From contig CAMVAF010000001.1 in the NCBI GenBank assembly GCA_947165365.1, forward strand, positions 17,133 to 81,132: a DNA stretch of 64,000 nucleotides, in the 5' to 3' direction. A model generated the notes under the pieces. That model saw only the letters and a program-made list of their open reading frames with translations, did no database searches and was not told the DNA's origin. Origin of the DNA: an uncultured Clostridia bacterium (GTDB lineage: Bacteria; Bacillota_I; Bacilli_A; RF39; UBA660). A program made the translations under genes and the position numbers. This document shows, one piece after another, positions 1-64,000 of the stretch. Numbering within the stretch: position 1 is the stretch's first letter; every line of letters begins with the position of its first letter.

Positions 1-2738
1 CTTCCAGCCTGTTTTAAAAATGCCGCATCAGGCGTTTTAATCATTTCATTACTGTCACCTTTTTCTTGAACCTTAAGACATACCCTAAATCTTGAGTTAC
101 TCCAAATTTGATCATTTACAACACCACTTGGTTTTTGTGTTGCAAGTATTAAGTGAACTCCTAAACTACGACCAATTCTGGCAGTTGAAATAAGTTGATC
201 CATAAACTCTGGTTGTTGACTCTTTAATTCAGCAAACTCATCAGAAATAATAAACAAATGAGGAACAGGTTCAGTAACTTTACCATCTTTAAAGAATTTC
301 TGATATTTATAAATATCAACAGTACTTTCTCCTAGTTTATCTCTTGCTTCATTAAATAATTGTTGGCGCCTTCTTAGTTCTGATTGAATTGAAGACAAAC
401 TTCTATTCATTTCACTAACATCCAAGTTGGTAATTGTTCCAGCAAGATGTGGAAGACTAACACCAGTTTCACGATTTTCAAAGGCACCAGCAAGTCCACC
501 ACCTTTATAGTCAATAAGAATAAAAGCTACATCATTTGGACTAAAATTAGTTGCCATTGAAAGAACATAAGTTATAATAAACTCACTTTTACCAGAACCA
601 GTCATACCAGCAATCAATCCATGAGGGCCATGATATTTTTCATGTAAATCAAGTTTCAATACTGTTCCTGATTTTTCAATACCAATAGGTACTGAAAGAG
701 ATTTTTGAGAATTATTAGTTTGATATCTTTGTAAAACATTTAATTGCTCTACTTTACCAACATTATACATTCCAAGGAAACTAATTGAATTTGGTAAAGC
801 CTTGTCATCATCATTAAATTCAATAGGAATATTACAAATTCTTCTAATACATTCATCAAAATCAATGCCATCACAAAACTCCGTTTGAAATTCTTTTTGA
901 TTTCCCATACTAATTTCACTTTCAAAAATACCAGATCTTTCTCTATTGACATTAATGAAATTTTTACATTCGCTTGGTAAATTTTGTATCTTTTCACTAA
1001 AAATAATTAAACCAAATCCCATGTTAACTTCAGAATCTAGGATATCCCTAATAATTTCAACTTCACGATACATATGATAATTATCTGTTATAATCAAATA
1101 ATATGGTGGTGTGTCGCCAAATTTTTTACCATTTGCTTTTCGATCTTGAAATATTCTTTCCAAATATAATGATATTTCTTTTGTTTCATCAAGATTATCG
1201 GCAAAAAAACGCATTTGCTTTGTATTGTCAAACAAATATGGCAAATTTCTCATATATTCAAAATTTCCCGCTGTTTCATTATTTGTTAATACAACAATTT
1301 TTAAAAATTCATAACTATGATAAGTCATTAACTGTAAAAGAATTCCCTTAAAGAAATCATGTAGCAAAGCATTATTTCCAACAATACTTGTAATATTTTT
1401 TTGAGTTAAAGAAACTGTTATTGGAACATTTTTCAAAAATTTTCGTTCATCAGCTATTTCGGAAATCTTACTTTTTAGTTCGTCCTCTTCCATTGAAAAA
1501 CTTTCTTTAGAATATTTGATATCAGCAAAAATTGGAGTATTACCTAACCCTAATCTTAATGCAAGAAAATCCTCTTGATTAATATTTCTTTCCCAAAGAT
1601 TACTTTTTTTACGCATAATTATATTTGCACATTCTGATAAAGGAATATATTTATCTTTTAATGTTTGTGATTGTTTTGCAATAATACCATCTATTTCTTT
1701 TGCTTTACTTTCTAAATATTCCGTATACTTTTCAACTCTTTGTTTTTCTAATTTTTTTCTTCTTCTTTTTTCAACAATTCGAGCAATTATTGGCCATATA
1801 AGCATACTTAAAAACATACTACCTGCAGTAACAAGTGCTGGTATTGACTGTTTCCATGTCGTAGTACCGCTTTGAACATTATTGATAGTTGTAAATGCCG
1901 TTGTAAATGATGTAAGTGCCATCGTAAACATTGGTCCATATGTTAATATAAAAGATTGTTCTTGTTGATTTATCTTTGCAGGTGGATTATCAATAACAAC
2001 TTCTTCTTTATATATATCCTCAATAAATCTTGGAGAACGATAAAAATATTCTTCTTTGGCATATAAACTACGATTTAATTCTTCATCTTTTAATACAACA
2101 TTACTAATTTGATATACTTCTTTAGGTTTAATTCTTAAAATACTAGAAGAAACCCTAACAGCATTTTTAACTGCATTAATTAATAAGAAATTATTCATTA
2201 CAATTATCTTTAAACCAGCAATAAAAATAATATCACCATATTTTAAAACCTTAGTTCCTGGTATTCTACAATCATTTACATAAACACCAGTTGGAGTATT
2301 ATTATCTGTTATTTGCCATAAACCATTATTATAATCAAGTTTAGCATGCATATCACTAATCAAGACATGATGATATATAATATCACATGTATCATTTTGT
2401 CCAATAATTAAACCACCATTGGAAACAATATTATAAGCTACATATGAAGATTCAATATCAGGAATAGCATATAAATAATAATAATTCTTTTCACTATCAT
2501 TTTTTATAGTATAAAATTGATATTCTGATAAATAAACACGATCATGCATATTTTGAGTATCAACAATATGAGTTTCATAGTTACTAGTTAAAATCCATCT
2601 TCCATCACTTGCTTCAACATTTATTAAATTTCGCAAATTATCATAACTATCAATATCAGTAATCCAAAAATTCTCCTTAACCTCTTTTGGTAAATTATAA
2701 TGATAAATCCTTCCATTTTTTATTAATAGTACCTTCAT
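1..2738 (-). CDS. essC: Type VII secretion FtsK/SpoIIIE-family ATPase EssC/YukB (5' ~912 codons; 3' end lies left of the window)
   Basis: It is absent from the ORF track because it has no stop inside the window. My translation of the minus strand from ATG 2738 (RBS GGAGTGG at 2741-2747) stays open to nt 1. It reads MKVLLIKNGRIYHYNLPKEV... (FHA-like N-terminus), then hydrophobic segments, then the P-loop HGLIAGMTGSGKSEF (nt ~575-620) and GVHLILATQKPSG (nt ~125-165). Confidence 0.8.
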   Translation of the reverse strand, partial: MKVLLIKNGRIYHYNLPKEVKENFWITDIDSYDNLRNLINVEASDGRWILTSNYETHIVDTQNMHDRVYLSEYQFYTIKNDSEKNYYYLYAIPDIESSYVAYNIVSNGGLIIGQNDTCDIIYHHVLISDMHAKLDYNNGLWQITDNNTPTGVYVNDCRIPGTKVLKYGDIIFIAGLKIIVMNNFLLINAVKNAVRVSSSILRIKPKEVYQISNVVLKDEELNRSLYAKEEYFYRSPRFIEDIYKEEVVIDNPPAKINQQEQSFILTYGPMFTMALTSFTTAFTTINNVQSGTTTWKQSIPALVTAGSMFLSMLIWPIIARIVEKRRRKKLEKQRVEKYTEYLESKAKEIDGIIAKQSQTLKDKYIPLSECANIIMRKKSNLWERNINQEDFLALRLGLGNTPIFADIKYSKESFSMEEDELKSKISEIADERKFLKNVPITVSLTQKNITSIVGNNALLHDFFKGILLQLMTYHSYEFLKIVVLTNNETAGNFEYMRNLPYLFDNTKQMRFFADNLDETKEISLYLERIFQDRKANGKKFGDTPPYYLIITDNYHMYREVEIIRDILDSEVNMGFGLIIFSEKIQNLPSECKNFINVNRERSGIFESEISMGNQKEFQTEFCDGIDFDECIRRICNIPIEFNDDDKALPNSISFLGMYNVGKVEQLNVLQRYQTNNSQKSLSVPIGIEKSGTVLKLDLHEKYHGPHGLIAGMTGSGKSEFIITYVLSMATNFSPNDVAFILIDYKGGGLAGAFENRETGVSLPHLAGTITNLDVSEMNRSLSSIQSELRRRQQLFNEARDKLGESTVDIYKYQKFFKDGKVTEPVPHLFIISDEFAELKSQQPEFMDQLISTARIGRSLGVHLILATQKPSGVVNDQIWSNSRFRVCLKVQEKGDSNEMIKTPDAAFLKQAG

Positions 2739-2818
2739 AGCCACTCCTTATCATATAATCAATTATAACATTTTTATTTATCATAATCAATCAGTATAAT
2801 AATTTTTTTTGTTTTTTT

Positions 2819-3388
2819 TTACTTATTTATAAAATATACTTTATTTTTAAAATAATAAGCATAACTTATATTATTTATATTTATTTTTTCTTTATTTAGT
2901 TCAATATTTAACCAGTTGCAATCTTTTCTTATTAACTTAAGATTTTCTTCTCTAACAATCCCATCAATAATAATACTAACAGGATAATGCTTTATTAATT
3001 TATCTTTTATAATTATTAAATGATTATTTTTTAAAAGACAAAAAGATATTTCATCTAATTTAATATGTCTTATTTTAAAGTAATTAATTAATTTTTGATA
3101 ACTATAATAAGTAATCAAATTATGAAAATTAATATTACCATCCTTAATTAGAATTATTTCATCATCATGATTTTGATAATAAATAATAATTTTATAAATT
3201 ATTATTGTTGAAATAGTAAATAACAAAAAGTAAATAAAATTAATATCATGATATATAAAGAAAAAAGATAAATTCAAATGAAATATAAGAATTATAAATG
3301 TATAAACATTTATTTTGTTTTTCATTATAAAAGATATCATTATATCAATCAAAAAATACATTAACACATTAAAAAATAAATAGATCAT
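2819..3388 (-). CDS. YetF/DUF421-family membrane protein
   Basis: It has a hydrophobic N-terminal half. The C-terminal half contains ILIKDGNINFHNL... and PVSIIIDGIVREENLKLIRKDCNWLNIELNK, which resembles B. subtilis YetF PITLIIDGEIVRDNLKEAGVDEQWLKQELKK (recalled from memory). Confidence 0.65.
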   Translation of the reverse strand: MIYLFFNVLMYFLIDIMISFIMKNKINVYTFIILIFHLNLSFFFIYHDINFIYFLLFTISTIIIYKIIIYYQNHDDEIILIKDGNINFHNLITYYSYQKLINYFKIRHIKLDEISFCLLKNNHLIIIKDKLIKHYPVSIIIDGIVREENLKLIRKDCNWLNIELNKEKININNISYAYYFKNKVYFINK

Positions 3389-3425
3389 AATATCACCAAA
3401 TACATTATGATTTATTTATTATTAT

Positions 3426-4115
3426 TTATTCACCAATATAATAATGTCTTATTACAGTTAAATCATCATTTAATTCGTAACAAATTGGTGAACCAGTTTT
3501 AATTTCTAAGTTCATTACTTCGCTATCAGATAAATTATCTAAGTATTTCATTAATCCTCTTAAGGAATTTCCATGAGCTGCAATAATTACTTTTTTACCA
3601 TTTAGAATATCTTTTTTGATATCACTATTCCAATAATCTACAACTCTTTTAATTGTATCAATTAAATTTTCTGTTTTAGGAAGTTCATCTTCTTTTAAAT
3701 CTTGATATTTTGGATCATTTCCTGGATATCTTGGATCATCAACAGATAAACAAGGAGGTCTTACATCTGCACTTCTTCTCCACAATTTTACCTGTTCTTC
3801 CCCGTATTTTTCCTTTGTTTCATCTTTATTCAAACCCTGTAAAGCACCATAATGTCTTTCATTTAATTTCCAAGAATATTTAATTGGTATAGACAAATCC
3901 ATCTCTTTTAATATGATATCCAATGTATCATTAGCTCTTTTTAGAAAAGATGTATAAGCAACATCAAAAGAATAATTTTTTTCTTTTAAAAGTCTACCAG
4001 CATTTTTAGCTTCTTCAATTCCTTTATCTGATAAAGGCACATCTGTCCAACCAGTAAATTTATTTTCCATATTCCAAACACTTTCGCCATGCCTTACTAA
4101 AACTAATTTTATCAT
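3426..4115 (-). CDS. gpmA: 2,3-bisphosphoglycerate-dependent phosphoglycerate mutase
   Basis: [26 protein letters not shown] is the histidine-phosphatase RHGE motif. The length is typical of dPGM. Confidence 0.95.
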
Positions 4116-4123
4116 AATCCTCC

Positions 4124-4717
4124 CTATATTGTTTCCACCAATAATGTTTCTATTAAATTAAGTACCTCATCTCTTCCCTTTTTATTTAAAGAAGAAAACA
4201 TTACCATATTATCATCTTTGTTTAATTCTAAATGTTCTTTCACTACTTTGATATTTTTATCATATTTACTGCTACCAACTTTATCACACTTATTTAAAAT
4301 AATAGTTACTGGGATATCATAATACTTTAAAAACTGATACATTAAAACATCATCCTCAGTAGGTTTAATTCGAAAATCAATTATCATAAATACTCTTTTT
4401 AACTGTTTTCTATTTTCTAAATATTCTTCAATTAATAACCCCATCTTTTGTTGCATATCGCGATTTACTGAAGCATATCCATACCCTGGTACATCTACAA
4501 GATAAAAAGCATTATTTACAAGATAAAAATTAAGTGTTTGTGTTTTACCAGGAGTACTAGATATTCTAGCAAGATTTTTTTGACCTGTTAGTGTATTAAT
4601 AAAACTACTTTTACCAACATTACTTCTTCCAACAAGTAAAAATTCTGGTAATTCATCTGTTGGATATTGACTAATTCTTGTTGCCAATATTTTTAAAAAT
4701 GCATTATTAATTTTCAT
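4124..4717 (-). CDS. engB: Ribosome-biogenesis GTPase EngB/YsxC
   Basis: G1 motif [12 protein letters not shown] and NKCDK (G4) are present. The ORF track starts at 4729. I prefer ATG 4717 (MKINNAFLK) because GGGGA lies about 9 nt upstream. Confidence 0.9.
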
Positions 4718-5687
4718 TGTTTTCCCCATCTTTCTCTTTTTTTAAATATTTTTCTAACACTTCATCTAATTCTTTAATTAATAAATCAATTTCTGAAACA
4801 TCAGTAATTCTTGCACCACTTGCATAATTATGACCACCACCATGATACTTTTCGGCCACTTTATTAATAATTGGTCCACGAGATCTTATTGAAATACGAT
4901 AATTTTCGTTTTTAACATCTTCTGTAACAAAAATCCAAACATAAACTTTATCAATATAATTAAAGTTACCTATCATATTTCCAGGTGCAGCAGCATCCGT
5001 TTTAAATTCTTCAAGCATTTTATCTGTTATTTTAATATAACCTACACCATTTTCCGTTATTTCCATATTACATGCGATATAACCTTCTAATCTTATTTCC
5101 TCTAAAGGTCTTAGATAAAGTGGTTCATATAACTTATTAATGTTAAGATGATATTTTTTTATTAAATCACCAACCAAATGAAATGTTTCTGGACTAGAAT
5201 TATTAAACATAAAACGATTTGTATCAGAAATTATTCCCCAAAATATTTCACTAGCTATCTCTTCATCCATTAATAAAGGTGTTTCATTAATAAGTTTTAA
5301 AACAATTTCACTAGCACTTGATGACATAACATCAATATATTCTAAAGAATCATTTTTAAATTTTTCAATAAAAGGATGATGATCTATCTTGATTACATCA
5401 CTAAATTTATTAATGTCAAGAACACCATCAATTCTTTTAATATCAGGTGTATCACATACTATAAGAAGAGTATTATCTTCTATTTCTTCACACTTATCAA
5501 ATTTTCCAAAATAGGAAAAGCGATTACTTCCAGTCCCCAATAATTTAACATCTTTATCAGGAAACGTTAAAAGAATACTGTTTTTAAGAGACATTGTTGA
5601 TCCTACTGCATCAGGATCAGCCCCAATATGTCTTGCTATTCTTATTTTTTGATATTTTTTTATTAAATTATATATATCATTAAACAT
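4707..5687 (-). CDS. nrnA: DHH/DHHA1 phosphoesterase, NrnA-like oligoribonuclease / pAp phosphatase
   Basis: ARHIGADPDAVGS, DHH (IKIDHHP) and GGGH (YHGGGHNYASG) motifs are present. Confidence 0.8.
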   Translation of the reverse strand: MFNDIYNLIKKYQKIRIARHIGADPDAVGSTMSLKNSILLTFPDKDVKLLGTGSNRFSYFGKFDKCEEIEDNTLLIVCDTPDIKRIDGVLDINKFSDVIKIDHHPFIEKFKNDSLEYIDVMSSSASEIVLKLINETPLLMDEEIASEIFWGIISDTNRFMFNNSSPETFHLVGDLIKKYHLNINKLYEPLYLRPLEEIRLEGYIACNMEITENGVGYIKITDKMLEEFKTDAAAPGNMIGNFNYIDKVYVWIFVTEDVKNENYRISIRSRGPIINKVAEKYHGGGHNYASGARITDVSEIDLLIKELDEVLEKYLKKEKDGENNEN

Positions 5688-5695
5688 AACAATAC

Positions 5696-6874
5696 CTATT
5701 TAGCAAGATTATAATTATCTCTTGCTATCATTATTTCTTCATCAGTTGGAATGATATAACATGGAACTTTTGATTCAGTAGTAGTTACCAGTTTTTCTTC
5801 ACCACGACAGTTATTAGCTTCATAATCTGGAATTACTCCTAAAACACTTAATCCTTCCATAATATCTATTCTTGTACGAATTGAATTTTCTCCAACACCA
5901 GCTGAAAAGGCAATAGCATCAACTCCACCCATTTCAAAATAATACATAGCTATATAATCAATAATTTTTTGTACATACATTTTTTGAGCTAAAACACATC
6001 TTTCATTTCCTTTGCTAATACCTTCTTCAATATCTCTTGAATCATTAGATACTCCAGAAATACCAAGTAATCCACTCTTTTTATTTAGAATATTATCCAT
6101 TTCTTTTGGTGTAATATTTTCTTTTTGCATCATATATGTAAGAATTGATGTATCCACATCACCACATCTTGTTCCCATAATTAAACCAGCATTAGGAGTA
6201 AGACCCATAGATGTATCAACACAAATACCATCACGGATAGCAGATACTGAAGCACCACTACCAATATGACAAGTAATTAATTTTGTATTAGTTCTACCTA
6301 ATAAAGAATTTAATCTTGATGCAATATATTTATGACTTGTTCCATGAGCGCCATATTTTCTTACTTTATATTTAGTATACCATTCATATGGTACAGCATA
6401 CATATAATTTACTGGTTCAATTGTTTGATGGAAAGCTGTATCAAAAGTAACTGTTTCCATTGCACCTGGAATAACTTCTTTTGCCGCATTAATACCTGTT
6501 ACAGCTGCTTTATTATGAAGCGGTGCAAGTGTTGCTAGTTCACTGATTTTACTTACAGCATCATCATCTGCAATAACAGTTTTATCAAAATAATCTCCAC
6601 CTTGAACTATACGATGTCCAATTCCTTTGATTTCATCTAGTTTTTTAATAATTTTATTTTTCTTTAACTCTTCAACTAATATTTCAAAAGCTACTTTATG
6701 ATCAGGTAAAACTATTTCTTTGCTATACTTATCATCATCTAATTTGATTGTATAACTAGACATTTTCTCCCCGATTCTTTCAAATAGTCCTGAAATTAAT
6801 ACTTTTTCTTCAGGCATTTCATACATCTTAAACTTAAGTGATGAACTACCACAATTTACTGCTAATATTTTCAT
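5696..6874 (-). CDS. ackA: Acetate kinase
   Basis: MKILAVNCGSSSLKFKMY..., GHRIVQGG and a typical 392-aa length. Confidence 0.95.
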   Translation of the reverse strand: MKILAVNCGSSSLKFKMYEMPEEKVLISGLFERIGEKMSSYTIKLDDDKYSKEIVLPDHKVAFEILVEELKKNKIIKKLDEIKGIGHRIVQGGDYFDKTVIADDDAVSKISELATLAPLHNKAAVTGINAAKEVIPGAMETVTFDTAFHQTIEPVNYMYAVPYEWYTKYKVRKYGAHGTSHKYIASRLNSLLGRTNTKLITCHIGSGASVSAIRDGICVDTSMGLTPNAGLIMGTRCGDVDTSILTYMMQKENITPKEMDNILNKKSGLLGISGVSNDSRDIEEGISKGNERCVLAQKMYVQKIIDYIAMYYFEMGGVDAIAFSAGVGENSIRTRIDIMEGLSVLGVIPDYEANNCRGEEKLVTTTESKVPCYIIPTDEEIMIARDNYNLAK

Positions 6875-6980
6875 AATCTCTCCTTCTTTTCTTTTATATT
6901 ATACTATAAATACAAAATAAAAAAAAGTCCTAACCTATCTTTTTTTAGATAATTAAGACTTTTTTCTTAAAAATATATTT

Positions 6981-7868
6981 TTATATCTCTATTAATTCAT
7001 AATCAGTATTACCAAGACCTAAACTTTCTGCATATCCTGTTATGTGGCGACCACATCGTGTATCAATTCTTTCCTTTATAGAATCTGTTCCCTCTTCGTG
7101 AGTTTTCCATATAGCATCTATAAATGCCTCGTCATTAGCAACCGGATCAAGACTTGCAAAAATACCGATATCAGAAATAACAGGGTCTCCTTGATGAGCA
7201 TCACAATCACAATCAAGAGATATATTATTTGCAACTGTTATATAAGCAATCTTTTTATGATTATCTTTTAAATAATCAGATACAGCTGTAGCAGCTTCTG
7301 CCATACTTTCTATGAAATCTTTTTGTTCATAGTCTACACTCCAACAAAGATTAGGATCTTCGGTTTTTCCACAACTATGAATATAAGCTTTACCATTACG
7401 AGACGCAATACCAATAGATTGATTTTTAAGATTTGCTCCAAATCCTCCCATAGCATGTCCTTTTCCATGAGCAAGATTTAAAATACTATCATAATTTTTA
7501 AAATTTTCGCCAACAATATCATATTTTAAATGTTTACCCCTTTTTACAGGAATTTTAAATTCAGATGTACCATCCATAATATCTACATCACTAAATTCTG
7601 TAAAACCATGTTCCTGGGCAACTTCTAAATGATCCTCTAAAGTATTTCTTGCCCCATCATAAGCCGTGTTACATTCAATTATCGTTCCATGAAGTTTAGA
7701 AACTAATGGTGCTATTAAATCTTTCTTCAAATATCCCTTAGAACCTCTTTCCCCAGTTGAAACTTTAACGCCAACATTACCATCTAGCTCAATACCTAAT
7801 TTTTCGTATATTTCAATTAGTTTTTCACTTGATATTTCCTTACTAAAATAAACTTTACTTTTTTCCAT
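6981..7868 (-). CDS. DUF362 domain-containing protein
   Basis: MEKSKVYFSKE... is an N-terminus typical of DUF362 proteins, and a DCDCDAHQG Cys cluster is present. The ORF track starts at 7910. ATG 7868 has an AAAGAGG RBS. Confidence 0.65.
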   Translation of the reverse strand: MEKSKVYFSKEISSEKLIEIYEKLGIELDGNVGVKVSTGERGSKGYLKKDLIAPLVSKLHGTIIECNTAYDGARNTLEDHLEVAQEHGFTEFSDVDIMDGTSEFKIPVKRGKHLKYDIVGENFKNYDSILNLAHGKGHAMGGFGANLKNQSIGIASRNGKAYIHSCGKTEDPNLCWSVDYEQKDFIESMAEAATAVSDYLKDNHKKIAYITVANNISLDCDCDAHQGDPVISDIGIFASLDPVANDEAFIDAIWKTHEEGTDSIKERIDTRCGRHITGYAESLGLGNTDYELIEI

Positions 7869-7906
7869 AATACCTCTTTTCCTCATAATTAATATTTTTT
7901 TACTAT

Positions 7907-9109
7907 TCACTTATAAAATATATCAAAATCAACAGTATTACCTGTTATTCCATCTATTTTGGCACTACTTGTTCTTTGCCAATAAGAATATTTTCCTTGA
8001 TATGTTGTATTACTTGTATAATGAGCAAGCCAAACATCATTAGTATTATTAATCCAAAAATTTTCTAAATAGTGCTTACTACTATATAACATAACATCAT
8101 GTCCTAAAAGTTTCAATGATTTTAAAAAAGCTTTAGCCATATTATTAAGAGTATTAACACTCATATGATATTTATTATAATTTGACCAATTCTCCCAATC
8201 TAATACTATTGGTAAATCTAATTTATATTTACTAATAGTATTATGAACCCATAAAGCATCTTCTATCGCCTTATCAACACTATTAGCATGTGAATAATAA
8301 TATACTCCAACAGGAATATTTACCTTTTTAAACCCTTCAATATTTCTTTCAAACTTAGGATCAATATAATAATCTTTTCCTATACCATTTTCGCCACCTA
8401 ATTTAATAAAAACAAATTCAACACCAGCATCTTTTACTTTTTGATAGTTAATATCTCCTTGCCACTTAGAAACATCAATTCCTATTAAGGTATTATCATT
8501 TTTATACTGATTATACAAATCTTTAAAAGGAATAGATTTTGAAGAAGTACTTGAAGTTTGCTTTTTTTCAATAACTTTTAAAGTAAAATCCTTCGTCGTT
8601 TCATTACCAAAGTGATCTTTTGCAGTAAATACCATAGGATAACTTCCTAAAGTGTTACTATCATAATCACCACTTATAGTACAATCTGGATTATCATCAT
8701 AATCATCATAACAAAGTATTACATCTAATAAATTTTTACTATATCCTTTTGTTATAGTATAAGTATTATTCAAATTAATAGTTGGAGCTTTTATATCAAT
8801 TATTTGAATATCATAAGAATAGTTAACTTTTATATTTTCTTCATTAATATAGGAAAAAGTAATCTTTTTACTACCTACAACTGAAGTATCAATTATATAA
8901 TCATCAATTATTTTACCATTGATATTCATTATAAAATCACTAACTTTAACTAAAGAATTATATGGTATTTTAAGATTTTCCTTAAGATCCACTTTAATAA
9001 TAGCATTCTTTATTTTTTGCTCTTCCTGATATTCATGATATTTCATATATCCAAAGTATCCACAAATAATTAATAAAATGATCGTAATAATCAAAATAAA
9101 CTTCTTCAT
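7907..9109 (-). CDS. Membrane-anchored GH25 muramidase (lysozyme) with Ig-like domain
   Basis: GIDVSKWQGDINYQKVKDAGVEFVFIKLG is the GH25 signature. The N-terminal TM is MKKFILIITIILLIICGYF. The ORF-track start at 9193 runs into a GC-rich structured leader. ATG 9109 has an AGGGAG RBS. Confidence 0.8.
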   Translation of the reverse strand: MKKFILIITIILLIICGYFGYMKYHEYQEEQKIKNAIIKVDLKENLKIPYNSLVKVSDFIMNINGKIIDDYIIDTSVVGSKKITFSYINEENIKVNYSYDIQIIDIKAPTINLNNTYTITKGYSKNLLDVILCYDDYDDNPDCTISGDYDSNTLGSYPMVFTAKDHFGNETTKDFTLKVIEKKQTSSTSSKSIPFKDLYNQYKNDNTLIGIDVSKWQGDINYQKVKDAGVEFVFIKLGGENGIGKDYYIDPKFERNIEGFKKVNIPVGVYYYSHANSVDKAIEDALWVHNTISKYKLDLPIVLDWENWSNYNKYHMSVNTLNNMAKAFLKSLKLLGHDVMLYSSKHYLENFWINNTNDVWLAHYTSNTTYQGKYSYWQRTSSAKIDGITGNTVDFDIFYK

Positions 9110-9126
9110 AAACACTCCCTTTTCAT

Positions 9127-9290
9127 ACAAAAAAAATCCAGAAAATCGAAAGCCGGACAATAAAACCCGCGTCGCCACGAGGTGGGTGTCCATAATTAAT
9201 CATTAGGATCCTTAGGAACTCACACTAAGTATTCAACACAGATTAATGCTCCTGACTCCCGTAATATATTTTTAGTCGGTTTTATAACCA
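9127..9290 (-). promoter_or_regulatory. Structured 5' leader with terminator; candidate ydaO/yuaA-class (c-di-AMP) riboswitch
   Basis: This is a GC-rich island in AT-rich DNA. On the minus strand, a closing helix AUAAAACC (9279-9286) / GGUUUUAU (9160-9167) encloses ACGGGAGUCAGGAGCAUUAAUCUG ... GGACACCCACCUCGUGGCG. UCCGG-loop-CUGGA followed by U8 (9127-9158) comes next. The motifs resemble ACGG(A/G)G..., G..UUAAUC and CACCC...CUCGU..GC of ydaO aptamers as I recall them. Confidence 0.35.
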
Positions 9291-9389
9291 TGCACTTTCA
9301 TATCTTCTAGACACTTATAATATATCATATTTTTTTATTATTTTCTATATATTTTACAAAAAAACTTTAATTTGTCACAGATTTTACAT

Positions 9390-10109
9390 TTATCTTTTTA
9401 CCAAACTATACAAAACATTAACTTCTTTTTTAGAAAGTTCGCGATACTCTCCACTTTTTAAATTTTTCACATTAAGTCCCGCAAAAGAAAGTCTTGTTAA
9501 TTTATCAACAAGGATACCTACACTTTCAAACATTTTTTTTACTTGATGATTTCTTCCTTCATGAATTGTAACTAATACTAAAGAGGTATTAGTCTTTTTA
9601 TCATATGATTTTTGTCTTACCTTACATGGACTAGTTTTATAATTATCTATATATACCCCTTTTTCTAGTTTATTTCTTTGTTCAATCGATAAAAAACCTT
9701 TAATTTTAGCAAGATATATTTTTTCAATATTATTTTTAGGATGAATTAATTTATTACATAAATCTCCATCATTAGTTAATAGAAGAGTTCCCGTTGTATC
9801 ATAATCAAGTCTTCCTACAGGATATACTTTTATATCACTATCAATTAAATCAACAACAGTTTTTCTTCCCTTATCATCTTTTGTTGTTGTTACTACACCT
9901 CTTGGTTTATTAAGCAAAAAATATTTATAATTACCATTATTTCGAGTTATGATTTCATTATCAACCATAATAATATCATTTGCTGATACCTTATCTCCAA
10001 GTATAGCTATTTTACCATTAATACTTACTCTTCCTTCTTTAATTAAATCTTCCGCTTTTCTTCTTGAGGAAAACCCACTATTACTAATTACTTTTTGAAC
10101 TCTTTCCAT
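9390..10109 (-). CDS. rluB: 23S rRNA pseudouridine synthase, RsuA/RluB family (S4 domain)
   Basis: An S4 N-terminus (SRRKAEDLIKEGRVSING) and the catalytic motif VGRLDYDTTGTLLLTNDG are present. Confidence 0.85.
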   Translation of the reverse strand: MERVQKVISNSGFSSRRKAEDLIKEGRVSINGKIAILGDKVSANDIIMVDNEIITRNNGNYKYFLLNKPRGVVTTTKDDKGRKTVVDLIDSDIKVYPVGRLDYDTTGTLLLTNDGDLCNKLIHPKNNIEKIYLAKIKGFLSIEQRNKLEKGVYIDNYKTSPCKVRQKSYDKKTNTSLVLVTIHEGRNHQVKKMFESVGILVDKLTRLSFAGLNVKNLKSGEYRELSKKEVNVLYSLVKR

Positions 10110-11833
10110 TACATTTTCTCCACTTCATTAATTGCCAAAACATCTAATAAGTTATGAATTACTTGATAAACTAATTTAGATAACGCTAAATAAGTATTCT
10201 TTTTATTCTCATCTTTTTCATTTAAAACATTGTTATCATTATAAAATTTATTATATAAACTTAACACATCATAAATAAATTCTTCGATATAATTAAGTGT
10301 TGCATCCAAATAACTTCTTTCTAATATTTTACTTATTTCCAATATTTTGATTAATACTTCAGATACTTCTTTATTTGATAAATCAATAATACTATAATTA
10401 TCACTATTACTTTTCTTTAATAATGATTTAATTCTCACTAAAGAATACAAAACATAAGGACCTGTTTTACCATTAAGAGATGAAAATTCTTTAGGATTAA
10501 AAATATAATCTGTTTTTCTAAAAGATAACAAATCAGCATATTTTAAAGTTGCAATAGAAAGTGTATCTGCTATTTTTTCTCTTTCATCACCCTTTATTTC
10601 ATCCTTAATATTTTTTTCTATCTCATCTTTAATCAATGAAATAAGACTAGCTAAATCCATTACCTTACCATCTCTTGTTTTAAATGGTTTACCATCACTT
10701 CCATTAATTGTTCCAAAACCAAAATGTTTAAGTTTCACATTTTCATTTACAAGTCCCGTTTTATAACTAGCTCTTATGACCTGTTCAAAATAAAGTGACT
10801 GTCTCTCATCAGTAAAATACCATATTTCATCAGGATTAAATCTTTCAATTCTTCCAAGAATAGTACCCAAATCCCTTGTTCCATAAATAGATGACCCATC
10901 TTTTTTAATAACCATCAATGGTGGCATAGGTTTATTATCATCTTCCTTCATAACATCGCAAACTAAAGCACCTTCTGATTCATATAAATAAGGTTTCATT
11001 ATTTCTAAAACACGGGGAATATATTTAAAAGAATCCATTTCCCCTTCCCACAAATCAAAGTGACAGTTAAGTTTATCATATACCTTTTTAATTGATTCAC
11101 TAGATATTTCTACCATTTGATTCCATAAATTAACAAAACCTCTATTACCTTTTTCAATTTGTAAAGTAATATTACGAACTTCTTCCATACGCGAAGGATC
11201 TTCATTAGCAGCTAAAGAAGCCTTAGGATACATTATTCCTAAATCTTTATCAGTTAAATCAATTTTAGGATATTCTCCCTCATAACTAGAATCAAAAAAA
11301 ACACTATTAGGATACATTCTTTTATATTCTGATAAAAGCATTCCAGCTTGTCTTCCAAAATCTCCTAAGTGAACATCACCAATAACTTCCATTCCCAAAA
11401 GACGTAATAGTCTTTTAACTGCTTCACCAATATTAGCACTACGCATATGACCAACATGAAGAGATTTAGCAGCATTTGCACCACCATAATCAATAATTAT
11501 TTTTCTAGAATCCATTTTGTCATATAACATATCAAAATGATCAATTGCTTTATTAAAATAATTTTTTATAACATCATCACTAAAACTAAGATTAATAAAA
11601 CCAGCTCCTTGAATATTGACATTTATAAAACGGCTATCTAATCTACTAACAATTTTTTCAGATACTGCTCTTGGATTTTCATGATAAAGTTTAGCTATTG
11701 AAAAAGCAACATTTATTTGAAAATCACCAAATTCTTTTCTACCACTTGGAACTAGTTCAACCTTTTCAATATCATAACCTAAATCTTTAACCACATGTAA
11801 TAAATATTCTTCACTTTCCTTAATTAAGCTCAT
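10109..11833 (-). CDS. argS: Arginine--tRNA ligase
   Basis: The HIGH-type motif is SLHVGHMRS. It has a DALR-like C-terminal domain ending in -M and is 574 aa long. Confidence 0.88.
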   Translation of the reverse strand: MSLIKESEEYLLHVVKDLGYDIEKVELVPSGRKEFGDFQINVAFSIAKLYHENPRAVSEKIVSRLDSRFINVNIQGAGFINLSFSDDVIKNYFNKAIDHFDMLYDKMDSRKIIIDYGGANAAKSLHVGHMRSANIGEAVKRLLRLLGMEVIGDVHLGDFGRQAGMLLSEYKRMYPNSVFFDSSYEGEYPKIDLTDKDLGIMYPKASLAANEDPSRMEEVRNITLQIEKGNRGFVNLWNQMVEISSESIKKVYDKLNCHFDLWEGEMDSFKYIPRVLEIMKPYLYESEGALVCDVMKEDDNKPMPPLMVIKKDGSSIYGTRDLGTILGRIERFNPDEIWYFTDERQSLYFEQVIRASYKTGLVNENVKLKHFGFGTINGSDGKPFKTRDGKVMDLASLISLIKDEIEKNIKDEIKGDEREKIADTLSIATLKYADLLSFRKTDYIFNPKEFSSLNGKTGPYVLYSLVRIKSLLKKSNSDNYSIIDLSNKEVSEVLIKILEISKILERSYLDATLNYIEEFIYDVLSLYNKFYNDNNVLNEKDENKKNTYLALSKLVYQVIHNLLDVLAINEVEKM

Positions 11834-11941
11834 ATGCCCTCCAATTTGTTAATATTTTAACAAAAACTATATTTTAAGTCAATCAACATATAAAGTATAC
11901 TATCTTTTTTAAAAAAAATCTATCATTTTATTGATAGATAA

Positions 11942-12373
11942 TTAATTATATATTTTAATATTTCTTAAATTAATAATATTTTCTAAATTTCTAAAAACTT
12001 CTTGATAAGTACCCATTCCTTCTTTATAAAAATTTCTTATATAATATTCATTAATATTATAATCAACTATAGTTTCCTTTAATCTATGAAAATCTAATTC
12101 ATATTGACTTAAAGTATTATAATAATTAAAAGAATGAATTATATACGTATTGTCTGTTTTATCAAGATATATTACAAAATATCTTTTATAAATAGAATCC
12201 ATATCTTCTAAAACAATCCTTTCATTTGATAAAGGCATAATATTAAAACTTGTTTCTTTGATATCACCTTGATTATCATTATTTTTATTAATTAATAAAA
12301 TAAACGCTATAATAAAAATTATTATCGATAAAATGGATGTAAATATTTTTTTATTTCTTTTTTTTCTTGTCAT
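11942..12373 (-). CDS. Hypothetical membrane-anchored protein
   Basis: It has an N-terminal TM segment (IFTSILSIIIFIIAFILLI). I recognise no motif. Confidence 0.45.
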   Translation of the reverse strand: MTRKKRNKKIFTSILSIIIFIIAFILLINKNNDNQGDIKETSFNIMPLSNERIVLEDMDSIYKRYFVIYLDKTDNTYIIHSFNYYNTLSQYELDFHRLKETIVDYNINEYYIRNFYKEGMGTYQEVFRNLENIINLRNIKIYN

Positions 12374-12426
12374 ACTTCACCTATCTTTATCATTATACAA
12401 AAAATTTTATAAAAACTCAATGATTT

Positions 12427-13743
12427 TTATAAAACTCTTTTAATTAAAGCATTTAACTCAACAGCATATTCAAGAGGTAATTCTTGTCTAAAATTATCAA
12501 TAAAACCTAAAATAATTAATTCTTCTGCTTTTTCTCTAGGTATTCCCCTGCTCATTAAATACATTAAATTTTCTTCACTGATTTTGCTAACAGTTGCCTC
12601 ATGAATAATATTACTACTATTATTTTCATTAATATTTACAGGATATGTATCACTTTTACTCATATCATCAAGAATTAGACTATCACATCTTACAAAACTT
12701 TCACTATTAGTAGCACTTTTTTTGATATCTACTTTACCACGATATGTAGCATTACCACCATTTTTAGCAATAGAACTTGAAATAATTTTGCTTTTAGTAT
12801 TTTTACCAAGATGAATCATTCTTGATCCTGTATCTTGAAATTGCCCTTTAGATCCAACACTAATAGTTATACAAACACCACTAGAATTATCGCCTTTTAA
12901 AATACATGCTGGGTATTTCATCGTTTTAAAACTACCAATATTACCATCAATCCACTCCATCTTAGCATTTTTTTCTACTAAAGCTCTTTTGGTAACTAAA
13001 TTATAAACATTATTAGCCCAATTTTGAACTGTCGAATACCTACAAGTACTATTTTCTCCGACATATATTTCAACAACAGCTGCATGAAGAGAAGATGATG
13101 TATATTCAGGAGCAGTACATCCTTCAATGTAATGAAGAGAACTATCATGATCAACAATAATTAAGCTTCTTTCAAATTGCCCCATATTCATAGAATTTAT
13201 TCGAAAATAACTTTGAAGTGGTCTTGATAAATTTGTATATGGAGGAATATAGATAAAACTACCTCCAGAAAACACCGCTCCATTTAATGCTGCAAATTTA
13301 TTATCATGATTACTTACTATTTTTCCAAAATATTTTTTTACTAACTCTGGATATTTTTTTATCGCTTCATCAATTGATGTAAAAATCACATTTTTTTCTT
13401 CCAATTCTCGAATCATATTATGATAAATCATTTCACTTTCATATTGTACACCAAGACCATCCATTTTTTTCTCACTATTAATAACACCCAAATTATCTAA
13501 TTCTTCTTTAACAGAACATGATATCTTATTCCAATCATTAGATAAAGCATCACTATTACTTTTATAATAAATAATATTATCATAATTCAATTCAATTTCA
13601 GGACCAAAATTAGGATTATCTAATTCATTAAAAATACGATAACTATCTAATCGATATTTTTTAAAATAATCTTCCTCTTGTTTAATTTTTGATATTTCTT
13701 CAACATTCTTTTTATTTAATCCTTTAATCTCCACGATGTTCAC
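12427..13743 (-). CDS. sufB: Fe-S cluster assembly protein SufB
   Basis: HYIEGCTAPEYTSSSLHAAVVEIY and HEATVSKISEENLMYLMSRGIPREKAEELIILGF are SufB hallmarks. Confidence 0.85.
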   Translation of the reverse strand: MNIVEIKGLNKKNVEEISKIKQEEDYFKKYRLDSYRIFNELDNPNFGPEIELNYDNIIYYKSNSDALSNDWNKISCSVKEELDNLGVINSEKKMDGLGVQYESEMIYHNMIRELEEKNVIFTSIDEAIKKYPELVKKYFGKIVSNHDNKFAALNGAVFSGGSFIYIPPYTNLSRPLQSYFRINSMNMGQFERSLIIVDHDSSLHYIEGCTAPEYTSSSLHAAVVEIYVGENSTCRYSTVQNWANNVYNLVTKRALVEKNAKMEWIDGNIGSFKTMKYPACILKGDNSSGVCITISVGSKGQFQDTGSRMIHLGKNTKSKIISSSIAKNGGNATYRGKVDIKKSATNSESFVRCDSLILDDMSKSDTYPVNINENNSSNIIHEATVSKISEENLMYLMSRGIPREKAEELIILGFIDNFRQELPLEYAVELNALIKRVL

Positions 13744-14734
13744 TTTCTTTCTTTTTGCATATTCTTTTTCTTTTAATTTTAATCCATATTTCGGTTATTA
13801 AAAAATCAAATAATAATGATACAAGAAAACTAATAATTAATATCACTAACATTGTAAGAACAACATTAAGCGCTTTAATATCAAACAAGTTAATAGTATC
13901 TAAATCTTTAATTAAAAATATTAATAAAATATTAATAATAGTTATAACAATTGCATATATACTAGCTTCTTTAACATATCTTGTAAATCTTTTTTTCTTA
14001 CTTTCAACTTGCAAATAAAAATTATTTTCATTAGCTAAATTAACTCTATATTTTCGAAAAATATTCTTAAAAAAATTAGTAAATTTATTTTGTTTTTTAC
14101 TCTTATCTTCTAATGTTTTTTCTTCTTTTATCTCTTCCTTTTTAGGTAATGTTTCATCTTCTTTATTAATTTCATTTAATTCTATTTTTTCCTGCGTTTT
14201 TACTTTAGTAGTACGATACCTTTGTTGTGCTTTTTCATATTTTTTTCGATTAATTTCTTTTTGTGTTAATTTTTTAGGGACAATATCAGTTGTATTAGAT
14301 AACTTTTTAGGTTCTATTATTCCTGTATTATCTAAATCATTTACTTTATCTTTTAAAATAGTTTCTTCTTCATTTTTTACAGATTGCTTCTTAACTTTTT
14401 TTATAGGTATTTTAGTATTTGTTTTATCAAGAATATTATCATTTATTTTTACCTCATCCTCGATTGTTAAAATTTTTTTAGGAGTCTTGCTTGTTTTTTT
14501 TGTTGCTTTTTTTATTTCAATCGAATCTTCTAGTACAAGAACTTTTTTTGATTTATTGCTTTTTGGTAAAGGGTTTTTATTTACTTTTTTAGAAGTTACC
14601 GTTTTACTCGTTGCTTTTTTAGTAGTAGTTTTACTTCCTTTACTTTTAGATTCTACTTTATTATTAACCTTTGATTTTCTTTCAGCAGTATTTTTCTTTT
14701 TATTATTATCCATATTATCCCTCTTTTCGTCCAT
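13724..14734 (-). CDS. Lys-rich low-complexity protein with C-terminal TM segments
   Basis: The N-terminus has long K/T/S-rich tracts (KKKNTAERKSKVNNKVESKSKGSK...). The C-terminus has two hydrophobic helices. It overlaps the sufB start by 20 nt. Confidence 0.5.
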   Translation of the reverse strand: MDEKRDNMDNNKKKNTAERKSKVNNKVESKSKGSKTTTKKATSKTVTSKKVNKNPLPKSNKSKKVLVLEDSIEIKKATKKTSKTPKKILTIEDEVKINDNILDKTNTKIPIKKVKKQSVKNEEETILKDKVNDLDNTGIIEPKKLSNTTDIVPKKLTQKEINRKKYEKAQQRYRTTKVKTQEKIELNEINKEDETLPKKEEIKEEKTLEDKSKKQNKFTNFFKNIFRKYRVNLANENNFYLQVESKKKRFTRYVKEASIYAIVITIINILLIFLIKDLDTINLFDIKALNVVLTMLVILIISFLVSLLFDFLITEIWIKIKRKRICKKKESEHRGD

Positions 14735-14760
14735 TTATATTATAAAATAAAACTTTAGAA

Positions 14761-14789
14761 TTGACAAGAAAAAAAACAAGTGTTATACT
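14761..14789 (+). promoter_or_regulatory. Sigma-A-type promoter of tRNA-Trp
   Basis: TTGACA (14761-14766), a 17-nt spacer, then TATACT (14784-14789), about 10 nt before the tRNA 5' end. Confidence 0.6.
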
Positions 14790-14799
14790 TATTTCTCGT

Positions 14800-14873
14800 A
14801 GGGGATTAGTTAAATGGTATAATAATGGTCTCCAAAACCACTGTTGGGAGTTCGATTCTCTCATCCCCTGCCA
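14800..14873 (+). tRNA. trnW: tRNA-Trp (anticodon CCA)
   Basis: AGGGGAT...ATCCCCT acceptor stem, anticodon loop CUCCAAA (CCA at 14832-14834), T-arm GGGAG-TTCGATT-CTCTC and an encoded CCA end. It is 74 nt and closely resembles B. subtilis tRNA-Trp. Confidence 0.93.
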
Positions 14874-14886
14874 TTTGAATATTAAA

Positions 14887-14915
14887 AACACTAACAATCA
14901 AGTTAGTGTTTTTTC
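14887..14915 (+). terminator. Rho-independent terminator of tRNA-Trp
   Basis: AACACTAAC-aatcaa-GTTAGTGTT followed by TTTT. Confidence 0.6.
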
Positions 14916-14928
14916 ATATTAATCTATG

Positions 14929-15153
14929 CTATCTAATTTTTCTATTTAATAAATATTGTATTTGTTCAATACTTCTTTTAGTACCATATTCATCATACAT
15001 ATATCGTAACATAATCATTGGATTAAAAATACCATAATCAAAGAAAACTTTTATACCATCATCCCCAACCATTGTACGTGTTTTCTTTACTAAATTAGAT
15101 ATTTGTTCAATAGTTCTTCTATTTCCTTTATTATCAAAAATAAATTCTTGCAT
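14929..15153 (-). CDS. Hypothetical protein (74 aa from first ATG; frame is open a further 41 codons upstream)
   Basis: This is the ORF-track ORF. The same frame is open from the TAG stop of the upstream gene (15277-15279) to this ATG, with no canonical start (see findings). Confidence 0.35.
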   Translation of the reverse strand: MQEFIFDNKGNRRTIEQISNLVKKTRTMVGDDGIKVFFDYGIFNPMIMLRYMYDEYGTKRSIEQIQYLLNRKIR

Positions 15154-15276
15154 GATATTAGGATCATTCCATCCAATACTATAAAATAATTTTAATTCAT
15201 CTACTGTATACCCTTCTTTATATACTTTAAATATACTACATTTTATATAAGCATCTTTCTTATTAATAATTAATAA

Positions 15277-17742
15277 CTATTTCCATTCACTACATGATGT
15301 TGAACCAGAATAATTAATTGTACATTTAACACCAAGTTTGTCTGTTCCTCCTGTATATAATTGTTTAGTTTTATTTAATTTATAGTAATATGATGATGAT
15401 TTAAGGAATGAATTGGAAGTAATAGATATAGAAGGCATTATAGCATATACACCACTTCTATTTAAATTAAGAGTCTTTAAAGCATCTAAAGAATTATTAA
15501 TTCCATGATGTGATTGTTGATATATTGTAATATACTTAATATTATCTCCTAATTTAGCTTTAATTGCTTTAGCAACATTCGTTTCTGATGCTACTTTAAC
15601 ACGTGGAAGCATAGTTGTAAATTTCTTTAAAGATGTATCATACTTTAAATTTTCATAAACTATTTGCGTCCCAGGTCCATAAATTGATTCACCTAAAGTA
15701 AATCCATATCCATTATTATCCAAATCTCCTGGAAAATACATATGCTTATTACTACCAGGTGTCTCTACAGAAGCTAAAACTGCTACAGAGTTTGCATTAG
15801 CATTACAAGGAACAACCTCTGCTGCCGATCCATCATCTTCTTCTTTTAAACAAGCATAAAAATATCTATTCATACCAGTACCACTTTTTTGTTCTGGTAA
15901 AGTTTTGGAATAATATAATTTAACATTAGGAAATGTACTACCATCAAAATAAGCATAATATCCACCAATTTTATCTGCATCACTTTTACTTGCGGTATAT
16001 CTAATGCTATATCCAGCTTTACCACTACATTCACTACTTTTATTTTTATAAACATCGTCTACATTATACAAATACATATGAAGATAATCTCCAACATTAA
16101 TTTTGTGTCCCTCTTTTAAATTATTGGTTGTTATTAATGTAGCGCCATTCAAATTTTTAGATATATTATTATAAACTTTTGGACTTAAACTTTCTTTTTT
16201 TACAACAACATTTTTTACAGAAATTTTACTATCATTAAGAATATTAAGAACATTTCCTGCATGATCTGAATGAGAATGAGATATAACCATATAATCAATT
16301 ACAACTGTTGATTTATTTTGTAATGCTTTTAATTGCGTATAAATATTATTTTTTATCTTAATATCATTAAAACCAGTATCATATAAAACATACTTATTAT
16401 CTCTTGTTTTAATAATAATCGCTTCACCATTAGATTTAGTATTAGTTGTATATTTAGAATTATTATGAACATTAATAAAATACACATTAACAATATCTTT
16501 GGTATTATTTACTAAAACTTTACAAGTTGCTGTCTTTCCATTATTTGATTTTGCTGTTATTGTTATAACACCTGCTTTTAATCCTTTTACAACTCCTTTA
16601 TTACTTACCGTTGCAACACTCGTATTACTACTTGTCCAAGTTATTGTTTTATCAGTAGCATTAGATGGAGATACGGTAGCTGTTATATTTAATGTATCTC
16701 CAACATTAATTGTCTTATTGGTTGTAGAAAGAGTAATCCCTGTTACAGCAATAGTTTTTTTAGTTACAGTTACATTACATGTTGCTGTCTTTCCATTATT
16801 TGATTTCGCTGTTATTGTTACTGTTCCTTCTTTTATTCCTGTTACTTCTCCCTTACTATTAACGCTTGCAATACTTGTATTAGAACTTGTCCATGTTACT
16901 GTTTTATTACTAGCATTTGTTGGATTAATTGTTGCTGTTAATATTAATTTATTATCTACTTCAATAGATGCACTCGCTTTATCTAAAGTTATCCCTGTTA
17001 CATTTACTGTTGTATTTGTCGTTGTTTGTTTAGTTACAGTTACTTTACATGTTGCCGTCTTTCCATTATTTGATTTCGCTGTTATTGTTGCAACTCCTTC
17101 TTTTAGTCCTTTTATTAATCCATTACCTACTATTACGATACTTGTATCACTACTTGTCCATGTTACTGTTTTATTACTAGCATTAGAAGGATTTACTACA
17201 ACATTTAATGATAATCCTTCATTTACCTTTATTGTAGCACTACTAGGTATACTTATGGATGTTACTTCAACCGTTTGATTACTATTTGGTTTTGGTGTTA
17301 TCGTTGGGGTATTTGGTTTAGGTGTTACTACCGGATTACTTGGTTTTACTGTAGGTGTTGGTGTTAACGTTGGAGTATTTGGTTTAGGAGTTACTACTGG
17401 ATTACCTGGTTTTGCTGTAGGTGTTGGAGATATAGTTGTTTCATCCTTTTCATATACTGCAGTTATTTTAATACTTCCATCTATTTCTTCATTAATATCA
17501 AATTCTTTTCCATTATATTCCCAATACTTAAACGTATATCCTTCTTTATATGGAGCTTCTGGTAAACTACTTATTTTATTCTCTTCTTTAGTTAATTTAA
17601 CCTCTTCATATACTTTATTATCTACCATATATGTTACACTAATATTATTACTTTTATTTCCTATATTAAAAGCAAAATATCCACTGACACCTATTAATAT
17701 TATTAATATAACACTTGATAATGCCCTTAAATTTTCTTTCAT
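15277..17742 (-). CDS. Surface protein: signal anchor, Listeria-Bacteroides (Flg_new) repeat, P/T linker, 3x Big_2 Ig-like domains, metallo-beta-lactamase-fold domain
   Basis: YTFKYWEYNGKEFD (Flg_new-like), PTPTAKPGNPVVTPKPNTPT linker, three VTWTSS.TS...ITAKSNNGKTATC repeats and the MBL motif ISHSHSDHAGN. Confidence 0.75.
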   Translation of the reverse strand: MKENLRALSSVILIILIGVSGYFAFNIGNKSNNISVTYMVDNKVYEEVKLTKEENKISSLPEAPYKEGYTFKYWEYNGKEFDINEEIDGSIKITAVYEKDETTISPTPTAKPGNPVVTPKPNTPTLTPTPTVKPSNPVVTPKPNTPTITPKPNSNQTVEVTSISIPSSATIKVNEGLSLNVVVNPSNASNKTVTWTSSDTSIVIVGNGLIKGLKEGVATITAKSNNGKTATCKVTVTKQTTTNTTVNVTGITLDKASASIEVDNKLILTATINPTNASNKTVTWTSSNTSIASVNSKGEVTGIKEGTVTITAKSNNGKTATCNVTVTKKTIAVTGITLSTTNKTINVGDTLNITATVSPSNATDKTITWTSSNTSVATVSNKGVVKGLKAGVITITAKSNNGKTATCKVLVNNTKDIVNVYFINVHNNSKYTTNTKSNGEAIIIKTRDNKYVLYDTGFNDIKIKNNIYTQLKALQNKSTVVIDYMVISHSHSDHAGNVLNILNDSKISVKNVVVKKESLSPKVYNNISKNLNGATLITTNNLKEGHKINVGDYLHMYLYNVDDVYKNKSSECSGKAGYSIRYTASKSDADKIGGYYAYFDGSTFPNVKLYYSKTLPEQKSGTGMNRYFYACLKEEDDGSAAEVVPCNANANSVAVLASVETPGSNKHMYFPGDLDNNGYGFTLGESIYGPGTQIVYENLKYDTSLKKFTTMLPRVKVASETNVAKAIKAKLGDNIKYITIYQQSHHGINNSLDALKTLNLNRSGVYAIMPSISITSNSFLKSSSYYYKLNKTKQLYTGGTDKLGVKCTINYSGSTSCSEWK

Positions 17743-17795
17743 TTTTTCACCTACTATCTTTTATAAATTTATCATATTTTACTATATTTTTCAAG
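16775..17795. repeat. Segmental duplication, copy A (5' coding region + promoter region of the Big_2/MBL paralogs)
   Basis: It aligns with 19015..19995. The offset is exactly 2200 nt over about 17400-17742 / 19600-19942, with only scattered mismatches and an indel in the P/T linker. Confidence 0.85.
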
Positions 17796-17860
17796 ATTTT
17801 ATTATGAATAAAATACTAAAAAAATCTTTCTTTTACATTTTAGAAGAAAGATTTTTATTA

Positions 17861-19942
17861 TTATTTATAATTAGTACATACACCATTTGAATCAAATTTA
17901 TATGATTTGCCATCAATGGTTGTTGTTGTATTAGATACCATACAACCATTTCCTTTAAAGTAGAACCAATCGGTTCCACCAGACCAATTTAATTTTTTCC
18001 AACCAGTAACTGCATACTTGTCCTTATAATAATGCCAACAACTACCTGACCAATACCAACCATCATTAAAAGAACAATAAGTAGAATTTTGGATTTTAAC
18101 ATTAGATCCGCTTTGGTCTTTGATGGTATAACCATTACTATTAAATGTTGCAACAATAGCATCCGTAACTGAACCTGTTATATATATTTTGGCAACAGGA
18201 TTAACTGATACTGCATAACAAATACGATCTACCGCTTTAACAGAATTATTACTAACTACTAACACTTCTGGTTTCAATTTATCTAAAAATGTCCCACAAG
18301 TTGATGTTGAAATACTGTGATGACCAACTTTTAATATATTAACTTTTCCTATTTTTGCAGCCACTCTTCTTTCATCATTATCTTCAATATCTGATGCCAA
18401 TAACGCTTTTGAGCCATTTTTATGTGTGATTAATTGGATAATAGAATTTGAATTTTCTCCCCATGCAACACCACCCTTTAATTCATCACTACTTACACTT
18501 GCAGTATTCATAAGTTTTACCGTAAAATCATAAAAATTAAAACTCGTATCTTTATTTGTAATTTCTTTCATTTGTGCTCCTGCATTTTTCATTGCATTAT
18601 ATGCACGATTATAATACCCTCTATTATCCCAATCAGGATTATCACTATCATCAGTTGTTGTTACATATTTTCGATAATAATATTTAGTATTAGAATTAAC
18701 AAAAACATCAGCAATTTTTGGCATACCTCCTATATGATCAGAATGCGAATGGGTTCCAACTACAAATTCCAATTTTCCTTTACAACTACTTCCACTACAC
18801 CCAGTCAACTTTTTCAAATAGGTAACAACATGTTGAACAGAATTTGTAGAACTATCACTAGAATATGATGTCCCATCTTTATATGGATTTGATGAATCAA
18901 CAAGTCCAAAATGACCACAACTTTCTACAATAAAAGCATCAGAAGCACCTGTTCTCACAAAGTGAATTTTACTATCTTTACAACTTGAACTTGTAGTTTT
19001 AGCATTTACTGTTACTCTACATGTTGCCGTCTTTCCATTATTTGACTTTGCTGTTATTGTTACTGTTCCTTCTTTTATTCCTGTTACTTCTCCCTTACTA
19101 TTAACACTTGCAATACTTGTATTAGAACTTGTCCATGTTACTGTTTTATTACTTGCATTTGTGGGATTAATTGTTGCGGTTAATATTAATTTTTTACCTA
19201 CTTCAATAGATGAACTTGTATTATCTAAAGTTATTCCTGTTACATCTACTGTTATGTTTGTCGTTGTTTGTTTAGTTACCGTTACTTCACATGTTGCTGT
19301 CTTTCCATTATTTGATTTCGATGTTATTGTTGCAACTCCTTCTTTTACTCCTTTTATTAATCCATTACTTACTATTACGATACTTGTATCACTACTTGTC
19401 CATGTTACTGTTTTATTACTAGCATTAGAAGGATTTACTACAACATTTAATGATAATCCTTCATTTACTTTTATTGTAGCACTACTTGGTATACTTATTG
19501 ATGTTACCTCAACCGTTTGATTACTATTTGGTTTTGGTGTTGCCACTGGACTACTTGGTTTTACTGTAGGTGTTGTATTTGGTTTAGGAGTTACCACTGG
19601 ATTACTTGGTTTTGCTGTAGGTGTTGGAGATATAGTTGTTTCATCCTTTTCATATACTGCAGTTATTTTAATACTTCCATCTATTTCTTCATTAATATCA
19701 AATTCTTTTCCATTATATTCCCAATACTTAAACGTATATCCTTCTTTATATGGAGCTTCTGGTAAACTACTTATTTTATTCTCTTCTTTAGTTAATTTAA
19801 CCTCTTCATATACTTTATTATCTACCATATATGTTACACTAATATTATTACTTTTATTTCCTATATTAAAAGCAAAATATCCACTGACACCTATTAATAT
19901 TATTAATATAACACTTGATAATGCCCTTAAATTGTCTTTCAT
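17861..19942 (-). CDS. Paralogous surface protein: same N-terminus, 2x Big_2, MBL-fold domain, C-terminal cell-wall-binding (CW_binding-like) repeats
   Basis: The N-terminal ~110 aa are nearly identical to 15277..17742. MBL motif GTHSHSDHIGG. The C-terminus reads GWKKLNWSGGTDWFYFKGNGCMVSN..IDGKSYKFDSNGV. The ORF-track GTG start at 19951 overlaps the AGGTG RBS, so I prefer ATG 19942. Confidence 0.75.
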   Translation of the reverse strand: MKDNLRALSSVILIILIGVSGYFAFNIGNKSNNISVTYMVDNKVYEEVKLTKEENKISSLPEAPYKEGYTFKYWEYNGKEFDINEEIDGSIKITAVYEKDETTISPTPTAKPSNPVVTPKPNTTPTVKPSSPVATPKPNSNQTVEVTSISIPSSATIKVNEGLSLNVVVNPSNASNKTVTWTSSDTSIVIVSNGLIKGVKEGVATITSKSNNGKTATCEVTVTKQTTTNITVDVTGITLDNTSSSIEVGKKLILTATINPTNASNKTVTWTSSNTSIASVNSKGEVTGIKEGTVTITAKSNNGKTATCRVTVNAKTTSSSCKDSKIHFVRTGASDAFIVESCGHFGLVDSSNPYKDGTSYSSDSSTNSVQHVVTYLKKLTGCSGSSCKGKLEFVVGTHSHSDHIGGMPKIADVFVNSNTKYYYRKYVTTTDDSDNPDWDNRGYYNRAYNAMKNAGAQMKEITNKDTSFNFYDFTVKLMNTASVSSDELKGGVAWGENSNSIIQLITHKNGSKALLASDIEDNDERRVAAKIGKVNILKVGHHSISTSTCGTFLDKLKPEVLVVSNNSVKAVDRICYAVSVNPVAKIYITGSVTDAIVATFNSNGYTIKDQSGSNVKIQNSTYCSFNDGWYWSGSCWHYYKDKYAVTGWKKLNWSGGTDWFYFKGNGCMVSNTTTTIDGKSYKFDSNGVCTNYK

Positions 19943-19995
19943 ATTTATCACCTACTATCTTCTATAAATTTATCATATTTTACTTTGTTTTTCAA
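19015..19995. repeat. Segmental duplication, copy B
   Basis: See copy A. The upstream untranslated region (ACCTACTATCTT.TATAAATTTATCATATTTTACT) is also shared. Confidence 0.85.
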
Positions 19996-20121
19996 TATTT
20001 TATTATGAAAATATTTATATAATTTTATAATATTAAATTTTTCAATATTTTTATATTTTTAAAAATTCATAATACCCTTTAACATTTAATTTTAAGATAT
20101 ATCTAGAAAATACAAAAATAT

Positions 20122-20150
20122 ATTTTAAAATGCTAGACTAATTTCTAGCA
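20122..20150 (-). terminator. Hairpin terminator overlapping the preA-like stop codon
   Basis: TGCTAGA-ctaatt-TCTAGCA (20131-20150), flanked by A/T runs on both sides, so possibly bidirectional. Confidence 0.5.
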
Positions 20151-21610
20151 TTTTTTTTTGAAATTCTTTTTTCAATAACACTTATAGCATTATTTGGACA
20201 AACTTGATTACATAAATGACAACCAACACATTTATTTCCGTCTAATTGTGGTTTTCTAGTCTCTAGTTCAAATTTTATGGCATCATGTCCACCATCTTTG
20301 CAAGAAATAAAACATCTTCCACAACCAACACATTTATCGTAATTAAATTTTGGAAACAAAATAGTATCTCTTTCTACCTTAGATGAATCAACAACACATT
20401 TTTTTGAAATACCAACAAAATCACTTACTTTATGAAAATTATTTTCTTTCATAAATATTTTCAACCCTAATATCAAATCATCTATTATCCTATAACCATA
20501 TTCCATAATAGCAGTTGTTAATTGTACATTAGTAGCACCTAATAGTAAAAATTCTATAGCATCTTTATATGTATAAATACCTCCTATTCCACTTATATCC
20601 ATATCATTTAAATGAGAATCTTTTGCCAGTTCCGTTACAAATCTTAATGCTATTGGCTTTACTGCTTTACCAGAATAACCTCCAATAAGAGTTTTACCAT
20701 TTACATCAGGTTCAGGAACTAAAGTATCAAAATTAATATTTGTAATACTTTTTATTGTATTAATTGCCGATATTCCATTAGCTCCACCTTTTTTTGCTGC
20801 TCTTGCTGGAATTCTAATATCAGTAATATTAGGAGTCATTTTAGCAATTATTGGTAAATTAGTTCCTCTTCTAGCAGCCATAGTATATTTTTTTACAACC
20901 AAAGGATCTTGTCCAATATCAGAACCTGTATTTTTTAATTCCATATTAGGACACGAAAAATTTAATTCAATAGCATCACAACCACTTTCAGTAACCATTT
21001 TTGCAATGGATTCCCATTCTTGTTCATTTCTTCCCATAATAGAAGCTATAATAATCCTATTAGGAAATTCTTTTTTTAGTTTTTTTAAACTGTTACAATC
21101 TTCTTCCAGTGTATGACTAGATAATTGTTCAATATTTTTAAAGCCCGCAAAAGAATTATCCCAATTTTTTAAAGTAGAAAATCTTGGCGATGCTTCATGG
21201 ATATCAAAGGGGCACATTGTTTTATAAACAATCCCAGCCCATCCTGCTTTTAAAGCTCTTTTACACATATCATATGTACTTCCAACTACTGAAGAAGAAA
21301 GCAAGAAAGGATTTATTAATTTAAGACCACAAAAAGTAGTTGTAATATCAACATCTAATTTTTTCTTTTTATATGATGTTTTAGCAACATTTTTTAATAT
21401 GTAATCAATATCTACTTTACAAGGACATTTAACACCACAATTATCATTTTTTTCTAAATAACTTTCCTTAATAAATAACTTTGCTCCTTTTAAATTATCA
21501 AATCTTAAAGCACGAATAATTCTTTCAGGATCCACATTTTTATATATTTTTTTACATGGTGCATCATAACAAAGAGCACATTTATGTATTTCTAAATCTA
21601 ATCGTTCCAT
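20138..21610 (-). CDS. preA: Dihydropyrimidine dehydrogenase PreA-like / DHODH-family flavoprotein with 2x[4Fe-4S] ferredoxin C-terminus
   Basis: DHOD-fold segments (LINPFLLSS, GCDAIELNFSCPN, GGYSGKAVKPIALR) are followed by CVGCGRCFISCKDGG and CVGCHLCNQVCP. Confidence 0.75.
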   Translation of the reverse strand: MERLDLEIHKCALCYDAPCKKIYKNVDPERIIRALRFDNLKGAKLFIKESYLEKNDNCGVKCPCKVDIDYILKNVAKTSYKKKKLDVDITTTFCGLKLINPFLLSSSVVGSTYDMCKRALKAGWAGIVYKTMCPFDIHEASPRFSTLKNWDNSFAGFKNIEQLSSHTLEEDCNSLKKLKKEFPNRIIIASIMGRNEQEWESIAKMVTESGCDAIELNFSCPNMELKNTGSDIGQDPLVVKKYTMAARRGTNLPIIAKMTPNITDIRIPARAAKKGGANGISAINTIKSITNINFDTLVPEPDVNGKTLIGGYSGKAVKPIALRFVTELAKDSHLNDMDISGIGGIYTYKDAIEFLLLGATNVQLTTAIMEYGYRIIDDLILGLKIFMKENNFHKVSDFVGISKKCVVDSSKVERDTILFPKFNYDKCVGCGRCFISCKDGGHDAIKFELETRKPQLDGNKCVGCHLCNQVCPNNAISVIEKRISKKNARN

Positions 21611-21847
21611 AATATCACCTAACTACCTTATTATTGTCTACATTATAACATATAATTTTATTTATGAATAGATTTTCAATAAAAGTTATTGGCAATAATT
21701 TAATAATCTTTTACCATTCATAAAAACTTTATACTATCTTAAATAAACAAATCCATACATATAAATAACCATTAAATAATATAGTTTTCTTTAATGTTTT
21801 ATATATATATTTTTTTAATTAACAACACAATTGCTAAAAAAAATTAG

Positions 21848-21895
21848 ATAAACAAAAATGAGAGATATCATTAATAAATATCTCTCTTCAGGGGG
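21848..21895. repeat. Hairpin core repeat, copy 1 (ATAAACAAAAATGAGAGATATCattaataaATATCTCTCTTCAGGGGG)
   Basis: This is one of three near-identical direct copies; the others are at 26618-26664 and 29285-29330. Read on the minus strand it is CCCCCUGAA, a 9-bp stem hairpin, then AUUUU(U)GUUU, which is a Rho-independent terminator shape. Confidence 0.9.
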
Positions 21896-21995
21896 TACCG
21901 TCCATGGCGTTTATTGACCCAACGCGGGATGTTAATGCATTTTAATACCTCATTTTTTTTCATTTCAAATCACTTTGCATCACTGAGGATTTTAG

Positions 21996-22067
21996 AAAAT
22001 TCGTATGTAAAATCGTATGTACTTGTAAATTCTTACAGCTTTATTTTTGTATGTAAATTCGTATGTA
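21996..22067. repeat. Four direct copies of (AAAW)TCGTATGTA
   Basis: TCGTATGTA at 22001-22009, 22013-22021 and 22059-22067, and TTGTATGTA at 22047-22055. Confidence 0.85.
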
Positions 22068-22075
22068 TTTTTGCA

Positions 22076-22101
22076 TAGAAAAAGACCACATTGATGTGAT
22101 C
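22076..22101 (-). terminator. Terminator of the MTase-MTase-DUF262/HNH-HEPN operon
   Basis: Minus strand: GAUCACA-UCAA-UGUGGUC followed by UUUUUCU. It overlaps the TAG stop at 22101-22103. Confidence 0.6.
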
Positions 22102-22973
22102 TAGTTATCTATAATTGACATTAAGAAATCTACTAATGTTACTCCAGAATTATAATACAAAATTGCATGACTTTTTTCTAATGTTTCTCTTTTGTCACCT
22201 ACACCATGAGAATCACTATTTGCATTTCGCATTTCAGCAATTGAATCAATTATTGTTTCTAATCCTGAAAGAATTTTCTTAATTCTAACATCCATTGCTT
22301 TTTCTATATGCATATTATAATTGCTTTTAAACTCACTATACTCTGATTTAATATCACCACTGAAATTTTTATTAATGTTTTTTCTTTTTAATCCTTCTAT
22401 TAATACTTCTTCAACCATCGTTCTAATTTTGGTAATCGTACTATCATAGTCACCAACTTCAATATCATGCCATGCTTTTTTATACATCTTATATGCATAA
22501 TTCTTATTTAGTTTTTCTATATTTGAGCTGCTCACTTTGACTGTTTCGTCATTAATTGAAGTTAAAGAAAAAATATTACCATCATATTCTAGAGATACAT
22601 TTTCAAACATTAAATATCCGTTTATTTGCATAATAAATGATGTTTTCGTTTCATTATGTTTATATATCACATCATCAGAATCTAAACCTTTCAAATCTCT
22701 TTTAAAATGTTTTAAATCCAGTAGTAAATTAAAAAATTCATTTATCTTATCTTTTTCAATACAATATTCTAAAACCCTTGTCATAAGTTCTTTACGGCTA
22801 TTTGAGTCACTATAATCAAGATTTATGCCTAATTGCCTACCAAACTCACATATTTCTTTACCAGTCATGTATGGCATCCTAAGGGGCATAAATCCAAGAT
22901 ATGGTCTTAATTCTATATCACCAATCATACAAGCTATAATGTCTTTATCAAGTAATTTGTACCAATTTTGCAT
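22101..22973 (-). CDS. HEPN-domain protein of the Abi_C (AbiJ-like abortive infection) type
   Basis: The C-terminus has IAEMRNANSDSHGVG, an R-x6-H HEPN motif as in Abi_C proteins. The start lies 2 nt after the stop of the upstream nuclease gene. Confidence 0.6.
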   Translation of the reverse strand: MQNWYKLLDKDIIACMIGDIELRPYLGFMPLRMPYMTGKEICEFGRQLGINLDYSDSNSRKELMTRVLEYCIEKDKINEFFNLLLDLKHFKRDLKGLDSDDVIYKHNETKTSFIMQINGYLMFENVSLEYDGNIFSLTSINDETVKVSSSNIEKLNKNYAYKMYKKAWHDIEVGDYDSTITKIRTMVEEVLIEGLKRKNINKNFSGDIKSEYSEFKSNYNMHIEKAMDVRIKKILSGLETIIDSIAEMRNANSDSHGVGDKRETLEKSHAILYYNSGVTLVDFLMSIIDN

Positions 22974-22975
22974 AA

Positions 22976-24073
22976 TTATATTCCTGATTTTCTTCTATTA
23001 CACTCTCTACATAACATCTGGCAATTTTCAGAACTTGTTTTACCTCCTGCATGCCATGGAGTTATATGATCAGCTTCCATCTCCTCTATTTCAAAATGCT
23101 TACCACACATAGAACATATTCCATTTTGTCTCTCATATGCCTCTCTTTTTTGATTATCTGTAAATGCTCTAATATTCAAATGTTTCTCTTGACCAGTAAT
23201 CAAATATAAATATATACCTTTTTTACTTGTTACATCATCGTCAGACATTAACTCTACTACTCTTTTTTCAAGTTCATCAGTATTATATTTTTGGTCTTTA
23301 TATTTATTATATAAAATACCCCAATCAATACCTTTCATTTCTCGGCGATAATTTGGAAATAATCTATTGACCCAATCAATAACAGATTGAAAATAAACCC
23401 ACAATTCATTTGCATCTTCATCTTCTTGGTGAGCAGCCATATATTCCTTGATTATAGGAACACCATCACGATCAATAATCCATTTCAATGCAGTTTCTAA
23501 ATATTCTTGTCTAATAGTAACACCTGTTATATATTTTTCTGCAATTTGATATGCTGGGCAACCTGTCTTGCTAAAATGCCTTTTTGCATCGTACAACCAT
23601 TTACCAACAAATTGAGAATTTAATAATTCTTGATTAGTTAATTTTTCCCCAGCGATATTTATGATATTAAACCAATCTAGTTTTTCGGAAGGTGTTCCCT
23701 CACAAATATAAATCATAAGTTTGTAATCAAGTATTTTATCTTGTAAATCTTTTGGAAGATTTCCAAAAAATTTATAATCAACAGAAAAATCTCCATTAAC
23801 ATATTGACAAATACTTAAAGTCCTTTGCTGACCATCAAGCAACTCATACATATCTCTATCTTTGTTTTTACTCCAATACATAACATTTAATGGAAAATTT
23901 TTATTAATTGTATCAATTACTGCCTTTCTTTTTTCATCATCATAAATAAACTCTCTTTGAAATGGTGGTCTAATATCAAGCTTACCATCATAACCAACAA
24001 CACCATTTTCTTGGTCATTTTTATAATTTTTTACAACTTCTCTTACAGGGATTTCATGTAATACTATTTTCAT
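22976..24073 (-). CDS. DUF262 (ParB-like/GmrS-type) + HNH endonuclease fusion
   Basis: The N-terminus has PPFQREFIYDDEKRKAVIDTI...ELLDGQQRTLSI (DUF262 DGQQR motif). The C-terminus has CSMCGKHFEIEEMEADHITPWHAGGKTSSENCQMLCRECNRRK (HNH with a CxxC...CxxC zinc site). Its ATG overlaps the TGA of the upstream MTase (ATGA at 24070-24073). Confidence 0.85.
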   Translation of the reverse strand: MKIVLHEIPVREVVKNYKNDQENGVVGYDGKLDIRPPFQREFIYDDEKRKAVIDTINKNFPLNVMYWSKNKDRDMYELLDGQQRTLSICQYVNGDFSVDYKFFGNLPKDLQDKILDYKLMIYICEGTPSEKLDWFNIINIAGEKLTNQELLNSQFVGKWLYDAKRHFSKTGCPAYQIAEKYITGVTIRQEYLETALKWIIDRDGVPIIKEYMAAHQEDEDANELWVYFQSVIDWVNRLFPNYRREMKGIDWGILYNKYKDQKYNTDELEKRVVELMSDDDVTSKKGIYLYLITGQEKHLNIRAFTDNQKREAYERQNGICSMCGKHFEIEEMEADHITPWHAGGKTSSENCQMLCRECNRRKSGI

Positions 24074-25206
24074 TTTTCTACCTCCACCAATTTCACAAAT
24101 ATTCTATGATATCCTATATTCACATATCCATCTTTATCAATAAAACATGGTTTTGATTTTTGCAAGTTTCCTTTAGTTCTAACTTTACCTGAATTATATA
24201 TATCCATGAATTTTTTTGAAAAAGGATAACTTTCTATTCCAAATATTTCTATTGCTGAACTGCAACCTAATATATCAAACTGTTCAGGGGTATACTTATC
24301 CATAAATGTTATTGGAACACCCATTACTCCATCATAATCTTTTGGGATATCGTTTGTTTTATCAACATTTATAGCATCATAATTGTCATATTTTGGATAT
24401 AAATCCGCATTATATCTTTTGGATAAAATTAATTTATCATGTCTTTCTTTATAATCCAAATTTGTCCACCATCTTATGCCTTTAACACGAATATACTTTT
24501 TCCCATCATCATCAATTCTAAAACCTGCTGCCTTTAATGGGTATGTATCTGGAACTCTAAATTCTCTATCACCAGAATGAATTGAAGCACCCATCCATAC
24601 CATATTGTTTTTTAGCAAAGGAAAAAAATCTTTATATGTTATTGCATTTTGATTTCCAATTATGAGAAATTTCTTATTATATTTATTAAGTAAAGAAACG
24701 AATTCTCTAAACAAACTAAATGGCGGATTTGTTACAACTATGTCGCTTTCTTTCAATAATTCAACACATTCATCACTTCTACAATCTCCATCTCCTTTTA
24801 GTAAAGATAATGTATTTTTATTATTTTTTAGCAAAAATTCAACATCACTTAAATCAACAGCACCATCATTATTTGAATCTGGTATTTCTGATATAACAAT
24901 CTTATATGCCTTTTTATTCGTTTTTGGAATTGAATAATTCAAATCAAACAAAGATAATTGTTCTCCCATTATAGGTGAATTATCATAACATGTGCATATA
25001 AGTTTTTTTAATTTCAAAGTGTTAAAATTTAATGCAAAATATTTGAAGAAATTACTTTCAAAGGGATCATCACAATTACATAAAACAATTTTATCTTTAA
25101 AATACTCTTTATAGTATCTTAATTCATTCTCAATATCTGTTAATTGTGTATAGAATTCATCATCTTTATTTGATTTTGCTTTAGTTAATTCTCTCTTTTT
25201 AGACAT
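24070..25206 (-). CDS. N6-adenine DNA methyltransferase, EcoRI-methylase family (M2)
   Basis: KDDEFYTQLTDIENELRYYKEYFKDKIVLCNCDDPFESNFFKYF and VVTNPPFSLFREF (NPPF motif IV) resemble M.EcoRI as I recall it. The ORF-track start is 25212. ATG 25206 has better spacing to the GAGGTAG RBS. Confidence 0.85.
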   Translation of the reverse strand: MSKKRELTKAKSNKDDEFYTQLTDIENELRYYKEYFKDKIVLCNCDDPFESNFFKYFALNFNTLKLKKLICTCYDNSPIMGEQLSLFDLNYSIPKTNKKAYKIVISEIPDSNNDGAVDLSDVEFLLKNNKNTLSLLKGDGDCRSDECVELLKESDIVVTNPPFSLFREFVSLLNKYNKKFLIIGNQNAITYKDFFPLLKNNMVWMGASIHSGDREFRVPDTYPLKAAGFRIDDDGKKYIRVKGIRWWTNLDYKERHDKLILSKRYNADLYPKYDNYDAINVDKTNDIPKDYDGVMGVPITFMDKYTPEQFDILGCSSAIEIFGIESYPFSKKFMDIYNSGKVRTKGNLQKSKPCFIDKDGYVNIGYHRIFVKLVEVEK

Positions 25207-26350
25207 TTTCATCTACCTCATTTCTTTTCCTTATTATAATAACTCTTTTATACGGAATTGATGCTATTCCTTTACTTGAAATACAACAAGTTAATCTATT
25301 TCCAATTCTAATACTTCCAGTATTACCTTGTTTATAATACAAATCAACGAATTCTTTAGTCATTCCTTTCCATCCATCTGGCAATATATTAGCTTCAGCA
25401 CTACCTACAATTTTAAATTGATTAGGATTATATTTATCTAAAAAAGTAATTGGAACAGCAATGTAATCAAAGTAATTATCTGGTATATCATTATATGTCT
25501 CAACATTAATACCTTTGCAATTTTGAAGTTTTGGATATTTCTCTTCACTATATTCTTTATATAAAATTAAATAATCATTATGTTTTTCAACTGGCAAAGA
25601 AGTAAGCCAACAAGAAGAGGCAACTCTTACAAATTTTTTACCATTTTCAATCCTATGAAATTTTGGAGTATTATCTGGAACAGAGAAATACATTCCTACA
25701 TTAAAATTTGTATATCCTGTTCTTATTTTATCTTCCATGAACATTTTAAATACATCTTTATATGTAAGTGCATTAATATTACTGATTAACACAAAATCCT
25801 TATTGTATTGATTAATGAGTGATATAAATTCTCTAAATAGACTAAATGGTGGATTTGTTACAACAATATCCGATTCTTTTAAGAGTTCAACACATTCATC
25901 ACTTCTAAAATCACCATTTCCTTTTAATAAAGACAAACTATTATTTTCGTTCTCCTCAATAATAGATTTAATATCGATCAAATCAATTGCACCATCTTTA
26001 TTAAAATCATGTACACTACATATTTCAATTTTGTATGGTTTCTTTGAATCTTCTTTTTTTAAAACCAATCCTTTAACATCAAACAAAGATAATTGTTCAG
26101 TAATAATTGGTGAACCAGCATAGCAAGTACATATCATTTTTTTTAATCCAAGTGCATTAAAATTTAATGCAAAATACTTAAAAAAGTTGCTCTCATATGG
26201 GTCATCACAATTGCAAAATACTACTTTATTTTTAAAACAATTTTTATAATTACAAAGTTCTTTTTCAATATCTTCTAATCTTGTATAAAATTCATCCTTT
26301 TTAGTTTTTTTTGCTTCTGTGAGCATTTTATTAGTATTGTTATTTGCCAT
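25199..26350 (-). CDS. N6-adenine DNA methyltransferase, EcoRI-methylase family (M1), paralog of M2
   Basis: KKDEFYTRLEDIEKELCNYKNCFKNKVVFCNCDDPYESNFFKYF and VVTNPPFSLFREF. The ORF-track start is 26380. ATG 26350 (MANNNTNKM) follows a TAGGAGTAG RBS. Confidence 0.85.
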   Translation of the reverse strand: MANNNTNKMLTEAKKTKKDEFYTRLEDIEKELCNYKNCFKNKVVFCNCDDPYESNFFKYFALNFNALGLKKMICTCYAGSPIITEQLSLFDVKGLVLKKEDSKKPYKIEICSVHDFNKDGAIDLIDIKSIIEENENNSLSLLKGNGDFRSDECVELLKESDIVVTNPPFSLFREFISLINQYNKDFVLISNINALTYKDVFKMFMEDKIRTGYTNFNVGMYFSVPDNTPKFHRIENGKKFVRVASSCWLTSLPVEKHNDYLILYKEYSEEKYPKLQNCKGINVETYNDIPDNYFDYIAVPITFLDKYNPNQFKIVGSAEANILPDGWKGMTKEFVDLYYKQGNTGSIRIGNRLTCCISSKGIASIPYKRVIIIRKRNEVDENV

Positions 26351-26515
26351 TTTTATCACTACTCCTAAAAGAATTTTCAATTTCTGATAATATTATAACA
26401 TATTTTTTCAATTTCTTTGACTTCTATTTATATTTTTTGTTCTTATCGCACTGAAGAGTGCAAGAAATGTATTTTTTCTTTATTTTTCATTGGTTTTAGA
26501 AAGTCAAAATAAAAT

Positions 26516-26561
26516 TACATACGATTTACATACGAAAAAAATCGTATAAAATTCGTATGTA
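26516..26561. repeat. TCGTATGTA motif cluster in palindromic arrangement
   Basis: TACATACGA (reverse orientation) at 26516-26524 and 26527-26535, TCGTATA at 26542-26548 and TCGTATGTA at 26553-26561. Confidence 0.85.
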
Positions 26562-26572
26562 AACGCACTTTT

Positions 26573-26601
26573 TACAAACTTCAAATCTTCGCAAACCCTT
26601 G
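26573..26601. repeat. Conserved module right-end segment (TACAAA..CAAATCTTCGcAAACCcTTG), copy 1
   Basis: It matches 29237-29267 (TACAAA....GCAAATCTTCGgAAACCgTTG). Both lie 16-18 nt to the left of a hairpin core copy. Confidence 0.75.
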
Positions 26602-26617
26602 ATTTTATTGACTTTTA

Positions 26618-26664
26618 ATAAACAAAATGAGAGATATCGTTTATAAATATCTCTCTTCAGGGGG
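26618..26664. repeat. Hairpin core repeat, copy 2
   Basis: ATAAACAAAATGAGAGATATCgtttataaATATCTCTCTTCAGGGGG. Confidence 0.9.
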
Positions 26665-26769
26665 CGCTTTATTTATGTACACTAAATATTTAAAGTCCAA
26701 TAAAATCAACATTTTTCAAACAATATAATTTATAAAAGTTTAACAATATTTATACAATTTTACAAAAGT

Positions 26770-26789
26770 TGTGACCTAACTGTGACCTA
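26770..26789. repeat. Two direct copies of TGTGACCTA
   Basis: 26770-26778 and 26781-26789. A third copy is at 29218-29226. Confidence 0.8.
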
Positions 26790-26797
26790 GAAATATA

Positions 26798-28039
26798 TCA
26801 CAGTATTTTTTTAATATTATCTACTTTAATTACACCAGTGTTATTATTAATATAATTAATTATAGCTACATTACTGCAATTGTTTTTTAAATATAACTCG
26901 TAAACATCTAATAATGATTTAGTATCAATTATTAAAGTGTCTCTTTTTCTTGCCATTTCATCTTGCATTATATGTATTTCATTTCTTTCGTTAATATCTC
27001 TTGTTCTTTCATAGTTTATAATTAATAGTTTTCTAATTTCTTCTGTACTTCCCTCTTCTTGTAATTTATCTAAATATTTTGCATAATGTTCATCTAGCTG
27101 AGAAATAAATTCATTTTTTACATTACTAGTAACACCTTTTATTTCTCCAATATAAGTTATTTCATCTTTTTTAAAATTAAAATCTTCTTTTTTTTCATCA
27201 ATAAACTCTTTTAATGAAATATCAAAAATATCTTCAAGAATCTCGAATACGACCTTTACCAGTTCATCTGAATTTGTATATAAAATACTTTTATAATGTA
27301 AATTATTATCTAGTTTAATATTAGCCTTATCTATTTTTTCTTTTTCCTTTTTTATTTGTTCCTTTGATTTCTCCACATTTTTCATTTGCTCTTCGTCATC
27401 ATAAAACATATATTTTCTTACCCAATCAGGAACTTCATTTTTGTCTTTAATAATACCAATTAATCGCAAATATTCAAATAGTAACACATAACTATCATTT
27501 TTTATCAACTCTAAACTCGTAATTAATATTCTTTGTTTTTTTAAAGTTGTAATAGTTTCGCTAGTACTATGTGTTATTTCTTCGTAAGTACCATCATTTT
27601 TAAAGCCAAATGCAGAATTGCCAAACGTATCATTAATTTTTGTTTCATTATTTTCGTAAAATATTTTAATGCTTTGAATTGGAAGTAATACTTTTAATAT
27701 ATCTATAAATACGGGTAAATAGTTTTTTAGTTGATAATATTTGGTATTTTTATAGGTTGTACATGTAAACTCAATATTTTGTGGGAGACAAACCAAAATA
27801 TCGGCTTTTTTACTATTTTCAATCATTTCCCTAATACTACAAAAATCATTAATTAATGTTATATTCTTATTTGGATTATCAAAATTGGTATTTTTTAATA
27901 AATTTTCATATGACAAATCTATTATAACCAATTTATAGTTATCAAACGAATTCGGTGTATTATATGTAGTAATGTCAACATAATCTTTGTATATTTCTAG
28001 TTTCTTATACGAACTAGTAATTATTTGTATCGTATTCAT
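26798..28039 (-). CDS. Uncharacterised 413-aa protein: unknown N-domain, coiled coil, possible C-terminal PD-(D/E)xK nuclease fold
   Basis: This is a long clean ORF. A K/E-rich coiled coil spans about residues 212-245. EDFNFKKDEITYIGEIKG (D286 ... E299-x-K301) followed by Q314 fits the D...ExK...Q pattern of restriction-endonuclease-like folds. I cannot assign a family. Confidence 0.5.
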   Translation of the reverse strand: MNTIQIITSSYKKLEIYKDYVDITTYNTPNSFDNYKLVIIDLSYENLLKNTNFDNPNKNITLINDFCSIREMIENSKKADILVCLPQNIEFTCTTYKNTKYYQLKNYLPVFIDILKVLLPIQSIKIFYENNETKINDTFGNSAFGFKNDGTYEEITHSTSETITTLKKQRILITSLELIKNDSYVLLFEYLRLIGIIKDKNEVPDWVRKYMFYDDEEQMKNVEKSKEQIKKEKEKIDKANIKLDNNLHYKSILYTNSDELVKVVFEILEDIFDISLKEFIDEKKEDFNFKKDEITYIGEIKGVTSNVKNEFISQLDEHYAKYLDKLQEEGSTEEIRKLLIINYERTRDINERNEIHIMQDEMARKRDTLIIDTKSLLDVYELYLKNNCSNVAIINYINNNTGVIKVDNIKKIL

Positions 28040-28128
28040 TTAAATTTCACCTCTTAATTCAATAAAGATTACTATTAAAATTTGAATATTTTAATAAAAA
28101 TTTATATATACTATTAAAGACAGAGTTA

Positions 28129-28157
28129 TTGACAAATTCTAAAATATTTGTTATATT
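28129..28157 (+). promoter_or_regulatory. Sigma-A-type promoter of the plus-strand small RNA candidate
   Basis: TTGACA (28129-28134), a 17-nt spacer, then TATATT (28152-28157). Confidence 0.5.
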
Positions 28158-28163
28158 AACTAA

Positions 28164-28236
28164 TGTCAAAGCAATTAAGTTTGCTTGGGGTTCGTGGTAT
28201 CGCGGACGGTAAAAACTGGTTTATCCAGTTTTTATT
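28164..28236 (+). ncRNA. Candidate ~70-nt small RNA between the 413-aa gene and the DUF3800 gene
   Basis: A consensus promoter lies upstream. Hairpin AAGCAA-uuaagu-UUGCUU is followed by the GC-rich hairpin GUUCG-uggguaucg-like loop-CGGAC within GGGGUUCGUGGUAUCGCGGACGGUA. Terminator AAAACUGG-uuuau-CCAGUUUUU then overlaps the DUF3800 stop codon. Confidence 0.4.
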
Positions 28237-29089
28237 TTTGCTCTGGAGGGAATAATTTTATTCCCTTATTTATATAATTTGGATATCCTGCAATCTTATC
28301 TTCAAATGTTAAAAATGCTTTATCTTTGATATCTCTTTTAACATATTTATGTATTGGATATGAGAATAAATCAGTTATTTCTAATCCTACATATGTTGAA
28401 CTATATTCTTCATTCCACTTCGGATTAAAATATACTCCATCAATTTTTGTTTTAAGTTCTCTTGAACTTATTTTTTTGGTTCCAGTTGTATTAATAACCT
28501 TACTAATATGATCTAATAGCTCTCTATCTTCATCTTTACCTCTTGCTTCAAGCATAATAACGCCTTTTTTATTGTTCTTTGTTTCATAAATATATCTTTC
28601 AAGTAAAAAGTCAAATGCCACATTATAAACATTATGAGTATATCCTCTTTTTAAATATTCGTAAAGATTAATGCTTATAGATATTACTTTACACTGAATA
28701 TCCTTCATTACATTAGATAAATCTACCATAAACTCATTATAATCAATTACATTGTCATTAAACGCACCATCATGTTTTCTAATATCACGTGAATGAAAAC
28801 ATACTGCACGATTACTTTTTGATTTAGAATCATAAAACATACCATCTTTCCAATATTTATTCTTTAATAACTCAATTGACTGCTTTGCATGTAAATAATT
28901 GGATTTTGTAAAAATACAGCCTGTAATCGTGAAATATTTATCATCTTCTGATAATTCTTTATCATTGGATATTTGCTTTAATACATACGTTAAATTACTA
29001 CTACTACCATTTTCATCAATACACATTGCATAATCTATATCTTTTCGCATTAATAATATTTTTGTAGGTTTATCATACCACGTTGACAT
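28232..29089 (-). CDS. DUF3800-family protein
   Basis: AMCIDENGSS (N-terminal DExG-type motif), CFHSRDIRKH, LEARGKDEDRELL and GLEITDLFSYPI match the conserved blocks I recall for DUF3800. Confidence 0.65.
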   Translation of the reverse strand: MSTWYDKPTKILLMRKDIDYAMCIDENGSSSNLTYVLKQISNDKELSEDDKYFTITGCIFTKSNYLHAKQSIELLKNKYWKDGMFYDSKSKSNRAVCFHSRDIRKHDGAFNDNVIDYNEFMVDLSNVMKDIQCKVISISINLYEYLKRGYTHNVYNVAFDFLLERYIYETKNNKKGVIMLEARGKDEDRELLDHISKVINTTGTKKISSRELKTKIDGVYFNPKWNEEYSSTYVGLEITDLFSYPIHKYVKRDIKDKAFLTFEDKIAGYPNYINKGIKLFPPEQK

Positions 29090-29217
29090 AAAATCACCTC
29101 TGTCATGTATAACAATTAATAAGATTATTTTATCACATAATAAAAGAAAACTCTATCATAATTGATAAAATTTACAGGTATTATTATATTTAATTTATAT
29201 TACAGGCAAAACCTTGC

Positions 29218-29233
29218 TGTGACCTAGCGGTCA
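29218..29233. repeat. TGTGACCTA copy embedded in the palindrome TGACC-tag-cGGTCA
   Basis: 29218-29226 matches the two copies at 26770-26789. It lies in the promoter region upstream of the DUF3800 gene. Confidence 0.75.
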
Positions 29234-29236
29234 TAT

Positions 29237-29267
29237 TACAAAAAAAGCAAATCTTCGGAAACCGTTG
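29237..29267. repeat. Conserved module right-end segment, copy 2
   Basis: See 26573-26601. Confidence 0.75.
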
Positions 29268-29282
29268 CTACATAAGGGTTTC

Positions 29283-29390
29283 AGACAAACAAAATGAGAG
29301 ATATCGTTTATAATATCTCTCTTCAGGGGGTTTTGGTTGAATACACCTTCCTAATATTTGAAGGTGCCTGTATGATATCTTCTACCATAC
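29283..29390 (-). ncRNA. Candidate ~105-nt small transcript downstream of recG that ends in hairpin core copy 3
   Basis: Minus-strand promoter: TTGACT (29420-29425), a 17-nt spacer, then TATGAT (29397-29402). The transcript has hairpins GUAUG..CAUAC and CACCUUC-aaauauuag-GAAGGUG, then CCCCCUGAA and the core terminator. Confidence 0.3.
29285..29330. repeat. Hairpin core repeat, copy 3
   Basis: ACAAACAAAATGAGAGATATCgtttataATATCTCTCTTCAGGGGG. Confidence 0.9.
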
Positions 29391-29454
29391 AAATAAATCA
29401 TAATATAATTTTTTCTATAAGTCAATTATTTTTTTAAAATTTTACAATATTTTT

Positions 29455-31452
29455 TTAATCAGTGTCAACCATCTCTAAAATTTTATTTTTTATTATCATA
29501 TTTTCTGGTTCATTTATCTTTAAAAATTCCTTTGCATCAACATTAGCATATTCTAGTATTTTAAAGTCTTCTCTTAAGTTTGCAATCTTAAAATACATAT
29601 CACCACTCTGTCTTGTACCAAATAAATCTCCACTACCTCTTAATTTAAAATCTTCTTCGGCTATTTTAAAGCCATCATTTGTTTCCTCTAATATTTTAAG
29701 TCTTTCGGTTTCTGATTTACTAATTAAAATACAAGTTGATTTTATATTACCTCGTCCTACTCTTCCTCTTAACTGATGTAGTGTTGATAATCCAAACATA
29801 TTAGCATCAAAAATAATCATCATACTAGCATTACTAACATCAACACCTACTTCAATAACAGTAGTACTAATTAAAATATTAATTTCATTATTTTTAAATT
29901 TATCCATAATATTATCTTTTTCTTTATTTGACATTTTACCATGCAACATATCTACTTTAACATTAACTTTACTAAAGGCTTTTTTAAACTCATCTTTTAA
30001 ATTAATAACACTAGTTAAATCACTTTCACCTTCATTTTCAATTAAAGGAGATACGACATATATTTGATGATTTTCTTTTAATTCTTCATACATTAAATTT
30101 AATACTTCACTTATCTGATCTTCTTTTCTAATTATTGTTTCTACAGGTATTCTTCCTTTTGGCATTTCTTTAATAATCGAAATATCCATATCACCATAAA
30201 TAGTTAAAGCAAAAGTACGAGGTATTGGTGTTGCACTCATATATAGTACATCAGGTGTAATCCCTTTATTTTTTAATAAAGCTCTTTGATTTACTCCAAA
30301 TCTATGTTGTTCATCAGTAACAACTAACCCTAAATTATAATATTTAACACTTTCTTGAATAATAGCATGTGTACCTATTAAAATGTCTATTTTATTATTA
30401 ATTAAATCACTATATATTTCTTCTTTTTCTTTTTTAGTTAAAGATCCAATAAGTAATCTTACAGTACATTTACCATCTAATATTTTAGATATATTATTAA
30501 AGTGTTGGGTTGCTAATATTTCTGTTGGTGCCATTAAAGCACTTTGATAACCTGATAATTTATTAAAATACATTGCAGCAATTGATACAATCGTTTTTCC
30601 ACTACCAACATCACCTTGAAGTAAGCGATTCATCATCTTATTAGAATTCATATCACTAACAATTTCTTCAATAACTTTCTCTTGATCATTTGTTAATTTA
30701 AATGGTAATAATTGATAAAAAGAATTAATATCATTTTTCGTAATTTTTCTTTCTATACCTAATTCTTTTTTCTTAATACTTTTTAAATAATTAATTTTTA
30801 CCATAAAACAAAATAATTCTTCATATTTCATTCTTTTAATCATTTCAGAAAGTTTTGTTTCATTAGGTGGATTATGAATAATATTCAAAGCAATATTTTT
30901 TTTAATATCAAATGGTGGATATTTATCTTTTAAATAATCTGGAATATAATCCATAATATCTTTACCATAATCCATAAGAGCATTATTAATATAGGTATGA
31001 ATATTTTTATTACTTAAACCACTTGTTAAATGATATACTGGTTCAATCTTTGTTTCATTATTTAATATTCCAAATTTAATATCACTAGCTGTTAAAATAT
31101 TTTTTTCTTTTTCATATTTACCAATAACAATAATTCTTGTTCCTACTTTTAAATTAGGTTTCATAAAAGCTCTATTAAAAATAGTTATTCCAACTACTCC
31201 ATCTTTATATGATAATCTAAAATTCATTTTATTAAGTTTAGCATTAAATCTTAATACAAGAGGAACACTATCAACTACACCATCAATTATTACACGATCT
31301 TCTATTGTTGCTTCGGATAAATCACTTCTTTTTAAAATATCATATCTTGATGGATAATATGTTAATAAATCTTCTATCGTATTTATTTCTAATTTATTTA
31401 ATAATAATTCTGATTTTGGACCTATTCCTTTAACATCTTTTAATTCTCTCAT
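29455..31452 (-). CDS. recG: ATP-dependent DNA helicase RecG
   Basis: Wedge/OB N-terminal domain, helicase motifs LLQGDVGSGKT, VTDEQHRFG and HGKM, and TTVIEVGVDV. The ORF-track start is 31473. ATG 31452 follows a GGAGTAG RBS. Confidence 0.92.
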   Translation of the reverse strand: MRELKDVKGIGPKSELLLNKLEINTIEDLLTYYPSRYDILKRSDLSEATIEDRVIIDGVVDSVPLVLRFNAKLNKMNFRLSYKDGVVGITIFNRAFMKPNLKVGTRIIVIGKYEKEKNILTASDIKFGILNNETKIEPVYHLTSGLSNKNIHTYINNALMDYGKDIMDYIPDYLKDKYPPFDIKKNIALNIIHNPPNETKLSEMIKRMKYEELFCFMVKINYLKSIKKKELGIERKITKNDINSFYQLLPFKLTNDQEKVIEEIVSDMNSNKMMNRLLQGDVGSGKTIVSIAAMYFNKLSGYQSALMAPTEILATQHFNNISKILDGKCTVRLLIGSLTKKEKEEIYSDLINNKIDILIGTHAIIQESVKYYNLGLVVTDEQHRFGVNQRALLKNKGITPDVLYMSATPIPRTFALTIYGDMDISIIKEMPKGRIPVETIIRKEDQISEVLNLMYEELKENHQIYVVSPLIENEGESDLTSVINLKDEFKKAFSKVNVKVDMLHGKMSNKEKDNIMDKFKNNEINILISTTVIEVGVDVSNASMMIIFDANMFGLSTLHQLRGRVGRGNIKSTCILISKSETERLKILEETNDGFKIAEEDFKLRGSGDLFGTRQSGDMYFKIANLREDFKILEYANVDAKEFLKINEPENMIIKNKILEMVDTD

Positions 31453-31544
31453 ATCTACTCCAAATATAAGCATATTATATCAAAAATTATCTTAAAAGTA
31501 AATTTAGTTGACAATAATCTTTAATCTATTTTTCTTTTTCACAA

Positions 31545-31572
31545 TAAAAAACCATTAGATTTTTTCTAATGA
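31545..31572 (-). terminator. Terminator downstream of the LRR surface protein gene
   Basis: A 7-bp stem (CATTAGA / TCTAATG) with a 5-nt loop, followed by a U-run on the minus strand. Confidence 0.5.
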
Positions 31573-31585
31573 TTTTTTTCATTAT

Positions 31586-33934
31586 TTATTCATTCTGACA
31601 AGCAACATTTGATTGATTATTAATAGTTACGTATTCATTAAATGCATCACAACTCCATGAAGTAATGGAACTTGGAAGGGTTACACTAGTTAAATCATTA
31701 CCTCCAAAGGCATTACTTTCTATTGTTGTTACACCATTTGGTATTATTAGATTACCTGTCAAATTATTATAATAAAAGGCAGAATCTCCTATTGTTCTAA
31801 CATTACTTCCAAGAGTTAATGACGAAACATTTTTTTCATAAAATATTCCAGATGGTATATTGGCCACATCTATCGATACACTATCAATTTCATAAACCTC
31901 AGCAAATGCATTTTTTGATAAATCAGTTACAGAATTAGGTATCGTAACATCAATATAATATGTTCCTGTAAATGCATCCCCATCTATTGTTGTGACATTA
32001 TATCCTTCTATAGTACTTGGAATTGCCACATTATATCCACATTGATTTTTATAAGATTGTATTGTTACAGTATTATTAGCAATACTATATGTATAACATC
32101 TAGCTGATCTTTCTTCTTGCGTTAAAGTAGGACAAGTTGTTCCTCCACCCTGATTTATTGTTACCCCATAATCAAATGAATTACTTTCATAATCCGTTGT
32201 CGAAGGTAAATCCACACATGTTAATAAGTTATCAGTAAAAGCATTTGACGCTATTTCGACAACATTATTGGGAATCGTTAATGATGTCAAAGCATTATAA
32301 GAAAATGCATACTGATCTATTGTTCTTACATGAGGTCCAAAAACTAGTGTTTTAATATTATTACCAAGAAATGCACCATAATTTATATTTACCATATCAA
32401 CATATACAGTTGAAAGGGGATTATATTCAAAAACAGGCTTGTCATCACCCATTGCCAAAACTACAACTGAACTTGGTATTGATACAGTGGTAATTTTATT
32501 ATTAGCAAATGCATCGCAATATATATATTCAACACCATTTGGTATTATTACGGAAGTTAATTTGTTTGTTGCAAATGCATCCGCAGAGATTACTCTAACA
32601 CTACTTGGTATCGAAATATCTGTCAATTGATTGTAGCCAAAAGCCCCCTGTCCTATATTTACAACTCCCTCAGGAATTGTTACCGATGTTAATTGATTAT
32701 AAGTGAATGAATCAAAATCTATCATTTTTATACTATTGGGTATTGCAACACTTATTAAACCTTTATCAAAAAAAGATTGATAACCTGTTTTAACAACATC
32801 TAAATTATTAATTTTCTTTGGTATAACCACATTAAGTCCACACGTTACCTCATCATAATCGGTTATTTCAATAACCGATCCACCATCGATAACTATATTA
32901 TTAGCTATAAAAAATGTTAATTCCTCGTTGGAAAAATTAGATGAATAGAGCCAATTTTGAAAATTTAAACCATACAACGTTCCTGTTCCGTCACAAAATG
33001 CTTCAAGTAATTCCGTATCTTCATCATTTATTTCTGACATTTTGCTGACACACATATTTTTTTGTTGACTTGTTGCATTATTATTATATAGATAATTTGT
33101 AAATGTACGTGTTGTAAAACAACTTGAATCTGTTGCATTCCATATTCCATCTGGTCCTTCTACCCAAATTCCTTCATTAGCTTCCACTTTTATTTGGAAA
33201 CTAAATCCATTTGATACTAAAGCATTCCATTCATCTGTTGTTACTACAACACGATCATTTGCCCAATCAGATGTTGTTCCATCAAGATATCCATCATTAT
33301 TTGTATCTGTTTCCTCACTTGGATATGTATCACTTATTGCTACTTTATCTTTATCAAAATATGCTTTTATTATAATATTTCCATCTACTCCAGTTTCTCC
33401 TGGTGCAATATATCCTACTAATAATTGACCATCTTCACTTATAGTATCTGTTTCTAGTATCTTATATATTGATGTATTTCCACCTCTATTGTCAAAGTAA
33501 TCTTCATTTGCTATTCCTAAATTAGTTACTGGATCATTTTCGGTATTATTAGAAACACTTACATCAACACTTATTGGAATATTTTTTTCATTATTACCAC
33601 TTCCTACAGTATTGTTTACTCCCACAGCACTAACAAGATACTCAATACCTCCTGTATATGTCGTATCTCCTAAAACATTAATTGTTACACTTCCCACATT
33701 ACTGTTATTATTAGGTACTCCATTAGATACATTTATTGGAAAAGCATTAGTTAAATTCATCGCTGTTCCTTCTTGATGATTAAAATATATTCTCCCTGTT
33801 CTTACTGTATTTGCTCCTCCTGTTCTTGTATAATTAAAAAAAGCATATGTTACTCCTACCACCACTATTATTATGATTACTATTCCCATAATCATTAATA
33901 ATATTTTTTTTTGATTACTTCTTTTTTCCATCAA
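31586..33934 (-). CDS. Membrane-anchored surface protein with BspA-type leucine-rich repeats
   Basis: N-terminal TM (ILLMIMGIVIIIIVVVGV). The C-terminal half has repeated IP..V..I...AF..N.LTSV units, for example IPSSVRVISADAFATNKLTSVIIPNGVEYIYCDAFANNKITTVSIP. Confidence 0.7.
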   Translation of the reverse strand: MMEKRSNQKKILLMIMGIVIIIIVVVGVTYAFFNYTRTGGANTVRTGRIYFNHQEGTAMNLTNAFPINVSNGVPNNNSNVGSVTINVLGDTTYTGGIEYLVSAVGVNNTVGSGNNEKNIPISVDVSVSNNTENDPVTNLGIANEDYFDNRGGNTSIYKILETDTISEDGQLLVGYIAPGETGVDGNIIIKAYFDKDKVAISDTYPSEETDTNNDGYLDGTTSDWANDRVVVTTDEWNALVSNGFSFQIKVEANEGIWVEGPDGIWNATDSSCFTTRTFTNYLYNNNATSQQKNMCVSKMSEINDEDTELLEAFCDGTGTLYGLNFQNWLYSSNFSNEELTFFIANNIVIDGGSVIEITDYDEVTCGLNVVIPKKINNLDVVKTGYQSFFDKGLISVAIPNSIKMIDFDSFTYNQLTSVTIPEGVVNIGQGAFGYNQLTDISIPSSVRVISADAFATNKLTSVIIPNGVEYIYCDAFANNKITTVSIPSSVVVLAMGDDKPVFEYNPLSTVYVDMVNINYGAFLGNNIKTLVFGPHVRTIDQYAFSYNALTSLTIPNNVVEIASNAFTDNLLTCVDLPSTTDYESNSFDYGVTINQGGGTTCPTLTQEERSARCYTYSIANNTVTIQSYKNQCGYNVAIPSTIEGYNVTTIDGDAFTGTYYIDVTIPNSVTDLSKNAFAEVYEIDSVSIDVANIPSGIFYEKNVSSLTLGSNVRTIGDSAFYYNNLTGNLIIPNGVTTIESNAFGGNDLTSVTLPSSITSWSCDAFNEYVTINNQSNVACQNE

Positions 33935-34040
33935 TTATCTCCTTTATTTTATGTTATATTAAAAATCTTATTATGTCAACATTTTACTGTTCTATTTCAC
34001 TGATATTTCACAAAAAAAAATATTAGAAATTCTAATATCT

Positions 34041-34652
34041 TTATAATACAAATAATCCTAAAATAATACCAATTAATGATATTAAACATACGGTTATATA
34101 AAACCAATTACCAGTATATTTTTTTATAGTAATTTTCGAAATATGTAAATATCCTACTAGAGGAACTAATAATGTATATACAAGTACAACATTAAAATCA
34201 CACACTTTTGTTAATAACCACACAATACCAAAAAAGAAAACACTCATTGGTACTGGAAGTCCCTTATATTCTTTAATCGCTTTATCTTTATCACTCATTG
34301 CAACATTAAAGTAAGCTAGTCTAATTATTCCACAAACTACATATAAAGCAAGAATAACTATTTGATACCAATTATTAAGACCATAGTGATATAGAGTTAA
34401 AGCAGGTATTGCTATAAAGCAAATAATATCTGATAGTGAATCAATTTCAACACCAAAGTTTTTTTCTTGCTCACTTCTATTTTTCATGCTCCTTGCTACT
34501 TTACCATCAAACATATCACAAACACAGGCTAAAATCATACCTAAAAAACTATAATCAACATTACCAGTTGTTAAAAATACTAAATAACCACCTACTGCTA
34601 GGAAAGAACCTAGGTAAGTAATATAAACTGATTTATTCCAATATCCTAACAT
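34041..34652 (-). CDS. pssA: CDP-alcohol phosphatidyltransferase, probably phosphatidylserine synthase
   Basis: DMFDGKVARSMKNRSEQEKNFGVEIDSLSD is the D-G-x2-A-R-x8-G-x3-D-x3-D motif. The protein is multi-TM. Confidence 0.7.
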   Translation of the reverse strand: MLGYWNKSVYITYLGSFLAVGGYLVFLTTGNVDYSFLGMILACVCDMFDGKVARSMKNRSEQEKNFGVEIDSLSDIICFIAIPALTLYHYGLNNWYQIVILALYVVCGIIRLAYFNVAMSDKDKAIKEYKGLPVPMSVFFFGIVWLLTKVCDFNVVLVYTLLVPLVGYLHISKITIKKYTGNWFYITVCLISLIGIILGLFVL

Positions 34653-34654
34653 AA

Positions 34655-35374
34655 CTACACTTCCAAATTATGATATACATCTGATACATCATCAATATCA
34701 TTTAGTAAATCAATTAAATTCATAACTTTTTCTGTTTTTTCATCATCTAAACTAATTTTGTTATCAGCAACATAAGTAATTTCACTAGTTAAAAATTCAG
34801 TAATTCCTTCATTTTCAAGGGATTCTTTAACTTGAATAAAATTACTAGGATCTGTGTATATCGTGTATACATCATCATCTTCCATTACATCATCTGCTTC
34901 ACTTGATATGGCAATATCCATAACCTTATCAAAATCATATTTCTTTTCAAGTTCAATAACACCACGTCTTTTAAACATATAACTTACACTACCATCAGTT
35001 CCTAAGTTTCCACCATGTTTAGTTAGAGTTGAACGAACTAACATTGCAGTTCTATTTTTATTATCCGTTAGACAATCAATCATGATAGCTACTCCACCTG
35101 GAGCGTAACCTTCATATCTAATAGATTCGAAATTAACATCTCCTCCGGCTCCCGTTGCTTTATCAATGGCTTTTTGGATATTATCTTTTGGCATATTATT
35201 ACTTCTTGCTTTTTCAACAACAGCACGAAGTGATGCATTACTTTCAATATCTCCATTAGTTCCTCTAGCTGCTACCATAATTTCTTTTGCTAATTTTTGA
35301 AATATTTTTCCTCTTTCAGCATCAATTAATCCTTTTTTACGATGAATTGTTGCCCATTTACTATGTCCACTCAT
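34655..35374 (-). CDS. yebC: YebC/PmpR-family transcriptional regulator
   Basis: MSGHSKWATIHRKKG... Confidence 0.92.
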   Translation of the reverse strand: MSGHSKWATIHRKKGLIDAERGKIFQKLAKEIMVAARGTNGDIESNASLRAVVEKARSNNMPKDNIQKAIDKATGAGGDVNFESIRYEGYAPGGVAIMIDCLTDNKNRTAMLVRSTLTKHGGNLGTDGSVSYMFKRRGVIELEKKYDFDKVMDIAISSEADDVMEDDDVYTIYTDPSNFIQVKESLENEGITEFLTSEITYVADNKISLDDEKTEKVMNLIDLLNDIDDVSDVYHNLEV

Positions 35375-35384
35375 AAATTCTCCT

Positions 35385-36080
35385 TTAACTTAAATAATTT
35401 ATTAATACTGGTCCTAAAATTAGAAGTAGAATAATTGGAATAAATAGTATTACCGATACTACACTAATTTTAAGTGGTATTTTGGATATCTGTGCTTTAG
35501 CTTCTAATACTTTTACTTCTCTTAAATAATCAAGTTGATTAACTAAAGTATCTAAAATATTATTTCCAAATAAATTAGATTCTCGAATATTTAAAATAAT
35601 ATTATTAATGGTATCACTTGGAATTCTTTCTTTAAGAGAAAGTAAAGATTCATCAAAACTTTTACCATATTTAATATCTTCTAACATTTTTCTAAATTCC
35701 ATTGATAATTCACTATCAATATTATCTGAAGTAACCTTAATTGCATTATAAAGATTATTCCCAGATTCTAGTGATAATGATAATATCTCAAAGAAATATA
35801 AAGCTTCATATTCTAACTTATGCCTTCTTTCGATAATTTTATTATCGAGAACTATCTTTGGTAAAAAGAAATAATATAAAAGTACGGTTATTGGTCCTAA
35901 AACATATCCCCAATCCACCAAATATATTATCATAAAAAAGATAATAATACTAGTAATTAGTCGTAAATTTAGAAAATTAATTGTCTTATCATATTCATCT
36001 ATTCCTAAAAGAAGCATTTTCTTTCTTATTAGTTCTCTGGAATATTTACTATATATTTTATTTGATATTTTCTCTTTCAT
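35385..36080 (-). CDS. tadC: Tad/type II secretion system F-family membrane protein (TadC position)
   Basis: It has T2SSF-like architecture (TM, soluble helical domain, C-terminal TMs) and follows the tadB-like gene with a 1-nt gap. Confidence 0.65.
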   Translation of the reverse strand: MKEKISNKIYSKYSRELIRKKMLLLGIDEYDKTINFLNLRLITSIIIFFMIIYLVDWGYVLGPITVLLYYFFLPKIVLDNKIIERRHKLEYEALYFFEILSLSLESGNNLYNAIKVTSDNIDSELSMEFRKMLEDIKYGKSFDESLLSLKERIPSDTINNIILNIRESNLFGNNILDTLVNQLDYLREVKVLEAKAQISKIPLKISVVSVILFIPIILLLILGPVLINYLS

Positions 36081-36081
36081 A

Positions 36082-37086
36082 TTAATACTCCTTTAACCTA
36101 ATAATTTTAGAAACAACAAAGATATATACAAGATACATAGCTACTATTAATAATATCACAATGATTCCTAAAGGATTTGATATTAATGGGTTAAAATATG
36201 TTGGATCTAGGAAATAAATAACAATACCTAATATAAAAGGAATAACAGTTAATATGTGATATAAAGCTTTTGATGCCTTAGTTAAGTTATTTAATTCATC
36301 TTGTAACTTTTTATTATTAAAGACCGTTTTTTCAATAGATGAGAATACTGATACAATATTACCACCCGTTTTATTTAAAATCATCAAAGATGTTGTAATA
36401 TACCCTACTTCCTTTAACTTAACTCTATTTTCAAATCTTTCAAAAACAGTTTCTAAATCAAGTCCATAATTTAAATCATGATACATTCTTTCAAATTCTT
36501 CTTTTAAAGGTCCATCAATTTCCTTATAAACTATTTCTATAGTTTCAATAATACTTCTCCCTGACTTGAAGGAATTATTCATAATCGTGATAGCTTTTAG
36601 TAAATCATTTTCCATTCTCTTTTTAACAAATTTTCTTCTACTTATTAAGAAGACATCTAAAGAGAAGAAACCTAAAATAAAGGCAATAATTATCTCAAAG
36701 AAAGTAATCGTATTATATTGAACAACATAACTAACTATTAAAATAATGACAACTAAAATTCCTAAGATAAATTTCGTTGATACAAAATCCATCTCTTCCA
36801 TATTAGATTTATTTTTATCAATAAATTTACTATATCCTTTAGAATATTTAACAAGTGTAGGACTTTTCTTTAATAATTTATTAAAGTTATTACGCCATTT
36901 TATAAAGATATTTCTTATCATATCAAATAAACTTTTATCATCATTTACTTTACTAATAGAATATTTTTTTAATCTTTTATTTAATTTTTCTTTTTTAGTT
37001 TCAAGATAAAACCAAATAAACGCTACTATTACCATTAATAAAATAATTAAATTAACCATAAATCTAATTACATTATAAAATGACAT
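36082..37086 (-). CDS. tadB: Tad/type II secretion system F-family membrane protein (TadB position)
   Basis: It has T2SSF-like architecture and sits immediately downstream of the CpaF-type ATPase gene. Confidence 0.65.
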   Translation of the reverse strand: MSFYNVIRFMVNLIILLMVIVAFIWFYLETKKEKLNKRLKKYSISKVNDDKSLFDMIRNIFIKWRNNFNKLLKKSPTLVKYSKGYSKFIDKNKSNMEEMDFVSTKFILGILVVIILIVSYVVQYNTITFFEIIIAFILGFFSLDVFLISRRKFVKKRMENDLLKAITIMNNSFKSGRSIIETIEIVYKEIDGPLKEEFERMYHDLNYGLDLETVFERFENRVKLKEVGYITTSLMILNKTGGNIVSVFSSIEKTVFNNKKLQDELNNLTKASKALYHILTVIPFILGIVIYFLDPTYFNPLISNPLGIIVILLIVAMYLVYIFVVSKIIRLKEY

Positions 37087-37096
37087 ATTATCCCTC

Positions 37097-38437
37097 CTAT
37101 TTCTTTTTATTATTCTTTGTTAAATCATACCCTCTATTTTTCATTTTTTCATATACTTTAGGGTTTTTATTTAACATCATAAATTCCCCTATTACTTCGT
37201 TATTCTTTGTTAATCCTGTTTGTTTAAATTTATATATTTCACTTAATTCTATTTCACCATTATCAAGAATTCCGGTGATTTCATTAATACTAGTTATCTT
37301 TCTTCTTCCATCAGTAAGACGTTCACAAACAATGACGATATCTAAGGCATTTTTTATATAATCTCTTATTGCGGGAACTGGTATTTCCATACTTCCCATT
37401 AAAACCATTGTTTCTAGTCTATTTAGAGCATCTATTGCCCCATTAGCATGAAGTGTAGTAAGGCTTCCTTCATGACCTGTGTTCATCGCTTGTAACATAT
37501 CAAAGGCTTCACTACCTCTTACCTCTCCAACAATAATCCTGTCTGGTCTCATACGAAGAGAGTTACGAACTAAATCTCTCATAGTAACTTCCATATCACT
37601 TTTATAGTTTGAACCTCTTGTCTCTAAGGGAATTACATGTTTTTGCGATAGTTTTAATTCGGCTGCATCTTCAATTGTAATAATTCTTTCATCTTCACCA
37701 ATAAAACCAGATAAAATATTTAAAATAGTTGTTTTACCACTACCAGTACCACCACATACAATAATATTTAATTTTGATTTTATCGATGACTCCAAGAATT
37801 CTGCCATATCACGAGTTAAAGTACCATTACGAAGTAAATCATCAATACTTGATAAATTTCTTTTAAATTTACGAATGGTTAACACTGGTCCATTAATAGA
37901 TAATGGTGGAATAATAGCATTTATTCTTGATCCATCAGAAAGACGGGAATCGACCATCGGATTTGATGAATCTATGGTCTTTCCAAGAGGTCCCACCATT
38001 CTCGTAATAATTCTTAATATGTGTTCATCATTAATAAAAGATACCGTTTCATCTCTTATAATTTTACCATCTATTTCTACATAAACTTCATTAGGACTAT
38101 TAACCATTATTTCACTGATGTTATCATCATTTAAAAGTTCATTTAAAGGACCATAACCATTTATTTCATTATCAATCATATTATATATATGACTTCTTTC
38201 TAAATTAGTTAAATCACGTCCTTCAATAGTTTTATCAATAATATTATTAATAAAATCTTCTTTTGTTTGATTAGGACCTTTTTTATTATCAATAATATTT
38301 TCAATTATTTTTTTTCTTAATTCATCAAGTAATTCTTTATCTTTGATAATATCATAATCATTAATAATCTTTGTTTCTTTAACATCTTCTATATTAAATT
38401 CTTTTAATAAACTATTATTCATCGATATCACCAACAT
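37097..38437 (-). CDS. cpaF: CpaF/TadA-family secretion ATPase
   Basis: Walker [36 protein letters not shown] and [13 protein letters not shown] are motifs of the VirB11/CpaF family. Confidence 0.9.
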
Positions 38438-39173
38438 CTTTCGCTAATTTAATAAGTAATTCTCTATCTTTATCATTTTTAAAAGATAATTTATTATTTA
38501 AGATTAAGATTTTACCTTCCATTAAATACTGATTAATATTTTTAATATACAATGATTTTGGTAAAATATAATCTATATTATGTTCAATAACACTTTTAAT
38601 ATCATATTTAGAAAAATAATTATTTTCTTCCTTATATGAATTATTTAAAATAACTTTAACATTATCTTTATTTAAATCTTTTAAAATACTTAATAAATTA
38701 GAAGTATTTTTAAGTTCTTGTGGATTATCTCCAATTAAATAAAGAATAACATCAGCCATATCAAGAGATAATAAAGTATCTCTATTTGGAATATGGGTTG
38801 TATCAATTACAATATAATCATAATGATTTTTATAAATATTAATTATTTGTTCTAAAACATTACTATCTATTTTAGAGGCTTCTCTTGGATCTTTGCATGA
38901 TGCAAGAACAGATACATATTCATCATATTTATAAACATAAGCATCTTCATCTTTATAACGATTATTGATTATATCATCAAATAAATTATAGATTGTCTTT
39001 CCTTTAGGAATATCAAGTAGTACACTAATTCCTCCACTAGATAAATCCATATCTATTAATAATACTTTCTTTTTTAAATAAGAAAATACACCTGCTAAAG
39101 TAGTAGCAAAAATTGTTTTTCCAACGCCACCTTTACCACTATTAATAGTAATTATCATTCCTTTATTTTTCAT
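38415..39173 (-). CDS. tadZ: ParA/MinD-like ATPase (TadZ/CpaE position)
   Basis: Deviant Walker A SGKGGVGKT. It overlaps the cpaF start by 23 nt. Confidence 0.65.
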   Translation of the reverse strand: MKNKGMIITINSGKGGVGKTIFATTLAGVFSYLKKKVLLIDMDLSSGGISVLLDIPKGKTIYNLFDDIINNRYKDEDAYVYKYDEYVSVLASCKDPREASKIDSNVLEQIINIYKNHYDYIVIDTTHIPNRDTLLSLDMADVILYLIGDNPQELKNTSNLLSILKDLNKDNVKVILNNSYKEENNYFSKYDIKSVIEHNIDYILPKSLYIKNINQYLMEGKILILNNKLSFKNDKDRELLIKLAKDVGDIDE

Positions 39174-39182
39174 ATCACACCT

Positions 39183-39542
39183 CTATGAACATTCATAAAT
39201 TTCTTTAGTTACATAGTTACCACAGTAACTTACTTTTATTTCAGATATTTTATAAATATTATTAAATAACCCCTTTTTTAAACTTTTAACATTTATTTTA
39301 ATAATATCATTATCGATATTTACTAATACTTCATTTTCATTATCTTTTAAAGTATTATTTATTTTATCTAAATCTTTAATATCTTTATTAAGAATTATTT
39401 TTAAATTATCATTAACCATCATTCTTAAATGATTCTTTTCTAAATAATTATTACTTGCTACGATAACATATATTACAAATAAAAGAATTACTGGCAAAAT
39501 AATAACAAAAATAATTAAACTTTGACCCTTTTTATTCATCAA
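39183..39542 (-). CDS. TadE-like pseudopilin / pilus assembly protein
   Basis: The N-terminus KKGQSLIIFVIILPVILLFVI is TadE-like. Confidence 0.5.
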   Translation of the reverse strand: MMNKKGQSLIIFVIILPVILLFVIYVIVASNNYLEKNHLRMMVNDNLKIILNKDIKDLDKINNTLKDNENEVLVNIDNDIIKINVKSLKKGLFNNIYKISEIKVSYCGNYVTKEIYECS

Positions 39543-39858
39543 TAATCCTTCTTTCTACCGTAACTTTATAAGGATTCTTTAAAATATTTTTAAGTCCTGG
39601 GGTAATTAAATCTAATTTAGTTTCTAAAATTATTTTATTATCTTCTATTTTATAAGTAATTTTATATTCATCTTGAGATAAATATGTCTTAATATCACCA
39701 TTATTTTCTTTTAATGTTACGACATTTGATAGGGTGTTTTCTAAGTGATTCTTACAAAGAATTATTTTACCAAAATCAATTATCATAAATAAAATTAACA
39801 AAAGTACTGGTAAAATAAGAATAAACTCAATTAAAGCTTGACCCTTTTTATTTTTCAT
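39532..39858 (-). CDS. TadE-like pseudopilin / pilus assembly protein
   Basis: KKGQALIEFILILPVLLLILFMIIDFG matches the TadE N-terminal motif (G..(I/V)EF...LP). Confidence 0.6.
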   Translation of the reverse strand: MKNKKGQALIEFILILPVLLLILFMIIDFGKIILCKNHLENTLSNVVTLKENNGDIKTYLSQDEYKITYKIEDNKIILETKLDLITPGLKNILKNPYKVTVERRIIDE

Positions 39859-39909
39859 ATATTCACCCTATCATAAAAATTATAACATAAAAAAGAAAAA
39901 AAAAGAATA

Positions 39910-40614
39910 CTAATCTGTAATATTCTTATTTTTTATAAATTCCCGTAGCATTTTAATTAAAGCTCGCTTTTCAATACGAGATACATAACTTCTAGATATC
40001 TTCATTTCTTTAGCAATTGCTTTTTGGGTTTGTTCATCTGTATTACCAAGACCATATCTTCTTCTTATAATATCTTTTTCTCGGTCATTTAAAACACCGA
40101 TATATTTATTTAATAATTTAATATTTTCTTTGGTTTGCAAATCCATGGCAAAATCTGGTTTTGGACTTTTTAAAATATCTAGAATTGTTATTTCATTACC
40201 TTCTTTATCAAAACCAATACTCTCATTAATCGAAATATTTTTATTATTCTTATTATTTGTTCTATAGTACATTAATATTTCATTTTGAATACAACGAGAT
40301 GCATAAGTAGTTAGTTTAACACTTTTATTTATTTCATAAGTATCAATACCTTTAATTAAACCAATAATTCCTATACTTATTAAATCATCCTGTTCCCCTA
40401 CTTTATGATCAAATTTCTTAACAATATGGGCTACTAATCGTAAATTATGTTCAATTAATTTATTTCGAGCATCTTTATCACCATTTTTCATTAAATTTAA
40501 ATATTTTTCTTCATCTTCATTACTTAATGGATCAGGGAATAAATTATTAGAATAACTTGCCGTAAAGAAAAATAAACTCTTAATTATATCTAAAAAAAAC
40601 AAAATAACCCCCAA
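39910..40614 (-). CDS. sigK: Sporulation sigma factor, pro-sigma-K
   Basis: FFFTASYSNNLFPDPLSNEDEEKYLNLMKNGDKDARNKLIEHNLRLVAHIVKKF closely parallels B. subtilis pro-sigma-K [24 protein letters not shown]...LIEHNLRLVAHIVKKF. The gene is uninterrupted, with no skin-like insertion. Confidence 0.85.
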   Translation of the reverse strand: MGVILFFLDIIKSLFFFTASYSNNLFPDPLSNEDEEKYLNLMKNGDKDARNKLIEHNLRLVAHIVKKFDHKVGEQDDLISIGIIGLIKGIDTYEINKSVKLTTYASRCIQNEILMYYRTNNKNNKNISINESIGFDKEGNEITILDILKSPKPDFAMDLQTKENIKLLNKYIGVLNDREKDIIRRRYGLGNTDEQTQKAIAKEMKISRSYVSRIEKRALIKMLREFIKNKNITD

Positions 40615-40710
40615 TTAAATACTATGTCATTATTTTAAATTTATTATAGCAAAGAAAAAGATTTTCTTTCATTTAAGCCGGTGTATGATAATAAGTACTG
40701 TATCAAAAAG

Positions 40711-40745
40711 CAAAAAAAATAGCAATATTTTTAGATATTACTATT
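40711..40745 (-). terminator. Terminator after the CotH/VTC/DUF4956 operon
   Basis: Minus strand: AAUAGUAAUAU-cuaaaa-AUAUUGCUAUU followed by U8. Confidence 0.6.
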
Positions 40746-40752
40746 ATTTTTA

Positions 40753-41415
40753 TTATCCCATAGTATCAGTGTTATTAGCCACTAAATTAACAACATCAAT
40801 ACCTAAATTATCTTGTAAACTATTAATTAAAGAATCATCTTTGTTATTTAATAATTTTACATCATATACAAGTTCAATATTTCCATTATTAATATATTTA
40901 CCTTTACAATTATAAAATTTAACTTTCTTACTTATTATTTTTTCTATTCCATCAATAGAGAAATCTTTTCCTTTGATAATAAGAATAAATTTATCATCTT
41001 TAGATATTACTTTTTTAAAGCCAAATAATACTAAACAAATAACAATACTACCGGCAATAACAATAGTATAATTTTGTGTTCCACAAGCAAGTCCAGTTAC
41101 CACTGCCCAAAAGATAAAGGCAGTATCTCTTGGATCTTTAACAGCCGTTCTAAATCTAATAATAGATAGAGCACCTACCATACCTAAAGATACAGAGATA
41201 TTACTTCCAATTACCACCATAACAATTGTTGTTACCATTGTTATCATAATAAGTGATACATTAAATCTTGGATTATACATTACTCCTGTATAAGTGTTTT
41301 TATAAGTTAAATAAATAATTAAAGCTACTATAAAAGCGATAACTAAAATTAAAAATACTGTTTCAATTGGCATCTTTACTTGCATTTCACTTAATGCTTC
41401 TAATACTTTTTTCAT
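40753..41415 (-). CDS. DUF4956 domain-containing membrane protein
   Basis: SIIRFRTAVKDPRDTAFIFWAVVTGLACG is the conserved block. The protein is multi-TM. Confidence 0.7.
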   Translation of the reverse strand: MKKVLEALSEMQVKMPIETVFLILVIAFIVALIIYLTYKNTYTGVMYNPRFNVSLIMITMVTTIVMVVIGSNISVSLGMVGALSIIRFRTAVKDPRDTAFIFWAVVTGLACGTQNYTIVIAGSIVICLVLFGFKKVISKDDKFILIIKGKDFSIDGIEKIISKKVKFYNCKGKYINNGNIELVYDVKLLNNKDDSLINSLQDNLGIDVVNLVANNTDTMG

Positions 41416-42086
41416 TACATTACATTCCTTCCCATTATATATTTACTAACAGACTGATATCTATTAGTATATTTACTCAATATTTTACTTATGTATGGTT
41501 CTAAGAACCTATCAAATTTAACTTCTAAAATTACATCAGCTTTATTGGTTAATTCATAGAAGTTTATTTTTTGATTAAAGAAATTATCAAAATCATTACT
41601 TTTTCGTACATTTAAATCAAATGTTATTCTAGTTGTTGTACTACTAATATAAGCAACACGATCATACTCAATTATTACTTTAGGTCGATACCCTGTAATA
41701 AATAATTCATGTAATTTCCAAGCTAAAGGATTATCCATTAATAATAAATTATCATAATTTCCCTTGATTATTTTTTGACCTTCATTCTTATCAATAATTA
41801 ATGATTCTTTTAACTGATGAATATCATTTTTAGCTTTTATCTCTAATTTAGCCAGTTTGCTTTCTGGATTATATGTTCGAAGTCTCACTTTTTTTCTTAA
41901 CATCTCTCCATTTAATTTGTCATAATAATCAGTATCATTAAAATTATCAAAATAAAGACTTCTAACAAGATAAGCTCCACCACGGTCTAGTGTTAAAACA
42001 CTGTCTAACTCTTTTCTTAAACATAACATTTCTTCATATGGTATAACATATTTAAATTCATGTCGAAAAGTTTTAAGAGTCTCCAC
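41415..42086 (-). CDS. VTC-domain (polyphosphate polymerase / triphosphate-tunnel-like) protein
   Basis: FRHEFKYVIPY...YLVRSLYFDNFNDTDYYDKLNGEMLRKKVRLRTY fits the VTC-domain pattern. Confidence 0.72.
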   Translation of the reverse strand: METLKTFRHEFKYVIPYEEMLCLRKELDSVLTLDRGGAYLVRSLYFDNFNDTDYYDKLNGEMLRKKVRLRTYNPESKLAKLEIKAKNDIHQLKESLIIDKNEGQKIIKGNYDNLLLMDNPLAWKLHELFITGYRPKVIIEYDRVAYISSTTTRITFDLNVRKSNDFDNFFNQKINFYELTNKADVILEVKFDRFLEPYISKILSKYTNRYQSVSKYIMGRNVM

Positions 42087-43059
42087 TATCTATCACCTCA
42101 ACTTTACTGGTATTATTGATATTACCTGGTGTTGGCAAATAGTAATAGTACCATTTATCTTTATCTTTACCATAACTCATATTATCATTTAATTTAACTA
42201 TATTTACTTTATCTAATATTTTATTATTAAAAGATAAAATTATTTCTTTATCATTATCTGATAATTTAAAGTTTGCACATAAATAATCATCTACTTTTTC
42301 TCCACCAGTAAGATAAATTACCTTATATTCATCTTTTTTTATAGTTATATCAGGTAACATATATTTATTTAGATTATTACTATCATCTGATAGTGATACA
42401 TTAGCAAGACTAACGTCTCCAGATAAATTATGAATCTCAATCCAATCATAGAATTTACCATTACTTAAATATGAAATACTTTTATTATGTGTCATATATT
42501 CAGTTATTTCAAGTTTTAAATCACCTTTATTATTTTTATTATTTGTACTTAAAACATTTTCTTTATATGGTGTTGGATTAGTTATTTCATAATTTCCTTT
42601 AATATAAGAATATGACATATCACTATTTAATTTAGGATAAGTTACTCTACTTATGATATTTCCGGTCTTATCAATTAGAGTAACCATCTCCCCATCTTTA
42701 TTTAATTTGAAATTAGCTTGACATAATTCCTTATCATCACAGTTATTAACTCCTGATGCCAAGATAAGTAAATAATCATGACTTTTAATAGTTATATTAG
42801 GGAATATCCATTTTCTTGATTCTGCAAGATTATCCGTTAAAGAATATCCTTCTAAATTAATATCACTTCCATAATCATTATATATTTCGATATAATCATG
42901 ATATTCTCCATCACTTGTTTCATAACTATTTTTATTACTTGCAACTATTTCATTTATATATAATTTTCCTACTTTAATATAGTTATGTTGTTCTTTATTT
43001 AAAACAATGATAACAATACCTATAATAAAGAGTATTATTAGTAATCCATATTTTTTCAT
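42073..43059 (-). CDS. Secreted/membrane-anchored protein with two lamin-tail domains (LTD)
   Basis: LYINEIVASNKNSYETSDGEYHDYIEIYNDYGSDINLEGYSLTDN is followed by a second copy, ITEYMTHNK...YDWIEIHNLSGDVSLANVSLSDD. Confidence 0.7.
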   Translation of the reverse strand: MKKYGLLIILFIIGIVIIVLNKEQHNYIKVGKLYINEIVASNKNSYETSDGEYHDYIEIYNDYGSDINLEGYSLTDNLAESRKWIFPNITIKSHDYLLILASGVNNCDDKELCQANFKLNKDGEMVTLIDKTGNIISRVTYPKLNSDMSYSYIKGNYEITNPTPYKENVLSTNNKNNKGDLKLEITEYMTHNKSISYLSNGKFYDWIEIHNLSGDVSLANVSLSDDSNNLNKYMLPDITIKKDEYKVIYLTGGEKVDDYLCANFKLSDNDKEIILSFNNKILDKVNIVKLNDNMSYGKDKDKWYYYYLPTPGNINNTSKVEVIDSGDS

Positions 43060-45848
43060 TTCAAATCTCCAAAATATTTATTATATTCACTATTACTCAA
43101 ATTAAAGTAACTTCTTAAATTATTAACTACTTTATTATATCTATTTGTTAAACTATTTTTAAAACTTGATAAATTATTTTTCCATCTTGACATACTATTT
43201 AAACTTGGATAGTAATTACCCCATCTTTTAATATGATATTCCATTTCATTTTCTATTTCTTTAGATAATTCATCAACTATTTTTTTCATTCTATCTGGTT
43301 TAAAAGTTGTTTTAAGGTATTTAGAAAGACTTCTTAAATATAAATCTTTAAATTCACTATTTCGATATAATCTTCTAGTAATAGTAATACTTGATGAAAG
43401 ATATGTTGCTGCAGGTACTCTAACCTGTTTTATAGGATATCCCATATCAAGTGATGTGTTCCACAAGCTCCAATCAAGATCATATAACATCCAACGCCAC
43501 TTTCCATCATCACTTTTCCAATATCTAATATTACCTAAATCTGTATTTCCATAGAAACTTTCAACAATAAAGTAATTAATTAATTCTTGAACATCAATTT
43601 GACTCTTTAAATATTCATAAACCTTACTATCTTTTGGATCATGACTTTTAATATAATTTACTAAATTATTATAGTCTTTGGTACTTCCTTTTCTTGCTGC
43701 AGAATATTTAATTAAGTCAATATCATCTTTATCTATACCAAACTTACTTTCAACATAATCACCATTTAATCTTTCTCTTAGGCTATAAAGTCCATAATAA
43801 GAACCATTTAAATATACTGCTACAGGTCGATATTGTTGCATATCGATATCCATCTCACCCTTTAATATCCTTGTCATAGCAGCATCCATAATTCTAACAT
43901 GCTTTGGATCTTCTCCAGAATTTCTAAGTAAAATGGATGAATAAGTATTATAATCCATATCTGGAAAGAATGGATATGTCATATCACTAACACCATATTT
44001 TTTTCTTAAAAAGATACTAATACTCTTTTGTGGTTCTTTTCTTGAATCCATTCCAGATAATTTAGCGTTTGCTACCACATTTACTCCAAGATTACCTTCA
44101 CTATCATAAAATTCAAAATTAACTTTCTTTTCACTATTACTAGTATAATTAGTAATTAAACCATTTCCCCCAAATAAACTATTATTATCCGTAGAGATTG
44201 ATGCAAAAGCAATATCATGAGTTCTACCAGTAATAAAGGTTCTAGAGATTACATCAGATTCTATATAACCATCTTTATAACTAATAGCTTTAATAACGGT
44301 ATTTTTATTTATTTTAATTGGTTCTGTGTATTTAGTTTTATTACTATTTGGAAAACTTCCATCAGTTGTATAGTAAATGATACTTCCATCACTACTATTT
44401 AATGAAATACTATCACCCTTCTTAGCATAACCACCATTCTTACTAAATATAGGTGCCATACTATATCCTTTATAAATATTACTACTATTATTACTTCCTA
44501 AAGTAATATTCTTATAATATACTCTTTTATTATCACTAAGTCCTACACTAAGACCTTCTTTAAGTTTACCAACATCTAAGGTATTAACAATATCATCATT
44601 ATAATATAAATAAACAATATCATTACTATTATTAATATTAAAATTTAGGTTACTATTCTTTAACACTAAATAACCTTTCTTTTTAATAGAGTACTTTGAT
44701 AAATCATATTTAGCACCACTTTTATCACCAATACTATATTTTGTTAATGTAATATCATTATCGCTTTGATTATATAGTTCTATTGCTTCAACCGGAGAAA
44801 TACTAACTTCATTAATGATAATATCATTTTTAATAACGTTATTTTCAATTTTATTAACACTTCCTAATGTTGGTTTATTAGTATCTATCCATTTATCATC
44901 TATTAGTGATAATGAATGATTATTATCTAATTTTTTAAGATTAATCTTCTCTACTATTGTTTTTTTAGGATTACTAAAAATAATTAAAGTTTCATTATCT
45001 ACTTTAAAATTAGTATGTATTTCATCATCTAATATTTTATCAAGTCCAGATAACATAACAACTTTATATTCATGTGATTTTATTGGCATACTAGGAAATT
45101 TGTATTTAGTAATATCATCAATATTATCCGATAAATAATACCCATCTAAATTAGTATCTACATCTGAATCATTATATATTTCTATTAAACTATAATATTT
45201 ATTATCACTACTTTTCTTTAAACTTTTATTATTAATGGTATATTCTGTTACCCTTAATGAATCAGTAATTTCATTATATATTGGATCAACAGAATACTCA
45301 CCAGTATTTTCTTTTCCAGGCGTTCCATTATAGTAATATACATAATTATTTTCCTTTTCATTAAAACCATATGAAATATCTTTCATAGTTTCTCTAACAT
45401 AAACTTTACTTATTACTTTACCAGAAGAATCAGAAAGTGCAATCGTCTCCCCTTTTTGATCTAATTTAAAATTAGTATGTAATTCATCCTCTTTTAAATT
45501 TTTACCAGATGCGAAAATCACTAAATAATCATTACTTTTAATAGTTACATCCGGAAACGACCATTTTTTAGTTTCTTTCATGTTATCTGTTAAAAAATAT
45601 CCATATAAATTAATATCATAATCATTACCATTATATATCTCAATATAATCATTATATTTGCCAAATTTATCAGTTATTGTATTGTTATTAATTAACATAA
45701 CCTCATTAATAATTAATTTACCTACATTCATATTAGTATTCAAATTAGGTACAATAAACATTAATAATACCATAATAATAAACAAAATAATAATTAACAA
45801 TATTTCTTTTATACTACTCTTTTTCATATCATCAACTCTACTAAACAT
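43056..45848 (-). CDS. cotH: CotH-family kinase with N-terminal lamin-tail domains and a chitobiase/Fn3-like domain
   Basis: There are several LTD units (LIINEVMLINNNTITDKFGKYNDYIEIYNGNDYDINLYGYFLTDN ...). IYYTTDGSFPNSNKTKYTEPIKINKNTVIKAISY is present. The C-terminal CotH region has YSSILLRNSGED, YLNGSYYGLYSLRERL and NIRYWKSDDGKWRWMLYDLDWS. An alternative start is ATG 45827. Confidence 0.8.
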   Translation of the reverse strand: MFSRVDDMKKSSIKEILLIIILFIIMVLLMFIVPNLNTNMNVGKLIINEVMLINNNTITDKFGKYNDYIEIYNGNDYDINLYGYFLTDNMKETKKWSFPDVTIKSNDYLVIFASGKNLKEDELHTNFKLDQKGETIALSDSSGKVISKVYVRETMKDISYGFNEKENNYVYYYNGTPGKENTGEYSVDPIYNEITDSLRVTEYTINNKSLKKSSDNKYYSLIEIYNDSDVDTNLDGYYLSDNIDDITKYKFPSMPIKSHEYKVVMLSGLDKILDDEIHTNFKVDNETLIIFSNPKKTIVEKINLKKLDNNHSLSLIDDKWIDTNKPTLGSVNKIENNVIKNDIIINEVSISPVEAIELYNQSDNDITLTKYSIGDKSGAKYDLSKYSIKKKGYLVLKNSNLNFNINNSNDIVYLYYNDDIVNTLDVGKLKEGLSVGLSDNKRVYYKNITLGSNNSSNIYKGYSMAPIFSKNGGYAKKGDSISLNSSDGSIIYYTTDGSFPNSNKTKYTEPIKINKNTVIKAISYKDGYIESDVISRTFITGRTHDIAFASISTDNNSLFGGNGLITNYTSNSEKKVNFEFYDSEGNLGVNVVANAKLSGMDSRKEPQKSISIFLRKKYGVSDMTYPFFPDMDYNTYSSILLRNSGEDPKHVRIMDAAMTRILKGEMDIDMQQYRPVAVYLNGSYYGLYSLRERLNGDYVESKFGIDKDDIDLIKYSAARKGSTKDYNNLVNYIKSHDPKDSKVYEYLKSQIDVQELINYFIVESFYGNTDLGNIRYWKSDDGKWRWMLYDLDWSLWNTSLDMGYPIKQVRVPAATYLSSSITITRRLYRNSEFKDLYLRSLSKYLKTTFKPDRMKKIVDELSKEIENEMEYHIKRWGNYYPSLNSMSRWKNNLSSFKNSLTNRYNKVVNNLRSYFNLSNSEYNKYFGDLK

Positions 45849-45910
45849 TTTATCACATTTCTTACTAGATTAAAAGAAAAACACATTTATTTTTTTAAAA
45901 AAATTACCTA

Positions 45911-46942
45911 TTATTCATAGGTAAAATTTAAGAAATCTTTCAAAACATCTTCAATATTTACATTATCTTTTAACTTTTTTATATTAATAACTAATAATAT
46001 ATTATCGTCTATCTTTATCTTATATTCATTGGTATTTATATCAATAATCTTTTTATTAACATTATATTTATTCATATTAATTGTTTCATTATCATTACTA
46101 TTTATAATATTATCAATTGTTTCTTTATTTCGATAATATTCCATTTTTATATTTATATCAGCATCAAACACTTGATCTTTTACTATTCTAAAATATTCTA
46201 ATTCATTTCCAAATTCCATATTTGAAATAAAATTAACATATTTTTCTCTACTTTGATTATATACAATTTTTTTATTGGTTATACCTTCTAAATTCATTTC
46301 ACAAAAATACATATCACATCGTGAATAATGTTCAACATTTTGCATTTTAAGACTTTCTACTATTTTTTTTAACATAGAACTATCAAAACAATTATTTTTT
46401 AATGTTAATTCAATGCTATTATATAATTTATCTTTTAATACTATAATAAGTTTTTCATTATAAATTTCATCTTCCATAGTTTTTATTAAAAAAACTTCCA
46501 TATTATCACTTAACTGATACTTATATATTTTTCCTGATGAAATTATTTCAGCAAAAATGGTATCAAGATATTCATCATAATTTTTTTCATAAGCAATCTG
46601 TAAATTATAATTTAATTCTAACTCATTATTAGTATATCTTATTTTTTTAGTAGAATATTCTTGAATAATCATATCACTGGGTATATCTATATAATAAATA
46701 TTTTTAATTTCATTATAAATACTATTTAAAGTTATTGTTTTTAAATTTTTATTTTGATAAACAGCATAATTCTTTATATCAAGATCACCATTTTTAACAA
46801 TTACCCAATTGATTGTTTCAATATCTGAAACATCAGTATTAATATGATTATTGTTATATATCACAAATATAATAATCATTAATATTCCTGTGATAAACAA
46901 ACAAATACTTATCATTTTAATAATCATATTATTTCTTTTCAT
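45911..46942 (-). CDS. Hypothetical membrane-anchored protein
   Basis: It has an N-terminal TM (MISICLFITGILMIIIFVIY). I recognise no motif. Confidence 0.45.
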   Translation of the reverse strand: MKRNNMIIKMISICLFITGILMIIIFVIYNNNHINTDVSDIETINWVIVKNGDLDIKNYAVYQNKNLKTITLNSIYNEIKNIYYIDIPSDMIIQEYSTKKIRYTNNELELNYNLQIAYEKNYDEYLDTIFAEIISSGKIYKYQLSDNMEVFLIKTMEDEIYNEKLIIVLKDKLYNSIELTLKNNCFDSSMLKKIVESLKMQNVEHYSRCDMYFCEMNLEGITNKKIVYNQSREKYVNFISNMEFGNELEYFRIVKDQVFDADINIKMEYYRNKETIDNIINSNDNETINMNKYNVNKKIIDINTNEYKIKIDDNILLVINIKKLKDNVNIEDVLKDFLNFTYE

Positions 46943-46960
46943 ATATTATAACCTCACATT

Positions 46961-49315
46961 TTATTCATATCTACAACATGTTTGAGATGTTGATTGCCCA
47001 GAACACATACCAGCACAAGCAGTACCGCATCCACTACATGGCACACCCCATCCAGCATGGCCATTTAAGGTACCGTTACATGACATTCCATATTCAGCAC
47101 ATGTAGGGGATGAACTTTTAATTTGCCATGATTTATTGGATGGAGCTGTATGGTTATCATCTGGTGTACAACTTGCTGTATATGTTCCAACAGCTGTTTT
47201 TTTACAATTTTTACATGTTCCACCAGTACAAGTACATCCTGTAATTGAACTTCCTGTATATGTTTTATTAGAGCATGAAAGTGTTGCTGCAACTTTATTT
47301 ATAGTAATATTTGCAGTTTTGGAAACAGAATTATAATTGGTTGTATCATTTGGTGTAAAAGTAACTGTTACTACCGCTGTTCCTGCACCTTTAGCAGTTA
47401 AGCTAATTACTACTTCATTATGATGATTTGTCCCATTTGTTACATTTATAGTTGAAGAACTAGCCGATGCGGTTACAATACTTGTTTTATTTGAAGAAAC
47501 TGATACACTACCATTTACTGTATGTGAATATGCTCCAAACATCGCAGTAGTTCCATAATTAAAGGTTTTCGTATTTTCAGTGATACTAAATACAGGAGTT
47601 GCTTTTGTAATAGTACATGGAACAGTCTTAGAAACGGAATGATAATTTGTTGTATCTTGTGGTGTAAAATTAATTACAATATCTGATGTACCTACATGCT
47701 CTCCACCTAAATATACAACAAATTCATTATGGTGAGTTGTCCAATCATTAGTTACTTCAATTGTTGATGAACTTGTCCAAACGGCTACTGATGTTGAATT
47801 TGTACTAGATACGTTTACACTTCCTCCAATAGTAAAAGAATATACTCCAAATGAATTAGTAGTTCCATATGTAAAAGTTTTGGTATTTTCAGTAACTGAT
47901 ATAACTGGGGTAGCTTTTGCTATGGAACACGTAAAGTCTTTATCTGTAGTTGTTCCATCACTCCATACCAATCCTTCTAGTAACTTGGCTTTTACTGTAT
48001 AATTTCCAGCATTTGTTCCTGTGTTATTATAAAATAACACTCCATACGGTTCGGTTTGGGTTAATTTTTGATTTTTTCCATTATATACTAAATTCGTTTG
48101 ACAACTACTACTTGAAGGAACTGATATTTTTGTTGTTGGAATAGTTGTAAGAACATGTGTTTGTCCTTCTGTTACAGTTGTATCATCATAAATTTCATTC
48201 ATTGTTCCTTTATATACCCATGCTATTATTATATTATTATAGTTATTTGGTAAATTTTCTAAATATCCATATTTTTTTCCTTTAATTACTTCAAAATTGC
48301 TTGTCTTACCATCTTCATATTCTAAAGTAACATAATATGATACATCAAAACTACTTGATTTTGTGGTAACATTTTGGACAACATCTTCTACTTTTACTTC
48401 TATATGATAACTTCCACTTGCTAAATTTTCATTAATTAGATACGTATTATCAGTTAAATTTTTAAAATCAACGTCTTCACATGTCTCATTTTCTAATTTA
48501 ATACAATATGATACTTTCTTTATTCCCATATCATCTTTAACATTATCTAATTTAATGGTAATATTTTTTTTACTCGTTCCATCAGTTATTACATATCTTT
48601 TATCATTAATAATATCAAAAGTTGGTGCTTCTTTATCTATTTTAACATTTATTATACGATCATCTGCTATCTTTACACCATCAGCACTATAAGCTGATAC
48701 TAAATAACTTCCACTATTTTCTATTTTTACATTGCATTTTTGATTAGTTGCTATACAATGATTATTCACTTTATCTATCGAATAATATGATAAATTACTA
48801 TCATCTAAATATAATTCTAAAATAACATTATCTTTTGTGACTTCTACATTTTTATATGATAACAAAGGATTATATTTATGATTATTATCTTTTTCTAAAT
48901 ATGCATTAACATTGATACTTCCTGGTACATATCCTTTACAAAAAGCTCCTTCACTTTCATAATCTAAACATTTTAAGCACACTTCATAATCATATTGTCT
49001 TGTGTTAGGGTTTCTTGTAACATATACTTCTCCACTTTCACAAGTACCACCTTTTTTATCTTTTACAGGCGATATATAATTATCATCTTCTAAATTATCT
49101 AATGTTACAACATTATATCCTTTAATTGGTAATTCGTCTCTATTTTTTTCAAAATATTCACTACCAGATAATAACAAACTTTGTTCTACTGTTTGGTAAT
49201 AATTTTTACTTGATGCATCAAAAATATTATTATATGCTACTACTCCTATTCCACCTATTATGGCTATAATGACAATTGTTACTATTAATTCGATTATCGT
49301 AAATCCTTTTTTCAT
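46961..49315 (-). CDS. 784-aa prepilin-type (N-terminal cleavage/methylation) protein with Ig-like repeats and a Cys-rich C-terminal tail
   Basis: MKKGFTIIELIVTIVIIAIIGGIG is a class III signal / pilin N-terminus. Two tandem ~105-aa repeats begin ATPV(I/F)S(V/I)TENTKTF.YGTT.... The last ~105 aa contain about 19 Cys. Confidence 0.75.
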   Translation of the reverse strand: MKKGFTIIELIVTIVIIAIIGGIGVVAYNNIFDASSKNYYQTVEQSLLLSGSEYFEKNRDELPIKGYNVVTLDNLEDDNYISPVKDKKGGTCESGEVYVTRNPNTRQYDYEVCLKCLDYESEGAFCKGYVPGSINVNAYLEKDNNHKYNPLLSYKNVEVTKDNVILELYLDDSNLSYYSIDKVNNHCIATNQKCNVKIENSGSYLVSAYSADGVKIADDRIINVKIDKEAPTFDIINDKRYVITDGTSKKNITIKLDNVKDDMGIKKVSYCIKLENETCEDVDFKNLTDNTYLINENLASGSYHIEVKVEDVVQNVTTKSSSFDVSYYVTLEYEDGKTSNFEVIKGKKYGYLENLPNNYNNIIIAWVYKGTMNEIYDDTTVTEGQTHVLTTIPTTKISVPSSSSCQTNLVYNGKNQKLTQTEPYGVLFYNNTGTNAGNYTVKAKLLEGLVWSDGTTTDKDFTCSIAKATPVISVTENTKTFTYGTTNSFGVYSFTIGGSVNVSSTNSTSVAVWTSSSTIEVTNDWTTHHNEFVVYLGGEHVGTSDIVINFTPQDTTNYHSVSKTVPCTITKATPVFSITENTKTFNYGTTAMFGAYSHTVNGSVSVSSNKTSIVTASASSSTINVTNGTNHHNEVVISLTAKGAGTAVVTVTFTPNDTTNYNSVSKTANITINKVAATLSCSNKTYTGSSITGCTCTGGTCKNCKKTAVGTYTASCTPDDNHTAPSNKSWQIKSSSPTCAEYGMSCNGTLNGHAGWGVPCSGCGTACAGMCSGQSTSQTCCRYE

Positions 49316-49366
49316 ACTAACCTACATTCCTTTCACTTTGTTCAAGGCACACATAGTGACGAAAAC

Positions 49367-49395
49367 TTGAACAAAATTTATTTTATATTTATAAT
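49367..49395 (+). promoter_or_regulatory. Sigma-A-type promoter in front of the IS110 structured RNA
   Basis: TTGAAC (49367-49372), a 17-nt spacer, then TATAAT (49390-49395). The predicted start is about 49402. Confidence 0.5.
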
Positions 49396-49402
49396 ATCAA
49401 CC

Positions 49403-49596
49403 TTGAAGGAGTGTGCACTACAAAGCACGGTGAGGTGAGTTGCAGATTTCCTGTAACTCATTTGATTAAATCAGCATACTAACCAGTGCAAATGTGATTG
49501 TTTCAAGCACACATAAGTAGTCCTTTAAAGCTGTAGACTAATCATTGACTTTAGTTAATTCTTAGTGTTAATCACATAGACAACTCACTCCTTCAA
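49403..49596 (+). ncRNA. Structured non-coding RNA of the IS110 left end (bridge-RNA / seekRNA-like candidate)
   Basis: The long-range helix UUGAAGGAGUG (49403-49413) / CACUCCUUCAA (49586-49596) encloses two stem-loop domains. These include the 9-bp stem GAGUUGCAG/CUGUAACUC (49436-49458) and the helix AUGUGAUU (49492-49499) / AAUCACAU (49571-49578). The region is GC-enriched relative to its surroundings. Confidence 0.45.
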
Positions 49597-49622
49597 AAAT
49601 ATTTTGAAAGGAAGTTTTATTT

Positions 49623-50906
49623 ATGGAAGTTATTTATTCAAAAGCATGTGGTGTTGATGTGCACAAAACATTTATAGTTGCTGTCATTTGTGACTCAACT
49701 TCCATCACACCTAAATATTCAAGAAAACGTTTTTCTACCTTTAATAACGATTTAATCCGTTTTAAAGATTGGCTTATTGAAAACGATTGTCAGAATGTAT
49801 GCATGGAATCTACTGGAAAGTATTACGTCCCTGTATACAATGCATTAGAAAATTTTATTTCTAATGTCGTCGTTGCTAATCCTAAATGGGTTAAAGCCAT
49901 TAAAGGTGAGAAAGACGATAACAAGGATGCAAAATGAATTGCAGACTTGTTTAAAATGGGATTAGTTCGTTCTTCTTATATTCCATCGAAAGATTTTAGA
50001 ATCTTAAGAGAATTTACAAGATATCGTTATAAACTTACTAATACCAAATCATCAGAGAAGAATAGATTTACTAATGCTCTTACTGTTGGTAATTGCAAAT
50101 TAGATATGGTATTTACCGATATTTTTGGTAAATCTTCTCAATCTATTGTTAGTATCATTTTAAATAATGATAATTTCTCAGACGAAGATATTATAAGTTG
50201 TATTGATAAAAAATGCAAATCTTCTAATGAAGATATTTTATCTTCAATTGATGGAATACAATTTACTAACGAACAAAAACTAAGAATTAATATTGTCAAA
50301 GATCATATTGATTATCTTAATAATCAAATAACTAAATTAAACGATATAATTGATACTTTAATTGCACCATATGAATCTTACATTAACCTACTTTGTACTA
50401 CTCCAGGTGTTGACAGAAATTCCGCAATTGGTATTTTATCAGAGATTAGTAATAATGTCACACAGTTTAAATCCCATTATCGTCTTGCTTCATGGGCTGG
50501 TCTTGCTCCTGGCTGTAATGAATCTGCTGGCAAGAAAAAATCCGTTAAAATTTCACGTGCTGGTGTTTATCTTAAACCATACCTTGTTGAAGTTGCACAC
50601 TGCGCTATTAAAGACAAGACGAATTCTTATTATGCAAAGAAATTTGAGAAAATTTCTAAACGTCGTGGTAAGAAACGTGCAATTATTGCGATTGCTAGAA
50701 AAATTTTAGTTGCTATCTATCATATGTTTGAAACTGGTGAAGTTTGGAATCCTGTTGATTTAGCATCAATTGAAACACCTGTTGAAGATAGAATTAAATA
50801 CACTAAAAATAATTTCAATCAATCACTTAAACAATTATTATCTTTAGGACTTACATCTGAAGAATTAATAAATTTAATTAAGCAGAATGCCAATTTAAAT
50901 AGTTAA
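49623..50906 (+). pseudogene. IS110-family (DEDD) transposase with a single in-frame TGA at codon 105
   Basis: The two ORF-track ORFs (49623..49937 and 49947..50906) are in the same frame, separated only by TGA 49935-49937. The joined sequence reads ...KDDNKDAK-[TGA]-IADLFKMGLVRSSYIP. N-terminal ACGVDVHK and the C-terminal Transposase_20-like region (LCTTPGVDRNSAIGILSEI) are present. Confidence 0.8.
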
Positions 50907-50922
50907 ATTTTGACTTTAACTT

Positions 50923-50950
50923 GGGGTAAGGGGAAGTCTACCCTTTTTTA
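50923..50950 (+). terminator. Terminator after the IS110 transposase gene
   Basis: GGGTA-aggggaagtc-TACCC followed by TTTTTT. Confidence 0.55.
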
Positions 50951-51053
50951 GTTCTTTTTATAAAATAAATTTTATTTTTGTTTTCAGACTATCACCTATT
51001 ATAATTTTATCACACAAAAAAAAGAAAAGATATATTTTTTTTAAAATTCTTTC

Positions 51054-52139
51054 CTATATTTCTATTAAATCAATATTTTCTTCATCTTTTAGTTCGACAT
51101 TACTAATCTTATCAAATCTTTTTTTAATTTTATCTGTTGTTACCTGAAAAGATAAAGCATCATTATTAACCGTTTGAATACTTTTAGATAATTTATCAAA
51201 TCTTTCTTTAAATCTTGTAAACTCTATACCAAGTTTATTTAATTCTTCATGAATAATATTTGCATATTTATCTCTTTCTATATTTTGAACTATCATCATA
51301 ATCATCGATAAAGTTGATATCAGCGTTGTAGGCGAAACTAGCCAAACTCTTCTTTTATATGCATATTCTACTAAATCATAATGATATGCATTAATCTCAG
51401 CAAAAATAGCTTCAGCTGGAATAAACATCATCGCACTATCACTTGTAACACCATCAATAATATATTTATCATGGATATCATCAATATGTTTCTTCACATC
51501 TCTTTTAAATTCTTTAAAAGCAACATTTCTTATACTATCATCTTTCTTTTTATCAACCATTATTTGGTAATTTTCTAAAGGAAACTTAGAATCAATTACA
51601 ATTGTTCCTAAAGGATTAGGTGCAAAAATAACAGAGTCGGCTATTGTATTATTAGGTAGGCGATACTGAATAGAATATAATCTATCATTTCTTTCACCAA
51701 AAACACTTTTGAGAATATTATTTAAATTAACTTCTCCAAAAATACCTCTTGTTTTTTTATCAGTTAGAACACTTTCTAAACTTACAATATCCATAGATAA
51801 ATTATCAATTTTCTTTTGGGCTTCATCAATTTTAGATAATCTTTCAACAACTTCTGTAAAAGTTTTATTTGTTTTTTCAAAATTATTATCAATTCTATCA
51901 TGGACAGTTTTATTAATATTATCAAGTCTTACATCTATCTTTTCATTCATGTTAGTAAAATCATTCACAATATTTTTTTCTAAATCACTTTTAAAATCCA
52001 AGATATTTTTATTTATAGATATTTCAAATCGAGACAATCTTTCCAACATATCCAAATTTGCTTTATTATTACCTTTAAATAGCATTATAATAACTAAAAC
52101 AATTAATATTATCAATAAACCAATTATTAAATACTCCAT
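51054..52139 (-). CDS. rmuC: DNA recombination protein RmuC
   Basis: N-terminal TM, long coiled coil, then ADSVIFAPNPLGTIVIDSKFPLENY and MFIPAEAIFAEI, which are typical of RmuC. Confidence 0.82.
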   Translation of the reverse strand: MEYLIIGLLIILIVLVIIMLFKGNNKANLDMLERLSRFEISINKNILDFKSDLEKNIVNDFTNMNEKIDVRLDNINKTVHDRIDNNFEKTNKTFTEVVERLSKIDEAQKKIDNLSMDIVSLESVLTDKKTRGIFGEVNLNNILKSVFGERNDRLYSIQYRLPNNTIADSVIFAPNPLGTIVIDSKFPLENYQIMVDKKKDDSIRNVAFKEFKRDVKKHIDDIHDKYIIDGVTSDSAMMFIPAEAIFAEINAYHYDLVEYAYKRRVWLVSPTTLISTLSMIMMIVQNIERDKYANIIHEELNKLGIEFTRFKERFDKLSKSIQTVNNDALSFQVTTDKIKKRFDKISNVELKDEENIDLIEI

Positions 52140-52141
52140 AA

Positions 52142-53146
52142 TTACCTACTTTCTAAATATTCAACCGCATCTTTTAATGTTTTCACCATGACAATATCAA
52201 TATGATAATTATTCTTATTTTTTTCATCTAAAGCCTCTTTATAATTTTCTTCTGGTACAAAGAAAATATCAGCATCACTTTTTACTGCTCCCTTAAGTTT
52301 ATATTTAACTCCCCCAATTTCACCAACATTACCATTACCATCAATTGTTCCAGTACCAACTATTTTTCTTCCTTTAGTAATATCTTTATCAATCTTATTA
52401 TAAATATAAAGACTGGTCATCAAGCCACCACTTGATCCACCTTCACTACTTTTAAATTTAAAATTGATTTCTTTATCAATATCGTAATCATATAATTTAA
52501 CAAGATATAATCCAGCTTTCTTTTCTCCTTCTATTTCTTTTAAATAAAAATAGCCTTCTTTTACTTTATCATCTCTTTCATAAACAATACTTATCTTATC
52601 ACCAATATTAAAATCTTTAATAATATCTTTAATATCACTAAATTCTTTTAATGGAGTATTATTAATACTAATAATAGTATCCCCAATTTTTAAATCTGTT
52701 TCACTCTCTTTATATAAATATAGTACTTTTAATAATTCTTTATTAATCTTTAAACCATATCCTTTTAATTTATAAGCCGCTATTATACTAGATGAGTTAG
52801 CCTCCTCTAAATACAATTCTTCTCTTTTCCACATATCAGATGCATTATCATTTTCATCTACTTTAGCATCATTTATGCTTTCTCTTTGCCAATCAAAAAC
52901 ATAACTTAATAAATAAGTTGGGATAGTTCCTCTTAAACTTTTAACATAACAAATATTTAAACTACCATCTAAATCTTTAGAATCACTTACAATAACACGG
53001 TCTTTTAAATCAATTATTCCACCACCTACATAAATATTATAAGGAAGACGATAAAAACCTAAGAATATAATTATAAGCATTAAAATAATAAATATATATT
53101 CTTCTTTAATAAATTTAATAGTTTTTTCATATATTTTATTAATCAT
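52142..53146 (-). CDS. ylbL: YlbL/SepM-type PDZ + Lon-like (S16) serine protease
   Basis: N-terminal TM, a PDZ segment (GDTIISINNTPLKEFSDI), and SEGGSSGGLMTSLYIY...VGTGTIDGNGNVGEIGGVKYKLKGA. Confidence 0.78.
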   Translation of the reverse strand: MINKIYEKTIKFIKEEYIFIILMLIIIFLGFYRLPYNIYVGGGIIDLKDRVIVSDSKDLDGSLNICYVKSLRGTIPTYLLSYVFDWQRESINDAKVDENDNASDMWKREELYLEEANSSSIIAAYKLKGYGLKINKELLKVLYLYKESETDLKIGDTIISINNTPLKEFSDIKDIIKDFNIGDKISIVYERDDKVKEGYFYLKEIEGEKKAGLYLVKLYDYDIDKEINFKFKSSEGGSSGGLMTSLYIYNKIDKDITKGRKIVGTGTIDGNGNVGEIGGVKYKLKGAVKSDADIFFVPEENYKEALDEKNKNNYHIDIVMVKTLKDAVEYLESR

Positions 53147-53188
53147 TATATATCACCTATAACATTATAACAAAAAAGGAAGAGAAAA

Positions 53189-54127
53189 ATGAATAGAAAA
53201 TTAAATAGTTTACTAATTTCTTTAATAATTGTCTTTTTTTTGACACAATTTCTTATTAATAGTGAAAATTTATTTAATACTTTTTTTTCAAGTATTGATA
53301 TGTGGTTTACAAAATTATTTCCTACAATGTTTATCTTCTTTATTCTAAATGATTTATTAAATAATTATCATTTTCCTCTCATCATGAGTAAAATATTTGG
53401 TAAAATTTTTAATAAATTATTCAAATTACCCAAAACATCATCATACATTGTTTTTCTTTCAATGACGTCTGGTTTTCCTAGTAACGCTAAAATTATTCTT
53501 GATGCACTTGATAATAAAATAATCAATGAAATGGATGCTAATAAACTTCTAACAATGACACATTTTTCCAATCCACTTTTTATTATTTATACTGTAGGAA
53601 CCAATGTTTTACATGACAAAAAAATAGGATTTATTATTTTATTATCTCATTATTTAACAAATTTTATCGTAGGTTTTCTCTTTAGGAATATCTACAAAGA
53701 AAATATTAATAATCAAAAAGAAATAGCCTATAAGCCATCTCTTCCGTTTATTAATGTTTTAAAAAATTCTATTAATAATACTATTAAAATATCATTAAAT
53801 GTCCTAGGAATCATAATTTTCTTTTCCTTATTCATTAAAATCATTAATAATTATTTAAATCTTCATTCATTTTCTAATTTATTATTAAATGGTCTATTAG
53901 AAATAACAAATGGATTTAATATTTTAAAAGATAGCGTTATTTCACCGTTTAAAGCCGCTATCTTATCTTCCTTTTTCCTCTCTTTTGGAGGAATATCGAT
54001 TCATATGCAAATATCTTCCATATTATCAAAATATCAATTAAACTATTATCTATACTTAATTGCTAGATTAATTCATGGAGGAATATCATCTTTATTAACC
54101 TTAATTATTTTAATTAAGTGTTATTAA
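53189..54127 (+). CDS. ylbJ: Sporulation integral membrane protein YlbJ (nucleoside-recognition/Gate-type)
   Basis: The protein is multi-TM, with MTSGFPSNAKII and LNGLLEITNG blocks. It lies divergent from ylbL, as in Bacillus. Confidence 0.7.
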   Translation: MNRKLNSLLISLIIVFFLTQFLINSENLFNTFFSSIDMWFTKLFPTMFIFFILNDLLNNYHFPLIMSKIFGKIFNKLFKLPKTSSYIVFLSMTSGFPSNAKIILDALDNKIINEMDANKLLTMTHFSNPLFIIYTVGTNVLHDKKIGFIILLSHYLTNFIVGFLFRNIYKENINNQKEIAYKPSLPFINVLKNSINNTIKISLNVLGIIIFFSLFIKIINNYLNLHSFSNLLLNGLLEITNGFNILKDSVISPFKAAILSSFFLSFGGISIHMQISSILSKYQLNYYLYLIARLIHGGISSLLTLIILIKCY

Positions 54128-54646
54128 TATATCATATTCTTCATCAATTAAATAATGTTTAAAAGATATTTTAACAGTAAAAATTTTATTTTGATAATTA
54201 GTGTATTTAAAATCAGTAATATTACAAGCAGAATCAGTAACATTCCTAGTATATTGAGTATTTCCATCCATATCAGTATATGTTTCTTCATATACTTTAT
54301 TTAAATTACTATCAGGTAATAGATATCTAGTACCATTATAATTTATATATACACCACTAGTCTCAACTTCAACTTTAAGAGTATGAACACTTTCATCCTT
54401 ACCAATAAAATTAACACAGTTATCTTCACCAACACATTCACTCATTCTAACAACAGAATATCTTATAATATCATCATAAACTGTTTTTAAAATAGTATTT
54501 TTAAAATCAAATAGTTGTGATTTAACTTCTTCATCATTAACTTTTCCACGATAAGCAGTGGTAAAACCGATTAGAGAAGTTAAAATAACAACAACCATAA
54601 TAAATGATACAATAAGCTCAATTGTCGTAAAACCTTTTTTATTCAT
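54110..54646 (-). CDS. Prepilin-type N-terminal cleavage/methylation domain protein (pseudopilin)
   Basis: MNKKGFTTIELIVSFIMVVVILTSL. The ORF-track start is 54679. ATG 54646 follows an AGAGGGT RBS. Confidence 0.65.
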   Translation of the reverse strand: MNKKGFTTIELIVSFIMVVVILTSLIGFTTAYRGKVNDEEVKSQLFDFKNTILKTVYDDIIRYSVVRMSECVGEDNCVNFIGKDESVHTLKVEVETSGVYINYNGTRYLLPDSNLNKVYEETYTDMDGNTQYTRNVTDSACNITDFKYTNYQNKIFTVKISFKHYLIDEEYDILITLN

Positions 54647-54715
54647 ATGACCCTCTATCCTATATATATCATACACCATTTTTTTTGAATATTCAATAAA
54701 AGAAAAGTAGATATT

Positions 54716-55099
54716 CTACTTTTCGTTATTAGCACACCACATTATATAAATAGACATTATCACTAAAAGGATAGATAATATTATATAATTAACCATAAAA
54801 TATTTAATAGTATTATCCATAACAACAATCTTATCATAATATGTTTTAAAAACAATAACTCCTAAATATAAACTAAATCCAACTTGCATAAGATTATAAA
54901 CAATATCTTTTTTATAATATTTTTTTTGAGATAATACTTGCCATATCATTAAAAAAGCATAAAGAATAAAAATTGTTAAATAAATATATCCAACTACTCC
55001 CACTTGCATTATATTTTGAATCAACATAAAAGTTAGAATAAGTGATATTACAAAGAAAATCATTCTCAAATAATAAAATACTTTTTCATTTTTTTTCAA
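54716..55099 (-). CDS. Hypothetical polytopic membrane protein
   Basis: It has four hydrophobic segments and no recognisable motif. Confidence 0.45.
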   Translation of the reverse strand: MKKNEKVFYYLRMIFFVISLILTFMLIQNIMQVGVVGYIYLTIFILYAFLMIWQVLSQKKYYKKDIVYNLMQVGFSLYLGVIVFKTYYDKIVVMDNTIKYFMVNYIILSILLVIMSIYIMWCANNEK

Positions 55100-55109
55100 A
55101 AAAATTCAC

Positions 55110-56024
55110 CTAATCCTTTAATTTTTGAGTAGTTTCCATTCGATATATATCACTAAATTCTTCAAAAAAATGATTCATTTCTTTCTTTATAACATCAGGA
55201 TATACTAATTTTGTATTTTCAATTGCTTTTTTTATATCTCTAATTCCAACTTCTTTTTTATTATCAAAAACAGCGTAAGAAAAGGCTTGTTGAAGAATTG
55301 TCAAAGCGATATCAGGATACCTTGCAGAATACTCATATACTCTTTTATATTCACTTGTTATATCAACAATAAATGTCATTATTTTTTCTTGAATAAATGG
55401 TGTATACTTAAGTTTTGCTCCTGTTAATTTTTCAAATTTTGGGAATGTTCCCATAAGTATTTTTATCGTATGTTCTCTTGTTGGTTCCTCTACATCAATT
55501 TTAGTAAATCTTCTTACAAAAGCTTTATCACGTAAAATATATGTGTCATATTCATCACTTGTCGTTGCACCTATTATTTTAATATTACCACGGTCAAGTC
55601 CTGGTTTAAATACTTGCGCAAAGTCCATAGAATCACTATCATTTCCTGTATCAATTAAAGTATGAATTTCATCAATAAATAATATTAATTTTTGATTATC
55701 CTTAATTTCATTTAGTAATACCGTTATCTTAGGTTCATTAGTACCTGGCATAACACCAATAAGAGATGCAGTATTAAGTTTATAAATACTGTATCCTTTT
55801 AAGGCATCTGGTACTTCCCCTCTTTTTATATGATAACCAAGTCCTTCTACAATCGCTGTTTTACCAATACCTGGTTTACCAACTAATATTCCAGATTTTT
55901 CCGGTGTTAATAAAACTAAGATCAGTTGTTTAATTTCTTCATCTCTTCCTATAGCAGGATTTGTAATATATTCTCTTTTAGTAAAATTTTCTCCATATCT
56001 TTCTAATAAACTATCATTCATCAT
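55110..56024 (-). CDS. AAA+ ATPase resembling a stand-alone Clp/Hsp100 D1 module
   Basis: NPAIGRDEEIKQLILVLLTPEKSGILVGKPGIGKTAIVEGLGYHIKRGEVPDALKG and ILFIDEIHTLI, with ATTSDEY...D.AFVRRF. Confidence 0.7.
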   Translation of the reverse strand: MMNDSLLERYGENFTKREYITNPAIGRDEEIKQLILVLLTPEKSGILVGKPGIGKTAIVEGLGYHIKRGEVPDALKGYSIYKLNTASLIGVMPGTNEPKITVLLNEIKDNQKLILFIDEIHTLIDTGNDSDSMDFAQVFKPGLDRGNIKIIGATTSDEYDTYILRDKAFVRRFTKIDVEEPTREHTIKILMGTFPKFEKLTGAKLKYTPFIQEKIMTFIVDITSEYKRVYEYSARYPDIALTILQQAFSYAVFDNKKEVGIRDIKKAIENTKLVYPDVIKKEMNHFFEEFSDIYRMETTQKLKD

Positions 56025-56051
56025 ATCACCTTTTATTCTTAATTAATTATA

Positions 56052-56960
56052 TCATTTCAAAAATAATTTATCAACATTTTTAGTAGGAATCATCATTTCT
56101 ATCTCTTTTTTTGTTTCAATAACAAACGTTTTTTTCGTATCATCATATTTTTCCCCATCCAAACACCATGGTTCAAAATCATCATTAAAAGTTATTTTAA
56201 TATTATCTGTTTTATAGCATTCAACACCACTAATATATGAAATATCACTAGTTTTCAAAGTATAAAAAGCGTGAGCTAATTTTCTTAATTTATTTATACT
56301 ACAAAACATTACTTCAAATTTTTTATCATTTAGTTTCATATCTCGATAAAAATTATTAATACCTGCAATTCTATTGGCATTAGAAATAATAATAAAAGTA
56401 TAATCACCATTATATTTAACACCATCTATTTCATATGTTACATTATATTTCTTGGTTTTTTTAAATAAATCTTTAGCTCCATTAACTAAATATGCAGCAT
56501 GCCCTAGTCTCTTCTTTAATTTTTGGGGTGTTTCATAAGGTATTTCCATAAACTTACCAAAACTTGCAACATAAACAAAATAACGGTTATTAATAGAACA
56601 TATATCTATTTTTTTTACTACACCTGATAAAATTGCATCAAGATTCTTAATAATATCGCCACCTAATCCATACATGTGACCAATATCATTAGTAGTTCCC
56701 ATTGGAATATGACTTAGGATAATAGGTTTACTTCTTTTAAAATTACCATTCATAACTTCATAAAATGTTCCATCTCCACCAATAGATATCAACAGATCAG
56801 CATCAACATTTAAAACAATTTCTTCAGCATGATTTGGATATTTTGTATAATATATTTTCCCTATATAGTCATATTCTTTTAATTTATCGATAATTTTTCC
56901 TTCATTTTTTTTAGTTCCCTTACCACTATTAGGATTTATAACTACAACACAACTTTTCAT
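56052..56960 (-). CDS. dagK: Diacylglycerol/lipid kinase (DagK/YegS family)
   Basis: VINPNSGKG, the GGDGT motif (SIGGDGTFYEV) and GTTNDIG. Confidence 0.85.
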   Translation of the reverse strand: MKSCVVVINPNSGKGTKKNEGKIIDKLKEYDYIGKIYYTKYPNHAEEIVLNVDADLLISIGGDGTFYEVMNGNFKRSKPIILSHIPMGTTNDIGHMYGLGGDIIKNLDAILSGVVKKIDICSINNRYFVYVASFGKFMEIPYETPQKLKKRLGHAAYLVNGAKDLFKKTKKYNVTYEIDGVKYNGDYTFIIISNANRIAGINNFYRDMKLNDKKFEVMFCSINKLRKLAHAFYTLKTSDISYISGVECYKTDNIKITFNDDFEPWCLDGEKYDDTKKTFVIETKKEIEMMIPTKNVDKLFLK

Positions 56961-56971
56961 ACTTTTCCTTT

Positions 56972-57220
56972 CTAAAACTTATCTTCAATATTATTTGGTA
57001 CTTTATCATTAATGATTGCCTTAACTATTTTTTCTTTTTTTTCAGAAGATACTTCACGTCCAGTTAAATTACTTAATTCATCAATAACTTCCATTAATGT
57101 ATTTTTATCTTTCATATTACCATTTTGTAATTTATTCGCTAAATTTAAAATAGTGTTTTTATTAATATTAGTTTTTCTTTCTATCTTTTTAAATAAACCA
57201 TCATTCACTATAGCCTCCAC
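56972..57220 (-). CDS. spoVIF: Stage VI sporulation protein F-like (SpoVIF/YjcC)
   Basis: FKKIERKTNINKNTILNLANKLQNGNMKDKNTLMEVIDELSNLTGREVSSEKKEKIVKAI parallels B. subtilis SpoVIF (FDKVEKKTGVKMEDILNLANSVQ..ANFKDEKTVRKVI...), recalled from memory. Confidence 0.55.
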   Translation of the reverse strand: MEAIVNDGLFKKIERKTNINKNTILNLANKLQNGNMKDKNTLMEVIDELSNLTGREVSSEKKEKIVKAIINDKVPNNIEDKF

Positions 57221-57235
57221 TATAGTATATGAAAT

Positions 57236-57442
57236 TTATCTAAAGAAGTCCCAATTATCATGATTATCATCATCATCTTCTTCATATTCATGATCTTTTC
57301 TAATAATATCTTTAATTATTTCATTATTTACATTATCTTTAATAAAAGGATTTACATCACTATCAATTTCTTTTCTTCCTATTTTATGATAATCTTTTAA
57401 TGGATCAATACTTTTATTATTAAAATTATTTTTTATAATCAT
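57236..57442 (-). CDS. Hypothetical acidic small protein
   Basis: Its start overlaps the der stop (ATGA at 57439-57442), which suggests translational coupling. The tail is acidic (EYEEDDDDNHDNWDFF). Confidence 0.4.
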   Translation of the reverse strand: MIIKNNFNNKSIDPLKDYHKIGRKEIDSDVNPFIKDNVNNEIIKDIIRKDHEYEEDDDDNHDNWDFFR

Positions 57443-58749
57443 TCATCTTCACCTCGATTCTTAAAAGTTAAAATAACTGGTGTTCCATAAAAGTCAAAAG
57501 CTTCTCTTATTCTATTTTCTAAATATCTATAATATGAGAAATGAACTAAACCTTTATCATTAACTCGGAAAACAAATTTTGGTGGTTTAACTCCTTCTTG
57601 ATTAACAAAATAAATCTTTAATCTTTTACCTTTATATGATGGTGGAAGTTTCAAAAGATAAGCATCTCTTATAACATCATTTAAGACATTTGTTTTAACT
57701 TCTTTTGTAATACATTCACTTACTTTAACTACTTCTTCCATAATTTTATTAATATTTTTCTTTTCTTTAGCGGAAATAAAGACAATTGGAACATATGTTA
57801 AAAAGTTAAATTCCGTTCTTAATAATTTTTCATATTCCTTCATACTCATGGAATTAGGAATATCCCACTTATTAACAGCGATTATTAAACCTTTTCCAAG
57901 ATTTTCTGCCATACCAATGATATGTTTATCATGAGAGATAATGCCATCAACAGAATCAATTACAAGGATACAAATATCACTTCTATCCATCGCTTTCATA
58001 CTACGAAGTAAACTATATTTTTCCACATTTTCATATACTTTACCACTTTTTCTAATACCAGCAGTATCAATAACAACATATTCTTTTCCATGATATTTTA
58101 AATAAGAGTCTGTCGAATCTCTTGTAGTTCCAGAAACATCTGATACAATGGCTCGCTCTTCATTTAAAAGAGCATTTACTAAACTGCTTTTTCCAACGTT
58201 AGGTCTTCCGATAATCGAAAATTTAATTCGTGAATCAGTTTCCTCGGAAGTATAAATAGGAAAATCCTCACATACTTTATCAAGAAGTTCTGATACCCCA
58301 CGATTATGTTCACCACTTATAAATACTACATCATCAAAACCAAGTTCATAAAAATCATATTTATAATCATCACTTTTTTTATTATCAGTTTTATTAACCG
58401 CAACTATTACCTTTTTACCAGAACGCCTTAACATATCACGAACTACTAAATCGTTTTCATTAATACCTTCCAAACCATCAACAAGAAAAATGATAACATC
58501 GGCTTCATCAATAGCAATTTCTACTTGAACCTTTATTTCATTATTAAATATTTCTTTAGATACATCAATACCTCCAGTATCAATTAAATTAAATTTATAT
58601 TTACCATATGTTGCTTCACTATAAATTCTATCTCTTGTAACACCTGGAGTATCCATAATAATAGATATCTTTTTACCTACTATTTTATTAAATAAAGTAC
58701 TTTTACCAACATTAGGTCTACCTACTAATGCCACTGTTTTCTTTTCCAT
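57439..58749 (-). CDS. der: Ribosome-associated GTPase Der (EngA)
   Basis: It has two GTPase domains (GRPNVGKSTLFN and GRPNVGKSSLVN) and a KH-like C-terminus. ATG 58749 follows a GGTGAAG RBS. The ORF track starts at 58767. Confidence 0.93.
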   Translation of the reverse strand: MEKKTVALVGRPNVGKSTLFNKIVGKKISIIMDTPGVTRDRIYSEATYGKYKFNLIDTGGIDVSKEIFNNEIKVQVEIAIDEADVIIFLVDGLEGINENDLVVRDMLRRSGKKVIVAVNKTDNKKSDDYKYDFYELGFDDVVFISGEHNRGVSELLDKVCEDFPIYTSEETDSRIKFSIIGRPNVGKSSLVNALLNEERAIVSDVSGTTRDSTDSYLKYHGKEYVVIDTAGIRKSGKVYENVEKYSLLRSMKAMDRSDICILVIDSVDGIISHDKHIIGMAENLGKGLIIAVNKWDIPNSMSMKEYEKLLRTEFNFLTYVPIVFISAKEKKNINKIMEEVVKVSECITKEVKTNVLNDVIRDAYLLKLPPSYKGKRLKIYFVNQEGVKPPKFVFRVNDKGLVHFSYYRYLENRIREAFDFYGTPVILTFKNRGEDE

Positions 58750-58838
58750 AAACTTCACCAAGAACATTATACTAAAAATTTAAAATATTGTCTATTTTTT
58801 ATTTAGATAAAATGCTATAATCTTTTTGTGAGGTAATT

Positions 58839-59414
58839 ATGATTTTTGCAACTAATAATCAAAATAAATTAAAAGAATTAAAAAATATTTTTAATAATCA
58901 AGATATTTTATGTTTAAAAGATTTAAATATTAATATTGATATTCCAGAAACTGGTAATAGTTTTTATGAAAATGCCTTAATAAAAGCCAAAGCAATATAT
59001 AATATAACCAAGATTCCTACGATAGCTGATGATTCTGGTTTAATCTTTTATGAAATACCAGATTATCCTGGTATTTATACTCATCGAATAGAAGAAGATG
59101 CTAAAAAAGAAGGTCTAACTAGAAACGATTTTTTAATAAAAAAAGGAAAAGAACTTAAGGATAAAAGAATTAAAGCTATTTGTAATCTAGTCTATTATGA
59201 TGGAGAAAATATTATATCCGCTAAAGGAGTTATGAAAGGTGTAATAACAGATAAAGAATACCCTGGAAACGGATTTGGTTTCGATAGTATATTTAGACTA
59301 AATGATGGTAGAGTTGTATCAGAGTTATCTCCATATGAAAAGAATCATTTATCTCACAGATATAACGCTAGTATTAAATTAAAAGAAAAATTAAAAAAAT
59401 TAAATATATTATAA
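58839..59414 (+). CDS. rdgB: Non-canonical purine NTP pyrophosphatase (RdgB/HAM1 family)
   Basis: IFATNNQNKLKEL, ENALIKAKA, ADDSGL, GFGFDSIF and LSHRYNA. Confidence 0.85.
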   Translation: MIFATNNQNKLKELKNIFNNQDILCLKDLNINIDIPETGNSFYENALIKAKAIYNITKIPTIADDSGLIFYEIPDYPGIYTHRIEEDAKKEGLTRNDFLIKKGKELKDKRIKAICNLVYYDGENIISAKGVMKGVITDKEYPGNGFGFDSIFRLNDGRVVSELSPYEKNHLSHRYNASIKLKEKLKKLNIL

Positions 59415-59439
59415 AAATAGAAGAATTTTATTTGTTCTT

Positions 59440-60141
59440 CTATCTTTTTATTTTTCTTAAATAATCTTTTTGTTCTTTTGTTATTCTAAATGATTCAATC
59501 ATCTTACTAATTGTTTTATTATAAGTAAAGTTAGATAATTGATTATCACTATTAAGATAATTAATTATCTTATCATAATACTTAGTTCCTATTTCCGCCA
59601 TAGTCCAAGCTATAGCCATTTCAGCATAATAATCATGACACTTTATTTTATCTAGTTTATTTATTATTTTATCAACATACTGATCATTAATAAAATTATG
59701 AAGTATCATAATAACACCAAATCTTACTTCAAATTCTTTTTTCGATTTTAAATATGGTATTATAAATTTCCACAAAATGGTTAAATCTTTTTCTTTAAAT
59801 TTAAAAGTAGACGTTACTGTATCATTAATTAACCAATTATTGATTTTATGAACATATTCTTTAATTAAAATTAATTTATCATCAAAAGATATTTTACTAT
59901 ATCCAATAACTAATCCTTCTAAAATATCTTCTTCCATGTATTTAGTATCACTTCTATTTTTATCTTTTAAATAATCATAAACATTTTCTTTTTTTAATAT
60001 TTCTTTAGCTAAATTTCTTAAAATAGGTATTTTTATTCCTAAAACTCTTTCTTCTTTATCATTAGGACAAAGTTTTAAAACAAATACTTTATTTTTATCA
60101 TCTTTTAATGATATTAATTTTTTCATTATTTCTTGATACAT
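59440..60141 (-). CDS. DNA alkylation repair protein (AlkD-like HEAT-repeat family)
   Basis: The length and motifs (VLGIKIPILRNLAKEI, NNWLINDTV, FEVRFGVIML and AIAWTMAE) are typical of the DNA_alkylation family. Confidence 0.7.
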   Translation of the reverse strand: MYQEIMKKLISLKDDKNKVFVLKLCPNDKEERVLGIKIPILRNLAKEILKKENVYDYLKDKNRSDTKYMEEDILEGLVIGYSKISFDDKLILIKEYVHKINNWLINDTVTSTFKFKEKDLTILWKFIIPYLKSKKEFEVRFGVIMILHNFINDQYVDKIINKLDKIKCHDYYAEMAIAWTMAEIGTKYYDKIINYLNSDNQLSNFTYNKTISKMIESFRITKEQKDYLRKIKR

Positions 60142-60272
60142 ATTTCCTCTTCATAGTTAATTATATTGTAGATTAAAAAAATTTTCAATATTTTAACGAA
60201 AAGTTAAGTTATCAACGACAAAAACAAAAAAAAGAGGTATTTTTCCTCTTTTATCGTTGATAACTCATATTT

Positions 60273-61031
60273 TCAGACACAAGTATATCCACCATCTACT
60301 GGTAAGATTACTCCTGTTACATAACTTGCTTCATCACTTGCTAAAAATATAGCTGCTGCGTTTAACTCGCCTTCATTTCCATATCTTCCCATTGGTACAT
60401 GAATTTTAGCAAATTCTTGAAATTCATCGGTATCTAATACCTTTTCTGTTAATTCTGTATAAAAGTATCCAGGACAAATACAGTTTACGGTAATATTGTC
60501 ATGTGCTAGTTCTGCTGCTGCAGCTCTTGTAAAATTAATTACACCACCTTTACTTGAATGATACGCGATTGTTGGTATTTTGGTATTTCCTACCATCCCA
60601 TACATTGATGAAATATTAATAATTCTTCCATATCCTTTTAATTTCATGATATTAGCAAAAGCTCTTGTTACTTTAAAGACACTTGTTAAATCAGTATCAA
60701 TAGTAAAATTCCATTCTTCATCATTCATTTCAAGGACACCTTTATCTTTACTTGCTCCAGCACAATTAATTAAAATATCTACTTTACGAAATTCACGATA
60801 CGCTTCTTCTGCAGCATACTTGATTTCAGAAGTATTTGTAACATCACATTTAATAGGAAGAACTTTAACGTTCAATAGTTCTAATTCTCCTTTTAATTCT
60901 TCTAATCTTTCGATTCTTCTTGCAAGTAATACCAAATTACTTCCAGCTTCGGCAAATGCTTTTGCCATTTGTTTTCCTAAACCACTACTAGCCCCTGTTA
61001 TAACAGTTACTTTTCCCTTTAAATCAAACAT
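60273..61031 (-). CDS. SDR-family oxidoreductase (gluconate-5-dehydrogenase / FabG-like)
   Basis: TGASSGLG cofactor motif, NCAG and the YHSSK catalytic motif. Confidence 0.85.
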   Translation of the reverse strand: MFDLKGKVTVITGASSGLGKQMAKAFAEAGSNLVLLARRIERLEELKGELELLNVKVLPIKCDVTNTSEIKYAAEEAYREFRKVDILINCAGASKDKGVLEMNDEEWNFTIDTDLTSVFKVTRAFANIMKLKGYGRIINISSMYGMVGNTKIPTIAYHSSKGGVINFTRAAAAELAHDNITVNCICPGYFYTELTEKVLDTDEFQEFAKIHVPMGRYGNEGELNAAAIFLASDEASYVTGVILPVDGGYTCV

Positions 61032-61042
61032 TTTACACCTCT

Positions 61043-61954
61043 TTATTCTATATTATTTATATATTTTATTGCTTCATTAGCCGCAATTGCGCCATCATTT
61101 GTTGCTGTAACTAACTGTCTTAATTCTTTACATCTGGTATCACCTGCTGCAAAAATACCTTTGGTACTGGTATGACAATTTTCATTAGTTATAATATAAC
61201 CAGAATTATCTAAATTAACCACATTTTTAAAATTTTCATTTTCAGGAATCGCTCCTATTGCAATAAATAATCCATCTATATTAATAATTTTTTTATGATT
61301 ATCTTTATCAGTTATTTCAACACTATCTAATTTTTCATCACCATTTATTTTAGTAATTACGCTATTATAGATAAATTCTACATTATCTTTTTCTTTTAAT
61401 AAATTAATAGTTTTCATATCAGCTCTTAAGGTATCTCTTCTATGGACAACATAAACTTTACCTGCGATATTAGATAAATATAGGGCATCTTCAATAGCAG
61501 TATTTCCTCCACCATTTACTAAAACTATTTTATTTTTATAGAAAGCTCCATCACATGTTGCACAATAAGATATTCCACGTCCTGTTAATTTTTCTTCATT
61601 ATCTAAATTTAATTTTCTTTTTTCATTACCAGTAGCTAAAATAATAGCCCTTGATTTATATTCATTACCTTTATCCGTAATAACTATCTTTTCTTTACTA
61701 GTATTTTTGATATTAACAACTTTTTCAAATTTAATAGTAGCACCTAATTCTTTAGCTTGATTATACATATTAGTTGCTAAATCAAAACCACTTACATGAT
61801 TAAGTCCAGGATAATTTTCAATATCTAGGGTATTTATTATTTGTCCACCATAACTTTTAGCTTCCAACACTAAACTTTTTTTACCACTTCTTGCAAGATA
61901 AATACTAGCGGTAAGACCAGCTGGTCCTGCACCAATTATAATAACATCAAACAT
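61043..61954 (-). CDS. trxB: Thioredoxin-disulfide reductase
   Basis: DVIIIGAGPAGLTAS and the redox-active CATCDG. The preferred ATG 61954 follows GAGGA within the trxA end. The ORF track starts at 61981. Confidence 0.92.
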   Translation of the reverse strand: MFDVIIIGAGPAGLTASIYLARSGKKSLVLEAKSYGGQIINTLDIENYPGLNHVSGFDLATNMYNQAKELGATIKFEKVVNIKNTSKEKIVITDKGNEYKSRAIILATGNEKRKLNLDNEEKLTGRGISYCATCDGAFYKNKIVLVNGGGNTAIEDALYLSNIAGKVYVVHRRDTLRADMKTINLLKEKDNVEFIYNSVITKINGDEKLDSVEITDKDNHKKIINIDGLFIAIGAIPENENFKNVVNLDNSGYIITNENCHTSTKGIFAAGDTRCKELRQLVTATNDGAIAANEAIKYINNIE

Positions 61955-61955
61955 T

Positions 61956-62267
61956 TTATTCCTCGATAAACTTGATGACATCTTCTTCTGGTATTAACCC
62001 AACATTTCTTCTTAATTCTTTACCATTTTCGATTAATACAAGACAAGGTATTGACATAACTCCATAACTTCTTGCAAGTTCTTCTTCATCATCGATATTA
62101 ATAGATACTATTTTAACATCATCTCTTTCACTTGCTACTTTATCAATTGTTGGTCTAAGCATACGGCAAGGTCCACACCAATCGGCATTAAAATCAATTA
62201 ATACTTTTGTTTTAGCATTTAATACTTCTTCCTTAAAATTATCATTTCCTACTTTTTTAACTTCCAT
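61956..62267 (-). CDS. trxA: Thioredoxin
   Basis: WCGPC active site, 103 aa. Confidence 0.93.
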   Translation of the reverse strand: MEVKKVGNDNFKEEVLNAKTKVLIDFNADWCGPCRMLRPTIDKVASERDDVKIVSINIDDEEELARSYGVMSIPCLVLIENGKELRRNVGLIPEEDVIKFIEE

Positions 62268-62700
62268 TTTGTTCCTCCTTTAAAATATTATTTAATACTT
62301 TATATATTAATTCATATAGTTTTTTAGCTTCATCAATATTTAATCCTACACACTTACCTGCTTTCTCTGGAATTAATTTTGCTTGTTCTTTTAATTTTTC
62401 CCCATCTTTCGTTAAAGTAATATTCAAGTTTCTTTCATCTAAATTACTTTTTTCTCTTTTAATATATCCTTTATTTTCAAGTTTTACTAAAAGAGGGGTT
62501 AATGTACTAGAATCAATAATTAACGTTTTAGAGAGTTCCTTAACATTACTTTCTTTCTTATCCCAAAAATACATCATAACAATATACTGCGTATAAGTAA
62601 GATTTAATTCTTTTAAATATTTATCATAAACTCTTGTTAATTCTTTTGCAGTTAAATATATGGGAAAACATAATTGATTCTCAAGTTTTAGACTGTCCAT
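62257..62700 (-). CDS. MarR-family (OhrR-like) transcriptional regulator
   Basis: It has an N-terminal Cys (ENQLCFPIY), as in OhrR-type regulators, and a winged-helix core. It overlaps the trxA start. Confidence 0.78.
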   Translation of the reverse strand: MDSLKLENQLCFPIYLTAKELTRVYDKYLKELNLTYTQYIVMMYFWDKKESNVKELSKTLIIDSSTLTPLLVKLENKGYIKREKSNLDERNLNITLTKDGEKLKEQAKLIPEKAGKCVGLNIDEAKKLYELIYKVLNNILKEEQNGS

Positions 62701-62710
62701 TTATAAACAC

Positions 62711-63250
62711 CTAAATTATTTTTTTAATATCCTCTTCCATATCTTTTGGTAAATATGTTGGATCATATCTTTTAATAACATTACCTTCTCTATCAACTAA
62801 AAACTTTGTAAAATTCCATTTAATACCATTTTCTTTAACACAAGTTTTACTTATTTTCATAATAGCTTTCATAGCCATTTTATTTTTCATTCCTTTTATT
62901 TCTTCTTCTGGACTATTTTCTTTTAAATAAGTAAATAACTTATCTTCATTCTCACCATTAACTTCAATTTTTTTAAATTGATCAAACTTCGTTTGATATC
63001 TTCCGGTACAAAATTCGTGAATCTCATCATCGGTTCCTGGTGCTTGATGACCAAATTGATCACATGGAAAGTCAAGAATTTCCAATCCTTTGTCGTGGTA
63101 TTTCTCATAAAGTTTTTCAAGTCCTTCATATTGAGGAGTAAATCCACAACCAGTTGCTGTATTAACAACTAACATAACTTTTCCCTTATTTTCACTAAGC
63201 GGAAAATCACTACCATCTCTATTTTTAACACTTAAATCATATATACTCAT
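62711..63250 (-). CDS. gpx: Glutathione peroxidase-family thiol peroxidase
   Basis: VVNTATGCGFTPQY, LEILDFPCDQFGHQ and WNFTKFLVDR are GPx signatures. The active-site residue is Cys, not Sec. Confidence 0.9.
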   Translation of the reverse strand: MSIYDLSVKNRDGSDFPLSENKGKVMLVVNTATGCGFTPQYEGLEKLYEKYHDKGLEILDFPCDQFGHQAPGTDDEIHEFCTGRYQTKFDQFKKIEVNGENEDKLFTYLKENSPEEEIKGMKNKMAMKAIMKISKTCVKENGIKWNFTKFLVDREGNVIKRYDPTYLPKDMEEDIKKII

Positions 63251-63313
63251 AATATTCTCCTTAATAATTTGTATACAAATTAATTATACTATTTACTACA
63301 TCATGTGTCAACA

Positions 63314-64000
63314 CTATTTAAAATAAACAAAATCAGTCAACCAGTCTCTTTCTGGTCTTTTTGGTGATTGAGCTTGAAGTTTTTTTCCATTAAACCAAAC
63401 AATTACAGATATACCACCATCTAATTGTGCTACATAGGAACATTCCAAATCTTTTAATAATTGTGCTCTATCTCTTGGAACTAAACCATATGATACTCCG
63501 TCAGATGGTTCATCACTATCAGAATATGCTGCACCCTCAGATACAACAAAATAAAATTCACCAGGTCCTTTATAACCTACAAAATTTGCTTGTCTATGAG
63601 CAGTTGAATTTAAAACTGATGAACTGATTTCACCATTTACTAATAAATTTGTACCAAAGCAAAATGAATCAGTAGCCTCATGTGATTGCACCGCAAGTAA
63701 AGCATTTTTTGATTTTAATGCCGATGATGGCCCCATAATTCCCGTTTTTTTACTATAAAAACCATATCCAATTCCAGATGCTTTAATTGTAGATAAATCT
63801 AATCCATTACCAGCAACATAAAAATATCTACCATCTCTAATTGCCCCTTTTATTTTATTACAACCATGACCACCATTTAATGAATAATCACCTTCAACAG
63901 CAAAAATAGCACTATTAATACTAGCTGCTACGCTAACATAACCGCAATTTTTTCCTACAATTTCATTTGCGCCAGTATGAGTATCATAAGCATACACTGT
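63314..64000 (-). CDS. Phosphodiester glycosidase (NAGPA/DUF2233) family protein, 5' end outside the window
   Basis: VAQLDGGISVIVWFNG resembles the LDGGGS motif of this family. The frame is open to nt 64000. Confidence 0.55.
   Translation of the reverse strand, partial: TVYAYDTHTGANEIVGKNCGYVSVAASINSAIFAVEGDYSLNGGHGCNKIKGAIRDGRYFYVAGNGLDLSTIKASGIGYGFYSKKTGIMGPSSALKSKNALLAVQSHEATDSFCFGTNLLVNGEISSSVLNSTAHRQANFVGYKGPGEFYFVVSEGAAYSDSDEPSDGVSYGLVPRDRAQLLKDLECSYVAQLDGGISVIVWFNGKKLQAQSPKRPERDWLTDFVYFK

Follow-up and report, generated by a model that had tools for sequence, protein, structure and literature searches.

In streptococci, CIMEs (cis-mobilizable elements) and tandem accretion have been described at att sites of the ICESt1/ICESt3 type: the elements keep attL and attR, possess no genes for integration or transfer, and sit next to related elements, in tandem, where a conserved gene (fda or a tRNA gene) has its 3' end (PMC5704250). 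Lambda-type heterobivalent integrase systems at the 3' ends of tRNA and tmRNA genes, such as P4-like islands and phage mv4 at tRNA-Ser (10.1101/2023.11.06.565760), combine an N-terminal arm-binding domain with a core and arm repeats on both arms, and the element's own copy restores the 3' end of the RNA gene. The Tycheposons of Prochlorococcus are cargo elements with a tyrosine integrase that insert repeatedly at one RNA-gene site, where newcomers push older elements inward and degenerate remnants and partial target copies remain (10.1101/2020.12.28.424599). Integron arrays and CALINs consist of compact cassettes that mostly share one orientation, with a hairpin-forming site after each, and the integrase may be absent nearby. 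In staphylococcal SCC composite islands, tandem cassettes with direct integration-site repeats occupy the 3' end of the conserved gene orfX/rlmH, and some cassettes (pseudo-SCC) have no recombinase genes. Island building by tandem site-specific insertion is an already known route.

The interval between recG and preA in the window (the whole 64-kb stretch of DNA analysed here) resembles these systems in the respects just given. In our assessment, two integrase-less modules were probably inserted there in tandem, at the att site of an sRNA gene, by lambda-type site-specific recombination. The features of the interval are as follows.

20138-21610, minus strand: preA, NAD-dependent dihydropyrimidine dehydrogenase subunit (NCBIfam NF006183, 544 bits, cutoff 335; Pfam DHO_dh and Fer4), a chromosomal gene on the far side of the island
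21848-21895: core copy 1, att site at the preA-side end of the array
22001-22067: module 1, putative left (P') arm, with TCGTATGTA at 22001, 22013 and 22059 and TTGTATGTA at about 22047, starting 106 nt from the core
22101-22973, minus strand: module 1, AbiJ-like abortive-infection protein (PADLOC AbiJ, 8.3e-58; Pfam Abi_C)
22976-24073, minus strand: module 1, type II restriction endonuclease, GmrSD_N and HNH (PADLOC REase_II, 1.9e-150; Pfam)
24070-25212 and 25199-26380, minus strand: module 1, EcoRI-like adenine methyltransferases, tandem paralogues (Pfam EcoRI_methylase, 3.5e-142 and 5.6e-117; PADLOC MTase_II)
26516-26601: module 1, putative right (P) arm, with the repeat inverted (TACATACGA) at 26516 and 26527, direct (TCGTATGTA) at 26553, then conserved CAAATCTTCGCAAACCCTTG at 26582-26601
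26618-26664: core copy 2, att junction between module 1 and module 2
26770-26789: module 2, putative left (P') arm, a pair of TGTGACCTA at 26770 and 26781, 105 and 116 nt from core 2
26798-28039, minus strand: module 2, 413-aa protein
28232-29089, minus strand: module 2, DUF3800 protein (Pfam DUF3800, 5.3e-08)
29218-29267: module 2, putative right (P) arm, a single TGTGACCTA at 29218, then conserved CAAATCTTCGGAAACCGTTG at 29248-29267
29285-29330: core copy 3, att junction adjoining the body of the predicted sRNA and its present terminator
about 29285-29391, minus strand: predicted sRNA of about 105 nt downstream of recG, with the core hairpin as terminator
29397-29425, minus strand: predicted sRNA promoter (TTGACT, 17 nt, TATGAT)
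29455-31473, minus strand: recG helicase (Pfam RecG_wedge, DEAD, Helicase_C and RecG_dom3_C), the chromosomal gene conserved next to the sRNA and att site

Searching the window for TGAGAGATAT-N(8-9)-ATATCTCTC returned exactly three matches (21859-21886, 26628-26655 and 29295-29321), all three on the plus strand, where shuffled sequences lead one to expect none. The full core, AA(A)CAAAA(A)TGAGAGATATC-loop-ATATCTCTCTTCAGGGGG, is about 47 bp long, and its copies are direct repeats with 95-100% identity that vary in the loop (CATTAATAA, CGTTTATAA and CGTTTATA) and the A-run and nowhere else; the stems are perfect helices of 9-10 bp. Pattern search and inspection of the sequence thus agree with the first-pass annotation, which had placed three hairpin cores of this length and common orientation at these positions. 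Comparison of the three flanks bore out its statement that the sequence to the right of each core is unrelated, and the further segment that it had noticed to the left of cores 2 and 3 is real (CAAATCTTCG(C/G)AAACC(C/G)TTG, 26582-26601 against 29248-29267, 90% identical). As for its view of the core as the terminator of each module, all three copies score as intrinsic terminators on the minus strand, and module 1 can end without core 1 because the AbiJ gene has its own terminator at 22083-22102. The loop of core 1, CATTAATAA, is the most frequent in the population, and core 1 is probably the displaced original terminator of the sRNA. Additionally, an independent metagenome contig (L001) runs across core 2 and into module 2 for 96 nt, which supports the assembly.

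The predicted sRNA, the 5' end of which was placed from the promoter, has two stem-loops that show covariation and a single-stranded stretch, GUAUUCAACCAAAACCCCCUGAA, that does not vary; the core hairpin serves as its terminator. In alignment A2, compensatory changes were present in 13 of the 26 pairs, a result that none of 500 shuffles matched and that slid controls fell well below, and the fold had an MFE of -33.1 kcal/mol (z = -4.87). The position of the promoter is kept in 26 related loci. In 29 loci, from genomes with a RecG 64-93% identical to that of the window, recG is followed by the core at a distance of about 160 nt. No Rfam family matches the sRNA. As predicted from sequence, it is a previously undescribed, independently transcribed and structurally conserved sRNA, and the repeated hairpins are attachment-site copies at the end of its gene.

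Each module has its own family of short repeats, and the distances first reported, about 100 nt from the left core and about 55 nt from the right core, proved correct. In nine of 11 complete modules, both window modules included, a motif particular to the module forms a pair at about +105/+116 nt, counted from the left core, and is present again, one to three times, 55-100 nt ahead of the right core. The exceptions are a locus in which the left- and right-arm motifs differ (L071) and another in which the ends share only 9-mers adjoining the motif (L034). Across all sites, a repeat spacing of 11-12 nt predominates. Of the two right-arm copies present in the related locus L048, one is left in module 2, which suggests that the right arm of this module has partly decayed.

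In related rumen and gut genomes, an integrase lies directly beside the core. In particular, locus L006 contains a 389-aa ORF (a 368-aa protein from the conserved start) with Arm-DNA-bind_4, SAM-like and Phage_integrase matches that ends about 100 nt from the core, and its homologues adjoin the core in eight loci. At E<=1e-20 the family comprises 1911 members; its match among the PHROGs is PHROG 1, integrase. Against the integron integrase profile, the recombinase scored 37 bits with a cutoff of 265, and it was also far below the cutoffs for XerC and XerD; it belongs to the heterobivalent tyrosine integrases of the lambda type and has an arm-binding domain. We found that the repeat motifs vary between elements in step with the N-terminal domain of the integrase: integrases with unlike motifs (GTGAAATGTAA, TGTAACCTAAA and TGTTAGGTAAA) show 66-69% identity over the N-terminal 59 residues and 87-93% elsewhere, and two integrases that share a motif have N-terminal parts with 98% identity. 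The motif AAGAGGTAAA accompanies an integrase in L020, and in L033 and L040 it is present on each arm of modules that lack an integrase. Judging from this geometry and co-variation, the short repeats would be arm-type sites bound by the integrase. The modules had been described as recombinase-less, and the window indeed holds no integrase of the core-associated family; no integrase carrying the window motifs TCGTATGTA or TGTGACCTA was found.

The first-pass annotation had proposed looking for an empty site with one core and for alternative cargo between cores, and both were seen. L032 is an apparently empty site with the order nadE, terminator, core, sRNA and recG, and about 160 cargo clusters are present at the related loci. 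The 35 left and 14 right flank classes at the core combine freely, arms of one kind are found around different cargo and restriction-modification genes of one kind between different arms, and 181 of 206 cargo ORFs lie on the sRNA/recG strand. L088 has the only complete integrase-bearing element, which is 10.5 kb long, has a core variant on each side and TTAATGTAA-type pairs on both arms, carries LlaJI-type restriction-modification genes and the integrase module, and stands between two other modules in a three-element array. In three other integrase-bearing loci (L080, L084 and L085), a second core was not seen within 10 kb. Neither a circular (attP) junction nor an excised form turned up in any contig, and no relaxase, capsid or conjugation/mobilisation genes were seen, integrase-bearing relatives included.

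In other lineages, the stem is replaced by GAGAGTGAT/ATCACTCTC, GACGGAAC/GTTCCGTC, ATTCCCTC/GAGGGAAT or CCCG/CGGG, and (T/G)CAGGGGG, with the homology break directly after it, is constant despite this replacement. One module of L088 is even flanked by two unlike hairpins, whose cores share only CAGGGGG. Because the stem changes and only the '...CAGGGGG' edge is constant, the hairpin is not the recognition determinant.

These observations are consistent with the following scheme. The recG-preA interval would be an integration hotspot whose attB is the 3' end of the sRNA gene, CCCCCUGAA and the terminator hairpin, and a large family of lambda-type (heterobivalent) tyrosine integrases would insert circular elements there. 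As each element would bring along a copy of the sRNA 3' end, insertion would restore the terminator and leave one core per junction; strand exchange may take place in or beside CAGGGGG. Repeated insertion would then build the order core 1, module 1, core 2, module 2, core 3 and sRNA by accretion. The module-specific 9-11-mers would serve as arm-type sites read by the N-terminal domain, with an own motif for each element class, and the window modules, which may still be mobilisable, would move only with a cognate integrase in trans or inside a composite element. Tandem site-specific integration at a terminator or sRNA 3' end by elements mobilised in trans was one of three explanations offered earlier, and it fits the apparently empty site, the variety of cargo and the non-dispersed core.

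The window modules are CIME-like, as both att sites and the repeats of both arms are kept and the integrase is absent. They have the structural part of what defines a CIME, formed by accretion; the likeness is structural, and decay of an ICE or IME is not part of the claim. With this structure and a classical core and arm-type att organisation, the earlier remark that the array belongs to no described element family does not hold. There are nevertheless differences from the streptococcal CIMEs (PMC5704250): the target is an sRNA terminator instead of fda or a tRNA gene, at 0.7-4.7 kb the modules are very small and carry mostly restriction-modification, abortive-infection or unknown genes, conjugation and mobilisation genes were seen neither here nor in the integrase-bearing relatives, and one core is common to many arm-motif classes. 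Compared with the tRNA and tmRNA systems, the target is an undescribed sRNA, the window elements are without integrase, and dozens of arm-motif classes surround a single shared core. Tycheposons differ in their tRNA targets, their marine cyanobacterial hosts and the replication modules of many of them, and their remnants are without clear boundaries, whereas the integrase-less modules here are sharp-edged with both arms kept (10.1101/2020.12.28.424599). In integrons, IntI acts on a folded single-stranded attC and cassettes are usually promoterless, in contrast to the double-stranded core and arm att sites, the lambda-type integrase and the apparent own promoters of the modules examined here. 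SCC elements use large serine recombinases (Ccr) at a protein-coding target and have no arm-type sites.

We consider it unlikely that the interval is instead a homologous-recombination hotspot, in which RecA-dependent swaps without a site-specific recombinase would use the 47-bp terminator and recG/sRNA as a portable flank. The near-identical direct repeats, the reassortment of flank classes at the core and the absence of integrase from the window modules would all suit such swaps, and the reassortment of cargo and arms within modules means that some other recombination process is needed; homologous recombination, also among the earlier explanations, is a secondary process at most. However, 47 bp is about the lower limit for efficient RecA recombination, in every class the break falls at one and the same base, immediately past GGGGG, and the cores of the L088 module have only CAGGGGG in common. 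Moreover, a dedicated integrase adjoins the core in relatives, and the repeat pairs, which match between the two arms and keep fixed distances, would have no role in swaps. Hairpin-guided single-strand recombination by IntI on attC-like sites or by an HUH transposase (IS200/IS605), yielding a CALIN-like array, was the remaining earlier explanation; directly repeated hairpins do bound co-oriented cargo, with no recombinase inside the array. It is very improbable, as the recombinase has an arm-binding domain, matches PHROG 1 and falls far short of the integron-integrase cutoff, the perfect stems are without the extrahelical bases or R/L boxes of attC, and the stem is free to change next to a fixed CAGGGGG. 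Promoter-like sequences, read by eye ahead of cargo in several modules, also count against it, as does the finding of no HUH or IntI gene in the annotated loci, where annotation covered part of the ORFs.

Just as improbable are Xer-dependent modules of the IMEX or pdif kind, moved by host XerC/XerD at a 28-bp TGAGAGATATC-GTTTAT-AAATATCTCTC with a dif-like 11-6-11 layout. Copies 1 and 2 measure exactly 28 bp with imperfect inverted 11-bp arms, and the modules are without a recombinase, but copy 3 measures 27 bp, stem and spacer vary freely in relatives, a terminus-type GC-skew switch is absent at the locus, and the site is associated with a dedicated non-Xer integrase that has arm sites. Least probable of all is that a generic terminator or REP-like repeat, dispersed and unconnected with mobility, was reused by coincidence. 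While every copy scores as a terminator, the window has three copies only, all inside the recG-preA interval. A search of 185,579 species genomes for the core pattern hit nine loci, all in rumen metagenome-assembled genomes, of which six adjoin recG and one preA; L005 and L011 are without both, yet have island-type flanks. The same flank grammar was present in 66 of 66 metagenome loci, and the core, seen at one kind of locus only, is not dispersed.

Turning to cargo, the description of the modules as wholly defence-related stands for module 1 and not for module 2, which encodes the DUF3800 protein, without a match in PADLOC, and the family-less 413-aa protein, without a match in Pfam, PADLOC, NCBIfam, PHROGs or PDB sequences. 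In several modules, sequences resembling promoters could be made out by eye ahead of the cargo genes, and the observation applies to those modules. In module 1, a promoter-like TGTTATAAT, likewise read by eye, lies upstream of the first methyltransferase gene.

The pattern TGAGAGATAT-N(3-12)-ATATCTCTC gave three matches in the window (21859-21886, 26628-26655 and 29295-29321), all on the plus strand, whereas none was expected from shuffled sequence. They mark three direct hairpin cores in the recG-preA interval, in which every gene lies on the minus strand; module 1 is the cargo between cores 1 and 2, and module 2 that between cores 2 and 3. The features are as follows, with full core limits taken from reading the sequence.

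20138-21610, minus strand: preA
21848-21895, direct repeat: full ~47-bp core 1
22001, 22013 and 22059: TCGTATGTA, module 1
22101-26380, minus strand: module 1 genes, namely two EcoRI-like methyltransferases, a GmrSD_N+HNH type II restriction enzyme and AbiJ
26516, 26527 and 26553: TCGTATGTA, module 1, this second set partly inverted
26618-26664, direct repeat: full ~47-bp core 2
26770, 26781 and 29218: TGTGACCTA, module 2
26798-28039, minus strand: 413-aa protein, module 2
28232-29089, minus strand: DUF3800 protein, module 2
29285-29330, direct repeat: full ~47-bp core 3
29285-29425, minus strand: predicted stand-alone sRNA gene including its promoter, with two covarying stem-loops, absent from Rfam
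29425-29397, minus strand: predicted sRNA promoter, conserved -35/-10 pattern TTGAC(T/A)-17-TAT(G/T)AT
29455-31473, minus strand: recG

Both modules were flanked by direct core repeats, as attL and attR flank a lambda-type element. The first-pass annotation had described the right flanks of the three cores as unrelated, which we confirmed from the sequence, and a segment common to the left sides of copies 2 and 3, which was found to read CAAATCTTCG(C/G)AAACC(C/G)TTG. It had also regarded all cargo as defence-related. This view held for module 1 but not for module 2, which consists of the DUF3800 protein and the 413-aa protein, the latter without a match in any library searched or in PDB sequences; the defence label was therefore limited to module 1. 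The two methyltransferases of module 1 (24070-26380) were tandem paralogues with ~51% protein identity and 76-78% DNA identity along two ~200-bp stretches, and with the GmrSD_N+HNH nuclease they make up a type II arrangement that is unusual in having two methylases. Core 2 is crossed by an independent metagenome contig (L001), and a second contig (L002) ends at core 1, as expected for a repeat. Exact look-ups of the PreA, DUF3800 and 413-aa proteins returned same-strain contigs only (L001, L002, L078 and L079) and no strain polymorphism, and exact look-ups of the 672-aa and 665-aa versions of RecG returned nothing.

A recombinase gene was found beside the core in related loci. In the related locus L006, a 389-aa ORF (368 aa when counted from the conserved start) ends ~100 nt left of the core and contains Arm-DNA-bind_4, Phage_int_SAM_3 (SAM-like) and Phage_integrase domains; homologues occupied the same position in eight loci. 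The family comprises 1911 members at E<=1e-20, human-gut contigs included, and matches PHROG 1 (integrase). It is not encoded in the 64-kb window (hmmsearch, best E = 0.049), and none of the loci fetched contained an integrase with TCGTATGTA or TGTGACCTA arms. At L006:2040-2110 and L006:3029-3301, the L006 element also carried eight tandem AAAAAGGAC copies and, nearby, a 90-aa protein with PHROG matches to replication-initiator and DnaD-like HTH proteins; these look like iterons with their initiator, so the excised element may replicate.

The module-specific repeats TCGTATGTA and TGTGACCTA were located at both ends of their own modules, at fixed distances from the cores. To the left of nearly every core in the wider set, we found two direct 9-11-mers followed by 30-45 nt, a CGCAAACCCTTG-like segment, 10-25 nt and the core. 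In nine of the 11 complete modules, including both window modules, the module's own motif formed a pair at offsets of about +105 and +116 nt relative to the left core; the exceptions were L071, with different motifs on its two arms, and L034, in which only motif-adjacent 9-mers were common. Over all sites, the arm pairs mostly showed an offset of 103-108 nt and a spacing of 11-12 nt, and at least a dozen distinct arm motifs were observed. Three integrases with different motifs were 84.5-86% identical overall, with only 66-69% identity in the first 59 residues compared with 87-93% in the remainder, while a pair of integrases with a common motif was 98% identical in the N-terminal part. The motif AAGAGGTAAA adjoins the integrase in L020; L033 and L040 contain modules without an integrase that bear it on each arm. 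Geometry and co-variation together form the pattern expected of arm-type sites of a heterobivalent integrase, and from them we infer that the integrase would bind these repeats. The right arm of module 2 (29218-29233) has a single TGTGACCTA followed by the palindrome TGACCTAGCGGTCA, whereas L048 has two tandem copies; this difference may represent early decay of the att arm. No attP-like junction, in which one motif stands on both sides of one core, was found, and three apparent matches were artefacts of cores at contig ends.

A complete integrase-bearing element was present in L088, where three elements in tandem adjoin the sRNA and recG. The first is a module with ATGTC(A/G)CCTAAA arms. The 10.5-kb element is bordered by core variants, with TTAATGTAA-type pairs in each of its arms; its genes include an LlaJI-type restriction-modification system and the integrase module. 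An integrase-less module encodes a SLFN-like helicase, a 254-aa protein and a MazG-like protein between GTATCTAA-type repeats on both arms. The other integrase-bearing loci showed no second core within 10 kb and may simply be longer. A one-ended reading of the integrase units, suggested by L006, L037, L056, L049, L080, L084 and L085, which lack a second core or arm pair in the available DNA, was dropped after L088 was found. A conserved 20-nt box, AATATTACTAT(T/A)TT(T/C)CGAAC, occurs at L006:1787-1806, L056:225, L049:3234 and in L037, and also adjoins arm pairs in L012, L018, L031, L034, L047, L065-L067 and L071; the window has no copy. We considered the box as the left att site of the integrase units and rejected this assignment, since each end of the L088 element has its own core and arm pair; it is better read as a border between backbone and cargo. 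Homology between elements stops at the box, with the att/integrase backbone on one side and cargo on the other, the cargo promoter following directly, and the box may be a hotspot of cargo exchange.

The predicted promoter lies in the ~110-nt gap from core 3 to recG and is followed by two stem-loops, the invariant single-stranded GUAUUCAACCAAAACCCCCUGAA, the core hairpin and a U-tract. The two stem-loops differed in sequence between genomes but retained their pairing. In an alignment of 18 sequences, 96.6% of cells were paired and 13 of 26 pairs showed compensatory changes; none of 500 shuffles matched the observed pairing values, and sliding the partners by 1-3 columns lowered pairing to 30-59%. 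The window sRNA folds at -33.1 kcal/mol (z = -4.87). A gathering-threshold Rfam search of the window returned only 6S RNA (9131-9316, minus strand) and tRNA-Trp (14800-14873, plus strand), both away from the sRNA and the sole Rfam and ARAGORN matches, and a permissive search of 29200-29500 gave chance-level matches only (E = 1.7 and 3.9). Because the promoter is conserved, the stem-loops covary and a U-tract follows, the core hairpin was interpreted as the terminator of a stand-alone sRNA; a 5' leader is disfavoured, since sites that appear unoccupied are followed by a convergent gene. Many genomes from rumen and gut keep the predicted sRNA downstream of recG, and the invariant C-rich single-stranded stretch of this RNA, CAACCAAAACCCCCUGAA, could pair with GGGGG-type ribosome-binding sites.

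Hairpin stems in other lineages were different (GAGAGTGAT/ATCACTCTC, GACGGAAC/GTTCCGTC, ATTCCCTC/GAGGGAAT, CCCG/CGGG and GAGACGTC/GACGCCTC), and two different hairpins flank one L088 module. What stayed constant across these lineages was (T/G)CAGGGGG, together with the point just behind it at which homology ends. The constant CAGGGGG and break point beside variable stems indicate that strand exchange most likely occurs in or next to CAGGGGG. We had also considered the hairpin as the core-binding inverted repeat of the integrase, with the loop as overlap; this was rejected, as related loci have wholly different stems and loops next to an unchanged CAGGGGG and break point. In the proposed mechanism, the hairpin would move with the P arm (right end) of each element and serve the sRNA as a replacement terminator, and core 1 would be the original, displaced terminator. 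The core 1 loop, CATTAATAA, is the commonest loop in the population.

The core was present in nine loci in a scan of one genome per species, all from rumen metagenome-assembled genomes mostly labelled Erysipelotrichaceae, and in 66 further loci in a metagenome scan, seven of which had two or three cores. In 29 loci it lies ~160 nt downstream of a recG whose product is 64-93% identical to the window RecG, which argues that the core is locus-specific rather than a dispersed repeat. IMG/VR viral contigs contained no match to the core pattern and thus gave no sign of phage origin. The empty one-core site that the first-pass annotation proposed as a check has an apparent example in L032, which reads nadE, its terminator, core, sRNA and recG, with no P arm; alternative cargo, its other proposed check, was also observed, in about 160 cargo clusters of related loci. 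Among the cargo ORFs, 181 of 206 were co-oriented with the sRNA and recG, whereas 19 of 19 integrase-module ORFs lay on the opposite strand, and these counts, that of the clusters among them, may include some chromosomal genes left of the islands. The flanks of the core fell into 35 left and 14 right classes, freely combined. Arms and cargo reassort: one arm of the module between the two L071 cores carries GTGAAATGT-type repeats and its other arm TTGCCACCTAA, and at L052:178-5700 TCGTATGTA arms enclose an unrelated 842-aa gene, next to a module with restriction-modification genes 77% identical to those of window module 1. Identified cargo included BstXI-type, Type ISP and LlaJI-type restriction-modification, McrBC, AbiTii, Abi_2 and a HEPN protein. 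Most cargo proteins tested had no family match; ten from complete modules, searched with PADLOC and Pfam, yielded one HEPN domain and one HTH protein and otherwise no match. At L080:11390-12170, the core is directly adjoined by genes for a 42-aa peptide and an Rce1-like (CPBP) membrane protease; the pair looks like bacteriocin/immunity cargo, so the hotspot would not be limited to anti-phage genes.

In our reading, the window shows two integrase-less elements, with both att sites kept, that accreted at the 3' terminus of an sRNA gene. Tandem site-specific integration, one of three explanations offered by the first-pass annotation, is supported by the retained att sites, the arm repeats and the integrase beside the core in relatives. 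Another was hairpin-guided recombination of single-stranded DNA. Integron attC sites are imperfect hairpins with R''/L''/L'/R' boxes and extrahelical bases that are recombined by IntI, and IS200/IS605-type elements have an HUH (TnpA) transposase and subterminal hairpins at both ends. Unlike an integron cassette array or CALIN, the window has stems that are perfect 9-10-bp helices; the associated integrase scored 37 bits against an integron-integrase cutoff of 265, and no HUH (TnpA) transposase was found in the window modules or any annotated related locus. The single-strand route was rejected on these grounds. With respect to dif-like geometry (IMEX/pdif), two cores read 11-6-11 and the third 27 bp, stem and spacer vary in relatives, and the integrase reached 66 bits against XerC/XerD cutoffs of about 330. 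Homologous recombination, the last of the three, was not retained as the explanation of the array; it may account for secondary events, for instance core-to-core deletion or cargo exchange.

The array is real and well defined, and its architecture of core and arm sites, with the integrase beside the core in relatives, belongs to a known kind of system. CIMEs have lost integration and transfer genes, keep attL and attR, and become arranged in tandem via successive site-specific integrations (PMC5704250), and the window modules fit the structural part of this definition. Both keep their two cores and arm repeats on both sides, corresponding to attL and attR, with one of two copies in the right arm of module 2; they have no integration or transfer genes and encode only restriction-modification, AbiJ, DUF3800 and one protein without assignment. 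Integrase-bearing relatives are represented by L088 and L020, and no conjugation genes were seen in such relatives. The stacking also resembles that of tycheposons, which are stacked at tRNA genes (10.1101/2020.12.28.424599).

New by-products are an sRNA not described before, a hotspot with much unknown cargo and a natural series of arm-motif/integrase variants. The site offers a concrete, testable mechanism for the construction of one defence-island hotspot in uncultured Firmicutes (Erysipelotrichaceae-like) of rumen and gut, and the att site, integrase family and matched arm motifs together predict which integrase should move which module. Most scanned cargo clusters lack any family match, which makes the site, like other hotspots, a possible source of new defence genes. 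The sRNA, with its strong covariation and invariant C-rich stretch, is a candidate regulator in poorly studied bacteria, and the many arm motifs on one core provide a natural system for changes in heterobivalent-integrase arm specificity, relevant to orthogonal integration tools. A broader and rather doubtful reading is that this locus is the chromosomal docking site of a population-wide system, a functional double-stranded DNA analogue of integrons, in which dozens of motif-addressed, compact, integrase-less cassette classes with defence or unknown genes, both arms being retained under selection, would be moved in trans by lambda-type integrases with co-diversified N-termini to the 3' end of one conserved C-rich sRNA. 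If so, cassette traffic could also act on the sRNA, whose terminator is replaced at every insertion.

We also observed several minor features. A symmetrical core, CCCCCTGAA-hairpin-TTCAGGGGG, at L072:3144-3180 fits the pattern whichever strand is read; its gene context differs, and it may have arisen by a head-to-head event or an inversion between cores. The right flanks of cores in L008, L024, L027, L041, L047, L050, L053 and L077 share a recurrent left-end class with a plus-strand terminator (AAAAGTACGATTTTTCGTACTTTTT) preceded by GTGTATT(C/T)AA(C/T)AAG, which resembles the sRNA stretch GUGUAUUCAAC in opposite orientation. Finally, 15277-19951 (minus strand) encodes adjacent paralogous surface-type proteins of 821 and 696 aa with Big_2 repeats and a metallo-beta-lactamase domain.

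Follow-up and report, generated by a model that had tools for sequence, protein, structure and literature searches.

Organization of the operon

The 64,000-nucleotide stretch of DNA analysed here (the window) carries on its minus strand four genes, in the order M1-M2-R-AbiJ, that form one co-transcribed, translationally coupled defence operon. According to the open reading frame listing, M1 spans 25199-26350 (383 aa from an ATG, with a TTG at 26380 as alternative start), the nuclease gene R 22976-24073 (365 aa) and the AbiJ-family HEPN gene 22101-22973 (290 aa), while the second methylase gene, M2, occupies 24070-25206. Reading the junctions directly places the M1 stop codon TAA at 25201-25199 and reveals two in-frame candidate ATG starts for M2, at 25212 (380 aa) and 25206 (378 aa). 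The second is preceded by a ribosome-binding site (GAGGT) 8 nt upstream and its 378-aa product is also returned by independent gene calls, so M2 is taken to start here and to overlap M1 by 8 nt (ATGTCTAA). M2 and R share an ATGA overlap (24073-24070) with GGAGGT upstream of the nuclease start, and 2 nt separate the nuclease stop codon (22978-22976) from the HEPN ATG at 22973. Given this gene order and the overlapping junctions, both methylases are translated before the nuclease.

Transcription proceeds from a single extended -10 promoter, TGtTATAAT (26392-26400, minus strand), read in the sequence upstream of M1, and an AGGAG ribosome-binding site (~26365-26361) lies ~10 nt upstream of the M1 ATG (26350). 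A consensus promoter scan does not list this promoter, as it has no good -35 element. At the other end, an intrinsic terminator (22083-22102, minus strand) with an 8-bp stem, a 4-nt loop and a T-run (TTTTT) overlaps the AbiJ stop codon. The operon leader and TGTGTTATAAT are kept in two related cassettes (L082 and L179), and the terminator is kept in L082. The original prediction of a translationally coupled restriction-modification plus Abi operon is thus confirmed in its three junctions, its overlapping or abutting minus-strand genes, its one promoter and its one terminator, and profile searches against Pfam and PADLOC place all four proteins in the expected families.

Two EcoRI-family methylases

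By their profile matches M1 and M2 are EcoRI-family gamma-class N6-adenine DNA methyltransferases, as had been predicted (Pfam EcoRI_methylase PF13651, E = 5e-117 for M1 and 3.5e-142 for M2; PADLOC MTase_II, E = 1.6e-96 and 1.3e-123, respectively), and both contain the NPPF motif. They are 51% identical and homologous over their full length, diverging most at residues 201-320 (41% identity) and in the C-terminal tail (22%). The genuine M.EcoRI, whose gene adjoins that of R.EcoRI, is over its whole length 50% identical to M2 (residues 9-315) and 43% to M1; it is equally distant from every methylase class and falls inside the diversity of the methylase family.

The operon of the window has two such methylases where its relatives carry one. 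This raises the question of the asymmetric site originally proposed, in which M1 and M2 would methylate one strand each, as in type IIS systems, and both would be needed for host protection. Like type IIS systems that use two strand-specific methylases, the operon has two methylase genes ahead of its one nuclease gene; both are intact, they differ most in the two regions given above, and a second tandem-methylase locus exists in a close relative (L081). However, tandem methylases are confined to these two operons and occur in 0 of 79 genome loci from many phyla, and in all 73 loci with enough flank to be informative each nuclease gene is accompanied by just one methylase gene. M1-type methylases are the only methylase in seven loci (L001, L037, L051, L057, L068, L070 and L092) and M2-type methylases likewise serve alone with the same nuclease type, indicating that one methylase, of either type, is enough for this nuclease family. 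L081 has two M2-like copies, which shows that a tandem need not consist of M1 + M2, and both methylases of the window are homologous throughout to an enzyme that modifies both strands of a palindrome. The comparison therefore does not support the strand-specific reading and we regard it as distinctly improbable. M1 is the distal, more divergent copy and M2 the canonical partner of the nuclease; rather than forming a strand-specific pair, the two may be redundant or differ slightly in specificity.

The nuclease is invariably linked to a methylase

The nuclease has an N-terminal DUF262/GmrSD_N domain (ParB/Srx-like; Pfam E = 4.9e-17), a helical middle and a C-terminal zinc-ribbon HNH domain (E = 5.3e-15), which bears out the predicted DUF262-HNH architecture. 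Across 32 homologues Q39-R40, D80-G-Q-Q-R84, F135/N139, D335-H336, N350 and N359 are invariant, as are the zinc cysteines C320, C323 and C355, with C358 nearly so. Its sequence assigns it to a very widespread, little-studied restriction-enzyme family comprising >8000 clusters at 90% identity and 506 clusters at 50% identity (E ≤ 1e-30). NCBIfam has no model for this family, a profile search of PDB sequences with the nuclease returned neither BrxU nor SspE, and no member could be linked to an enzyme of known biochemistry or to a solved structure; we therefore infer that the nuclease cleaves unmethylated DNA, and likewise infer its recognition site and any NTP dependence.

In all 73 informative loci one EcoRI-family methylase gene lies no more than 2.3 kb from the nuclease homologue, in the same orientation. 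Most of these methylase genes abut or overlap the nuclease gene (gaps of -11, -4 or +1 nt), the exceptions being one locus with the order R-M and one with the methylase 2.3 kb upstream. Small plasmids carry the pair too, and so do an E. faecium plasmid (42% identity) and a Flavobacterium phage (38%, the lowest identity with linkage). The coupling had been called unusual, which stands solely against the characterised DUF262 enzymes GmrSD, BrxU and SspE; for this nuclease family it is invariable. In PADLOC a Type II REase profile already exists that matches the nuclease over its full length (REase_II PDLC03418, E = 1.9e-150, protein 1-363 on profile 1-370 of 372).

All characterised DUF262 nucleases (GmrSD, BrxU, SspE, TgvAB) sense modified DNA. 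With GmrSD, BrxU and SspE (DUF262 + DUF1524) the nuclease of the window shares the N-terminal DUF262 domain, its QR, DGQQR and FxxxN motifs intact, and a C-terminal His-Me-finger nuclease. If it were likewise a modification-dependent Type IV enzyme, the methylases next to it would be unrelated, and their proximity would reflect no more than a common defence island. That is hardly credible in view of the methylase linkage in every informative locus and the overlapping frames across phyla, plasmids and phage. In addition, its C-terminal domain is a PF01844 HNH and not DUF1524, its 365 aa compare with roughly 600-700 aa in those enzymes (about half the size of GmrSD), and the full-length Type II match contrasts with a weak one to mREase_IV (E = 0.0011). 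Since a methylase gene always accompanies that of the nuclease, the enzyme presumably targets unmodified DNA and not modified DNA.

A different possibility is that the nuclease has no specificity of its own, the methylase acting as specificity subunit within a complex (Type III/IIG-like) and a ParB-like NTPase serving as switch or clamp; two methylases would then give two restricted specificities. The nuclease is evenly conserved across all phyla at ~60-65% identity, and no segment of it was found to co-vary with the four or more classes of methylase mid-region. The methylase and nuclease genes are strictly adjacent and overlapping, a 688-aa polypeptide fuses methylase, DUF262 and HNH, and a fold search, though of low confidence, places the N-terminal half of the nuclease closest to ParB/Noc CTPases (the AF2 model is poor, pLDDT 64). 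On the other hand, the methylase classes are ~50% identical to one another and to M.EcoRI, so they may all have the same specificity, and the absence of co-variation would then be explained just as well. Moreover, M.EcoRI itself partners an independent nuclease and the fusion is known from one gene call, which is unverified. On balance we consider a specificity role of the methylase unlikely.

The AbiJ-family gene

The last gene encodes a full-length AbiJ homologue (PADLOC AbiJ, E = 8.3e-58, protein 3-288 on profile 5-277 of 281; Pfam Abi_C, E = 3.6e-16), predicted to be a metal-independent RNase toxin. This sharpens the earlier assignment as a HEPN/Abi_C protein with an R-x6-H motif, which is R249-x6-H256 here; E247-M-R249..N252-S-D-S-H256 is invariant in five AbiJ homologues. 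Lactococcus lactis AbiJ, a single-gene abortive infection HEPN protein, shares the Abi_C domain and Rx6H motif and is itself without a described mechanism in the literature; unlike it, the gene of the window translationally abuts a nuclease gene inside a restriction-modification operon.

AbiJ directly after the nuclease is limited to a small clade: it lies 1-5 nt downstream in L082, L090, L092 and L099 (60-99% AbiJ identity) and is missing from most nuclease relatives, including the 95%-identical L081 and the same-locus L179, so rather than partnering the nuclease it may be an independent passenger. Consistent with this, DNA identity to L082 steps at the R/AbiJ junction from 78-88% on the nuclease side to 98-100% in AbiJ, which makes the operon a mosaic. 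Recombination of a stand-alone Abi gene into the operon at its 3' end, where the gene would borrow the promoter yet remain functionally independent as the single-gene Lactococcus AbiJ is, would leave such a sharp break, and we treat this as a serious contender at somewhat below even odds. Against it, three further loci retain the tight 1-5 nt junction at 60-62% AbiJ identity, and more distant AbiJ relatives (30-49% identity) repeatedly lie just downstream of diverse restriction-modification genes, their upstream neighbours mostly matching restriction-modification Pfam families (sample of n = 32). The latter agrees with a published association and is not new: AbiJ 'solos' in restriction-modification operons are listed there, as are HEPN genes in operons with ParB nucleases, ParB + HNH proteins and DNA methylases, and such placement is interpreted as functional coupling (Anantharaman et al. 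2013, PMC3710099). The RNase 'second arm' of the original prediction is therefore plausible, but already described.

Proposed mode of action

Together these observations favour a restriction-modification system in the style of Type II, to which AbiJ is added as an abortive-infection gene; to this reading, with the mode of action outlined below, we assign a probability of roughly 75%. The methylases would mark a short site in host DNA with m6A and the HNH site of the nuclease would cut DNA without this mark. The resemblance to M.EcoRI suggests that the site may be GAATTC or a close relative. Against this, GAATTC is only mildly under-represented in the window (11 observed, 19 expected) and not distinctive in the pooled flanks of the 79 carrier loci (O/E 0.72, rank 26 of 64). 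As the QR/DGQQR/FxxxN pocket is intact, nucleotide binding might gate cutting, as in GmrSD, BrxU and SspE.

The operon belongs among known systems, albeit with unusual additions, and is not a new kind of system. It shares with EcoRI a two-component methylase and nuclease module that is often plasmid-borne. The EcoRI endonuclease is a PD-(D/E)XK enzyme to which the DUF262-HNH nuclease is unrelated; furthermore, M precedes R with an overlap in the window whereas R precedes M on the EcoRI plasmid, a second methylase and AbiJ are added, and a GAATTC-like site is only a candidate. AbiJ would be a latent HEPN RNase providing a second line of defence; on the model of PrrC-EcoprrI, it might be released when restriction is inhibited or overwhelmed. 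In PrrC-EcoprrI, as in other HEPN-containing systems (PMC3710099), a HEPN RNase is encoded inside the restriction-modification operon, although PrrC differs in its N-terminal ABC-ATPase domain and in its partner, a Type Ic system.

A mosaic cassette between hairpin repeats

The operon and its flanking elements make up a mosaic cassette of 4.8 kb, which occupies a variable site with recG on one side and a preA-like gene on the other. M1 and M2 may have been joined through recombination between sister cassettes. The cassette is bounded by direct repeats of a hairpin (CCCCCTGAAGAGAG, a stem-loop and a T-run) at 26624-26664 upstream and at 21855-21895 downstream, both on the minus strand. Between the upstream repeat and the promoter lies a cluster of ACATACGA octamers in inverted arrangement (26517-26560), kept in L082 and L179, and three further octamers (22001-22066, minus strand) directly follow the terminator. 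Six of the seven copies of the octamer in the window flank the cassette (0.9 expected), and it is also found after AbiJ in L082. A third copy of the hairpin repeat is present at 29291-29331, after recG.

The operon encodes a Type II restriction-modification system and an AbiJ homologue

An ORF scan of the window places four minus-strand ORFs head to tail: M1 (25199–26350, 383 aa counted from its ATG), M2 (24070–25212, 380 aa from its first ATG), the nuclease (22976–24073, 365 aa) and the HEPN protein (22101–22973, 290 aa). The gene junctions were checked by direct reading of the sequence. M1 ends in TAA (25201–25199), and M2 has ATGs at 25212 and 25206, of which only the latter is rightly spaced from a GAGGT ribosome-binding site; the corresponding 378-aa protein was also called independently on two metagenome contigs of identical sequence. 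As ribosome-binding site spacing and independent calls both favour the start at 25206, the M1/M2 overlap is the 8 nt ATGTCTAA, as originally predicted. M2 and the nuclease have ATGA in common (24073–24070) with GGAGGT upstream, and two bases separate the nuclease stop codon from the HEPN ATG. Ahead of M1 lie a perfect extended −10 element, TGtTATAAT (26400–26392), and an AGGAG site, and a terminator at 22102–22083 overlaps the last stop codon of the operon. Across the 8-kb stretch that holds the operon eight terminator-like hairpins were observed against 1.3 expected.

The profile HMM searches called for by the original prediction all returned strong matches, to EcoRI_methylase, DUF262, HNH and Abi_C, and these domain calls, together with the ORFs, junctions, promoter and terminator, confirm the four-gene operon. 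The nuclease contains GmrSD_N (DUF262, E = 4.9e-17) and HNH (E = 5.3e-15) and matches the PADLOC profile REase_II PDLC03418 over its full length (E = 1.9e-150); MTase_II PDLC03297 matches both M1 (E = 1.6e-96) and M2 (E = 1.3e-123). An MTase_II gene adjoining, and here overlapping, a REase_II gene is what PADLOC operationally defines as a Type II restriction-modification (R-M) system. The locus is thus a Type II R-M system plus AbiJ, an annotation-level result, and both parts are already recognised by standard defence-finding profiles. It belongs to known kinds of system and is set apart by a rare double methylase and an AbiJ add-on. The combination of R-M and abortive infection in one operon stands, the supposedly unusual coupling and the type IIS interpretation are not supported, and the link between HEPN proteins and R-M had already been published.

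Coupling to an EcoRI-family methylase is the norm for the nuclease family

The original prediction regarded the hard-wired coupling of a DUF262 nuclease to two methyltransferases as unusual. Grouped at 90% identity, the nuclease family has more than 8000 clusters (a lower bound); at 50% identity there are 506 (E ≤ 1e-30), with proteins mostly 360–420 aa long. A survey with one genome per species yielded 79 loci (nuclease identity 58–70%) from Firmicutes, Bacteroidota, Planctomycetota, Patescibacteria, Elusimicrobia, Spirochaetes, Proteobacteria and archaea. In 73 of the 73 loci with enough flanking sequence, one EcoRI-family methylase gene is encoded no further than 2.3 kb from the nuclease gene and on its strand; in each of the six loci without a methylase match the sequence breaks off no more than 250 nt from the start of the nuclease. 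In most loci the two genes touch or overlap (gaps of −11, −4 or +1 nt), one locus has R-M order, and in one the methylase lies 2.3 kb upstream. The same pair occurs on small plasmids of Lactobacillus, Enterococcus and Staphylococcaceae, on E. faecium plasmids (nuclease identity 42%), and in the Flavobacterium phage laban6-1 (38%). Given the 73 loci, the plasmids and the phage, the coupling defines a Type II family that is already catalogued and is nothing peculiar to the window. The linkage in all informative loci also suggests that the nuclease may cleave in or close to a specific site when this is unmethylated and that cognate methylation protects from it.

The family is thus very large and highly conserved (∼60% identical across phyla) in bacteria, archaea, plasmids and phages, and is the usual partner of methylases ∼50% identical to M.EcoRI. 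RefSeq still labels these nucleases "DUF262 domain-containing protein", NCBIfam has no model for them, and a search of the open-access literature found no biochemical description of the pair. Searches of the PDB returned generic HNH matches and no solved relative for the nuclease, and no match for the methylase or AbiJ.

Several variants of the arrangement occur. A 688-aa representative (P0169) has EcoRI_methylase, GmrSD_N and HNH in one polypeptide; it may be a natural fusion of M and R of this system or, alternatively, an artefact produced by read-through between overlapping genes. One contig of a sheep rumen Clostridia MAG (L010) carries two complete methylase-nuclease modules of this family 7.9 kb apart. 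On the L. plantarum plasmid p9 (L098) one 700-aa protein, annotated dcm, joins a methylase domain of the EcoRI family to a C5 cytosine methylase; hypothetical genes follow it and a DUF262 nuclease does not, so methylases of this family have other partners as well.

The two methylases are diverged homologues and either type can be the sole partner

The original prediction held that M1 and M2 share their N-terminal regions, differ in their C-terminal halves, and took this to fit strand-specific methylation of an asymmetric site, as in type IIS systems. The proteins are instead diverged homologues throughout, with 51% identity end to end, falling from 64% in residues 1–200 to 41% in residues 201–320 and 22% in the tail. 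If both were required, they should be inherited together with the nuclease. Tandem methylases occur in none of the 79 genome loci, where the commonest sole partner of the nuclease is an M2-like methylase, and an M1-like methylase is the sole partner in L001, L037, L051, L057, L068, L070 and L092. The only other tandem case, L081 (nuclease 95% identical), has two M2-like copies that overlap by 8 nt. A fixed strand-specific pair is therefore disfavoured. The methylase genes of sister cassettes are 74–78% identical at the DNA level across hundreds of bases, and an origin of the double methylase by recombination between such cassettes appears the favoured explanation.

Relation to EcoRI and the possible recognition sequence

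Both methylases belong to the EcoRI_methylase family (PF13651, N6-adenine gamma class), scoring 391 bits (M1, E = 5e-117) and 474 bits (M2, E = 3.5e-142) against a cut-off of 26.4, and both contain the catalytic NPPF motif as TNPPFSLFREF. A tblastn search of plasmids with M2 led to small E. coli and Klebsiella plasmids on which the homologue adjoins the "type-2 restriction enzyme EcoRI". Identity to this genuine M.EcoRI (326 aa) is 50% for M2 (residues 9–315) and, along the entire M.EcoRI sequence, 43% for M1. Among 69 aligned nuclease-paired methylases residues 1–320 are conserved and variation is free only in the C-terminal tail; residues 201–320 fall into at least four classes ∼50% identical to one another, with M.EcoRI equidistant from them (44–51%). 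On the simplest reading of these comparisons the whole methylase family, M1 and M2 included, would recognise GAATTC or a sequence near it, which would make the DUF262-HNH protein a non-homologous counterpart of R.EcoRI.

The similarity to M.EcoRI points towards GAATTC, and the palindrome counts are mixed. In the window only one 6-mer palindrome is more depleted than GAATTC (11 observed, 19.2 expected, O/E 0.57); in pooled carrier loci totalling 1 Mb GAATTC is unremarkable (O/E 0.72, rank 26 of 64). Conservation is even along the nuclease, with no segment tracking the methylase classes; co-variation between class and nuclease segment is weak everywhere (rho 0.05–0.28) and fits equally a family in which all members are isospecific and one in which the methylase supplies the specificity.

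The nuclease shares the DUF262 motifs of GmrSD and differs in its C-terminus

In 32 homologues of the nuclease the DUF262 motifs QR, DGQQR and FxxxN, as defined in PMC11411939, are represented by invariant Q39-R40, D80-GQQ-R84, and F135 and N139. These motifs are shared with GmrSD, BrxU, SspE and TgvAB, whose DGQQR pocket is a site of nucleotide binding and hydrolysis that controls the nuclease. The N-terminal half thus has what characterises the GmrSD family, DUF262 with all three motifs. In contrast to GmrSD, which has DUF1524, the C-terminus matches HNH PF01844 and HNH_5, and no DUF1524 was found there with Pfam profiles. The HNH residues D335-H336, N350 and N359 are invariant in the same homologues, as are C320, C323 and C355 of the two CxxC pairs of a zinc ribbon, with C358 nearly so. 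The GmrSD family is also defined by action on modified DNA and by having no cognate methylase, whereas this protein is always encoded with one of the EcoRI family. Lacking DUF1524, half the size and always methylase-paired, the nuclease is by its sequence not a member of the strict GmrSD family.

An AF2 model of the nuclease was poor (pLDDT 64), the alignment being shallow with sequences at least 73% identical. Foldseek matched the N-terminal half of this model to ParB/Noc CTPases and sulfiredoxin and the C-terminus to Gme-HNH or Cap5, weakly (TM < 0.3), and these fold matches may serve as a hint only.

AbiJ is a dispensable addition with precedents in R-M operons

The HEPN protein matches PADLOC AbiJ from residue 3 to 288 (profile 5–277 of 281, E = 8.3e-58) and Pfam Abi_C (E = 3.6e-16), and the E247-M-R249…H256 motif is invariant among its homologues. 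With similarity to AbiJ over its full length and a C-terminal HEPN domain bearing the Rx4-6H motif, the predicted AbiJ of the operon is a HEPN abortive-infection homologue.

Close relatives are rare (five clusters), and those 60–99% identical (L082, L090, L092 and L099) all lie 1–5 nt downstream of a nuclease of this family. None of 79 more distant relatives (30–49% identity) adjoins one. Among 32 sampled upstream neighbours of these distant relatives the majority of Pfam matches were to R-M families, the counts being Methylase_S (six proteins), Eco57I (four), N6_Mtase and HNH_2 (three each), MmeI_Mtase and RE_AlwI (two each), and C5 methylase and ResIII (one each). This agrees with Anantharaman et al. 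2013 (PMC3710099), who described AbiJ "solos" in R-M operons and HEPN genes in operons with ParB or ParB plus HNH nucleases and methylases, and proposed that such genes form a PrrC-like second line of defence. An HEPN arm alongside R-M, as suggested for this operon, fits that linkage, which has been in the literature since 2013.

The R-M module can do without AbiJ, which is missing from L081, L083 and L179. Compared with L082, DNA identity is 44–78% in the methylase gene, 78–88% in the nuclease gene and 98–100% in AbiJ; it jumps at the R/AbiJ junction, a sharp recombination breakpoint, and stays high through AbiJ (22101–22985). This step in identity marks the operon as a recent mosaic.

A broader reading, to which we give a probability of roughly 0.2, is that the DUF262-HNH protein would be a nucleotide-gated enzyme that cuts DNA lacking EcoRI-type m6A and would be the commonest natural partner of EcoRI-like methylases, and that the nuclease would keep the adjoining AbiJ latent until a phage blocks restriction, at which point AbiJ would fire in the manner of PrrC. 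If so, the nuclease would be a "reverse GmrSD" whose ParB/Srx-like domain reads the absence of modification, not its presence, widening the range of what DUF262 domains can sense. An NTP-dependent iso- or neoschizomer of EcoRI would also be a new mechanistic class among Type II enzymes.

The operon occupies one of two hairpin-bracketed cassettes

The operon lies between recG (29455–31473) and a preA-like gene (20138–21610). A 41–50-nt hairpin element (CCCCCTGAAGAGAG, a stem-loop with a T-run) occurs in three direct copies (29291–29331, 26624–26664 and 21855–21895), nowhere else in the window, and brackets two cassettes: a DUF3800 gene with a 413-aa gene without family match, and the RM-AbiJ operon. 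The same element bounds related R-M cassettes in L082, L088, L099 and L179–L181. An integron with attC sites or an integrase-borne island was rejected, neither cassette containing a recombinase and the repeat looking like a plain terminator hairpin.

The octamer ACATACGA is concentrated at the ends of the RM-AbiJ cassette (six of seven window copies, 0.9 expected), in clusters at 26517–26560, where the copies are arranged as an inverted repeat immediately before the promoter, and at 22001–22066. L082 and L179 retain the hairpin, the octamer clusters and the promoter leader, and the clusters could be operator or recombination sites. In the neighbouring cassette (26798–29089, minus strand) the DUF3800 gene spans 28232–29089 (Pfam E = 5e-8), and the 413-aa protein had no Pfam, PADLOC, NCBIfam or PHROG match; the two may be an uncharacterised defence pair. 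Three copies of TAGGTCACA flank this cassette (26770–26789, 29218–29226). An unrelated DUF3800 gene lies downstream of the nuclease in L083.

The recG-proximal hairpin is the terminator of a candidate small RNA (29285–29430, minus strand) just downstream of recG. Its promoter, TTGACT-17-TATGAT (29425–29397), precedes ∼105 nt with a predicted three-hairpin fold (MFE −33.3 kcal/mol, z −5.2), with C-rich single-stranded CAACCAAAACCCCCUGAAG before the terminator. L082 has a similar arrangement of promoter and hairpins in front of its cassette. Rfam matched no family at the cassette boundaries or in this small RNA and its hairpins; its only matches above gathering score in the window are a 6S RNA gene (9131–9316, minus) and a tRNA gene (14800–14870, plus).

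The strain of L179, whose preA-like protein is at least 90% identical, has near this gene a version of the system with one methylase and no AbiJ, and the spot between recG and the preA-like gene is therefore variable. On the other side of its preA-like gene (L179 12555–16813) lies another R-M system, made up of RE_AlwI and a methylase of the D12 class and accompanied by an HTH gene, which speaks for a defence hot spot in this region.
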